NCBI RefSeq assembly: GCF_000150275.1
Contig: NW_002060947.1
Span: forward strand, 2,035,740-2,099,739
Direction: 5' to 3'
DNA from: Trichoplax adhaerens
Lineage: Eukaryota; Animalia; Placozoa
Length of the DNA: 64,000 bases
Under the pieces are notes generated by a model. It made no database searches. It was not told the DNA's origin and saw only the letters and a list, made by a program, of their open reading frames with translations. A program made the position numbers and the translations under genes. Positions 1 to 64,000 of this stretch are shown piece by piece (positions within the stretch are counted from its first letter, which is position 1; every line of letters begins with the position of its first letter).

Positions 1-1485
1 TTCTATCATTACTTAAATAGTAGTTAACATTTAGATATTTTTGGTAGTAACTACTGGGCGTTAACAGTCGTTGCAAAGTAGGGCAGTGTTTATTCTACAG
101 TACGATATCTGATGCCGTGGAATTATGACCGTAAATATATTTCTTTCAAAATGCAAATTATCCCAATAGCTTGCGTCTATCCCATTCTAGAATAAAAGAT
201 GATTTTGTCCGTTTTCAATAAAAACTATAGTAATCTTAAATTTAAGCGCCATATTTTCAATTTCATGGACTAAATTCGGCATGAATATTTAAACATTTCG
301 TGACTTTAGTTTTACACCATTGACTAATAATCCTTTATTTCTGGCTTTAAAAATTTTGAATATACAACAAGAGATCCATTTTCTTCAATATGTTGAATTA
401 TTATTGCCATTAAGTTTATTAATTATATACAATAGCAGTCTTCATTCCTTTTTGTAGTGTAACTGTTGGTCGATACATGATATTGCGTAAGTGGATCTTT
501 CTGTGTTAAAATTGATAAACGTTACATATACTTCTAGCAGTTTTTTTTAAATATTCATTAACTGTATGAAAGGCCACTTTTTTCTACGATAATTTATCAT
601 TCAAATATACGTTATAAAAAATTCGATTTACCTGTAGATACTCATAAGCTGCATCTAATTTTAGTACAAGTACATTATTATGCAAAATTATTTTCTATAA
701 TTTCTTACACAGTGAATAAAAACATTCTATTGATGTCGTTATTCCTATACTAATACTGAAATTGATAAGTAATCTATGACTTTGTATAGTATACCATATG
801 CTTTTATTTCACCTTATTTTATTAAATGACTACAATCATGCTTTATCATTGAAACTACATAACAAATTCATGGTAGGATATGCAATAGTTTGGGACAATT
901 TTAAAACTTAATTGGCATTTTATAAGCAGATTTTAAACGTCCGTGTAGAGCCTACTTTAAATCATTCCAAGCCATATAAATTACTGATTTTTCCTGCATT
1001 AATCATACTAGATAAGTTATCACTTCATGTGAATAAAAGGATGAAAACTTTCTATTTCGCAGAATTATTTATTTTCTAAAGTAATTGGAGTGACCTTCTT
1101 TCTTGTAATCTATCTATCCAACATATTAATATTATCATATGCTGTTATTTAATGAACTTTCAAGAGACTCGGCTAAACAAACAAGAAATGATCTAAACGC
1201 TATCATTGAAAGATAGAAGTTTGTGGTCAACTCCCATGTAGTAGATTAGATAATCAGTATCATTCGTGTGAGCTAATCTAATTCTCTCAATCAATCTTTC
1301 TAATCATATCTGTTATTAGTATCTCTTGTTATTTTATACGACCTTTATCGTTATACTTTTTATCGACCTTGACCTTGATATCATAAATTTATTTCAATCC
1401 TATATTACCTACACGAGGTCTTAGAATTAATTAAACATAATTCAACTAATTAAAGACAATTTTTTAAATATTATTTCATGATTAG

Positions 1486-2196
1486 ACTGATGGTAATCCT
1501 TATTTAAAACGTCCTGAGCAACATGGCCCTGGACCTATCAGGACATTACAATTTGATCAATTTCGCGGGCCTGATCATTCCAAGCATGATCGACGACATA
1601 TGCCTTGCCATTTCACTACCGATCAATTTCAAGCTCAACTAGGTGCAACATTTAAAGATTCAGCTCTACATAACATGGTACATCATAGCCTCCTTGATCC
1701 TATGCGTAATGATGGCGCTTCCAATATGATTTCCATGCAAAACGACTCCCAACAATCGGATATCGAAAATGAGCGTTTGGGATTGGAATTGTTCGCTGAA
1801 AATTTCAAACAACGACGGACTAAACTGGGGGTAACACAAGCCGATGTAGGCGCTGCTTTAGGTAATTTAAAAATTGCTGGAGTCGGTTGCTTAAGTCAAT
1901 CAACTATTTGTCGCTTCGAATCGTTGACATTAAGTCATAACAATATGATGGCATTAAAACCAGTCTTGGCTGCATGGCTAGAGAAAGCAGAAGAAGTTTA
2001 TAAATCCAAGCAAATGAGCGGTAACTGCGACAATACTATTATACCTCAAAGAAGTGATAAAAAACGTAAAAGAACTTCTATCGCAGCTATGGAAAAGAGG
2101 GCATTAGAAGCTTATTTCGCCATTGAACCTCGACCATCCAGTGAAAAAATTGCCATCATTGCGGAAAAACTAGACTTACAAAAGAATGTTGTCCGT
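1486..2196 (+). CDS. POU4: POU class 4 (Brn3/acj6/unc-86) homeobox transcription factor, main exon; 5' exon not located and homeodomain helix 3 missing
   Basis: POU-specific domain LELFAENFKQRRTKLGVTQADVGAALGNLKIAGVGCLSQSTICRFESLTLSHNNMMALKPVLAAWLE and homeodomain DKKRKRTSIAAMEKRALEAYFAIEPRPSSEKIAIIAEKLDLQKNVVR are diagnostic of class IV. The frame stays open upstream of ATG 1600 to an acceptor ttag| at 1485/1486. Similarity stops after KNVVR (no VWFCNQRQK). Confidence 0.93.
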
Positions 2197-5100
2197 GAGA
2201 TGAATTTTTTTCTGGATTTATACCAGTATGAACTTTTCAGACTTTCTATCCTGTTCGTCTTAATNTAAGAATCTTCTCTAACGTAATCTATATTAAAATA
2301 ACGTGCTAGAATAATATATAATGTCAAGTACAAGGAAAAACTTTAGCTACTGCATGTATCTGTGAAAGAATAAGGGAATATTAGATTTGCTAGTTGTACA
2401 GCACTATTAATGATATCAATCAAATGCTGGGTATTGATTTGCGATAGTCCATTAGTATAATTGTATCGTAAAATAGATAATTAACGATCTAATGATATAT
2501 TAGACGACACATTCATTCTTCACTATGTTGTATTTTTTATTCTAGTTATGGTAAATACAAACATTTGTGAAGCTGGAAAAATAACTTTTAACATCTAATA
2601 AATCTTATCCGAAATTATTAAAATAAACAGTACTATGGTATTACATAAAATAAAAATAATCATTTGATTCGAACAAAATTAGGAAATATCTTTAAGCATC
2701 CGTCAGAAGATTACCCTTTCCGTTGAATATGATCCCTCCTTTACCTGAACTAGTAACATCAACTCAATCAAAATATCAATTCTCTTTAATTCAAATTAGT
2801 GCAGAGCTAACTAAATTTAATACTCGTCTGTTAGTTATCATTTATTACATCTAGTATTGCTGTTCCAAGAACATTATTTGTGGTATAGCTTATGGAATAC
2901 TGTAAATTTAGCACTTAAAGTAATAGAGGACCAAGTAGACAGTAATTTTTGCAATAATGTACAAGTATTTTATTTCAACGATTACATGAGGACCTCCATT
3001 CTCTGTTGTACATGAATATGACGAGTTTCTCCTTAAAAATATGGATCTAGTTTACAAAATATCCTAAAACAACGATAATTTACTATTTCAAGTAGCCTAA
3101 ATTCTTTTATAATAGTATGTGTTGTTACTCGTTAAACTATAGCTACTCTATCATTTCATCCCAATAAGCTTTTAGATTTTTCTAATCCAATTACTCTTTG
3201 CCTGCAGCACCAGGTTGTGATAATTTTAGCCTAAATTATTGATTTTTATAGACTTTATACAAATCTTGAAATTTTATTTCAGCTCTTGCATGTGTATTAC
3301 CAATCACGATCTCCAGTATCTTAATTTTTCAATAGTTAAGCTTGTTAATCAATTTCCGATAAATTTATTGCAGCTATTAGATTTTATAAAATTTCCAAAA
3401 CTGATTTTGAATCTCAACAAATATACTGTGCTTTAAAGCTCTGCCATCTTCATTTTTCGATACCTTTCACATAGGAATGATCACTTTTCTATGCTGATAC
3501 AATATTAAGTATTGCACTAACATTACTAGACGGTAAAATTTTATTGCTTTTTTCATTGCATTAATAGTTTCTTTACATCATGCATCTCTATGGTTAAGAA
3601 GTAATATAATTCAGCTAATCAAACATATAAAACCTGGTGACCTACATATTTGGAGTAATGATCCTGCAAGCTAATTTTATTTATTGTTTATGTTACTGTA
3701 TCGAAATCTAAATACTGATGGTATCACATAAGCTTAAATAATTAATTCGTAAAATTTGGAGATAATTTTATCCAGCTGTTTCATCATATTTATTCTCCGT
3801 TTAATAATCCCCAGAAAAAATGGAAAAACTACCATTTATTTGGGCATTAACCACTACTATTGCATTATAACGCAATAAAATTAATAGGTGTGTGAATCGC
3901 GATATACATGCGAAGGCTAACTTATCCTAAAGCTGATCGTTAATAAACTACATTTTTATCTTATCAAAAATGCATTTATTCGCCATCAAATTTTAATATG
4001 GCAACAAGGATCAGTCTAGTCGATGGCCTTTGAAAAATCCTCAGTAAAATTGTTTATGTATACTTATTAATACTCATTCCATTGTTATTCATCGTTTAAG
4101 TGCAAGAATTATTTCACTTTTATTTGGTAGAGATTCTATGCAATCGTTGCCCAATAGTAGAACACATTTTACTAAATGGCATTAAATAATTTTGCTTTTA
4201 ATTATAATTTATCCCTAGTTAGGTATGCTTACAGTGTTGAGCTTTCGTTTTTCTTAACCTTTACACTACCAGTATGTCTTGGTACAGACCACTGTCTAAG
4301 TTAATTGTCTTTAATACTTAAGCTAAGATTATCAAAAGGGTTATTTATGAGTCATTGCAACCACTTTTTTCTGTACAAATATCACCTCATAAGCTGGAAT
4401 AGACTGGCATCTCATTCAAGTGAGCAATATTTGCATGTTAAATTATAAAAAAGTTTCAATTTAATAGTTCTTAAAATCGATATTCGTCTTAAATCAGTTA
4501 CTTCTAGAATGAACGGCAGCTTTTATCCTTTTTTCGTTGATAAGATTGCTATTCGCCTTTCTAATGTGGTTATCCAAACAACAAATTAATATATTCGAAA
4601 CGAAAACTTACTCTAAGATCTATATTAACAGCGATACATCGGACATCTATTGTCGCAATGGCTACGGCTTAGTTTAATTTGAATAGGTAGAGATATTATA
4701 AAATAAAACCACATGAGAAATATTTTATATATGACATCGCTACAAATATTTATGTTAATAACGGGTATTTAAATTTACTGAGTTAAACCATGGCTAATTA
4801 ATTATACTTTATATACTATTAATTTTTAAGGTTATTCTCGTAACTTGATGGTTATATTTAATTGTTGCCCAGATATCCTAGGAGTAGATACGAAAATTGA
4901 AAAGCATGCAATGGCTCGACATTTATAGCATTGATGATTCGAGTGCTCTCATAACTGCTGTTGAGTAAACATTTAATTAAATTTATAATCCTTCTTTTGA
5001 TATCGTGCTACCATATTTTGATCCAGGTTTTTTCATTTTCTCAATCATTTCCAGTTTATTCTTAATTTTAATCCTTCCATTGAAATAAATTAGCGAAATC

Positions 5101-8100
5101 GTAAGTTCTGAGTAAATTTTACAAAACATTAGAAGATTTTTTATATAATTAATATTTAAAATCAATTTATAACCAATAATTTAAGTAATATTTGGTAGTA
5201 TGTTACTATTTTAATTTAGCTATTAAAATTCGTCGATGATTGAAACCAAATAATTTTGCTATCATTATGTAATATTATAAAGCTTGAAAATCATCCCATA
5301 ATTCCAAATATTTCCTGTTTGCATTGCTTTAAAGCACTAAGCATCAAACAAATATCGTTGCTATTGGATTAAAATTAAATGTAATTGAAATCTGGATTAC
5401 ATTTTTTATTTCTACTTATGACATTATACAAATAGGGTTGGTTATAGATGATATTTCAAATAATAATATAGGATACACTTCCTTTCTTCTGAAGACGATT
5501 CATAATTATTTTTAGATTACAATATATTGAATAGTGACACCTTAAGTCCTATAATTACTAGAGTATACGCGTATATATATACATACATAATCGGTCCATA
5601 TTATGTCTTCGCCAATTTCGTATGGTGTATTTTTAGTTGAGAAATTTCAAATTGTCTAGACAGATAAATGTTTGAATATTAAAATTCTAACAAGCTACGT
5701 GTCTGTCAGCAAATATTAATCTATCAACTGCTATAAAATATTATTCAGAGGTACTCTTTTCCCTAATATTACTCGTCTGTAATTCATAGAAAAGCTTTAT
5801 CCATAAACTATAACTTCACTTTTACTTCTTGTATTACCATCCAACACCTATTATCTTATGGTGTAGTTTTCAATTTTAATAATTAAGAATATGACTGTAG
5901 TAAATATATTGAAATTGAGTAGACTGACTATAAACAATAAAAGGTAATAACGCTTTACATTAAATTTTAATATGGTCAACATTGTCCGGGATCTGAACGT
6001 AATTTTTCAAAAATATTATATTGTATACGTACTTCACTTTATAGTATTGGCCATTGGACCTATCACACAACGAAAATAGCAATATATAAAAATAAGAAAA
6101 CTGATTACAACCTAAGAAGTATGGTAAAATTTGGGTTTTTTAAAATATTCGATATTCGATATGCCTTTTCGTAAGTTAAAAATGATCAGCAAAATCTAAC
6201 CGGATTAGATGACTAAAAACATGCTTTACAGCAGAATAGATATCCACATGATTCCCAGTAAGGTTAACTTAAGAATTGTCTTTACTTTGCACTAACGTCT
6301 TTATTTTTAAATTAAATCATTCTATACGCGAATTGGGCGATAATTAATTAGATATGTACAAAGCTTACTAGCCGGGTTATTTCTAATTGCGGCAAACGTC
6401 ACATTGTATCTTTTAACCATGAAGATTAGGCTACATTAAGATCTAATTTCAATTTTGACTATAATAGTAATTAACATATATCAAATTGTTTTCTTAGCTA
6501 TAGCTTAGCTTCAATATTATCTACATAAATTCTAATAAACGTTCCTAACTTCGTTATATTTAAGTGCATGAGGTTATATAAGATTTATTCGAATTTAGAA
6601 GCATTTAGTAATATCAACTGAGCTACAGTAGCCTTTTACTGTCCATTTTTGACAGTAAAGTTGTTGAAACTGTAGTATTAGACGTTTGATTGTATTAGGT
6701 GCATTAATAAAAAGCATAAGTACCGAAGCGGCTCTAGTTGTATAGATCTAATATGATTGTAGAATACTATCAATACTGCATTAAAATCATTTATTTAAGG
6801 ATTAGATATAACAATGTTATATAATATATAACCATCAAGTTATGATTATGATAGAATCTCATTTATTTTTAACTAATACTATTATTATTTAATGAAATTG
6901 GCAAATTCACAAATTTTACCTATATCTATAGCTTTAGTGTTGAATACTATTTCTGTACAGATGTAATACTATTTGAGCACTACCTATGCAGGCAGGAATT
7001 AGATGTAATGCAAGAGCGGATATACCATTCTATTACATCTATTTCTTATCGTTACTGTTTCATTTTTCTTATCATTTTTTTGTGGACTGAAAATGATGCT
7101 ATTGATAGCGAAAATCGCAATTTAGCGTCTATTTTGAGTAATGTTAGCAAATGTTAGCAATAGATTCACTAATTATGATAGAGCGGAGCATAAGTTGGCT
7201 GCAAAGTAAACTACTGTTTTACGTACGATTACCGGACATAAAGCCAGGCAAGGAAAAATTGTTGATGAAGATATTAAATTTGCCAGCTGTGCTAATAGAT
7301 GATTTTACGCTACCGATTGGCGATCATGTAGTCATGCTCCGTTTATTTTTTCTCCCTCCTTCATTTTGTTATTAGTTCATTTATCGGAAAAAATATTGTA
7401 TTATTTGTGCATGTGACATCGTCAACGATCAATGTCTGATAGATAAATATTGGTGAATTCTTATATCTCCACCAGTATGTTGATATGTATCAGATTAACC
7501 CACAAGATTAAAACAGAACAATAATAAAGATTAATCCATAATTGGATTGGTGATGAGCTGAAATTATTGTTGAGTCTTAATTGTTCTTCATGGATATTAC
7601 AGAAGTGCCATGTGTCTTGTCAATTTCCTACATCTTTTGTTCAATTATAACGGTATTATAATCTGTGTACCACCCACTTCGAATAGATAAAAAATATTTG
7701 ACATCATTTCTCAAATACATTTAGATTACTATTTTTCAACTAATCGGGTGTCTTAATCGTAGATCCTTTCATCAATCTGATAAATAAAGTACCAGACATT
7801 ATCATTTTCACCTGTTCGTTTAATAAATAATAAAAATTGGCCAAATACGAATTCTACAGCTACAACGGAGAGTCGAAAAGTGAAATTAATTTAAAAAATT
7901 AAGACTATTATTTCATTTTAGTATATAGAGTATTTCTAAATAGGAGAAACATTTATAACATTACTAACAGTTTAGCTAGATTGATATTTGTAAAACAAAT
8001 GAAACAATTGGAGTCCATATTCATCATATTAAGTACATATCTTAAACGATAACAACCAAAAGTGAGAACTTCAATATTGCTATATTAGAATGTACAATAT

Positions 8101-11100
8101 ACTACAATACGACTGCTATAAAAGCATAATTGTAGGTGATTTTATCTGCTCTAATTCTCCTTACTAATTCGAAAAAGTATCTGCAAGCTAAAAACTAACT
8201 ATGCGACGATACTCAATGAAATAATTTGAAAAGTAAACATAAGGTTTATGATATCTTTACCATGATATATTTCCTCTGCTCTTTCATCACTTATCAACAT
8301 TGACTTCAAACACATTAACTACATAAAAATTCGAATTATGATTGTAACGAATATGATCATCCTATTATCGAAATGATAAAGAAATCTTTTCGATATTCAT
8401 ATTACTCTTCAAATCGAAAGTAGTAGTGATCATGATGCACAGGTTACAACGATGCTAAAAGCCATTAGAATGCCATCTGCAGTAGTAAAAAGTTCAAACT
8501 ATCAACCGTCACAGTCAACTATAACATAAACACAAAATTAAAAAGGATGTAATTAATATCCGCTTCAAATCTATTTGCTAAATACTCTAGATAGAATAAA
8601 TAATCTTGTTCATAGATCGCTTTCAAGTAAAGCCAGTTAACTAGTACTGCGATTAGTATCTCCTTTATTACTCGTATAAAAAATTGATATTACTCAAATT
8701 GAAACTGATTCCCACTGACATTTTTGCTGTAATTATTGTTAATTTACTTCATGTCGATAAAAAATTTATTACCTTACTACTATCACCTACTTATTGTACT
8801 AGTAATACTGAATAATATTTCTTATTGCGATTTCTTTACAGCTAGATGTTCGAATTATTGCTTTATGGAAGCAATATTATCGATCTAAGAGACGTATTCT
8901 CTAAGTATTACATCGATATAGCAATTTCGACTTTGAAAGTTAAAGCTCTACCAAATTAGAGCTTACGTATTCTAATAACTATGTATATACAATAGTAAAA
9001 GGGCATATAAAATAAGATTAGTCTCTAATTAAGTTTATTTAATCGGCAGAATTGCTCTTCACGCTTTGAAAGCCAGCTCACGAATACATGAATGTAAGTT
9101 ATTCTTAAACGATTTAATTCCAACAATCATTAAATAATATAGCTATTTTTCATTTTCAGGTGAAGTCTAGGAAATTGCATGTAACCAAATAGAACTTAAA
9201 GTAAATCAAAAGCTTAGGTAGTGCTATGGCTGCTATCAAATTCAAGACACTTTTTGAGAGATCTAACTTTAGAGATTACAAATGCCAATTTACTAGAAGA
9301 TTATTAATTAAGTAGCCACACTTATATAGTTTTACCTTGTTCCTATGAAAAATTGATCAATTGCCATTAAAATTAATGTTATCATCAGAGTACTATTTGC
9401 TCTCATCCTTGTATATGATTAAAAATTGATCAAATTACTACAGGTTATGCAACTAATTAATCAGGCTATTCTGACATGTGTAACTTTAACGTAAAGATTA
9501 TGTAAAAGTTATCATTACATGAATTCAAGAATTACTTTTATCGTTGACAGACCTTTATTATTAGAGAGTAAAAGCATCATGTTACTGATGTTAATGCTTT
9601 CTGCGAGTTCATATTTTCAATATAAATATAACATCATAGTATGCTAGTAGAAGACTAAGCGAAGAAGTAATGTTATTTTGTCTAAGGATTAGAGAAATTA
9701 GAAGATAAAAAACAAAAATTTTGACCTAATCAAAATGGATTCAAAGAAAAATTTTAATATTATTCTTAAATCTCATTTTAAGAGTAAGTACTTTAAATGT
9801 TCAATAGCACGTATACTTGTTATATATCAATATTCATCAGTTAGACTGCTACCGTAGTGTACAACATATTTAAAATCCTGATCGGATACATACTAGGCTA
9901 ATTGGCTGTTTCAGCCCATCACAGCGTGTCTTTTTCTTAATTAACTTTTTGATATTCTTTATCTATCCCTTCTTGTAACTAACGATTTATGTTACAAGGA
10001 TCGTATAAATGCTTCTAACACAGTATCCTAGAGCCCACTTAAAAGTAATTTTGGTAGTTTGCTACAATTTTTAGTATGTATGTTCAACAAATGGAGATTC
10101 TAACTCGTATGAAAGCGTATTCACGTCTGATATTTACTCCTGGTCAGTTCAAATTCACTCTAATATTATCCTTTACACAAGTTGACTCTTTTATCCACTA
10201 CAGTAACGGCGAATGGCCTTATATTATCTTTTTAGTTATCGCTATAGCTAAAAAAAAACAGAAGAAAGTAATAGCCGCTGTTTTGTTGATTGCAATTGAA
10301 ATACCATATACGGTACAGAAGTAGTACAATTCAAAATAAGATGATCAACAATTTTCTTTCTCGATTAATTTAGGAATAGCTGTACTTTTCCCGGGCGTTG
10401 AACACGAAAATTTAGGACTGTTATTATGCTTTAGTTGAAAATTAAAGTAAAGGAAGCAATAGATATTGTGATGAAGCTAATTCTTAGGGTCCACAATAAG
10501 CTAGGCTGACTGGATTCATGAAACTAAACCGCAAGTGTATCTACTGTACATTACAACAAACAGCCAACAAGAATCCTCTATCTTCTGGATGCACTTGTTT
10601 TCAAACTCTAGCACTAGGCCGATTAAGTAGTGGTATAAATATCATTATCACGCTAATGCATGCATCTACGCTTTCATCCGTTAAGCACAGGAATTGAAAT
10701 TACTGTATCCCATCATTTTACGAGTAACTAATCATGTTCAAGCACACCAACATTGCATCTTACAGTAGGATATATTAGTATTTTCGATACTAATTAAGAA
10801 CTCAATTACAAAACTAAACTCAAGGCACTACATTAGCCATAGTTTTTCATTGTCCAGTTACACTTGAAATATAGTCTAAAGCTTGCTCTAAAATTGGTTC
10901 TCGTAGTCAATGATATTCACCTAGAATGATTTGGTGAGTGTTTTATTTTGTGCCAGACATCGATTTACGAGTAGATACTAAAATAAAAAATTTCTATTGT
11001 CGCCCTAAGCGATTATTCAGGAAACAATAGCCCTAGTTTTTGTCAATTAATTGTACTTGAAATGCAGAAAATGATGTATTTTAAAATAAGTTGCTGTAGT

Positions 11101-14100
11101 CAATAGTCTTCTTCAAGATCAATATGGCGACCGCGATGGTTTAGGTAAGAAATCGATTTGGAAGCTGAAATTCAGGAAAGTCATTATAGCTAAAATTATC
11201 GTGAAAGGAATGGCAACGGTTTTAACTTAGTCAGTAATAATTAATTATAAATTGTAGTTAAAGTACATTACATGACATTCTCCTGGACTAATCGGATTGT
11301 TTTATTTCATGCCAGGCATCTGTTTACATACTGGAATTGAGAATTATAAAAGTATAGCTAAGAAGTGCACATGGGGAATATATTAGTAGTAGTTTTTATT
11401 AACGAATTCCTAATGATTTATATCGCTATGTGATAGTATGCATTAAAATTAATCAGCGATATTCTATTAGAGTATTAATACAGTGTATAAATAGCTTTAA
11501 TTTACACTAGATATTCATCGCGGCAGATGTATAGAGATATTCCATTGCACAAAAGTTATGAGTTCACAATCTATCTGCAGCATGACGAGGGTGTAGGAAT
11601 TAAAGCAGATAATTAAGATAATACAGAAATTCCCGTACTTTCTAATACCCAAGAGAATATATTTAAAAATTTCACTTATAGAATCACAGAATGTCATGTT
11701 TAAACCACTCATTTGTCACCAATTTATTCCAATCTTGAAAATATAGCAACTGTACAGTATAGTCGATTTCTTACGATTCCGATCCACGACACTTTTTCAA
11801 AGCCGTAATATAAACGTGTAGTTAGCTATACATACATCCGCGCATAAATAATATTGTTGAAAATTGCTTTACTTACGAATTATATATCTGGTATATTATT
11901 TAAGCTGAAATCTACAGAATCCCATAATTTACGATGCGACATCGTTAATATAGTTAGATATACGTTATATTGGATAATCGTATCGTATCTAATGCCTTAA
12001 AAAAAGATAAAAACTCTCAGTGATATAGCTAAATGATCATGGTATCATATCCGGCTAAGTTATATAATTAACAACAAACGCATGATAGACAGATTATTAG
12101 AGAAGTTAGTGTTACTTAGATAGCTTAAGCAGGTGGATGAATATAGGGATATCATAATAAGTCAATTATGTATATTATATGCATTAGTAGAGTACAGCAA
12201 TGAGGAAATAAATCATGCAGTAAAAGTATCTTGACAAAGCCTCTTCGTTGGGTTACAATATCTACGATTTATTTTCGACATCAAAACTCAATCCCATAGC
12301 CTAGAATTACAATGTTTTATATAATATACCCATATTAATGGTTGATAGTCGATATGTGAAGTTACTTTAGCCCCGTCAGGCAAGATTTAAATGATTTAAG
12401 AGACCAAATAATGGCGATACACTCTATTATAACCGTCATTAATTAGTTTCATACTGCAAGCAATTGCATAAGATAGGTCTAAACTCTCTTTCAAAGCCAC
12501 AGAATTTTTATTGTTAATATTTTATCATTATGCTAAATGTAATACTTATGCGTCTTCTGTGTGCACTGGATTGTCACAAATTTGCTTTGTGATCAACTTT
12601 ACTGTCTACTAGACTACTTATTCCTTGCTCCACCTCAACTGGAGATCTGATGTGCAGTAGTACTGTATTATCTACTGTTACACAAGAATAAGACTGTTCT
12701 AAAAGACTAGAATGGTTTATTAGCAGAGTAACCGTGTGCCATTCATTATACTAAATAATAGCAAACTTTCGGACTGAGTTTTTGCTCGCCTCGCCCTTTT
12801 ATATCCTTCCAGGCAAATTACAGTGCAGATATAATGATTTTATTTTATAATTATTTCACTCTTATAAGATTTATATGATTAAATAACCGACAAAATGGAA
12901 GACAGAAATATCGCTTCAGCAAGTTGTGGTATACGAGTACTTTCTTATAACTAGCATACTCAAGGCAAGATTTATCTTTGATTTTACAAGATTCCATTTC
13001 ATTATACAATGATGACTGACGCTTCATAGATCGCTATTGCGCTTATAATTAATTTCATTAATGTTGATTAAAATAATTAATGACCATTTACTCATATAAG
13101 CAAAAATTAAATATTTGAGGTATTCAGAATGTGTGGCCGAGACAGTATACGTAGTTAAAGGGAATATGCGTTCTTATTTGAAAATGCAACTATATATTTC
13201 ATATCATTACCGATCTAAGCCTGTAAATCGTGCCGTAATAGGAATACTGATAATAAATCGAATTTCAGTTTAAAGTTCAGAAATAATTCACTATTTCTAC
13301 TACTTTACTGTAAATAAGACCAAGGTTTGAAATATGGCGTACTTAAGAGGTGATCACACAGATAATATTCCATTAGCCTGGTAACGATGATTATATATAT
13401 ATTTAAATTATTCTATTTCCAAACGAATATTATAATAAGATGTCAACACAATTACCATCTGATGATAGAATCAAGCAGAACTGAAAGAATCATAGATTAA
13501 TGTTTAACTATCCATATTATTCTATATTCTTACCTCACCGTATATTTAACTTTTACTCTCTTCATTTATTACATTATTGCCTTTTTAATCTTTCATACTC
13601 ATTATTAGTGTTGTTTCGCATTAAATTTTATTCTGTACAATAAAGAACTAGCGACTGAAGATTTTCGGATAGCCATCTTTTTAATTTTTAAATTTAGCTT
13701 ACATGAGGCAATTAGCAGTACGTATGTATAATTTCAAGCCGCGTGTAGATATTTTAATTTCAAGAAATGTACGACAACTTGACTGTGGTATTGGTATCCT
13801 TTAATGGCAATGTAATAAGAAATTCATACCTATGAATAGTTTTTCCTACAGCCTTGATATTTGTACTTTAATTAGATTAATACTCGTATTTCCAAAAATT
13901 TTGCAAAATTGCTGAACTGTGTTTACATATTATTAATCTGTTCCAGTAAAATACAAGTTAAATCTTCTCCAGCAATTTTACTTAACAGTTTATTTCTATT
14001 ACTTGATTTTTCAGAAATTTATGAGCTAATCTTAAATTGTCATCTATTATAACATAGTTCATGTATTTGAGGAAAAAATCATTCTACTTTAGTACCTTAT

Positions 14101-16249
14101 TAATTATTGAACCTATCAATTCCAATTTAGTATGTATATCAATTCGTTCATTAATCTTATGAATTTTTGATTCTCCCTATAGATAAAAAATCAGACTGAG
14201 ATTCAGTGATTAATAGACATACGAAATATTCAAAGAAAGCGGAATATCGTTACACTGAATACTGCATATTGGAAAATGTATTGCCAGATTGCTATGACTT
14301 CTATAAGCTTTAACTGCAAATTGAGGTTTGATTGACTTTATTTGCTTATAAAATCATCCAAGTACTTGTAGTTATATTAATTTGATCTGTTGGCTATAAG
14401 ATTTATAGCATTGACAAGAAATACTGATATTAACATATTTTATTAATGAGCAATATCTCATTTTATTTTCGATTAATTCAATTCGATCATCAAAATTTTA
14501 GCCTATTAATCAATGATAGGATTTATCCTACATATTTTATTAGTGAAATATTAGCTCAATCAGTGATCAAAGTAACACTCCAATTCATCTGCTATTCACA
14601 TATTGTTGGCGTATACTGAGAACTTTTTTCTCTCATTAAATTTGATAGGAGTACAGTCTACGTGTAATTAAGATCATTCAGGGATCAGTTTAATCTCATT
14701 TTGAGGGTAAGAAAAAGTAAATACTTCATAGCGATGGGCAAGAGTAAGCTCGTAAGCTAAAAGAAATCTATTCCCCCTATAGATTAACTTTCTTTAATAT
14801 TTTTAGTTACTATAACGACAACTTTCGTCGAATGATGTTTTTAACATTAAAAAATTTGCTTTAATAATAACAAAGGATAAATTGGGATAATAACTTTAAC
14901 GATAAGCAATCTTATTTATTCCTAATAAGCCATTAATGATAATAATAACGCCAAATGTTACCACAGGTATTAGAAATGATTTAAATACTTTAATGACATC
15001 ATAAAAATATAAACAAATAGCTACATCAGCAATTTATTATGGCTAAAAGGAGAAAATTAATATCATACTATTGTTAATCTAAATTTAATCGGCAAATAAA
15101 TAATGTATCGAATCCATCTGCTAATTTCCCCTTACCATTTGTTAGAAATGTCTTATTATACTCGTCAACAAAATCAATTTACAGCATTGAATGGGTACTG
15201 TATTAGCTGTTACTTTACAAGTCGAATTTACTAGCTACGGCTTTATTTTAGTGTCTTCGAATACATTACTAAAATAATACTTTAATCTATCGAATAACAT
15301 CTATTAGTTCTTTCCATTAAACATAATTCATACCAGTAATTACTCTGCCATTATTTACTCACAATCAAACGTGAAGCTAGAGTTTTGAATTAAAGAAAAA
15401 ATTGAATAGCTAATTTTAGAATCCTTTGGATGTTATTATTACGAACAAATTTAAACTAATATTGAAATGAAGTTATGAAAAAGTGAAATTGAGCGGTAGA
15501 ATATTTATCCATAAGGACAATTTAGGTGTAGATAATTTTGGAGTTTTATAGTTACAGGCTATTCTACCTTGATTCTTAGAGAGATTAATAGATATATCAT
15601 TTATGTGCTAAATACTTTTCATGGTTGAAAGTTATTTAACCGATTTACAAATTATGATAAGCGTATTGCCATTGTAGATAGATTGTATGCATGTTGGTAT
15701 AATCGTTAAAAACAGACTACGAATCGCAAGAACTTCCCTTCTAGGGCATAAAAACCTATTTGAACGAACTTAAGACTAATCTTATAATTTTAGATCTATA
15801 AATATAAAATTAATTGCCTTTTCTTATACCACGAAACTGTTACTTGAATTATGTCTCTGCAATTACTAATGGACACGACAATAAATTTAAATCCACATGT
15901 TTTCACCCTTTTGATCACGAGCAAGAGCCACTAAAAGCTCTAGTTCTAGTTCATGAAAGCAATTAGTAAATCGATCTACATGATTTCATTTATCTTAATC
16001 TCGATGTTGTACAGAAAAATGGTCACGAAATCACACTAAGCAAATGAACTAATTAATTACAACAGTAAAATCTGAATTGAGTTAGTGTGCACTATCATCT
16101 TCATTAATTTGCATTTAATTTAAAAGATACAGAAATAGCACCTGGTGTAACGCTATAAAATTTGGGCTAATAATAGAAATAGAGGCTTCTTTCTTCGTTT
16201 TTCGGCACTATTTTAAGATTTTTCAATAATTCACTTTGATTGCTGGTCC

Positions 16250-17160
16250 TGTGGATGTTCTTTAGATTCATTATCAACATCCGATTTAATATTACAAACT
16301 TCATCTCACGAATTAACTTTAAATCTAGTTTCATTTGAGCCTGAATGAAATGATGTAACTTTAACAAGCCTTCTCAACGATTGCATTTATCTATAGTACT
16401 GCAGATATTATTGAATTTACTGTCAACATCCGATTCCATCTTTTAAAATTGAATGCAACAATTGTCTTTACTACTATTTTCAGTTAATTACGATTAAGGG
16501 CTATTTTTAAACAAGCATTCTCGATGATTGAGCTTGTAACTGATAGATATCGTGTAAGTTCATTGTTAATATCCGATTCAATATTGTAAAATTATTTACA
16601 GGCTTGTCTTTATTCTTGTTTTTTTAATAATATAATTTTGACTAAGTGTTATTGCTGACAAGCTTTCTCTAAGACCCACTGCTATCTATATTGGACAATA
16701 TTATTTAATTTATTGTTAATACGCGAAACAATGCTATAGAATCTCGAACTAAAGCTTAATTTCATTCTTATTTTTTAATAATCAGATCTAAAAACAGCCT
16801 CTAACGAGCTTTATCCATAATTAAGTTCTATATATAGTAGGTGATATTTGATTCATTGATTTATCCAATAGTACCAAAACAATGGGTTAAAATAAGCATC
16901 GTAAGCTTGATTGAATTCCTATTTCCATTTAATATCTGTATCTTGTATGCAACTCCTAAATAAGCTTCTTATTGATTGAAATTCAGTAAAAAAAAGTACT
17001 ATTCCCATTCATAGTCAATACTTGAAACAATATTATATAATTAGAACTGAAAGCTTGACTTTAGTCTTGAAATTTAAGTACAATAAGTATTATTCTAATT
17101 CATATTCAATAGCTGAAACAATATTATACAATTAAAACTGAAAGCTTGATTTTATTCCTA
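16250..17160. repeat. Degenerate tandem array: ~145-bp units (about 16250-16900) followed by two ~91-bp units (about 17010-17160)
   Basis: Recurring 'tgtcaacatccgatt / tgttaatatccgattcaatattg / tgttaatacgcgaaacaat' near 16270, 16420, 16562, 16711. 'tcaata.ctgaaacaatattata.aatta.aactgaaagcttga' occurs near 17015 and 17106. Confidence 0.6.
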
Positions 17161-18574
17161 ATTTTATAGCAGTACTTATTTCTATGCATCGCCTTCAAAG
17201 CAAATCTTTGTAGTGATTGAGTTATTTATGTACCGTAATAACATTTGATCTATTGTCAAATGTTATATACGTTATAATATTTTGACTCGTATATGCAGAT
17301 ATTTCATCTATGAAGTTAAAAACTAATGCAATAAAGGAATGCTTGACCAATTAAAAATGTGTGTATGATTCATTTGCTGCCTGAAAAACTCTCACTCGCA
17401 ATTAGATGGAACATCGATTCTGCTAACTTTATGAATATAGAATTCCTATTTAACATATTCCTTTACTAACTGTAGGCAAACTTATTCCATGCACGTAGGT
17501 AACCAATTTAGGAGTAGCGTTCAGGTCTAACTCGTTAAAAGAGAATTGGGTCATTTTAAAATAGTTCTGACATTAGACTCATCTATAAGGGGTTTGAGAT
17601 GATGCTGGCCTAACCTGTGGCTTTAAATTCTAAAATCAGGGGTCTAGGTATTGCAAATATTCAGGTAGCACCTCAAATTTACAAATCAATTCTTAGTACT
17701 GCTTTCGCTGTATGCTTTCTGAAATAAATGAATTACAACTATAATTGAGGCTAGAATAAAGCATACTGTATGTAACTTAAAGATCATACAAAATAAAGCC
17801 AGCCAGTCAGATATGGATAGGCTAATTTATCATAAGTGTAATTATTTCTGTATGATCCCACTAATCACTAGTAACTACTCTCTAAAGGGATCATTTATTT
17901 TACGACATCAATAATATTAGCCGTTGTTCTCCGTTCATATTTGAATACATTAATTTTATGCAAACCAGATACAAATTACAGTGGCATGTATACTTGTATA
18001 GTACCTTCCTGAAGATATGTACATATCTACATTTAGATCTCAATATAAAGTCGAAACAATCACAATAAGGATGATTACATCCTAACATAATAGTTACTCT
18101 TTAAAGCATAGACACTTAACAAATTCTTATACGGTAATATTTGCAGACATAGCTGCGATTTTACGCAAGATTTAAACTAGATAAACTTACATGCTAAGGT
18201 AATTGTTCAATTATAACTGAATAATCTTATTTAATTTGTAGAAATTGTACGATAGGCCATCAACAATATAATTATACATAAAAGTGGCCACAATTATCTG
18301 TATATTATACTGACTTATCAAACTGAGAGATAAGCGTTTTCTGATTATATTTCAAACATATTGATTCAATAGAGCTTGAAATCAGCTGTGTGTGCCTTTT
18401 AATGTCATTAATCAACTCGAACTAAATATTAACCAATAGGATCAAATCTTATAGCTAAGGTAGAAAAATTTCATTTACAAAACCAATTCATAAATAATAA
18501 TCTGTATAATATTGAAAATAGTAAATTAAATAGATGCTTGTAGTTACGATAATTTCGATACATTTGCTGTTGCT

Positions 18575-20599
18575 TCATTGTGTTGAATCTCCAGGAAATA
18601 AGCATCGCACTACTCCACAAGATGTTGAGCTATTATTTTCATATTTCGAACTCTGAGCAATAGGTGATTCTTTTACTTTGTCATCGTTAAGTAATAAATT
18701 CTATCAAGTGCAAAAAATATTTTCTATATTATAATCTGTAAATTAATGGAATATTAAGCATAGAAGGTATCTACGATAGGTTAAAAACATTCTTCTAACA
18801 TCACCTTTGCGATATCATCGCTTTCTGAATTTTTATCTGATTCTAATTCCTTTACATAATTACTTGTCAATTCTTCTATGTACTTATCACTACGCATTAA
18901 TGCTTTCTTCAGTTGCTCAATTTCTCTTTCGTAACAACTAATTTTAGACTGCATAGCAGCCATAACATATCTTCCATGCCTGCATAAATACAATCGAGAT
19001 TAAATAGCCAAAGCAACTGCTACTAGTCGACGACAGTTGATTGAATTACATCTTTTTTGTATATTTATAGCGAACAAATGTAAATACTATGCTGCACCTG
19101 TAAGTTTTGGTAGGTGATGCTCGCTCATATCTCAAACGATTAATTTCCTCCTTAAGTTTTTCATTTTCTTCGCGAAATTTCTTATTAGACTAATGAAGCA
19201 CGAGTTAGACATCAAAATAACAATTGATTAATAGATTCTCATTAACTGTTACAGAAAAAATTTACTTATTAACTGGTTATTACGAATACATAAAGGATTC
19301 TGCGCTGTAATTTATTGTAACCATATTAAAAATTTTTAAACCTTTGCAGTATTACCTCATTAATTTGTTTCATTTCACTCAAAAGATCATTACAACTATT
19401 TGTAGCAACCATTAATTCATCAGCAATACGCCAAATTGTTTTGGGGCTATCATAGCCCTCCTGCATTCGCATCTTTTTAGAGGGTATTTCTTCATCATGG
19501 CAATGATCTGCATGTTGACAATTACAATATTTGCGTTTCTTTAAGTTATTTATTGTCTCCACTAGTTTGATATTTTCCTCTCGAAAGCTTTTCAGCATTA
19601 CACGTAGCTGGTCGATTTCTTCCTAGCGAGTTTAAAATTAAAGGGAAAATTATAGTTAATAAATAAATATGGTTAATATTATTCCTGAGAACGTTTTCTG
19701 CCAAAAGAAACCGATCCAGTTCGCAACATGTGATTTACAAAGCATAATGCCATAATGATAATTCTTGGAAAGGCTTGATGTACGAGTATATCCTACTTCA
19801 GTATCAAATTATCTACTCCAACCAGCAAACTGTAACCTGTGAGTCACGCCATAAAAGTTTACATACTAACAAACTCACCTCGTATTCTTTACGTATTATT
19901 TCGAATCGAACTTTACGTAATTCTTGAGTTAACTCAAAGTCTTTGTCATCTTTATTCGACGAATTATCATCGGATATTCCTAGACAATTCAATATAATAT
20001 GATTGGAAAAAATGATCAACGCTGATGTCTACACGATATAAATGCAAATAATAGATAAGTAATAGCTATGACTTGCTTTACAGGTGGAAAAGTAGCCATA
20101 AATAATAATAATTCATATTGCAGAAAGAATATAACATAGCGATATCAACTCACCGGACGCGAGAATAATACCTACCTAAAATTGGTTTGCAAGGACTTTC
20201 GGGAGAGATGGCAGTCCGACACGCTGGACAACAATTATGGTATTGAAGCCAAGCTTCAATACACCGTGAGCAAAATACATGATGATTTGCACATATTACA
20301 GGTTCCTTTACCTGTAAAACAACAGCAATTACTACTGGAACAGTATTTATGCAATCCACACTTTTATCATGAATTCTACGCATACAGTATATCAATGTAT
20401 AACACGATCACAATCTAATTCCATTTGAATTTTATATCAATGACTACTATACCATGGTTATATATTGCATTGAACATAATAAAAGATTGGGATAAAATGT
20501 ATGTAGCCATTATAACATTATCCTTACCCTGTCTAAACAGATATGGCATGACATGGGCAAAGTAAAGCGTAACTTGACTTGAGAGCTTTCACTGGCCAT
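18575..20599 (-). CDS. OBI1: ORC ubiquitin ligase 1 (RNF219), RING plus coiled coil, 7 exons, ~322 aa
   Basis: Exons 20599-20528, 20311-20176, 19979-19879, 19622-19356, 19189-19098, 18979-18805, 18700-18575, all GT-AG with consistent phase. They give MASESSQVKLRFTLPMSCHICLDR|VKEPVICANHHVFCSRCIEAWLQYHNCCPACR and HGRYVMAAMQSKISCYEREIEQLKKALMRSDKYIEEL, which match the OBI1 RING and coiled-coil motifs. An alternative in-frame ATG lies at 20623 (MESNANIN-M). The last exon is the least certain. Confidence 0.9.
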
Positions 20600-22026
20600 A
20601 TTGATATTGGCATTGCTTTCCATTGATGTTTTCCGTTGTTGACGAATGATGCTGCACTGCGTTCGGGTTATTACAGTAGACTACTGTACAGTACATCACT
20701 GCACTGTACACTGTAATGGAGTACTGTACACTGTGGGTCATTCACGCGTTGCAGCTGAAGTCTTGTTGAGATGACTCGCAACGGTATTCAATTCGTTGAT
20801 AGTAACTGGTGTATCCAGTCATCATGTTTACTACATATCTTGTTGACATCGTTGCGAGAAATGAACTATTTATCCCTCTTGAAAGTCTCAAGAAGCGATA
20901 ATATTTTGGTGAATGTTGATCGATCTAAGTCTGTAGAGGTATTGATATTGATATTGGCATAGCTTTCCATCGATGTTTTCCGTTGTTGACGAATGATGCT
21001 GCACTACGTTCGGGTTATTACAGTACTGTACAGTAGACTACAGTACATCACTGCACTGTACACTGTAATGGAGTACTGTACACTGTGGGTCATTCACGCG
21101 TTGCAGCTGAAGTCTTGTTGAGATGACTCGCAACGGTATTCAATTCGTTGATAGTAACTGGTGTATCCAGTCATCATGTTTACTACATATCTTGTTGACA
21201 TCGTTGCGAGAAATGAACTGTTTATCCCTCTTGGAAGTCTCAAGAAGCGACAATATATTGGTGAATATTGATCGATCTAAGTCTGTAGAGGTATTGATAT
21301 TGATATTGGCATTGCTTTCCATCGATGTTTTCCGTTGTTAACGAATGATGCTGCACTGTGTTGACAGAGTTACTACAGTACAGCACGTACTGTACTGTAC
21401 AGTGCATAAGTGCACCGCACATTGTACAGTAGTACTGTACACTGTGGGCCATTCACGCGTTTTACAGTACAGTACTGTATAGTTGACGTCCTGTGAGATG
21501 ACTCGCAACGGTATTCAATTCGTTGATAGTAACTGGTGTATTCAGCCATCATATTTACTACATATCTTGTTAACATCGTTGCGAGAAAAGAACTGTTTAT
21601 CCCTCTTGGAAGTCTCAAGAAGCGGCAATATATGGGTGAATGTTGATCGATCTAAGTCTGTAGACGTATTGATATTGATATTGGCATTGCTTTCCATTGA
21701 TGTTTTCCGTTGTTGACGAATGATGCTGCACTGCGTTGACAGAGTTACTACAGTACAGCAAGTACAGTACAGTGCATGAGTGCACTGCACATTGTACTGT
21801 ACAGTAGTACTGTACACTGTGGGTCATTCACGCGTTGTAGTTGACGTCTTGTGAGATGACTCAATGGTATTCAATTCGTTGATAGTAACTGGTGTATTCA
21901 GTCATCATGTTTACTACATATCTTGTTGACATCGTTGCGAGAAATGAACTATTTATCCCTCTTGGAAGTCTCAAGAAGCGACAATATATTTGTGAATATT
22001 GATCGATCTAGGTCTGTAGAGGTATT
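20598..22026. repeat. Four-copy tandem duplication (~350-375 bp) of the OBI1 upstream region and first codons
   Basis: 'atattgatattggca.tgctttcc' starts at about 20598, 20945, 21297 and 21672. The ORF track shows near-identical translations at 20771, 21123 and 21483. Confidence 0.95.
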
Positions 22027-22465
22027 TTAGTAGTTCATGGCCTATAAGGGACTCTACAAGCTGCTCCTCATTTATGAAAAGTGATTTTTTTTGTCGGAAA
22101 CTGCCTGTTGGAGTACAGCAATGTTGGTTATATGCTGAGCTGAGCTGTTTCATCACTTTCTCATTACGCATTGATGCTGCGCTATACTATACACTGTACT
22201 GTGTGCGGTGAACTCAGTGTGTACAGTACTCTATGTACAGTAGAGCAGAAGTGCAAAAGGAAATATCATATTTGCCAATAATCTTGTATTGAACACCTAC
22301 ATAAACAGCTTGCATCAACGAGATTTTAGCAGACAGCAGCACTGTAGGCCACTCGTAAACAGTTGATCAAGCTGCCAATTCTAACTATAGCAAGAAATTT
22401 CATCCAGTAGGAATTTTGCGAATGACTAGTGGTGATCGCAGCGGTAAATTAACCATAGGTTTAAA
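20600..22465. promoter_or_regulatory. Bidirectional promoter region OBI1/NUDT6 with TACAGTA/TACTGTA/CAGTACTG clusters
   Basis: Divergent starts at 20599(-) and 22466(+). Dense tacagta/actgtacagt words at about 20670-20735, 21020-21085, 21370-21480, 21745-21820 and 22185-22245. Confidence 0.6.
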
Positions 22466-25144
22466 ATGATATCGCAACTGTTTACATTCAGTCGTCTTAG
22501 TTTAAAGGAGAAGCTATTTGGTCCACATAGTTACACTAAGTTTTACACACCAATTGTATCAAAATTACGTGGATTATCAACGATCTCCCTTGAATCGTTA
22601 AAATATCGTTTTATTTGGCATGGTGGAGTTGAAATTGATTTACAACGAGTCGATAATCACCTTCTCAAGCCGGCTAATTTCGATTCAGCTATAGCAGGTT
22701 CGCCCTCGAATTAGGCTTTACTCATGACTACTAACAACCGGTAACATCATAGTCAAAATGCCGTTATAACTAACATGTACCAATGTACTGTACGTTAAAT
22801 AAATTAAATCAATTACTGAATCATACAGTATACAACGTATTCGTATAATTATGGCTGTACACCAATCCTAGCATATGATAACTCAATTTTATGAATCTAG
22901 CATAAATTTTGAGTATAGTCAGTGTAACAACTGTATCGTTCTATCTATTACACGCTACTACAGCTTCCAATTACATTGAATTTTAAAAGGCAGAACTTGA
23001 GAAATTCTTAATACAGTAGATAAATAATACCAAAATCCAATCACAGACTTGAACCTAATTCATTAGTGGTGTGGTTACTTGACTAGACATCATATGAATG
23101 TAATCGACTTTGAGCTTGAAAGTAGTCTACTATAGCTCTCCGTTTTGGTATCAAAATCGATATTCAACGTCAATTTACTCTACTTTCAGTTATATCATCA
23201 ATATTGACTATAAACATGCGTACTCACTCACTACAGAGGCAGTGAAAGAATGCAGAAATCTAGGCAAAAGAACCGTCTGGTTGAAGGTACCAATACAATC
23301 TTGCAATTTAATAGCTGTTGCTGCTAAGCATGGCTTTCAGTTTCATCATGCAAAAGGAGACACTGCTATGATGAATTGTTGGCTTCCTGATGATATTGAG
23401 TGCAAAGTACCACTATTTGGAACTCATAAAGTTGGTGTCTGCGGTAAGACTACAATCGTTGCACTAATCATGATTGAGTAAATTAACTTCTTTTTCCGTT
23501 AATATTGTCGACGAATTGACTGTTGTGCCTGTTGCATAATATAAACTACAACAGTTTGACCTAGCTGAACAATCATCTTCCCAATCATGACCTAATGAAT
23601 GTAATCCAATTTGTAGAATGTCGAATAGTTCAAGTGTTAGCCTCTTCAATAATTAATTAATTAATTAATTATACGCGCAACCAGTGCTTTATAGCTCTAG
23701 CTCTGCATTTACGTTACTGTACTGTACTATGCAGTACAATCATGATAATTCGACCTGGCTGAGCAATGATCGTCTAACGCGCAACTTGATAATGCAACTA
23801 AACTAATGTAAGGTCAAATAGTCGGGTAGTTAACCTTTTCAATAATTATAAATTAATTGCCATACAACTTCAACTATGAAATTCACTGTGATGTGCTAAC
23901 AGTTGCAATCAAAAACTAAACAACAAAATAATTATCCCGTCGGTAGCAATAATTTTGTACGCACCTGACGACGTTATCATACAGGTGGACAGACATTAAC
24001 GCTCTTCCGTTGTTGTTTGCACCATGTATATATATGACACCGCAATACAGTACCACTTAACGTAACATAATCATTTTATTAAAAGGGGAATAGATTTCCG
24101 CTGTAGGAGTAAATTGAAAAGTTTGGTACAATATCTCTGTCAGCAAAGTGACACGTTATGGTGCCAGTAGTCTAGTACACTTTATCAGTAATGTATATAT
24201 ATAAAAATCTTAAGATTAACTTTCTTTATTCCATTTTAGGAGTTGTAGTAGACGAAAGTACTAAAAAGGTATTGGCTATTCAAGAGAGAATCATGAAGGT
24301 TTGTCAGTCATAAAAATAATAATCCATATATTAGAAATATAGTACAATCAAGCTGGATTGCAACTATATTTATCATTTATACACATATTTCAGATAAGAA
24401 AATGGAAATTCCCTGGCGGCCACGCAGATCACGGAGAAGACTTTCGTAAGTATTAAAAATCACTAATCTTTAAGTGATAGATACTGTAAAACCAGAATAT
24501 CTAAATTAATAATCCAATACGTCATATATAATGTACTTATCTTAATTGATAATACAAGTTTACTTTTTCAGACTATTGTACTCCAACCTATAAATACTGC
24601 TATACGTCAGCATTATACTACTTTACTAGGATTATATTTGCTGGCTACTATTAGTGAAATACAAACACAATACTTTTCGTTATTTAGGAGAAACAGCAAT
24701 CAGAGAAGTTTATGAAGAGACTGGCATTCAAGCAGGTACAGTAATTTAATAGCTAAATGACTATAATTATCTATCGGTTGATATGCGTATTCAATATATT
24801 AATTTGCTACTCACAGAAGAACTTTTATGCCAGAATATAGATCAGTTTTAGCTTTTCGGCATCAGCATCATTTGCCATATTTTTTCGATCAATCTGATAT
24901 ATATGTGATTTGCCGATTGTCTCCTATCACATACGATATAAACATATGCACGGACGAATTATCTCACTGTGAATGGCTTCCTCTGTCAGAGTTGGCTTCC
25001 GATGAAGACGCTAATCCGTTAACAAAGTGCATATCACGATTGATCTTAAGTGGATTCGAAAAAGGATTTGATCATATTGATATAACTTTTGATGAAATGC
25101 CATCTATCTATGAAGGGATAACTTATAAGCTTTACCACAGATAG
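22466..25144 (+). CDS. NUDT6: Nudix hydrolase 6, 6 exons
   Basis: Exons 22466-22697, 23237-23443, 24240-24298, 24394-24445, 24688-24735, 24834-25144. The splice rebuilds the Nudix box [28 protein letters not shown] and the NUDT6-type N-domain (VWLKVPI...HGFQFHHA...WLP...HKVGVCG). The basic N-terminus resembles a mitochondrial presequence. Confidence 0.9.
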
Positions 25145-26393
25145 CTTTAAATATCTGTCAAAGTTATATATATTTTGAAAATTTATATAAACATCATTGT
25201 ATAGATGATGTATTTTAAATCTGTGAGTGGAACATAATATTTTATAATATACCTATTTCATGAAATACTGCCTTTATTCCATCTGTTGAAATACTAGATA
25301 GAGGTCTACAATTTTACAGTATTTGCTTCGCCATAAATAAAATAAAGGAACATAATAACGAACTATTTAAATTTCTTGGCGCTGTGGAATATTACTACTT
25401 TATAGCATATAGTACTATCTCACTTTGGCCAAGATTGCGTCTAATCACAAGCATAGCCAAATGGTAATTTTTTCTTGCAATAGGGAAGCTTGCTTCATGT
25501 ACCAGTCACTATTTACGAATCTTTGTTCTACATATCTATTAAATTTAGAAGTTTCTCTGCGACAATTTAATATTCCACTGACTTACAACGCCCTCACTTC
25601 ATAGGTAATACATGATTTAATGTAATAGTAAATAGTACAATTCGCATACAGAGAAATCATGATTAAATGACGTTCAAGACACAATTCATTGCATATTTAT
25701 TAGTGTACATACTGTAGAATGCACCAAGCACCACTGTCCATCTCGTGAATCGTAGAATAAACCAATGGATAATAACAGACTTATGTCCTTAACGATTACT
25801 AGTGTCAACAAAATGTAAGTTTACTTTTAATCTTAACATGACTATCCTATCCGTAAATTAAATAAAATCACTAATCTGTATCCACTACATCAGCAATTAT
25901 ATGTTAAGCTTATGAATCTGCTAGACCTTGTTTCAAAGAAGCTAACTAGATCTACAGATGTTACGAAATTCGGTAGAACTATCACTGAAATTTTGGAGAA
26001 AAAATATTCCGATATCTTAAATGTACATTATGTGACTTGCAGTTTCACACACAAGATATTGTGGGCTATTTGTTAAAACAAGGCAAAGCTTACCACATGA
26101 CCTTATTGAGTTAAATTTCAGAATAATTTCACGTCATTTATAAAAATGGACAACAATTAATACTGTTGATAATTAATAACAATATTTATAAAAAAGAATC
26201 TGTTTTGAGAGGAACAATCATGGGTGTATTTGTGCGCTATCTCATTAATCTTCCGATAATGTAAAACCAATATTAATATTTTCAAATCCATTGGTTTACA
26301 ATTATTTCAATTATGTTTGACGTGTACATAAATACATACGACATTATATTGTAAATAATATCTGTAGACTGTCGTAAATAATAAAATGACTAT

Positions 26394-27830
26394 TCATTTA
26401 TGGAATAATGGCTGCACGGCTCGGATAAACGAAGTATTGAATACATCTTCAGAGAATCTTGCTGCAGCAGATTCTCGAGCTCTTAGCCTGAGATCCATTC
26501 GTTCTTTGGTGGACATTTCAAATATTTCTTTCATTGCCGTTGCATACTGTTCTTCGTTTTCTGCTAATAAACCTGTTGGCTGGCCTTGCCAGTCTTTTAC
26601 AATGTCCATTTTTGGACCACCACTATTATGAGCTAAAGTGACAGCTCCAGCTGCCATGCATTCAACTACACCGATACCGAAATGTTCATTCCACATTGTG
26701 TGCAATCCAATAGTTGCATTTGATAGACGTTCCTGTAACTTTTCAAATGATACGTTTAACTCAAATTTTACGTAATCAACAATTTTCAATTCATCGCACA
26801 ACACTTTTAATTTATTGACACGAGCTAAATCTTCATCATTCCGACAGCTCCCGATTAAAATTAATCCATAACGCTTCTTTTCTTCTTGGGATAAAGCTTG
26901 TAAAAATCTATGAAAGGATCTAATTTGCAACGGGTGATCTTTCTCAGGGCGAAATTGAGCTATAGATACAATCGTCAATTGTTGTTTATCATTGACTTCA
27001 GGAAATTCTGTAATTGGAAATTGTTGAAAAGTTTTTGTATCACATGGCGGATAAACTACAGAGGTTGACAAAGGCTTTTTCCATAGTGCTAGTATGTGAT
27101 TTTTTGTCCAGCTTGAATTGACCATAATTACATGCGCACTGCTACCAACTAAGCCATACAATAAGGCAAAGATGTAATAATATAATATTTTGATACTACT
27201 TAATAATTTACTGTTGGATATAAATGAGGCATTATTAAACCCAGGCCTTCTGCTACTGACCACACTTAACATGTCAACACTTATTGTTGGATAATGGACA
27301 TAACAGCCGATACTGCAGCACCCAATGTAGCGAAACAACGGTAAAGTAAAAGCATAGCCCATGCTATCGATATAGATATCGGGAACACAAAGACGTAAAG
27401 CTTCCCAGCCAAGTAATATAGAACCTAGCGATTGCCCTAATAATGTGAAAAACGGATAAGATGATGCTTCTACTAACTGTCGCTTTCGTAGAAACTTAAA
27501 CTCTACATCTCTTTTCAAGTTAATATTAAAACGTTGCTTGACTTTACGTAGAATATCTTGGGGTTTTGCATCGCAATCTCCGCTGTATACGACACAATGA
27601 GCGCCTGGATATACCTCCTGTATAGCCCGAATAGCGCACCACAATACACGTTCACCGCCACCTCCAGCATTACAGTAAGGATGAAAGAATCCAACGATTA
27701 CTTTGGCGTCAATATTATTCTTTAATTGATTTCTCTTCCTAGTTGCCCATCTACGAAGGTATAGTACTAGCATGAGTAGGACTGCCAACACAGCCAATAT
27801 TATGGTCCAACTCATTAATATCACGTCCAT
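26394..27830 (-). CDS. ALG11: GDP-Man:Man3GlcNAc2-PP-Dol alpha-1,2-mannosyltransferase (GT4), single coding exon, 478 aa
   Basis: N-terminal TM helix, then FFHPYCNAGGGGERVLW, YVHYPTIS, QFRPEKDH, HTMWNEHFGIGVVECMAAG and HNSGGPKMDIV. Confidence 0.97.
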   Translation of the reverse strand: MDVILMSWTIILAVLAVLLMLVLYLRRWATRKRNQLKNNIDAKVIVGFFHPYCNAGGGGERVLWCAIRAIQEVYPGAHCVVYSGDCDAKPQDILRKVKQRFNINLKRDVEFKFLRKRQLVEASSYPFFTLLGQSLGSILLGWEALRLCVPDIYIDSMGYAFTLPLFRYIGCCSIGCYVHYPTISVDMLSVVSSRRPGFNNASFISNSKLLSSIKILYYYIFALLYGLVGSSAHVIMVNSSWTKNHILALWKKPLSTSVVYPPCDTKTFQQFPITEFPEVNDKQQLTIVSIAQFRPEKDHPLQIRSFHRFLQALSQEEKKRYGLILIGSCRNDEDLARVNKLKVLCDELKIVDYVKFELNVSFEKLQERLSNATIGLHTMWNEHFGIGVVECMAAGAVTLAHNSGGPKMDIVKDWQGQPTGLLAENEEQYATAMKEIFEMSTKERMDLRLRARESAAARFSEDVFNTSFIRAVQPLFHK

Positions 27831-29742
27831 AGTAGCGAGTACAGTATTTGGAAATCTTCTTGCACAGTCGAATCTACTGTTTTACTAGTTTAGCTAACAA
27901 ATTAGGATTCAATCGATGCTATTCTATCAGTTCTACAACAGAGGACGAAAACAGGTTGACTTATTAATTCATTAATTATCTACGGTATATTCCACCTCTA
28001 TCGTCATAATGATGATGCAACGAGGCATCATCAACAGCAAGCAAAAGCTACCAACGATGGATGACGATTTGAAGGTCGTGAACTTAAAATCGATCTACAG
28101 TAAATTCTTTGTAGAGAAAATATAATTTCTTGACGTTAAGCAATCTCCAAATGTACAGAACAACCAAGAAAAGTGCTCCAAAAATGCAATTCTACCGCTT
28201 CAAAATGAGAGCGTGGACGCCTCCAAGTTCAAGTTTTAGAATGGGTACAATCGTAGCTTGGAGATGTTTTTTAATACGAGTACTGTATCTGCAGTTGTAT
28301 TCTTCAGGACGTTCAGTATAGACTGCACTACAGCACAATACTTGTACACACAAAGTAATCTGTGCAAAAATAATGTCACTAGAGCTACAGTGCGTTCTTG
28401 TTTGCTGGTTAATGCGATCATACTGACTGGATTTTTCCCCAAGAATACAGTGCAAACAAATTTCGAACGGAGTACTAACTACTGTATACTACAGTATACA
28501 GTACTGTACCGTTTTTCGAATTGGTTTTTGACAGATGCGCAGTACTGTACGGCACGAGTAGTTTACTATAGTTTATTACTATGGAGTCGATGATGGACTA
28601 CGTGAGTCGAAAGAGAGTGCTAGCAAAACGGTAGACGCCGATTATTTTACTGGTCATTTCAACTGTATCGCATGTCTGTCATGATGAACTATCGTATCGG
28701 CAATTGATATCTAAATTCAATCCGCTGCTAAGTTGATTTTCGGCTGCTGACTACCTTGTCCATGTTTACTCTATGCATATTTAAGAATATTTGATTATTG
28801 TTATTATCATCATTATTACTAGTAGCCTCCATAACTAGCCACATTACTGTAGAGTGTACAGTACAATGTACAGTACATTAAGGTCTACAACGGTACATTA
28901 TACTGTACCAGGTACACTACAGTACGCTACGGTCATGATGCTAAAGCGTCCAGCACTGTATAGTGTGCTGTATAGACACCTGAACGTCTCAGAACATTGC
29001 TGTTTGCGATATTCAAACCTCCAGAACATGATCTTACTGCAATACAACATTTGGAAATAAGTTTGGACACATCTTTCATACAGAAGTAAATAAGACCAGA
29101 CTTTCCGGGCGGCCTATACACACACGTCCAGCACTGTACAGTATAGTGTACTGTATAGACACCTGAACGTCTCAGAACATTGCTGTTTGCGATATTCAAA
29201 TCTCCAGAACATGATCTTACTGCATACCAAATTTGCAAAGAAAGTTTGGACCCATCTTTCATACAGAAGTAAATAAGACCAGACTTTCCGGGCGTCCAGA
29301 CTTTCCGGGCGCCCTGTACAGTGTACAGTACAGATTATACAGTACTGTACTGTACGATAAGGTGAAGCCGATAAGCTACGGTTCAAGAGTCCAATACGTT
29401 GTCGTGAGCACTCATGAATTTACAGTTGGTAGGGAGACCGATATCATGGCATGGCTTGGTAGTTTAGTTAATGGTGGTTATTATTCGATATCGTTGAAGA
29501 TAGGATGCGATAGTCTGTGTACATTAGCATGTACAATATAATCAGACCGATTCGTTAATATTAGCAAGAATTGTAAAGGAATAGATTGGAAAAAATCTTG
29601 AAAATATCTATTCTAAATTTCATATCTACAAGATAACGCCATCGATTACAATCGCGACGTCGTCAATCTGTTTTATATCAATCTTTTCACTTTAAAGTGT
29701 TAGATAGCATAATCAAGCACAATATAGTGATAGTCCACCAAG
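27831..29742. promoter_or_regulatory. Bidirectional promoter region ALG11/PAN3
   Basis: Divergent starts at 27830(-) and 29743(+). TACAGTA/CAGTACTG clusters at about 28470-28570, 28845-28930 and 29310-29355; locally more CpG than the flanks. Confidence 0.55.
28947..29311. repeat. Two-copy ~178-bp tandem duplication plus a triplicated 16-mer CCAGACTTTCCGGGCG
   Basis: 'cgtccagcactgta...agaccagactttccgggcg' at about 28947-29111 and 29125-29294. A third 16-mer copy lies at 29296-29311. Confidence 0.9.
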
Positions 29743-32700
29743 ATGAGTTACTCCAAAGGTAATCGATCCTCCAATCGACTGAACAAATCAATCATACCAT
29801 GCAAATATTTCTCTTCTGGAATGACATGTATGTATGGAGATCAGTGCCAATTTTATCACGATAAATCGCTACTTAAAAGCCAATCCAGTAAAGCATCCCC
29901 AACTGGTAAGTCATCAACAACTTTCAAGTGTATCGATTTCATGTGTATCTAACTACTAACAGTAAAATTCTAACTGAATGATGAAGTAAGGTGTAAGAGT
30001 ACACTTTGGAAGCTATGGATAGGTTTAATATGCGATCCTTTCTGACCTCTTTCATAATGTAAATCATATCTTGTGTATTACCAAGTAGCGTTTTCATCAG
30101 GCGGGGCTATACAGTGTACTGTATGTTATGTAGATATATATATATATACAGCATGGACTACTGTACTATCAATATGGCTTACTGTATATTTATTTTACTC
30201 TCCATTCTTTCCATGATTACTATTGACGCTATCGCTTCAATTAATATCATCCTATTACAAATATCCTCAAGCCAATGCACATTATTTTATCATCTATTAC
30301 TTTAGAGTAGAGTGTAGTTTTTTGGAATCTATTTTACCGTAATGCGTGCACAATTCTGTCAGTCAATAAAACTTTGCTTGGTATACAAGGTGTTGTCATT
30401 TTTTTTTTCTCACTGATACCTTTTTTTATCAGCCTGCATACAAGTATAAAGAGCCAATGTCGTCAATGAAATATATATTAATTATACAATGTTAAGCTTT
30501 CTTTTCATTCAGTCAATAGTAATAAATAAATTAAAAACATAGAGAGATAGTATATCCTCCCTCTTTCAGTTAAAACACTCGTTAGAAAGGTATTCTATTC
30601 CTATGGATACTATATGTACGGGTACACCACTCCTTAACCAATAGTATGCGATTGGTTACTTATTGCCGTTGTCCAAGTGTTGCACTTGATCCTAATTTTG
30701 GGGACTCTTTTTTCTTGTTTACGTTATCACCCCACACCACTTAACTTTAGTAAAGAGTTCTAGCTCGATACTGGACAGTACTACAGCTTTTTATTTTAGC
30801 GATCGAGTTTTGGCAACGGTTACTTTGTCCCTGATCTAAAAAACAACAGCTGTACCATTTCAATGGGAATAAACTATGAATCTAAACCTAGCACATTAAT
30901 GCGGCATACGTTAACGCTGGATGTATACAGGATTGCGTAAAACTTGACTAAAGGAATCTACTTCACGTCCGTATACATTTGCTATTGAACAGTGAGAATG
31001 GTCCTAATATCAATTTTGCCTACTGTACTAGCATGGTGCAATTTTGACCTAATTGGGATATTTCGCCAACTCTTTGAGCATAACTTACCATTTCTTGTAA
31101 ACAATTTTGACGTGCCTTCAAAAATAAATCTTTTCAGTGTTGCTATGTAAACACCCTTATTCAGTTACCTTCTACAGTAAAATACAGTACAATAATCTAT
31201 AATCACTGTTATCATAGTCACTGGGTCAGAATAACTTCGGTTACCGGTTTCTATCGTATTATGACTAATGACATTGTAAACTTAATAACTAATTATTATC
31301 ATAGTATATAATCACTAACTGTGTTAGGGTTTAGGACTAACGATATTGTAAACTGGAAAAGTGACATTTCAACTGAGTAATACTGAATATAAATAATGCC
31401 AATAAAGATTATTGCTGTACACACACTATGTACAATAGTAGCAAAATGGTTTGTTATTTCCTGCACTGGAATGACTGGATAGACCACTCAAATGTTACTC
31501 GATTGCTACACAGTCTACAACAATTTTAGTTATTTACTAGCTATGTACTGTATTGTACTGTACAAATACAAGATGGATGATAATATCTAAAGATAACTTT
31601 TCGGCATAATCATTATGGTACCTTCCATGTTGTACATTGAACCAGTAGTGCTAAAAATAGACTGTTAAATGAATTTTACAATCTAGTCCGCGGACAAGTG
31701 ATGTATGATCGTAGGCTACTGTACCATAGTATGAATTACTTATAAGAAATCCATCACATATTTACTAGTCCACGACCGTAGTCTATCCGTGAACAGTTAA
31801 CATAGCTAACATGACTGTGCTACTGTAAATCAACGGCATTATTCGCCAACATGACGAATGCAGCAATAGACCTGTAGATGCCTAATAATACTTAATCATA
31901 ACTAATGTAATGTATATTAAAAAAATCCATGCTTGTTAAACGAGCAGGTAATGGGCTTGCAAATTACAAAGTTGTACTATGTCGGCCTTTTGTTGATGTG
32001 CTTTGCTTTAAACACTTTGCACCTGATTGTATGTTTTCACTAAACTTATTGCTTCAAGTTGCACTTGGCAACTCTAGACATTTCCTACAGTAAACATGGA
32101 GCATATGATTTCACAGTTAGCTAGCTCCTGCATAGTGCCTGTGCCAATTTACAATTCAAAACATGACAACTTCAGCGTAAAAATTTCAATCTTTGCCCTT
32201 AACTTAAGAACATAGCGCCTAGACGACCATTTTTGCCGATAGGAAGTCACGGTTATCGTAGTGGCAAAATTTGAAAACCCATGCGTTAGAGATGCCCATA
32301 GGGATAGAAGATGAAATGCCAACTACTGTATGTACAGTACAGTGGAATATTAGCATAAAGACATTTTTCGCCGATAGGAGGTCATAATTAATCGTAGTGG
32401 CAAAATTTGAAAACCTACGCGATAGAAATGCCAATAGGGACAGAAGATGAAATGCCAACTACTGTACGTACAGTGGAACATTAGCTTACAGACCCTTTTC
32501 GCCGATAGTTAATCGTAGTGGTAAAACTTGAAGACCTACGCGATAGAAATGCCCATAGGGATAGCAGATGAAATGCCAACTACTGTACGTACAGTGGAAC
32601 ATTAGCTTACAGACCCTTTTCGCCGATAGTTAATCGTAGTGGTAAAACTTAAAGACCTACGCGATAGAAATGCCCATAGGGATAGAAGATGAAATGCCAA

Positions 32701-35700
32701 CCGCTATACTCCACAGTGGAACATTAGTTTACAGTACTATCGTATGTTGTAGGATAGGCCACAAGTCCACAGTACACTATACCCAGTAGGCAGACGTGCG
32801 CTAAAACAGAAGTCAAACTGTCCACTAATCATTGAGGAAAGCCAGTGATAATCGTATAAAATCTCTACTTGCATGCTAGATCATTTTAATTAATTTCTAG
32901 TGGCACGTTTATCAAGAATTTTGAATACGTTATAAGATACTCTCGCTCTGCTTGGGAAAAGAGTGTACAAATAGAAAAGTCGAGTGAAAATCGTCATCAT
33001 CTCTAGGTGCAAGCTAGACTACTTCGTATTTTACTCCTAGCTTGTGGCGCATTTATCAAGAACTTTGAATACGTTAAAATACCCTTGCTCTGGTTATGAA
33101 AAGAGTGTGCAAGTAGAAAAGTCGAGTAAAAATCGTCATCATCTCTAGGTGCAAGCTAGACCACTTCGTATTTTACTCCTAGCTTGTGGCGCATTTATCA
33201 AGAACTTGGAATACGTTAAAATACCCTTGCTCTGGTTGTGAAAAGAGTGTGCAAGTAGAAAAATAGAGTGAAAACCATAAAAATCTCTAGGTGCTAGCTA
33301 GACCATGCCTATTTACTTCTAACTTGTGGCGCGTTTATTAACAACTTTGAATACGTTAACATACCCTTGCTGTGGTTGGGAAAAGAGTGTGCAAGTTGAA
33401 GTACTGTAGACAATTTATTCATTGTATTTGGAAGATACAAATTGACTCCTAGACGTTCTACTGTCGATATACTATACTATATAACTGCCTATAATAAAAT
33501 AGGAATAAAACGAGATTTACAACGGGAAAAGATGAATCAGCGTACTGGTATGGATTCAATAATGACAATCAATTGCTTTATTATGGAAGAACACCATTAT
33601 ACTGTAGGGGCTATAATTGTAGCTTTGAAGAAGGCCTCTCTTTCAATGAAATAATGCAGTAGTTGGCCTAATATCTATTTGCCAATGATAGTAGTACCGT
33701 ATTTTAAATCACTAAGCCACTATTGCTAACCAATACTGACCAATCTTCTATCATCAACACGATTTGAAGGATGTTATTGAGACCTTTTGCTAACGTCAAT
33801 CATAGAATCTTTAATCTAATTTTTCTATCATTCAAATTTTAGGTAAAGAAACCCAAAATGCTTACCATAATCCACTCACGGTATAGATTATACACTCATA
33901 TACAGTAGGAAAGATGTCTTACAAATAATTAGCTTATATGACTAACCCTTTGTTATAGAGATATACATATAGATATTAGACAGTCATACCAAAAGAACTG
34001 TCTTACAATTACTACCATAACCGTTGTTGATACGAATAGAGACTAGCTGATACAGTAGTAATTAATTAATTTGCAATTGAATACACCAATCTGTCTTGAT
34101 ATTTAGTCACGGCGTAATGAAAACTCTGCTACTCAGAGTGGATATCATGGATTTCCGACTACCAATTTTACTAGCAATTCCACTGGCATTAGTCGTACGT
34201 AGAAGTAGTCTACCTTGCTTGTTGCTATCTTTCGTTTATTTCGTAGGACGCAAGTAGATAGAGATATTTCACAAGTGGTTCTTTACTGATTACATCAAGA
34301 CTATTTATTGTTTACTTACTTACGATCGCCATCGTCTGAATAAACTATAGCAACCGAAGAAGGATCGCCCCCACTAGTTGATCTGATGTCCTCCTTTAGC
34401 CTATCCAATGTACAATCACGAAATGTGTGTTTTTCCTACTTTCATAAATTTGTAAAAGCATGCTAGTTGTTACTTTATACCATTAATACATTGTCATGAT
34501 GAAATAGTAGTAAATATTTGCTGTTGTAAACTTACACTATTTACCTTATAGAACTATAATCCTAACGCCGAAGAATTTATCCCCGGTATAACCAACAATA
34601 AACCACCACGTCAAGATAACAGAAGTGGTTATAGCCAGGCTAATACTATGGCCTCGTCAAATTATAACAAGTTATCTCCTAGGCATAAGAATAATTCTGT
34701 ACCTGCTGGATTAAATCGATCGCACTCGACGCCCAGTCATCAAAGCTTAACAACAAATCCCAGTTATGATAATTTTCATAGGCAATTACCTCCTACAGAA
34801 AACTCTAAAAAACCGCCTGGAAAATCAAATCGCCGCCCTCAATTTACTAATAAAGTAGAAGGTCGTCAGGTATACCCGTACTTTTACTGATTCTATAGTA
34901 TAAACGTAAGATATATAACTGCTGAATATTATCTTAGTGAACCATATCTATCCTAGTTCTTTAGCAGGCAACAGATGGCGCCTCATTCTGGCCAAGAGGG
35001 CAATAAAAAACCAACCAAACATTACTTCATGAATCATAATTTTAAGCAAGAATTACTTGTTCAGAGATTATTGAGATTGGCAGAAGTCAATCCGGATGAG
35101 TTCGGTAAGATTACGTAATAAAATTTTGTAATAGCTACTTGTTTTTACAGTTCTTTGATAAACGTATAGAGAGAGTATTGATCAGTTTCATGATGTAAGG
35201 TATCCCGTCTTAAAGATATTAATAGCTGGCAATTCGTTATGAATCGAAATAAAACTGTCAAACGTTATCATTTTTAGGATTACCTCGCGAAGTCAAGCAC
35301 TATAATTCGTTGTATCCACTGGAAATGAATCAGCAAGATGGGATATCTTCCAATTTTGGATATAGAACTATTTGCTTCAAAGCTATTAATTCTCACAATG
35401 GTCAAACCTATCTACTGCGGCGTGTTATTGGTAGTGTATAACAACAATAATAATGACTTTACCATTCATGCATGGATTATTCGTTTATTGCTTACTTTTA
35501 AAATTATTTAACAATGTAGGCTTCCGCGCATCACAATCGACATCATTGGAAGTTATTAATAAATGGAAGAAAATTAAACATAGCGGAATCGTACAACTTC
35601 ATGAAGTATTTACCACCAAAGCTTTCGGAGATAATTGTAATTTGTAAATTTTACGTATTTAATTTGAATAGTAATTTCGATATCACCTGTTAATCTAATA

Positions 35701-37323
35701 TATTATTATCGTTGATTTAAAAATAATCACCCAGCACTGATTGCTATATACGATTACTATCCTGCAAATGAAACCATGCAATCGCATTATTTTGATACTA
35801 CAAAGCAATCATATACTATTGGTGAAGACGGTGTACTTAGAGCTGATGTAAATATGGCCCGAAATAACATTGAATTCCTTGATGAAAATATTATTTGGAA
35901 ATATGTAATCCAGTTAACTTCAGCATTACGACTAATCCATGTTGCTGGCTTAGCATGCCAAATTTTAAACGTTACTAAAGTTTTAGTTGCAAGTCGCTCC
36001 AGGTAAGAAAAAATCTCGACTGCTTTGAAAGTCTGTATTTTCTTATTATTTACATCATTCATACGCGTAATTCGACGCTTTCCTTTAACAAGTATTTTAC
36101 ATTCGCATCTTATTCTCTCTATTGATTTAGACTAAGAATTAATGGCGTAGGCATTTTAGACATTTTAGGGAACGACAGCCTAAACCGAAGTGCAATTGCT
36201 TCACGTCAGGTAAACAATAAAAATCTTATACACCATTAACTTTGCAATTCAATCACTACTGATTTTACGTATTGCAGATGACAGATTTAACATCACTCGG
36301 TCGACTCTTGTTAGCACTCGCTTGCCGCTCCCTGGCAGCATTAGACCCAGAAAATTATTCACAATCGTTAGACTTTGTGGCTAATAACTATTCTTCCGAT
36401 TTAAGAGATTTAATATTGTAATGATGACTTAAAAGCAACGATAATCTGTAGTCATTTTTCAGTGCTTAATTAAGTTAATTCCATCAATTGAGCGACTCTT
36501 TTCTATCTATTAGTGGTCTGTTGACTTGCCAACAGCATATGCCACAAGTTGTACACAAAATCAAGAGCGTTAACGACGTAATGCCTTTGATTGGGGCACG
36601 ATTTTATACCCATATTAATGACCTCTATTTTGAAAATGATATCTTGGAGGTTGAACTGGAGAATGTAATTACACGTATTTTTTCTTATTAATATTGATTT
36701 AGTTAATTTTAACTTGATGCATCATTGTGTATTAATCTAAATCCCATTACAGGAACTTGAGAATGATCGCTTAGTAAGACTTCTCCTCAAATTAGGAATT
36801 GTTAACGACAGGCCCGAGTAAGATACAGTATTACGCTTTAGTGAATTATTAATAGTGTCATATACTCGTCTATATAAGATGTATACTTCAATTTTTCCCT
36901 TGCTGAGTATACTACATTTAATATCATTTATATTGTGTTCACTTTTATTAGATTTTTTCTAGATGGCGATTGGTCGGAAACTGGAGATAGATATTTACTA
37001 AAACTGTTTAGAGATTATATATTCCATCAAGTTAAGCAAGATGGATCGCCTTGGATTGATATGGCTCATATGATTCAATGCTTGAACAAGGTGATTTTCA
37101 TCGGCACTAATTCCAGTATAAAGATTTCTTTATTGCTCACAATTGAAAATTATTCTTTCTACATTAATAGCTGGATGTTGGTAGCCAGGATCGAATATGT
37201 TTGTCATCGCGTGATGAAAAATCAGTCTTAGTGGTTAGTTATAAAGATCTTAGAGACTGTTTCGAAAGAACAATCAATGAAGTGTTTGTAGCTGCAGGTA
37301 TTAAGAACCCTGCTAGAGGATAA
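29743..37323 (+). CDS. PAN3: PAN2-PAN3 deadenylase subunit PAN3 (CCCH zinc finger, PAM2, pseudokinase, C-terminal knob), 15 exons
   Basis: Exons 29743-29905, 33843-33880, 34107-34194, 34351-34409 (or 34424), 34552-34869, 34957-35104, 35278-35430, 35520-35636, 35735-36002, 36131-36209, 36278-36417, 36514-36664, 36753-36817, 36952-37090, 37171-37323. Motifs: CKYFSSGMTCMYGDQCQFYH, PAM2 NPNAEEFIPG, HSGIVQLHEVFTTKAFGD, WSETGDRYLLKLFRDYIFHQV. Exons 2-4 and 6 rest on splice sites and phase only. Confidence 0.93.
32229..32735. repeat. Tandem array, 4 copies of 121-135 bp, in PAN3 intron 1
   Basis: 'gccgatag' at 32235, 32370, 32501 and 32622, each followed by 'atcgtagtgg...cccatagggatagaagatgaaatgccaac'-like sequence. 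Confidence 0.93.
32855..33400. repeat. Tandem array, ~4 copies of ~142 bp, in PAN3 intron 1
   Basis: 'aaaagagtgt.caa' at about 32957, 33098, 33241 and 33381. The unit contains 'ctctaggtgcaagctagac' and 'ttgaatacgtta'. Confidence 0.92.
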
Positions 37324-40300
37324 TGAGACTTGAAAGCGAGTAAGCTATTTGCCCTACACGATTAATAATTGGCTTGTCCTCATCGAATAGTGACTGTATT
37401 GACATAACATGAAAAATTTTAGTCAAATTAGTGCTTATCATTGCGTAAATATTGGCAATGAAATCAACCCGAAAAGCAAAGCATCTTACGTATTTCTTAA
37501 TAAATTCATTTACGTTAAATTTTTGGTATGAGTTTGATGATATTGTTACTAGATCACACTATGCTTGAACTACAGCTCAGTCGTATTGTAAACAATTATA
37601 GATTACGTTATAAGTCGCATTTTCGATTATCGTTCTGAAGAGAAAACTGACTCAATTTATATTGCTTTTCTCTGGAAGTATAAAGCTCATTTTTTACCCG
37701 ATATCGAACGTTAAAAAATTTTCAGCTTCATCGTACTCTGTCTACGTCAAATTTCTTATTAAATTGCCACTTACGATATTAATTGTAATCGCTATATACA
37801 TACATGGTGTAATATTGAAGAATATATGTGAAAGCACTGATGCTTCTTGAATGATGGAGGCTTGAAACGAATATGTTAGCACTGTAATTTATTATCCGTT
37901 CGATTATGTCCGTTAAAGGATAGGAATAGCTTAACAAAGTGTTATTTGTTAAAAAAGATTTTATCGCTTTAAAAATATTCTATTGTTAAAATATACTGCA
38001 TTGAATTCGAATTTTTCGCCCTAAAATTTCAATACATGTTCCAAACAACGTGAATATTAAATAAAGGCACAAACTTGTATCGAATTATCTCTCTTTCTGT
38101 ATAAGTGTGATGTCCATGTAAGCTATATTGAGGAGAAAGGGTTAAATTTTGCTGTATGTAGGCCGGACTTTAGGTATTTTTTATAAATCTTATTTAATGG
38201 CCTACTAATAAATTGCTAAAATATACTGATCATAACGCATTATTTATGTTATTGTCGAAGTTATTAATGTTAATCATTTTGATCGCTCATACAAATATCA
38301 TCAGTAGAACTCTTATTATAGCAAACGTAACATAAACTGCATTATACAGTAATTCCGTTTTGAACAGTCTTATAATGATCTTGATAATTTAATGCCTTTT
38401 GTAAACTAACAGCAAATCAGGCAAAATTAAGTATACTGAAATAAGGTTGTTAGCCAATAGATAGTGTATGCTTTCATTTTCGCACTGAGCGAGAAAAAAT
38501 AGCCGAGTATATCTGATATAGAGTATCAATATGCCAGTATAGCACGTAACATTATTTTGCTACAATAACTTTGAAAATTTCACCACGTAAATCTAGAATC
38601 GCGTACATTTACAAACTTCGGGATGAAATCATGCCAAGGTAATTCTGCAGTTTACGAGTGTCAGTTGGCAATATACAGATTAAGGTACTAGCATATGAAG
38701 TCAGGCAATACAAAGTTTATTTATTGTCGAATAAATGTACATTTACGTAATGTGATGATCAGATTAATAAATACGCCTAATGTGTATTGATAGTGAAATC
38801 AAATCTTTATTGATCATTAAGATTAAAGCAAATATTAAGCTACATGTAAAATAAAAAATAGCACAATTAACAGTAACAGGAAGCAAAAAGTAAGAAAAAT
38901 AAAATTTCCATCTTTCTATGATCAAACAGCAGGACAAGTGTCATATTTATGTTGCTTTCTCGCTCTTACATACGCAGATATACGCACTCTCTCTGTATAC
39001 GCACATATATATATGTAGATATATACCTTTCTCCATATATATCAAATATATAGGTATATAGTATACACATTTAGGGGCAAGCATCTATACACACATCAAA
39101 TAGGTGTATACTTTACAAGCAATTTGATAAAATAGAGATAGATTAATTATTGAATAATAATTAGCTAAGCAATTGAGCGATACAAATGTTTGATACAAAT
39201 AAGAATTTATCGTTAACATGACACATAATGACTGCTACAGAATTTTTAAAACGGTAAGATTGCAAGTAATATACATTTTATGTAATATTATCATTATAAC
39301 TGTGAATTCTTAAGCCGGAGGCATAGTCAATATCAAAATCAAGGAACTTGCAAGCACGTACCATAATATAATAGTCGTCATAATTAACAGTTACATGAAT
39401 TAAATATGCTTCATGTGCGTCATCATTATTGGTATTTATCAACGGAATGTTATAGCTACAGAAGATTAGAAAGGAATTTTAGATCATTAGTAAATAATAA
39501 TAATTGATTAGACAGGCATACTTGACTATTGCCGAAAAAAATGGCATACGTTAATGACCGGAAGATAGTCTGATATTAACTGGTTTATGATAAATCATCA
39601 TATGGAACAAATACTCTAGTCTGGCGTTCACTTAACAGGAAAAGGAAAAAAAATTGACTTATAAACAATGATATAATCAATGTTGTTATGAGAACCCTTA
39701 TTTTGAAAATGTAACATGTATTCGCGCTAACTCTACGTTCATCAAATATCCATGTAGATATTCACCATATTTGAAAGGCATCTAAAAAGAGGATAGTAAT
39801 ATAAAGTAATGCCGAAATAACAGCTCTCCTAGTCGTATTAGCATGAAGAAAAGAAGCATTAAAAAATAAACGACCTTGAAGGACAATACATGTTGAAAAT
39901 ATCGAAATTGACTCAGATATTGCTGAACGAATATGGCCATCACAACAACGTAAGATAGTTATACCGGATAAATAGTACACATTAAACTGGATAGAATATG
40001 ATTGTTATGGTAATCAATAATAATTTATAGCCTTATTTTTGTAATTAATCACAGAAGTAAAGCCGAAGAAAAAGAACATGAATCTTTATACAACAAAAAA
40101 TCCTTTCTTTATCATAAAATCAGAATAGGATACACGGAAGGATAAGTATAAACTATACAGCGCAATTATTAGTTACGGTAGTTACTAGTGAGTTTTTTTA
40201 TTGTTTTCATTTTAAAAATATTATATAGAAGTTCTGTTCCACTATAAGGAACTGCAGTACAATTTAGCTGAGCTGAATGGAATTTTTTAACCGAACAAAT

Positions 40301-40616
40301 ATGTAAATCTTCATAATTTACAATATAGCCTAATTTCGAGTTAACGCGAAATTCATATAATAGGCAATTAATCTTAAAATAACATTAGAAAATTTCTTTT
40401 CCATGATACAAGTTTTATGTCGCAAGTAGATGAACATACAGTTTATTAAAACTAAGTATAAAAATAATTTTAAAGCAAGTAAATCAACTAGATGTATCTG
40501 ATATTTTAGTGCGTACATTAACTTCCAGTTTCCAAAAAACATATACCATACATTATATTACACTAAGTGAAACAGCTATCACTGTTTCAACCGTCATCAC
40601 AGTTTGGATCTAATCC

Positions 40617-43600
40617 TTAGACTTGATTATCACTGACTCCATTTAAGCTGTAATTATCATTTTCTTGCTCTTTGCTAACCAATCGAAAAGCTTCTAAAAA
40701 TTCGTTGAAATCAATATGTCCATCGTTATTGAAATCGATTGATTTAGCCAAGTTATGAATATCTTCTTTTGACATGAAAGATTTAACATGATCATCTAAT
40801 AGTAAACAAGAATCTTGGAATTCTTCCATGGAAATCAATCCTTTAGTTTGCGAGTGAGGATATACAATAATAATGTAATTAATTCGAGCATAGCTATTTT
40901 GTTAGTGCTAACTATTGCATTATTTCTTTTTAAGGAACTGCACTTATTATTATAGTACACACTTAAATTAACAGCTTTAAGAAATCGTTCCTCTAAGGTC
41001 TAAAATAATTAATCATGTTTATATAGCTAATAATGGTAAATTGAATCATTTATCTTTCTCTATCTAATTAAAGCTTATATGATACAGCGTAACAACTTCT
41101 CTAGCTACTAAATTAATAACGAATTCGACTGTTATAATTACTATTATGCATTAGGAATTTATATGGCATGCCTTTAATTTAGAATTTCGCATATTTCGAG
41201 CATTACAAACCTGAATTATCTTTATCGATTATTCTAAAGATTGTTTCTAAACTATTTTTATGCTTATAAAGAGTTTCGGTTACTGTTGGTCCTTTCTATA
41301 ATCGATAAAAATTCGGTAGATAATGTCCATTAGGTGACTGATATTGGCACAAAAAAATATCAATTTACCATCATGACCTTTTGCAGTTCTTAGGAAAACT
41401 ATCACTAGTATATTATCAAGACCTTTACTCTTATTTATTAATAACTGAAATATGTAATTTACGATTTTTAATATTAGCAAACAATTTATTTATACACAAT
41501 CGGTCATACCGATTTAAGAGCTGATTGTAGTGAAAACTTATCGAAACACGAATGATACTGGACCATTCCATCGGCAGTTATATTAACAATTTGGTGTTTT
41601 ATTCGACGCCAGGGTAATTCTAATTCTAGTACATTAACTAAACAGCGAATCCATTGATCTATGGTAATGCAACCTATATAATAGATAAACGTAATAATTA
41701 GTGTTGCTTAATTAGGCAAACTATCAACGTTATGAAGTAAATTTTATCAATTTTTTATAGATACATTTAAAATATTTATGTAGTGCAGTTGCTTTCAAAA
41801 TCTTGTCATAAAGGGTAACTATTAATTATTAAAGGTCGCTATTGCCACGGAATTTTTTAAATTATTTAGGGAAGAAACGCGAAATAATAATAACTAATGT
41901 AAGCTAACCCGTTTCCTCTGTATCTATGGCTTTAAATTCAGCCTCTAAAGCCATCCTATGAGAATGGAACTTGCTCTGTATTTCACGTAATGCCGATTCC
42001 TCAATAATTCCCATTCTAAAGTTATTCAAGCAATCAATGAAAAATTGCATGTAAGGATAATATAACTGCTTAAAATCACAAACTTATATTCTCAAGTAAC
42101 CTTAATACATTTCTATGCATTAATACAATCAATAAACACCCTGTCCATTGCTAATCACTTTCAACTCACTTTTCACGCATGGATAAATTTTTATTTCCAT
42201 AATTGGTATCGGACATGAATTGTAGACATTCGATCTCATGCTTGTCATTTAATTTTAAATATGCGCCTTTATTACTACCCGGGGAATAGTAATTGGAGGC
42301 CGAAAATACTGTCAATACCTACGTTGAAGAAGAAAAATCAAATTAAATAATCTTACTCGCAAATATAACAAGCCAAATGCTACTATATCTACTCGTATAT
42401 TGTAAATGACGCAATACTTCCATCAGATTTCTCTTTACATTATACATTAATAATATTTTACCTTATCATAATGCATATATTCCCATCCCTCGATCTTGCA
42501 TTCATGTGAGCGAATAATTAGGTTAAAATTATGCTTACTGAGGAAATTACGAGTTACATCTGGTCCGAAATAACTGCCACCGCCGCGATATTCATTCGGT
42601 TTGCAACCATTAGCATTTTTAGGATCACTCCAAAGAACGTCCAAGACCTATACCAATAATTAATTTAGAGAAAATCATTCATATTATTGCATTTCCTAAC
42701 ACGATAAATATTTAAATACTAGACGTTAGCTTGTTTAGTTTGCATTTTTAATTACACTAAGATTAGATAACTTAGGTTAAAGTACACGAATCTTGCTCTA
42801 GTAATGATATAGTTTATATTACATGCTAAGTTATAAGATTGAAAAATGCACCTGTCGCCACTCAGTAAGATCAATCTTTTCTTCACCATCTTCTTCATCT
42901 AGCAATGAGGGCCTCAATACAGATATATACTAGAATAATAATTAAGATTGTAATGGATTATTGCGGAACTGCAGTGTGCCTTTATTGTAAGCGTAAATAT
43001 CATTTTCTAAAACTAGTAAATTTATGCCGTACCTTATGTCTATCAATGACATTCAAGTAATGGACATCAGTTTGATCAGAAATTCCACCGTGAGTGACAA
43101 ATATTTTATTGTCAATAATTGTGGCTAAGGGTAGCCAGCTAAAAACGTCTTCAAACATTTTCACTACTTTAGATGCATTTCGCTACAAAGTTGAAAGAAA
43201 AACATGTAACAATGTATAAGAAAAATATCGAATTTTTCCATGATAACATTGATTTACATATTTATTAGCAATATTACGCACCTAAATATATACTAGTATC
43301 TAAGTTTAATATACTGTAATCATTGCTATGCCAGCGATAAATAACAAAATAGAAAGTTTTACATATTATTAATCACAATCAATGTAGCATTCATTTGGGT
43401 TAATTGCGAGGTGAAATTATGTAATAGAATTATGTAATTATGCAACAGAATGCTTCTATTATTGGTAAAAGGACAATCTAAAAGAATCATCACTTTATTT
43501 TAAGTAATGAGCGTATCATTCTGCTATTGTATAATTTCTTTTAAAAACCATATACTGTAATTATATGATAAAAATATAATAAAATATTGTGATAATGTGA

Positions 43601-46600
43601 ACTATTGCAAATATGATTAATTTAATATTTTCATCACATACTTTATATTTACTAATGACTTCTTTCAGGAATCCATACCTACATGATTAAGATAGCATGG
43701 AAGTTCGGGATTATCACAGATAGAAGTATTATTGAGTTTTAAGTGTATCCTGAATCAAAGATCTGAAAAGAAGAGTATAATAATTTTGCAAGCTTGCCTG
43801 ATATTCATGATATGGTCTTCATGGTTTCCTCGATTAATATAAGTTTCGTTAGGATATAGTAGGAAAAAGCATAATAGTAAAATAGCGATCTCGACTGATT
43901 TTTCTCCACGATCGACAAAATCTCCGTTAAATATATAAGGGTTATCATACGATGGCAAACCATTCTAAAAGTAATTTAAAAACTTTACGTTAATACTTGT
44001 AATTACAATTTGAATTATTTTCCATATTTACAAATTGAGTTTTTATTTTTCTAAAATTTGTCAAACGTCGGTTAACCTTATAGAATATGAGTAAAAGGTC
44101 ATCAATTTTTCCGTGGAGATCTCCTAAAAAGGCAGAAAATTGTTTTATAAACATTAAAACTGAAGAAATAAAGTATCTATAAAGAGTATAAGCACAATCT
44201 ATCAATATTCTCAAGTCTATAAATTTTATTTCTAAAGAATATTCAGTACATTGTTCAAAATTTTTAATAGTCTATATTGAATTACCGCATATCGTAATCC
44301 TCTTAGCAGATACTGTTGAAGCCTGGGATACATTTGGCATTAGTTTTAATGTTCGCCTTGCTTCATGGAGTATCTCTAAAAGATACTTTGCATGCAGGAT
44401 CTTGACGATAAAGAACAAGCAGTAATGATTTAAAATTAAAATGCTCCATTATTAAGAATCACGAATTCAAGAATATTAGCTGCATCCTTTAGTCAACACT
44501 AATTATTTTATCAATACTAAGAAATCATCTAGTATATATAGATGTTGATAAGCCTTTAATATATTACTCATTAATCATGTTAGAACTACAAGAAATATCA
44601 TAGAACGATATAATAAGTAATTATATTAATTATAGATCGACAAAACTAATTTCTAGTAGTGGCTCAGCTTCTAAAGTCAGTAGTGAATTTAGTGACAGAA
44701 ATACTCTAAAACTGTAGTTAGAGTCTACAGCTGAGTTAGTACTTAGATTTGAGGGAAATGTCTGTATTTTTTCAATCGCATTTGATTTTATCTTACAGCA
44801 CTATATATTGCTTTTATAATTATCATGTATTATAGTAGCAAAATCGAATATTAAAACACTTATCAGATAATATTTATTAATCGTTGAATTATAAAGCTGA
44901 CGGAATATAGAAATTTAAATAGATTCTTTCGTAAAAAATTGCCTACCTTGTCTTGAGAAAATGCCTCAATCAATTCTTTGACTTGATCTAAGGTTATAGG
45001 CATATTAATATGCGGCCCTTGATATGCCTTATTAATGATAACTGAATCTGGATCAGTAGCTTGCACTAATTGAGCTTCTTCTTCCAGATATGAATTAGCT
45101 AGGAAAATGTGATTTAAAAAGGCCAAATTTTATTATAATAATGTAAAATTAGCTATACTAAACTCAATGATCTGCTTTGTAAATAGCGAATACACACGCA
45201 GTAGTAATATCATTGTTTCATATCCATTACTTTCTTCGATTTAAATAGATCTTGAGTCATGATACCGTGACTCTCTACTTACAAATAGGAGCAAGAACAT
45301 TTGCAATGGACGAGGACCTTCTACCCTTGGTTATGTTAGCATCTTTAAATGTCATATAAAAGAAAATTAGTACTGTTTTCACAAAATATTTTTTAGCTTT
45401 TTAGTTACTATGGTGGAAATATAATCACACAAATTTAATTGTTTTAGAATAATTATAGTATCGTTGATACTAGTTCACAGAATTAGCTCTGAGAGTAAAT
45501 TTTTGTTATACTATCACAGGTGCTAAATAATGTATTGTTTAGACCTTGAAAGATCCATTGCAAACAATAATTTACGATGGGCGACCGATAAGTACAAAGT
45601 AGGATACTTACTACTAATCTTAACCTGGTCAATCATACCATTGAAGAAATTGTAAAGCTATAACATAAAGTAAATATTAAATCAGCATTAATTTGCTATA
45701 ATAAGAGATATAATTCATTAAAATAATCAAAATAGGAATTGAAGAAATGAATGACACGGATTGCCGTAATGTACTCTGAATGGAAACAAGCAACAACGAT
45801 AAAATGTCATCCCAAATATGAAATGAGATTGCAGATTTCATTATAAAAGCTAGGACCAAATAATGATGCATATGTATAGCCGCTTGTGTTTATGACTAAT
45901 TTTTTATGTAAAATATTAATAAAGGTCTGGTAAATTGCATCTATTTCTAGCACTAATTGTAATCGAGGTCAGTATAGAAGCGTAAACTTACAAATAATAT
46001 TAAAAACATTGTATGAACCCTTAGATTATTGATGCCGTGAGCATTACTGTATAAATTATAGCACTCTACTTAAAATACAGTAAATTTCTTTAATATTAAC
46101 TTTTCAATTACTTATTCAAAATAAAATTGCAATAAATTTGAAATAAAAACCCGTGAAATCTGAAAATATAATATTTGCCTCCGCATGATTCAATAACTCA
46201 TAAGGACCACTTAAAATTACAGGCAATAAACTACTTGAGTCGAAATTATAGATTAGGCTAATACTACAATTTTCTCTTAAAATTTAAGTATCACTTCTGC
46301 CTACAGCAATTTACTTAATGTTAACCCGATCAGGTTGCTTCTGCTTCTTAAATTTTCTCAACAAGTTTGAAAAATAATGAAATACGTTCATTTCATCGAT
46401 GTCTTTCAAATAATTGGCAGTATTTTTACAGTATCTGAGATATACCGTAGGTACCGTATAGCAAATAAACTGGATTTGCGAGAAATTCACCCTGCTCATA
46501 ACGAAATGACGAATTAATTTTACTACATATTCTGTCTTTATCTGTTTAATTTAAATTCAGAAAAATTAAAAGTTAAAAAAATCACCTAACGATAGTACCT

Positions 46601-49600
46601 TATCCAATGACTTAAAAATGTAAATGTTTGCCTAATTTTATGCTCTGTGGCACAGAAAATCCCAAATTTAATATAGATAACATAATATTTCTACTAACAA
46701 TTTTGTTATTATAGCGACTGCTTTCAGACCAATAAACGTATGAACAACGGTAATTAAAACTGATTATGTATTATTGATATTATGATCATAAAGAAATAGG
46801 AGATAAATTAATAAAAGAAGTTCAATATGACAGTATTAATATGGATTAGGTTAAAGGCTTACAGACAGATATAAGGAAGAAAAATCAAATAAATTGAAGA
46901 TATACTTTTAGCTGATCTTGTTCTCCAGCAAATTCAATTTGTTGAAATATAGACCAGGTGCATCTTTTCCTTGCTTCTAGCCTAGCTTTATAACGACGGA
47001 ACCAATTTTGAATAAGAATTGCTGATTTAACGGTTATACTTGTGTCTTTACACACCCAATTGTTGTTATCTAACGAAAGAAAATGAAAATTAATTATATC
47101 GCTTTTAGCTTGTCCTCGATTTTTTTAATTCTGTATACTAATGCAAAAGTTAATTCTCAATTCTAATCGTTAAATCATATAATTTGATTAACCGATATTG
47201 AAAAAGAAAATTAGATTTTTTAAAATCGATTAACGCCAAAACTGAATTAATTCGTTACAACAAGCAAATTAATTATCAGATCGTAATTAGCGTCATATTC
47301 TATTTATATACAATTAGCTACCCTGAAGAAAATATTGTCCATTTTCATTTAATGATTATTTATAAAGTAAATTGGTATAGCTAGCCTCCCCTTTCCTATC
47401 TATTTCTATAACAATTAAATTCTTAATATAACACCGTAAGTACATACTATACGTACAAGTAATTACTGATATGGCACGACTATCAACAAGATAGCTAAAA
47501 ATAATAACATTAACTAATGCTGTCTGACGTAAATTATTCAATATATTATTATATAAAATTATTTTACTGATATGGTACTGCAAATTACCATTATCAAATC
47601 ATTCATCAAAATATCCCGATAACTAATTTTATCGACAGCTGTTATTAAGAATAGGATCATAAGTATAGAATAAGTGCTCAGGCTTCCGGCTTATTTACCT
47701 ATTCCAACATGTAAATTTGATATTATTTACAATTATCAATGTGTCATATTAAGGAGTATTACTATGGGCTACAATTGCGTGTGCAGTACGTAAAATATGC
47801 GTTTGTATAATACGATAATTTTGGTGACAACATAGTCCTTATTTACCATTATCATTTTAATAGTGGATCATTAATAATCGATGTTATTAAATATGAGTAT
47901 TGAAGAGTGTCAGCTATTTCATGTCATTAAGTAATTATGTTGTCCATCAATAAATAAAATTAAGGAATAGCGCCATAAAGTACATAATGCGTGTACTTTT
48001 TGAACTATATAAATGTGCATAGTACTCTAATACGATTTACGAGTTTATAATTTTATCGGTACTAATACTATTAAAGATTAGGTTTAGGGTCAAAATTAGT
48101 GGCCATTATAGTAGGCTATAAGTACTATATGGCGTAACATGTAGCATTTGTTTATCGTCATCAGTTTTTTATAATTTGTTGATAATTTATTCGTAAATAA
48201 TCGGTAATGTATAATAGAAATTGTATCATACATATCATTTGCTAAGAACAATCAGGATGCAGTGAATGCTATAAATTATTCTGCTTATGTACATACGTAC
48301 GAGCGTATTTCACGTAAGCTTATGTGTATACAACGTCATACTATTGATGATTTATCGATAGTTGATCGAAAGTACACTTTTGATCCTATAATATATTATT
48401 TATATATATATATATTTATAGCATGCTAGCCAATAATCCTTTCATTCTTTTAGTAGCCAGGTGAATCTTATTTACCGTCGTCAATTTATCCATAGTCGAT
48501 TGATAGCATCCTTATTAAAGATCAGAATTGTCAAGACTACGTTACTTTACACCTCGTCACATTATTCATAGCTAGTTAATATTTAGGGATATTTTTATAA
48601 AGTGTAAAGAAGTGTGTAGTATATGATACAGCACATAATGTATCAACAACATAATGCACATATAGATCTTATAATTGAAAAATGTTGAATATGGAGGACC
48701 ATAAAAATGATCTAGGTTTGATTTCTATGCGTTATTAAATAAGCGGAAAAAAATTTAAGATTATACTCTGTGACATGTACCTATACGGCCTTGTACTCGT
48801 ATATGAATACAAAATTTATTTAGTCGCCTGCTGGATTGTTTCCCAAGATTATCATTCATAAATCATTGACGGTAATAATTAATATTAAGAAGCACTGTCG
48901 TACATCATAAATTGGTATAATGAACACTTTCGGTGCCATAACAGATTTTACCTTTCATTAAAATTTTATGCTTTATCGATCAGCGATGTGAAGAATTACG
49001 CTATTCATAATTGGTATCAAGTTGAGTATATGCATAAAGACAAGATATATCTTCCATTTCAGCTATCTAAATTAGTTTTAACTATTGCGGTATGTTTTTA
49101 TTACATCTAAATTACTCTCATCTTTTATGACCTTCATAAAACATACGCAAAAAAATTGATAGAAGTGACATATTCTTATTGTCTCTGCCTTTAGCGATGT
49201 TTAATCGAATTTTTCTTGGCATATAAAAAAACTCTAAAACAAACGTTATTGTTTAAGATACTACGTTTTAGGTTTTGAGTAGTTGTCAATTGTAAATGTA
49301 CTTAGTAAATGTTTGGAAGAGCAATTGTCAGCAATATATTTCCTGTTAATAAAGGAATGCTTACAGTACTTATGAGTTCAATAGTATACGTATTGTTATC
49401 GTACGAGAACATTATTGATAGTTCTACCTGCTGCATTATTTTATCTTCGCTTAACTGCAAGTATAATCAAGAAATATGTTGACAATTTGTATTTTACCGC
49501 TATAGGAAAGAAAGAATGTCCTATTTTTACTAGGTATATATCAATTCATCAGTCGTCATTTTCAGTAGCTAAAACGTTTTAGCTTCATTTCTCTTAGGTC

Positions 49601-51444
49601 TAAATTAATAATGGAAAGGACAAATGGCTTCTTCAGGATTGAATAATACAAAGAATATAACGGCAACTCTTATTCGTATGATATGAATAGAAGCTGAATA
49701 CGTTATTGGAATAAAACCTGGTCAATTTCAAAGGTATCCATATCGTAAATACCAGGGATATACGCGAATAAAATCATGTAGCCTACTGCAGGGAAATTAC
49801 GGTTTGGCATTAGCTAACTAAGTAGATGATTCTAGCTTTAGGTATGCCGTAGAAATTTATTTGATGCTAGCTGAAAAATGCTTTGATATCGCTAAAGAGC
49901 CATTTATTTAACCTTTTTTAGCTTAAAATCTAACTAAAAATCGATCTCTTCATCTAAAATCTGCAGACTATGCTTCGTATCGATAACTGTATAGTAATAA
50001 TAGCAAAAGAAATGCTTTGCTACTCTTTTAATTGTAAAATTAATGGTAAAATCAACTATATTATTGTTATTTGATAGCTCTATTCTTTTTTCTCTCCATT
50101 TTAATTATAAGGAAGACTAAAGTAACCAAGGTGTATGAAAGTTACTAATAGTAACATCGATATATATTATTCTTTGCCTTCATAACAGTCTGTACAGTAA
50201 AATTTCAAAAACCAAATATTATTTTTTGACGGGGTTAATAAAACAGATGATATTGTTGGCCAGTGGAAAAAAATTTCTGACTGATTTGACTAGCATTTAT
50301 AAATGCTTCTATGCTGTAAAATTGAGCGTTAAACACTCGAGTTTACGTAAAACCTATGAGTAAAGCTAGCAAGAAGCGATTAAGTTGCGTTGATCAGCCT
50401 AAGTTGTAATGGATGAGTGAAAATTGACTGAAATTGACAATAACTTTAGCATAGCAACAAAGGCCATAAAATGTTTAAAATCTTATAAATAGAGATTAAA
50501 TTCCACAAATCAACCAGCGCGGTGATGAATAAATGATCTAATAAGAAGAAATTAATTTTAATTTATAAACTCTTCCTAAAGAAGCAGGATAAGCAGTCGA
50601 GTGGAAGAGATTCATTTACCGTCTTGTATATCCACGCTAATACTACAACAGATATGTCAAGGAATAGATTGAAAGCAGAATATTATAGTTATAAGTTCAC
50701 GGTATAGCGAATGAGTAAGAAGGGAGTTTAGCTAGATATTCCAACGCTAGCTTTAACCAGATGTATAAATTCAATTATAAGAAAAGAAATTTTTTTAATT
50801 GAACTCGTAACTCACTAATTAGTAAGCTAATTACAAGAAATTGAACTCTATCTCTTGCTTAAGCAAATACATGACTTAGAATATTTCCTACTTATTGGAC
50901 ATATTAGAGATGATCTACCTAGTCCATCAAAATAAACTACATGCAGTTTTAAGATTGCAATGCTTATTCAATTTTTCAATTTTGACTCTAAGTTATTATA
51001 CTATAGTTCTGAAAGCACGAGAAAATTTGAGTTCATTAGCTCCTATCAAAAGGAAAATTATAATTTGATTTGACATTCTAATACTTGTAGTCTTGCCCAT
51101 TTTCCCAATGATATTATATTACATAATCAAGATGGCACTTTATGACGTTAAAGCAGTGTTAATTTCACAAGAAAAATGCAAGTAAATATTTTAGCTTAGA
51201 GCAGTTCTACAGTGGAATTGATCTGGTAAAGTAAGAATAAATGAAAGATATTACAGAAGAAAGAAAATAACAAGCTAGGAACAGATTAAATTTTTCAGCT
51301 ATACGTGCAAAAGTAGAATGATATTACGAAGAGAGAATTATTGGCGATAGACTTACTAAATACGACATTTTCACTGCCTTTGGATGGTACTTTAACATTG
51401 GCTTTGCGATTTACCGTGTTAGGATGAGATGGTCCACAACCCAT
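40617..51444 (-). CDS. PPEF: Serine/threonine phosphatase with EF-hands (PPEF/rdgC, PPP7), 17 exons
   Basis: Exons 51444-51357, 47069-46906, 45657-45612, 45342-45283, 45098-44947, 44400-44286, 44123-44077, 43964-43798, 43678-43642, 43182-43033, 42929-42852, 42647-42462, 42318-42170, 42015-41909, 41673-41510, 41295-41211, 40840-40617, with consistent phases. Motifs: MGCGPS, IQ motif [17 protein letters not shown] motifs GDLHG, GDFVDRG, RGNHE, HGG, WSDP, RSHE and SASNY, and EF-hands DKDNSGLISMEE and [12 protein letters not shown]. Confidence 0.93.
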
Positions 51445-52129
51445 TATACAAGTTAAATTGATATCAAATTAAGAGCGAGAAAAAATGATTGTAAATAGGA
51501 GGAAAGCTGGAAAGAATTTAATCAGCAAATAAATATTGCTGCCAACTAGAATAACTCGATATTTATACGTTGTGACGAATATTAAGGAATAAAGTTCTTT
51601 TTCTTGCTCCAAATGACTTTACCACCATTTACAAATTACAAACGATGCCTTTCTTTAGACTTGATCATTCCTGGTCAAAAATACTTATAGGACTATATTG
51701 AAATGGTTATCCACCATATCATTTCATAAATACCGTTTAGATAGATTTTGAGACAATTTTATTTTTAGTTTAGTAATTTCTTTATGGCCTTGAGCTAGGT
51801 TAAAATCTCTCTTACTTAATATGGATAACGTCGATCATGTACGAGTAGAAACGAGTAACTCAATTTTTTTAGAGTTCAACCAAGTAAAATCGTTGATAGA
51901 CCAATTTCTTTTATAGTCTAAGTGAACCTTTTAAAAATTGTTTTATAATTCCAGGATACGATAGCCTGTAGGTTAAAATAAATAATCATTGAAATCAGAA
52001 CTATAATTGATCTTTACCATTTGAGTCATTATGGTGAAAAAATTAAACCGTCTACCACCGAAATAGAATAATTGTACATTGAAAGGAAAGTATCCAAATG
52101 CATCCAATGATAGTTTAAAGAATAATTAG

Positions 52130-52420
52130 AACTTTAATGGGTAAGACAAGAGTTTATAATATACTACAAGATCTTATTTTAAGTTAAGAAATAAAGTATG
52201 GCTAGTAAGTTACTATAAAAATTAAGCATGGAGATTTCGACGGGTAAATGTTTATAATGTACTTCAGAATTCTATTTTAAGCATGTAGTTAAGAAATGAA
52301 GTATGGCGATTTAGCTATTAAGAAAATTTAACATTAATATTTTGACAGGTAAGAGTAGATGATGTACTATGGGATCCTATTTTGAGTTTGCAGTCAAGAA
52401 ATAAAGTATGGCTAGTAAAT
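52130..52420. repeat. Degenerate 105-bp tandem repeat, 3 copies
   Basis: 'aagaaat(a/g)aagtatggc' at 52186, 52291 and 52396, exactly 105 bp apart. Confidence 0.7.
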
Positions 52421-52759
52421 TGTTTCAAAATGATTGTTGTAAATTTTAAGAATATAAATTAACACTCAATAATATCTCATTATCTATGTGCACTTTGTAT
52501 GTTAGCCTGTATCAACTCTTAGAAAAATTTGGTAAGTAGCGACAATAAAGTAAATCAAGCAATTTCCATCATGAAATGTTTAATTTATTATAATTAAATG
52601 AGATATTGATTGTCATATTTTTATATTAATCGTGGCTCATGAAGAAATGAACACCACCCTTATGGTGATTCTGATAGCGATTTAAGGATATGACTAGGAC
52701 ATCCTTGACAACTTACTTTGATGTTATTTAAATTGCATCATTTTAACAAAATTGCGACG

Positions 52760-53400
52760 TTGAACTTTCAAAGGAGGGAAATAACGGAGATCAAATATTG
52801 GTGTTTGAAAGATTTACTTGCTACAGGAAAATTGAGCGGAAGATCGAAAGCATCTTACAGTTGGATTAGAGAACGGAAAATTATGCAGAAGACATAACAC
52901 TCTAGTATGATAGATTAAGTAAGAGGACGGAAAGTGATATAGAAGATAATGCATGCTATAACATGAAAGATTAGGTTGGAGAATAAAAAATAATATGGAA
53001 GAAATAAGGCATTCAACTGCATGGAAGATTGGAATGGAGGATGGAAAATGACGTAGAAGAAATAGTACAATCAATAACATGAAATATTGAACTTGATGAC
53101 GGAACACAATGCGGAAGAAATAACGCTTTCTACAGCATAAAAGATGAAATTGGAAGACAGAAAATGACGTCGAAGACAAAATACATTTTACAGTATGAAA
53201 ACTTAAATTCGAGGACGGAAAATAATATCTATGTTAGAGGGCTTCTACCCTATCATCAATTAAGCTAGAAGAGGGAAATAACGTTGGAGATTAAACTGAT
53301 AGGATAACATAAAAAGATTCCGTTTAAGGAGAAAAATAATGTCAATAATCGATGTCTACCTATTGCAAATAGGATGAGGAAAAAATTGAAGCAACTTTGA
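52760..53400. repeat. Degenerate ~57-58-bp purine-rich minisatellite, ~12 units
   Basis: A core resembling GAGGACGGAAAATGACGTAGAAGA recurs at about 52771, 52826, 52875, 52929, 52985, 53043, 53101, 53159, 53217, 53274, 53331 and 53378. Confidence 0.75.
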
Positions 53401-55004
53401 AAAATGAAGAAAATATATAGTCAAGAAAGAATTTTACCGATGTTATCGTTGTAGGAAATCAATTGAAGATGAATATACTCTTGTATAACAACCTAGCTGG
53501 ATCGATTGGTAACTTTTTCTCTGTCTTTCTGTAATGGTAACGTTTGTTATTAGACAAAGTGAACCATATCCATGAATCAAGAATCAATATCCAAAGTTAT
53601 CAATCAACAACAGAGGATAATGATGATAGTCTAGAAAGCAATCTCCGATTGAAAATCTATCATATAATGATGAAATCAACCGTTATGTTCCACACCTTAT
53701 AGTCGATCTTATTATTTATTGATGCTTACTTATACACACTCGTAGACTCTCTCTCTTTCTGTCCTTCTCTCACTTCTATAAATATCTCCCTTTACCAGGT
53801 TGCCATCACTAGTCAGAGTGTAAGCAATCAATTTAGAGGAGTATATCAAAAAAACAGAAAACGTCATCAATAATGATAACTCTACTACTATTTTTGTATA
53901 TAGAAAAGTAACATATCTAGACTCCTTGTTCAGTAATAGAGGGTAGAAAATTGGTTGATGACTATGATGTTTGCATGTTCTTTTTCTCTTCATCAACATG
54001 GAGACAAAAAGGTATTACATCAAAAAAAATAACTTAGCAACGGCTATTGATAGATTGTTGTCGATCGGTTTGTATTTAGATAGTGTACTGGAGAGTAGCC
54101 GTAATGCGTTGTACTATTAATTGGATAACTATTCAACAGCGACCTATTGCATGGATATCTTTTGGTCAAATTTGTATAGGTTAAGATTGAACAAACTGTC
54201 AAGAATACAATCGCCATGACAATAACAAGATATAATCAATAAATGGAGACTAGTATTCAACGACTACTGTTGACACTCGATAGGATATAGTCGTTGGTCA
54301 ATAGTCAGTTTATTTTAAAATAATGTCTGTTGTGACAGTATTGAAAATGACTTTCAACGGGATACAAGTGGATCAAATGGATTAAAGCAACAACAAATTG
54401 AAATGTTGATTTAAAATCAATCTTGTTGAGATGATGGAGTATGATGCTAAGGAGATGAAGTAATAGATGGTCCAATGCAGGTTATGCTCAGCAAGATAGT
54501 CCTTGTTAGCTCAAGATGACCCCAGCCAAGACGATCAGTACTGGAAAATGGAAAGGATTAATTATTATCCTTTCCCCTGTTGATTTTTAATTAACAGGGA
54601 AATATCATCATCTTCCAAGCTGTTGAATAATTTAATAGGTCAATGGATTCAAATTTATACTACGGCAATTTTTATTTTCAACCATGGATTCAATTTCTTC
54701 ATTTCTTTTTCAACACAAGGCCGCATACTCCATTCAATAGGTTCAACATCGATTGTTTTCAATGTTACTTTATGGCTATTCAAAAGTTGCCATCCTTTGT
54801 TTAAGTTGTTTAAAATGCGAAGGGGTAAGTTCACCACGGATAAAATGGATTTAGATTCAAATTAAAGAATCAATGGTGAGTAGAATAGAATAATATAATT
54901 ATTCTTTTGTCATGTAAGATGTTAATGTGTTATTGTTGATCGCTGGCCGTATTATAGCGATGGATAATTATTCCAAATCACTTATTGTTTAGCTGTTCTG
55001 AGGA

Positions 55005-56500
55005 ATAAACTGTCATTAGCAGCCATTAACTACATGCCTTCCCATAGCTATACATTCCATTTTCATTAAAGTACTAGTCGAGTTGAGATACCCTGGTCCT
55101 TGGATAAGACATCTCCAATCCAGTCGCGGTCGACTCGTTGATACCTGTACTTTCGTGCGATATGCTATGATTGAAGTTATTAGCGACAAATTTGGGGTGT
55201 TATTAACAGCTATTAGCTACTTGCCTTCCCGTAGCTATATTGTAGGTTCCATTTTCGTTTGAATTACTGATCGATTTAAGATACCCTAGTTCTTGGTTAA
55301 GATATCTATAATTCAACCGCTATCGACCCATTGATACGCGTACTTTCGCGCGATATGTCATGATTGCACTTATTAGCGACCGATTCTGACTGTCATTAGC
55401 AGCTATTACCTGCGTGTCTTCTTTGGCTATAAATTCTGTTTACATGGAATTCGTGGTGGACTTGAGATACCCTGGTCGTGATGTTGTGTATGAGCCCAAC
55501 TTTATTAAACTGGTTAAGTATCCAATTACTGCACTATCCAACTTATTGCATCCAATTTCACGCTGTAAAGAATATACATCTCGATATCCTATATCTAAAT
55601 ACATATTAATCTATATGATACCATGCTAGGCTACAATACTACATCTTAGTTTGACGAAATTACTACTTATTAATTATGTATAAGTATACGTATATATATA
55701 TATATATATGGATATATGTCCAATTAGTTGTATTATGGCTATACTACTACAAATTAATTTAACTACATATAAGTATGCAGATTTTAAAAGCGTCATTCAC
55801 TACGCCTTGATTAATTAAGGTTAAGATATTTCTAAAATCCAACTGCTGCCGATTTGTTGATACTCTTATTTTCGCCTGCGCTAGGCCATAATTGATGTTA
55901 TTATTATTACTGGCGATTATCAGATTGCGACTGTCATTAGTAATACGATAGACCGGCGTTTATCATTAATTTACAATTAGCAGCCATTAACCATACGCTT
56001 TTTATGGCTTTAGATTTCATTCTTATTGAGTTACTAGTCGATTTGCGATACCCTAGTCTTTGGTTAAGATATCTCCAATTCAACCGCTGTCAACTCGTTG
56101 ATACGGCTAATTTCGCCTGTGATAGGTCATAGTTGCGGTTATATTAATTAATTATTATTAACGATCATCGGATTTTAACTGTTCGTAGTCATACGAAAGA
56201 CCAGCGTTTATCATTGACTCGCAATTAGCAGCTATTAACTACATACCTCTTTTGGCTACAAATTCTATTTTCATTGATCTACTAGTGGGCCTGAGATATC
56301 CTGGCTTTGGTTAAGGTATCTCCAATCCAAATGCTGTCGACTAGTTAATATGCGTACTTTGGCCTGCGATATACCATTAATATGGTTATTAACGATCACT
56401 GGATCATGACTGTCATTAACAGTTATCAGCTATCACTTATCTTTCTTTGACTACATTCCATTTTTATTGAATTACTGGTCAATTTGAGATATCCTAGTTA
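55005..56500. repeat. Degenerate ~190-250-bp tandem array, ~6-7 units
   Basis: '(tgtc)attagcagc.atta...tactagtcga.ttgagataccct.gt..ttggttaagatatctccaat' recurs near 55011, 55200, 55391, 55975, 56224 and 56411. Confidence 0.85.
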
Positions 56501-56729
56501 AGACAGTTCAAGTGAATTCTACGTAGACTTCTTGAGGATCATACCTATATCTGATAGGATTTAATTATTTTAAAAAGAGGATTAATCAGTTTTATGGATG
56601 ATGCGAATGCGAGAATTCAACTGTATGCGCATACTATTCTATGTAGCAATTGGGTTAAAACTAGTTCCTCAGGGTTCTTACTGCCACATTTGGAGGGCAA
56701 GCGCTTTTACCTTATTAAATATACTAAGC

Positions 56730-57270
56730 TTCTATCGCCTTCATATCTTCGATAGCAATCTAGCTTTCTACAATATAAAATCCAAGATCGGATTAAAGGT
56801 AATTACGCGTATATGCGCAATCCTGATCTTGAATTCTGGATAGAGTAAACTACAGCAGACAATAGTTGCTCGGAGTTCTCATTCCTAATTTAAAGAGTAC
56901 GCGTAATTATTTCAACTTCTTACAACACTAAACTCTATCGTCTTTATTGTCTTCGATGGTGATCTAGCTTTTCATAGTTAATAAATTTAAGATCAGGATT
57001 GAGAGGGATTATATCCTCAATCCTGCTGTTGAATTTTTGATAGAGTAAACTAGTCAATAGTTGCTGTGGGATTCTCATTCCTACATTTGACGGTCACCGT
57101 TATTGTTATTATCTTCTAGAGGGATTTAGCTATCAAACCAAACAGAGAAGTATAGTACGCGAAGTATAACGAGAAAAGGATATACTAGTAATTAATAAAA
57201 ATAGATCAGGGTTGAGGGAGATATATCTTCCATTCTGAACATAAATTCTTAATGCAATAAACTTAGTTCC
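56730..57270. repeat. Degenerate ~200-bp repeat (2-3 copies) with an internal inverted repeat
   Basis: 'tcttcgat.g..atctagcttt...aagatc.ggatt...caatcctg.t.ttgaatt.tggatagagtaaacta' near 56745 and 56950; partial copy near 57203. Confidence 0.65.
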
Positions 57271-58539
57271 TGCTCTGTACATATATTCTCGCCATAGGGG
57301 TCATTAATGAGTTTGCACATTTAAACAGCGATGCGTTGCACTATATTTTAGCGTCGGCTATCCTATGATCTCCATGGGACTACCCAACTACACCAGCATG
57401 ATATCATACAAAATTGGGTACTCTTATTTGGAGGTTTAACAAGAGCCTCTAGGAAGCAATTTAGACTACCCATACCTATAAGTATGCTTTTGCTATCCTT
57501 AGAATGAATTTCTTCCAGGCTGCCTAGCTTCAGCATGTTATCGGTAATATGGCGAAAAACTGTGTGCCTTAGGTAAAGAGCAAGGATTACGTCCCCATCA
57601 CTGCCAACTTACTGTATCCATTAATTTTGACAGACAACAGTAACAAAATTATAATGTGGCCTTACCGCATTATAGTTTCTACATGATACATCGCTAAATG
57701 ATCTATTTAGTAATCTATGGATGCAGTTTCAATCAGCTATCGGCTAATCTACAGGCATGCAATAATATTCTGGTTACCAGTCCCATTTTTAATGACTTGA
57801 TTCATGATGATACTTTAAATATGGAAAGTTTAATGAAATATGGAGCTTTCCTTGCCTAAAGAAAGGACATTAACAAGAGATTGATGATATATGGTATAAT
57901 CAAAACGCTGAGAATAGAATCAAAGAATAGCACAAAAAGGATTACGCTTTTTACTTTTAAGAACAAGAAAATGGCGACTGATAAATCCGAGTCGTTAAAG
58001 CTTTATTCTTGTACTCATTAGTGATGAAAATAAATTGATCTTGAATGCAAACTCTGAAGCTCTAATGTTCACTGCACATACAGTTTACAAGGTAACAGAT
58101 GGCTGATACGAATTAATCCAACAGAAGACTCGATTCGATCCTGAAGACTACAGAAATGAAGCTTTCTATTTCACCACTACAGTTTTTCTTACTGTCTAAT
58201 GGCAATCAATACACAGTAATGCTATCTCTTGCTAATTCATCATATACTGTAGTTTCCTAGGTACTGAAGGGAATGTTTTCCGTTTTTTCTACCAAAGTAC
58301 CAAAACACCAGGTAGTTGATTTGAGTGAAAGCAGGAATAGCACATTAACTATTTACTACTTTATTACAGAATAAAGTCAAATAAGGGATAGTAGAATGTG
58401 ATTCATTCAATATTGTACCCAATTTCAAACGATTCTTTGAGCATTTATAATGCAACAATCACCCAAATACAGTATCGTGGAGTATTCAATTTATCAGTAC
58501 AGGGGAGATATCAGCAAAAGCGATGTTTAATCTTTTATT

Positions 58540-60310
58540 ACTGGACGTTATTTGACCTAATTGAAATTTTAAACTTTTCTAGTTATGCACAGCTGCATTC
58601 GAACCATTCTATTGGCGCATGGGCTTTAACGTTAACTGGAATATCTGTAAATTCTATCTGCAATTCTCTAATATTGGATGTTGTGTAAACTAATTGAAAT
58701 TCTCAATCATACAGTATTATACTCGAATTAAATCATTGTGGAATAATACAGCAAAATATTTGCCACTATGCAATGTAAGAATATCTGCAAATCCTATCTT
58801 CTGTCATAATACATTATTTGAACTAGTTGAAATTTTAAATCGTTCTAATAATAAAATTAAATCAGACTAGTGAACAGCTACATTTAAATCATGCTGTTTT
58901 AGAATAATGAGCTATAATATTTGCTACTACAACTGAAATTCCTGTAAATTCTATCTGCAATTCTCTAACATTAAATGTTATATAGCATAGTTGAAATTCT
59001 AAATCATCTTAATCATACAGTGCTGCACTCAAATTATAATATTTTGGAATCATAAAGCAAAACATTTACCATTCTAGGAAGAATAGTTGTAAACCCTATC
59101 TTCAAAGTATTACAATGCATTAGTTGAACTAGTTGAGATTTTAAATTATTCTAATGATGTACAGTAGGCCGATAAAATTTTATAAGACTTAATTGGTCTA
59201 ATACATAGTAGCATTCGAATCATCTGTTGTGTGATAATGAACCACAACATTTATTACTAAAGCTGAAATTCCTGTAAACCCGATCTGTAATTCTCTAACA
59301 TTGGGCGTTATATGACCTGGATAAAATTCTAAATCACCTTAAGTCATGCAGGGCTACACTCAAATTATACTGTTGTGAAGTAATGAAGCGAAATACTTAT
59401 CACAACAGTAAGGATAGCTGTAAGTCCTATCTTCAAACTATCATGATACGTTATTTGATCTGTTTGAGATTCTCAACTATTCTAATCATGCACAGCTGCC
59501 TTCGAATCACACTATTGTGGATAAGCTTTCACGTTATATAACCTAGTGGAAATTCTAAGTCATCCTAATCTTGAGGTGTAACGCTCAAATTATAATGCTA
59601 CGGTATGCTAAAGTGAAAAATTTACTATTATCGTAAGAATAACTGAAAATTTTATCTCTAAACTATCATTGGACGTTATTTGACCTAGTTGAAATACTAA
59701 ATTATTCTAATTATATACTATTGCATTCGAATCACATTGTTGAGTTACAACATTTCTACTACAATTGGAACATCTTTAAATCCAATCTTAAACTCTCTAA
59801 CACTGTATGTTATATACCCTAGTTAAAATTCTAAATCATTTTAATTATGTGGTGCTGCACTCAAATTATACTGCTACGGTAAAAATGAACCCTAAGCATA
59901 TACTATTACAGTTAGCATGCTTATAAATTCTATCGTTAATTCTCTTGCATTAAATGTTATTTGACCTAGTTGAAATTTTAAATCATTCTAGTCATATTTC
60001 ATTATGTTGTTGAAGAATAATAAAGCTTAACATTGATTGCTACAGTAGGAATACCTGTAAATCCTATATTTACTCACTACTGTTGGTTGCTATCTGATCT
60101 AGTTGGAGTCACTCTAACCGTGCAGTAGTGCATTAGTTATGCGACTTCAATATATTGTTGTGAATTAATAAAAAAGCATAACATTTCCCACTACAGTAAG
60201 AATATCTGTAAATCCCAGTCTCATTTAATCCTCTATTAATGGATGTTCTGTGACCTAGAGTAGGTGAAAATTTTAAATCATGCGAATTATGCAGTACGGC
60301 ATTCGAAACA
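58540..60310. repeat. Degenerate ~140-150-bp tandem array (~13 units), apparently with alternating A/B subunits
   Basis: 'tt(t/a)gacctagttgaaatt(t/c)taaatcat' variants near 58548, 58690, 58817, 58985, 59124, 59312, 59453, 59540, 59678, 59815, 59960, 60093 and 60250. Units alternately contain 'gcattcgaatca' or 'cactcaaattata'. Confidence 0.85.
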
Positions 60311-61151
60311 TACGTTATTAAATTGCTACAATAACGTAGATAAAATTGACTTGTCTGTTCAATATCCTTTCATATTCATTAGTATGAAGTAAGTATTGAA
60401 TTGCTAATGATGCTCATAGTATAAAATCCTTATAAATACCTTCAAGAACTAAATGCTATTACCACTAATATAAAAACTTTATTTCCTTTTATATAGTCTC
60501 ATCCCTTCTTATTACAGCGATTGATGCCATCTTAGAAGTATTTTACAGCATGGAAACATTATCAATACTACAGTATTGCATGATAACAACGTATGCTTTA
60601 GTGATCAAAGTTACCTTTATGTGTAGTTATTTGCAAAACAGCTTCCATTTCAAATGATAACGATACACTACAAAGCATAACAATCATCAAGATAGATACA
60701 GTAATAACGAGTCCAACCAATCTACAAGGTGGATCACAAGCAAACTAAGATATCCTTTTCCATTGCGACATGATATTTCTGCATAATTTAGTACAGTAAC
60801 GGCTGACAGCTATCAGCCATAATCAATTTTATTATAACGCTACAATTTTTGCCAATTATTCTATACATCGGAAATAATTGTATTATACGTATTAGTTGGC
60901 TTATTTGTCACATGCGGATTACAGTCGACATATTTATCGAAGCCAATTTTAGTATTCGTAGTGGCATTCGAGTATGCTTCATCCGTAAACCATTTTTTTT
61001 TCCATAATTTATCGCTAGTCTGATAATCCAAAGCAAATATCATGGCAGCTATCTCATTTTTCGCCTTTTCCAATACGTTCAAAATAATTATCTATTATCA
61101 AATCGTCTTGGGAGGACTGCTATGCAATTGCATTGAAGTTGTTCAACGTTA

Positions 61152-61460
61152 CTAATATCTAGGGAGAAAAACTTTACCATTGCTACATAACAAAGGACCA
61201 ATTCTTGCTTGACCATTGATAACTGCTTGACCTTCAATAATTTTCACAGGTTGGACCTTAACTAATCGATGAACTGTATGAATCATACCATTAATTGTTG
61301 GAGTATTTTTATGGACGACAGTTTTATTGATCTTATTTAATCCCAATGCCTTTAACGTTCTTTTCTCCCAATATGGCCGACCAATACCACTTCGTATCTG
61401 TGTAACCGCATGTAATTTGGAAGCAACTTGAGCACTTTTCGACATTGTTGAAAGTATCAT
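61152..61460 (-). CDS. MRPL30: Mitochondrial ribosomal protein uL30m, single coding exon
   Basis: KLHAVTQIRSGIGRPYWEKRTLKALGL...VVHKNTPTINGMIHTVHRLVKVQP matches the animal MRPL30 core. Confidence 0.92.
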   Translation of the reverse strand: MILSTMSKSAQVASKLHAVTQIRSGIGRPYWEKRTLKALGLNKINKTVVHKNTPTINGMIHTVHRLVKVQPVKIIEGQAVINGQARIGPLLCSNGKVFLPRY

Positions 61461-61941
61461 ACGATCAATTAAAGATAAACAATTTTAAAATAACCAACTA
61501 CCAGCCAAATAAGGGAAAATTGAATCCAGATTGGGCTACTTGAAGCAGAAAAAGAGAGCAGCTCGAAATGCTAGCTAGCAATCTTATGGTCTTCCTGGCA
61601 ATAATGACTTTTATTGCTACTCGTACAATAATCTTACTTAGTGGTTGTTGACTAGGTGTTAGCACTGCGATGAGCTTTACTATAGGCTAAATGGATCATG
61701 GCTTAGGTGACACGTTGCCTCTTTCCATACGCAGTCGTAGCTTGCGCATGGCACTATAGTACGCTATAGGCTAATTTGTTATATATGTACACCCTAGTTA
61801 GGCCATGGTGTGCTGTTCTAGCGCGTACGGTACATGATGCCATCGGCCATACTGTGTATTACTCACAGCGCGGCATCGCAGTAAGATTCTCTGTCGTAGT
61901 CTCAAGATTCCTTGTCGAGCCTATCAACAACGAAGAAAATC
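61461..61941. promoter_or_regulatory. Compact bidirectional promoter MRPL30/VMA21
   Basis: The divergent ATGs are 481 bp apart. The segment at about 61700-61900 is richer in GC/CpG (tgcgcatgg, gcgcgtacg, cagcgcggc). Confidence 0.6.
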
Positions 61942-63386
61942 ATGGCCCAACGTTCTGCAGCAGCACCAATTGCTCAACATCGAGCTCAAGTTGGCACTCA
62001 ATTCGGGTAAGAATTGGATTTCTCTTTATGGATCAAGAGGCTAGAGAGGATACTATAATAGTTATGCTACGAAAAAGTTGTCACACTGTAGAATATTTCT
62101 CAAAGGAGGATGAAATTCAATTTGTTGGTCAAGCAATCATTAATTATAAAATCAATTCCAAGAACGTAGCATAATATAGAAGCAGATTTCATACGTTACT
62201 GAGTTATAGTATGAATTATCTGCAGGTAGAATAGGTATCCTTATTGATTGTGCTAGTTATTCATAGTTTTAGGTAGGGTAGAGTGCAAGCAACATGAGTG
62301 AACGACATAAAATATCATGCAAATCCATTTTCGACACCTTTCGTAATTATAATCAATGTACAGTACTAGTAAATAGACTGTACCAAAGGATAGAAATTAT
62401 AATAATCCTATAACCTACTCGACATCTAATACCAATCTTTGATTCGATCCAATTCTCTCACTTGGTTACTAATTAATCTCTAAAGTATACTGTAATTTAC
62501 AGTAAACAGCAACAATCTACAACTTCAAGCGCTCATAGTGCGCGAGTAATACAAGTTCAAATACCTATCATGTATTGTGCAAAACAACTTTAGAAAGCGT
62601 TAATCTAATAATTCTCACATTATAATAGACGTAGTATGTAACACATTTGTTCTTAATAACGCTATCTGTCTATTTTACTTTGATCAATTTAGGCCCAGGG
62701 AGCTGTCTGTTTTAATGAAATTACTCTTTTATTCAATTGCTATGATTACTTTACCTATCGGATCTTATTTCCTTACCAAGGGATATTTATTCGAAGGTAA
62801 GCCAACTAGCTAACTAGCATACAATCTATATCTAGCAATGTTACAACGTTCTGTAAGATGTCATATCTTTCATAGGATTTTACTAATCGCCTTTCTACTC
62901 ACCGGATAATTCTTATCTTATGATACGCTGTAAAATAGTAAAATCTACCTTTAATAACTTTGCATCGTGCAATGAGCCATATGGTGCAAGAAATATCAAA
63001 TCCATCGACACCTTCCATTCGTTATAACTTTCATCACACTGTTATAAGAGTAGCTCTTGTTCACTTTGTATCATTTATTGCGCCAATAAGACTAAATTAT
63101 CAACAGTTTAAAAGATATTTTCAGTAGCTAACTTTATCTTATCATTAAGTTAAAGGATAGACATATCCGTCAAGTTACGCTGACCTAATAAGCTATCAGT
63201 TATCTTGTTACAATCGATACTCAACTGTGTACAATAATTTTATTTCTTCATACAGCTTATATGGGTATTGAAAACGGCTCTATTCCTGCAGCTATAGTTA
63301 CTGTTGTTATGGTTCATGTTATAATTGGATTCTATATTCGATCAGCTTGGAATGAAGAAGTTGCTGAAAAACCAAAAGATGATTGA
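61942..63386 (+). CDS. VMA21: V-ATPase assembly factor VMA21, 3 exons, 99 aa (absent from the ORF track)
   Basis: Exons 61942-62006, 62693-62796 and 63256-63386 give ...SVLMKLLFYSIAMITLPIGSYFLTKGYLFEAYMGIENGSIPAAIVTVVMVHVIIGFYIRSAWNEEVAEKPKDD*. It has two TM helices and a C-terminal KxKxx ER-retrieval signal. Confidence 0.92.
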
Positions 63387-64000
63387 TTTCCAGTGTAATG
63401 AATTTTGTAAATGAGGAAGGCGATAGGCTGCACAAATACATTATGCCTATTCAATCCAATGATGATAGTCAGTTGCACTGTTGATATATAATTTAGAACC
63501 ATACTTAAAAATGTTAAGTAGTCTAATACCTTTTATATTCGATAAACATGTTACTTGCATTAATTGTTCACTAAAGCTGTTAATTGACTGATTGCAATTT
63601 TATCGTCACTCTACTAAATTGCATAGTATATTAGCAACTATATGAAGTGCCTTTAGCAGTAAAATGATGTGAGCAGACCTAGCAGGTACTATTGATATCA
63701 TATTTATTATTAAACTACACTGTTATATCATCTTTCAAGGATGCAGAATTATCTAATTCTCTTCATGTTAATCGATAAGGGGTTGCTATTCAACGATGAT
63801 GTTGCTGAAAGTAACCTTACTTTAACAGTAAGCTGTTTTGTGTGATAAGTAGATTAAGATTAGAAACAAGCTGGTGCTATAAAGAAATCGCTTACCAGAT
63901 TAATACTAGTTAGATACGTGTATACTATGAGTTATAACACAGCTTAATGAATGGTGTAAACGATATTCTCATTTACTATCGTTTTAGTATTTTGAGAAAC

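Follow-up and report, generated by a model that had tools for sequence, protein, structure and literature searches.

The POU4-OBI1 gene pair of Trichoplax adhaerens and its linkage across animal phyla

The two genes and the interval between them

The stretch of DNA considered here, referred to as the window, encompasses 64,000 nucleotides of the placozoan Trichoplax adhaerens (RefSeq assembly GCF_000150275.1, contig NW_002060947.1, forward-strand positions 2,035,740 to 2,099,739). Near its beginning the window harbors a large 3' coding exon of a POU4 (Brn3-class) gene on the plus strand and, beyond an interval without any recognizable gene, a compact OBI1/RNF219 gene on the minus strand. The two genes are convergent and lie tail-to-tail, with their 3' ends about 16.4 kb apart.

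The segment 1486-2196 (+) is a class-IV POU exon, as judged from Pfam profiles, best matches and the reading frame of a relative. It encodes a linker-rich N-terminal part, a POU-specific domain and positions 1-45 of a homeodomain. The Pfam Pou profile (PF00157) is matched at 6.8e-28 over positions 6-72 of 72, and the Homeodomain profile at 3.4e-08 over positions 1-45 of 57 only. The exon follows an AG acceptor at 1484-1485, and similarity to the relative begins at 1483. Among the best 120 word-search matches listed, those with a source name are POU4F, Brn-3, inhibitory POU or unspecific, with no other POU class represented. A coral POU4 shares 77% identity with this exon and 51% with the sole other POU gene of the genome. 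Against the contiguous open frame of the relative (locus L007, protein P0001), the exon shows 95% amino-acid and 85% nucleotide identity, with a dN/dS of 0.02 and a dS of 1.3; such strong purifying selection argues for a functional gene. The 5' exons of POU4 were not found, and a motif scan of the 21.5 kb upstream of the exon revealed no POU-IV box.

OBI1 is described in the literature as an ORC ubiquitin ligase and as a cofactor of CCR4-NOT (PMC6547688, PMC8660800). The segment 20599-18575 (-) contains an orthologue, modelled here with seven exons. Exon 1 (20528-20599) contains the start codon, ATG at 20599, encodes the first two cysteines of the RING finger (...LPMSCHICLDR), is bounded by a GT donor at 20527-20526, and matches residues 13-27 of an OBI1-like protein of Acropora (P0272) by BLASTP at 5e-05. 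Exon 2 (20176-20311) encodes most of a C3HC4 RING finger and is recognized by the Pfam profiles zf-RING_2, zf-C3HC4_2 and zf-C3HC4. Its best single-stretch matches in a HMMER search of 1.84 billion proteins score 55-64 bits over residues 25-68, as against at most 37 bits for other RING fingers in the Protein Data Bank. Of 10 such matches that were looked up, eight fall in clusters with OBI1/RNF219 or generic names ('ORC ubiquitin ligase 1 / RING finger protein 219'), and the remaining two are a Saccoglossus protein named otherwise and one without a name; the matches looked up include proteins of amphibians, Ptychodera, Acropora and Gigantopelta.

Exon 3 (19879-19979) matches residues 88-102 of P0272 at 3e-05. 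Exon 4 (19356-19622) is an open frame of 89 codons with AG/GT borders, which encodes a poorly conserved coiled-coil or linker segment and yields weak matches only, to residues 103-124. Exon 5 (19098-19189) encodes a coiled coil that matches residues 185-205 at 0.004, and exon 6 (18805-18979), which is single-copy in the genome, encodes a conserved coiled-coil motif (...AAMQSKISCYEREIEQLKKALMRSDKYIEEL...) with BLASTP values of 1e-13 to residues 218-253 of the Acropora protein and 9e-13 to residues 218-274 of a Ptychodera OBI1-like protein. The Acropora protein is thus matched in order by exons 1, 3, 5 and 6, and the pattern QSK..YERE…L..AL..SD..IE.L follows the RING finger in the expected order, at about residue 200. 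A tentative last exon (18575-18700), of 41 codons followed by TGA at 18577-18575, is placed by its acceptor and frame, finds no family match and is uncertain. In the reverse direction, a search of this genome with residues 1-260 of P0272 places the OBI1 exons best, at 63.4 and 34.9 bits, with the next RING at 34.6. The model, with its tentative last exon, seems to come to about 330 residues, and the full-length relatives among the matches range from about 335 to 1136 residues; in mammals, CCR4-NOT is bound by an extended C-terminal part of the protein. The whole gene fits into around 2 kb, its introns measuring roughly 120-260 bases. A tandem repeat at 20598-22026, identified by Tandem Repeats Finder as four copies of a 352-base unit with 88% matches, abuts the OBI1 start codon.

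The interval between the genes (2266-18574) spans about 16.3 kb and has a G+C content of 28-32%. Searches of this interval detected no tRNA and no Rfam family, and its 13 open frames of at least 50 residues gave no match to Pfam, although non-coding genes or unannotated genes with small exons may lie there. The earlier note had described POU4 and OBI1 as immediate neighbors in convergent orientation with no recognizable gene between them, and both parts of that description hold. Repeat search and reading of the sequence show a unit of about 91 bases at 16976-17157, present there as two tandem copies that are 82% alike, and more diverged copies of the unit seem to reach down to about 16200. On the other side of POU4, the nearest recognizable genes encode heavy-metal P-type ATPases, three in tandem, and stop about 22.7 kb short of the window; from there to the 3' end of OBI1, POU4 is the only recognizable gene.

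Linkage of POU4 and OBI1 in other animals

The earlier note had also supposed that the association of a developmental transcription factor with an unrelated gene is very old and predates the bilaterians, and this is borne out by linkage in Nematostella, Ptychodera, Glandiceps, human and Xenopus. In Nematostella (DS469522.1), POU4 (1,069,388-1,069,858) and OBI1 (1,122,549-1,127,238, with RING exons about 1 kb further up) are 53 kb apart. In the hemichordates, OBI1 and POU4 are separated by 44 kb in Ptychodera (CM083786.1; 21,209,285-21,232,104 and 21,276,218-21,277,504) and by 44.5 kb in Glandiceps (OZ203272.1; 17,013,085-17,035,984 and 17,080,531-17,081,781). Linkage in these three genomes denotes location on the same scaffold, with flanks of 10 kb viewed and the 24-33 kb between the flanks lying outside that view; in all three, the 10 kb on either side of POU4 hold no other called gene.

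The human pair POU4F1-OBI1 (chr13q31) comprises the same two orthologues, likewise as direct neighbors, in a comparison that draws on papers. However, human OBI1 lies 5' of POU4F1 and is transcribed towards it, giving a tandem arrangement, whereas in Trichoplax OBI1 lies 3' of POU4 and the genes converge. Nematostella resembles Trichoplax with respect to the side on which OBI1 is found. Human OBI1 is also a much larger gene than the Trichoplax model, at about 45 kb and 726 residues. The promoter of OBI1 in human has been placed 55.4 kb upstream of the start site of the neighboring POU4F1 (PMC8778714), which agrees with the co-directional arrangement that the earlier note had given for the human pair. 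In both human and Xenopus the two genes are found within 100 kb of a single conserved REST site (PMC4430910).

The probability that two given genes fall within a distance d of each other is about 2d/G, or about 3e-4 for 16.4 kb in 105.6 Mb, and independent origin of the linkage in several phyla is therefore not credible. The POU4-OBI1 linkage predates bilaterians, being present in a placozoan, a cnidarian, hemichordates and vertebrates, that is in four phyla, at distances of 16-55 kb.

The cnidarian and the hemichordates retain the linkage. In two protostomes, Lottia (a mollusc) and Tubulanus (a nemertean), OBI1 is directly flanked by other genes, and no POU sequence was found within 10 kb of it. 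Constraint on the pair, if any, is therefore not universal. A head-to-head pair of SBF_like (SLC10A7-type) and OBI1 occurs in a mollusc, amphioxus and hemichordates; the fetched loci were re-oriented, such that a head-to-head neighbor of OBI1 (SBF_like or Alg6_Alg8) could be on either side.

Retention of the pair

Our reading, which we hold to be probable though by no means assured, is that the pair descends from an ancestor that lived before placozoans, cnidarians and bilaterians diverged, and that it has been kept most likely by cis-regulatory constraint. POU4 is a developmental regulator set amid gene-free DNA in every genome examined, and its control elements may extend through the interval as far as OBI1 or even into it. 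Selection would then act against any chromosome break that separates the two genes, since POU4 expression would suffer. OBI1, where the POU4 landscape ends and the first unrelated gene begins, would be kept as a bystander in the sense of a genomic regulatory block. We infer such a regulatory-block mechanism for POU4-OBI1, and the interval 2266-18574 becomes a candidate regulatory region of POU4. The non-coding DNA of the relative, the only one compared, does not align with this locus.

The main alternative is neutral retention, in which an ancestral pair has survived through slow rearrangement and a short interval, with no POU4 elements that depend on OBI1 or on the interval. We regard this as rather unlikely, even though several observations speak for it. 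Placozoans, anthozoans, hemichordates and vertebrates rearrange their genomes slowly, and some neutral retention is to be expected. The orientation of OBI1 in Trichoplax, and its side relative to POU4 in both non-bilaterians, differ from those in human; Lottia and Tubulanus show the pair interrupted or lost; and the compact Trichoplax OBI1, with its tiny introns, offers little room for internal enhancers. These points also count against constraint. All of the lineages with linkage are conservative in synteny, according to the literature on the subject (Irimia et al. 2012, PMC3514665). Against neutral retention, the linkage has been held at 16-55 kb across a pre-bilaterian divergence, and POU4 has gene-free flanks of at least 10 kb in each genome examined. 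The same survey counts at least 378 pairs conserved at the eumetazoan root and ascribes them to cis-regulatory constraint (Irimia et al., PMC3514665). In human, an element at the OBI1 promoter is listed by GeneHancer as an enhancer of POU4F1 and gains H3K27ac on inhibition of HDAC2 (PMC8778714), so that an enhancer assigned to one gene of the pair is located at the promoter of the other.

Retention by cis-regulatory constraint would place POU4-OBI1 alongside systems that are already well described. Otx-Ehbp1 and Isl-Scaper belong to a set of roughly 600 conserved ancestral microsyntenic pairs, and Otx-Ehbp1 is reported 'from placozoans to humans' in that survey (Irimia et al. 2012, PMC3514665). 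The cause proposed there, namely enhancers of the factor that lie in or beyond its neighbor, is the one suggested here; for those pairs zebrafish served to test enhancers located within the bystander, whereas for POU4-OBI1 the mechanism is a proposal. Genomic regulatory blocks in general likewise combine a target gene, here of the POU-homeobox type, in gene-poor DNA with a neighbor of unrelated cellular function. In such blocks, however, the target and bystanders are spanned by conserved non-coding elements, whereas POU4-OBI1 is known here from the positions of the genes.

POU4-OBI1 is accordingly one more case of a class with hundreds of known pairs, and understanding of the class is unchanged by it. 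Neither POU4 nor RNF219 is named in the main text of Irimia et al. 2012 (PMC3514665). Leaving aside the supplementary lists of the main surveys, the searchable literature contains no mention of RNF219 together with invertebrate synteny, and none of the publications that name both POU4 and RNF219 is concerned with synteny. It is a tentative suggestion, and one to which we give limited credence, that POU4-OBI1 represents a genomic regulatory block which predates the divergence of placozoans, cnidarians and bilaterians and has not been singled out before. If so, the control landscape of POU4, a terminal-selector gene for sensory and neuronal cells, would already have been fixed next to OBI1 in an ancestor of over 600 million years ago, and an animal that lacks neurons would still retain it. 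The pairs POU4-OBI1 and SBF_like (SLC10A7-type)-OBI1 would then together define a three-gene ancestral bilaterian block. On human maps, SLC10A7 adjoins POU4F2 on chr4 and OBI1 adjoins POU4F1 on chr13; following the genome duplications of vertebrates, the block would thus have come apart, with its members left in different paralogous regions.

From cnidarians to mammals, POU4 has a conserved role as a selector gene of sensory and neuronal cell types. The linkage defines a small amount of DNA in which to seek its control elements, 16 kb in Trichoplax and about 50 kb in Nematostella, and would allow a comparison of these elements in an animal without neurons and in animals that have them.

The N at 2265 and the 3' end of POU4

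The POU4 exon stops short of a complete homeodomain. Homology to the relative ends at 2197, while the open frame of the relative runs on for 17 codons beyond the break, VWFCNQRQKQKRMKFAQ, and then a stop; helix 3 of the homeodomain is present in the relative, with no intron at the break point. In Trichoplax, a tail of 67 bases leads to a single N at 2265, the two together making up 2198-2265. No other N occurs in 284 kb, and this one is 68 bases away from the break. The tail has no similarity to the expected coding continuation: compared with that of the relative it scores 21, no more alike than shuffled sequence, for which the mean is 19.4. Coding sequence for the POU4-type recognition helix WFCNQRQK is absent from the whole assembly, as judged by an exhaustive degenerate pattern search and a protein search.

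Because homology stops at 2197 and the recognition helix is absent assembly-wide, the N is taken to mark a real gap, in which the 3' end of POU4 is concealed. We read 2198-2265 as the end of a contig followed by an assembly gap, in which the last 17 codons of POU4 and its 3' UTR are hidden; the truncation of POU4 is an assembly gap and not biology. The sequence of this strain after ...NVVR would then be expected to run into VWFCNQRQKQKR.

The sequence after 2197 could instead be real, with POU4 either truly truncated in this strain, ending in a short novel tail, or split by a new intron and spliced to an exon elsewhere. The string C|GTGAGA at 2194/2195 resembles a donor and favors an intron, and a lone N might reflect ambiguity in one base call instead of a gap. 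A new intron, however, leaves the missing WFCNQRQK exon without a place in the assembly, under either type of search, and is at odds with a 95%-identical relative that has none at the same point. Truncation fares no better, since a dN/dS of 0.02 indicates long-term constraint, a protein lacking helix 3 would be useless for homeodomain binding, and the position of the N so close to the break would be left to coincidence. Taken together, these readings are very improbable.

The earlier note had also worried that the N might undermine the adjacency itself. The N is present as it had stated, and the worry is justified insofar as the gap is real and the end of POU4 is lost, but the presence of the linkage in other phyla makes a mis-join unlikely. 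A scaffolding artefact, in which the N joins contigs that are misoriented or not adjacent and the genes are not true neighbors in Trichoplax, gains something from the abrupt loss of homology and the coding sequence that is certainly missing there, but can scarcely be entertained when vertebrates, two hemichordates and a cnidarian all show the linkage, when a false join would give 16 kb or less by chance about 3 times in 10,000, and when the unbroken sequence on either side of the N, at least 122 kb and at least 197 kb, forms blocks that are hard to misplace or flip.

With the assembly gap as the explanation, POU4 has lost helix 3 in a widely used assembly, and the gene models and homeobox surveys derived from it carry a defective POU4.

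The two genes and their surroundings

The POU4 gene is represented in the window by an exon at 1486-2196 (+), which is translated without stops and matches two Pfam profiles: Pou (6.8e-28) and, confined to positions 1-45 of its 57, Homeodomain (3.4e-08). With this exon as query, a word search gave 1165 proteins at an E-value of 1e-10 or below. In the top 120 listed, the source names, where given, are POU4F, Brn-3, inhibitory POU or unspecific, and no other POU class appears among them. A coral POU4 is 77% identical to the window protein but only 51% identical to the single other POU gene of the genome. This second gene (L001, G000:C1410:3998322-3998750), 1.96 Mb away from POU4 on the scaffold they share, is a complete POU3-type gene whose homeodomain recognition helix, helix 3, reads VWFCNRRQKEKR.

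The protein closest to the window POU4 (P0001, 95% identity) is encoded on L007, a 3.2-kb metagenome contig and the sole relative found when another placozoan POU4 locus was sought. At 85% identity, DNA homology between this contig and the window covers 1483-2197 and starts at an AG acceptor. A dN/dS of 0.02 with a dS of 1.3 indicates that the exon is under strong constraint. Beyond this single shared exon the comparison gave no further POU4 match, and neither it nor a scan for the POU-IV box motif located 5' exons in the 21.5 kb upstream.

The partner gene, OBI1, is encoded on the minus strand in seven exons with GT-AG borders, at 20599-20528, 20311-20176 (the RING exon), 19979-19879, 19622-19356, 19189-19098, 18979-18805 and, tentatively, 18700-18575. 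The protein is probably short, at around 330 residues, with an uncertain last exon. Searches were made exon by exon rather than with the spliced protein. As Pfam recognizes only a generic RING, the 45-residue RING exon was used in an exhaustive HMMER search, in which the best matches, one multi-RING protein aside, scored 55-64 bits, aligned to residues 25-68 and belonged to proteins mostly 450-850 residues in length. Ten matches were checked: eight, from amphibians, Ptychodera, Acropora and Gigantopelta, fall into clusters named "ORC ubiquitin ligase 1" or "RING finger protein 219", or named generically, and the other two are a differently named Saccoglossus protein and one without a name. Exons 1, 3, 5 and 6 match, in order, residues 13-27, 88-102, 185-205 and 218-253 of P0272, an OBI1-like protein of Acropora, and the reverse search of the Trichoplax genome with P0272 finds the OBI1 exons as its best match. 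Exon 6 is single-copy in the genome, and its protein-atlas search returned coiled-coil look-alikes only. Judged by these sequence matches, the gene at 20599-18575 is an OBI1 orthologue. A 352-base tandem repeat of four copies (88% matches) at 20598-22026 touches its start codon.

The earlier note had seen no recognizable gene between the two, and this is borne out by scans of the interval 2266-18574, which contains no tRNA, no Rfam family and, on 13 open frames, no Pfam match. The interval has a G+C content of 28-32%, and the window as a whole one of around 30%. A degenerate tandem array of roughly 91-base units occupies 16200-17160, 1.4-2.4 kb from the OBI1 stop; the repeat search recognized two units (16976-17157, 82% alike), and by eye older copies can be made out as well. 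The first recognizable genes on the upstream side of POU4 are three heavy-metal P-type ATPase genes in tandem, which end about 22.7 kb short of the window start, so that, counting the interval, POU4 sits in around 40 kb without other recognizable genes. The ATPase trio (L033-L036, about -54 kb to -22.7 kb relative to the window) is of the copper type, is all on the plus strand and carries HMA, E1-E2_ATPase and HAD domains.

Recognizable coding pieces occur every few kilobases in the remainder of the window, and include Nudix_hydro (23110-23481, +), a single-exon ALG11 (26394-27830, -), the PAN3 pseudokinase (36935-37231, +), PPP5 (44863-45126, -) and a mitochondrial-type ribosomal L30 (61152-61460, -). 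Human chromosome 13 holds ATP7B, ALG11, PAN3, POU4F1 and OBI1, so the Trichoplax stretch with the ATPases, ALG11, PAN3, POU4 and OBI1 may be a remnant of an old linkage group.

Linkage of POU4 and OBI1 in other animals

The identifiers of proteins from the searches were traced to their genomic places, with loci turned to put the queried gene on the plus strand. In the hemichordate Ptychodera flava (CM083786.1), OBI1 at 21,209,285-21,232,104 and POU4 at 21,276,218-21,277,504 are 44 kb apart, and in Glandiceps talaboti (OZ203272.1) OBI1 at 17,013,085-17,035,984 and POU4 at 17,080,531-17,081,781 are 44.5 kb apart. In Nematostella vectensis (DS469522.1), around 53 kb separate POU4 (1,069,388-1,069,858) from OBI1 (1,122,549-1,127,238). 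In all three species the 10 kb on either side of POU4 hold no other called gene; gene content was read in 10-kb flanks, with 24-33 kb lying between these, and the relationship shown is one of linkage. The old Nematostella OBI1 model (P0314, a "predicted protein" with no Pfam match) is without the RING exons, which are found at 8991-9310 of the locus L011, 0.7-1 kb upstream of where the model starts and around 130 bases away from where the adjoining Alg6_Alg8 gene model ends.

The arrangement of the pair varies. Nematostella BRN3 is on the plus strand of chr10, in the same direction as scaffold_16 (Zimmermann et al. 2023, supplementary table), which places OBI1 3' of POU4, as in Trichoplax. In human, the promoter of OBI1 is annotated as an enhancer of POU4F1 and is situated 55.4 kb upstream of that gene's start site (PMC8778714). 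This puts human OBI1 5' of POU4F1 and in tandem with it, which fits the co-directional human pair described in the earlier note. In Trichoplax, by contrast with this published human arrangement, OBI1 is 3' of POU4 and convergent with it. In both Xenopus and human, POU4F1 and OBI1 lie less than 100 kb from one conserved REST site (PMC4430910).

In the protostomes Lottia and Tubulanus, no POU sequence was found within 10 kb of OBI1. An Arf-like gene follows OBI1 by 0.7 kb in Lottia, and in Tubulanus OBI1 sits between a receptor gene and a lamin gene, so immediate adjacency has not been kept in these two. The proposal that the pair is old and predates bilaterians is supported for linkage, by the coordinates in Nematostella, Ptychodera and Glandiceps, but not for adjacency throughout.

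For two given genes to lie within 16.4 kb of each other in a 105.6-Mb genome the chance is around 3 in 10,000 (2d/G), and on this argument chance adjacency is rejected. Linkage that recurs in four phyla accordingly means common descent.

The end of POU4 and the N at 2265

The window belongs to an 8.57-Mb scaffold in an assembly of 105.6 Mb and 1414 scaffolds. After base 2197 its sequence departs from L007, where the open frame runs uninterrupted past the break point into VWFCNQRQKQKRMKFAQ and then a stop. The alignment of the coral POU4 to the window stops at coral residue 145 of 162. Over the 130 bases after the break, likeness to the expected POU4 continuation is no better than that of shuffled sequence, so that the tail at 2198-2330 was rejected as a garbled copy of the coding end, and no repeat copy of this tail was found within 284 kb. 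The motif WF.N.[RK] is absent from all frames of the window and of the 20 kb upstream, and a degenerate pattern covering all codings of WFCNQRQK has the POU3-type gene as its sole match in the whole assembly. A search of the genome with the coral POU4 likewise turned up no helix 3 for POU4.

The only N in 284 kb stands at 2265, 68 bases past the break. Our reading is that this is the end of a contig, whose tail is poor or foreign, and that the N is a gap hiding the last 17 codons of POU4 and the 3' UTR. POU4 would then continue from …NVVR directly into VWFCNQRQKQKRMKF, with a stop and the 3' UTR after it. It is much less likely that POU4 is truly truncated, or has acquired a new intron, at the break. 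The earlier concern over the N is justified as far as a sequence gap goes, homology being lost 68 bases before it; that the N falsely joins two contigs is very unlikely, given that the same linkage recurs in four phyla against a chance of about 3 in 10,000.

Retention of the pair and the neighbors of OBI1

We lean towards cis-regulatory constraint, in the manner of the regulatory-block model, as the reason why POU4 and OBI1 have stayed linked; this model fits both the annotated enhancer in human and the lack of genes around POU4 in every genome. Neutral retention appears less likely, though for part of the tree OBI1's altered side and orientation, its tiny introns in Trichoplax and the interruption of the pair in two protostomes fit it about as well.

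Developmental regulators deeply conserved in linkage with an unrelated neighbor form a known class; no fewer than 378 such pairs are reported for the eumetazoan root, among them Otx-Ehbp1, described as extending "from placozoans to humans" (Irimia et al. 2012). In the literature searched, none of the papers naming both POU4F1 and RNF219/OBI1 was on synteny, and RNF219 went unmentioned in the papers listed for it together with microsynteny or invertebrate names. Nor is POU4-OBI1 named in the supplementary material of Robert 2022 and Zimmermann 2023. POU4-OBI1 adds a case to the known class, and may already be tabulated in a survey pair list.

OBI1 also has a head-to-head neighbor, which is Alg6_Alg8 in Nematostella and SBF_like (PF13593, an SLC10A7-type transporter) in Ptychodera (L008 1-9684), Glandiceps (L015 1-9686), Branchiostoma lanceolatum (L013 1-9694) and Lottia (L037 803-9623). 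In all four bilaterian loci SBF_like lies around 0.3-0.4 kb from the OBI1 start, and the two look like a conserved bidirectional pair. This neighbor could in principle lie between POU4 and OBI1 in the hemichordates and Nematostella. SBF_like was rejected as the OBI1 neighbor in Trichoplax, where the gene is on another scaffold, C1411. On human chromosome 4, SLC10A7 adjoins POU4F2, which would fit an ancestral block of SBF_like, OBI1 and POU4 that was divided once the genome duplications of vertebrates had taken place.
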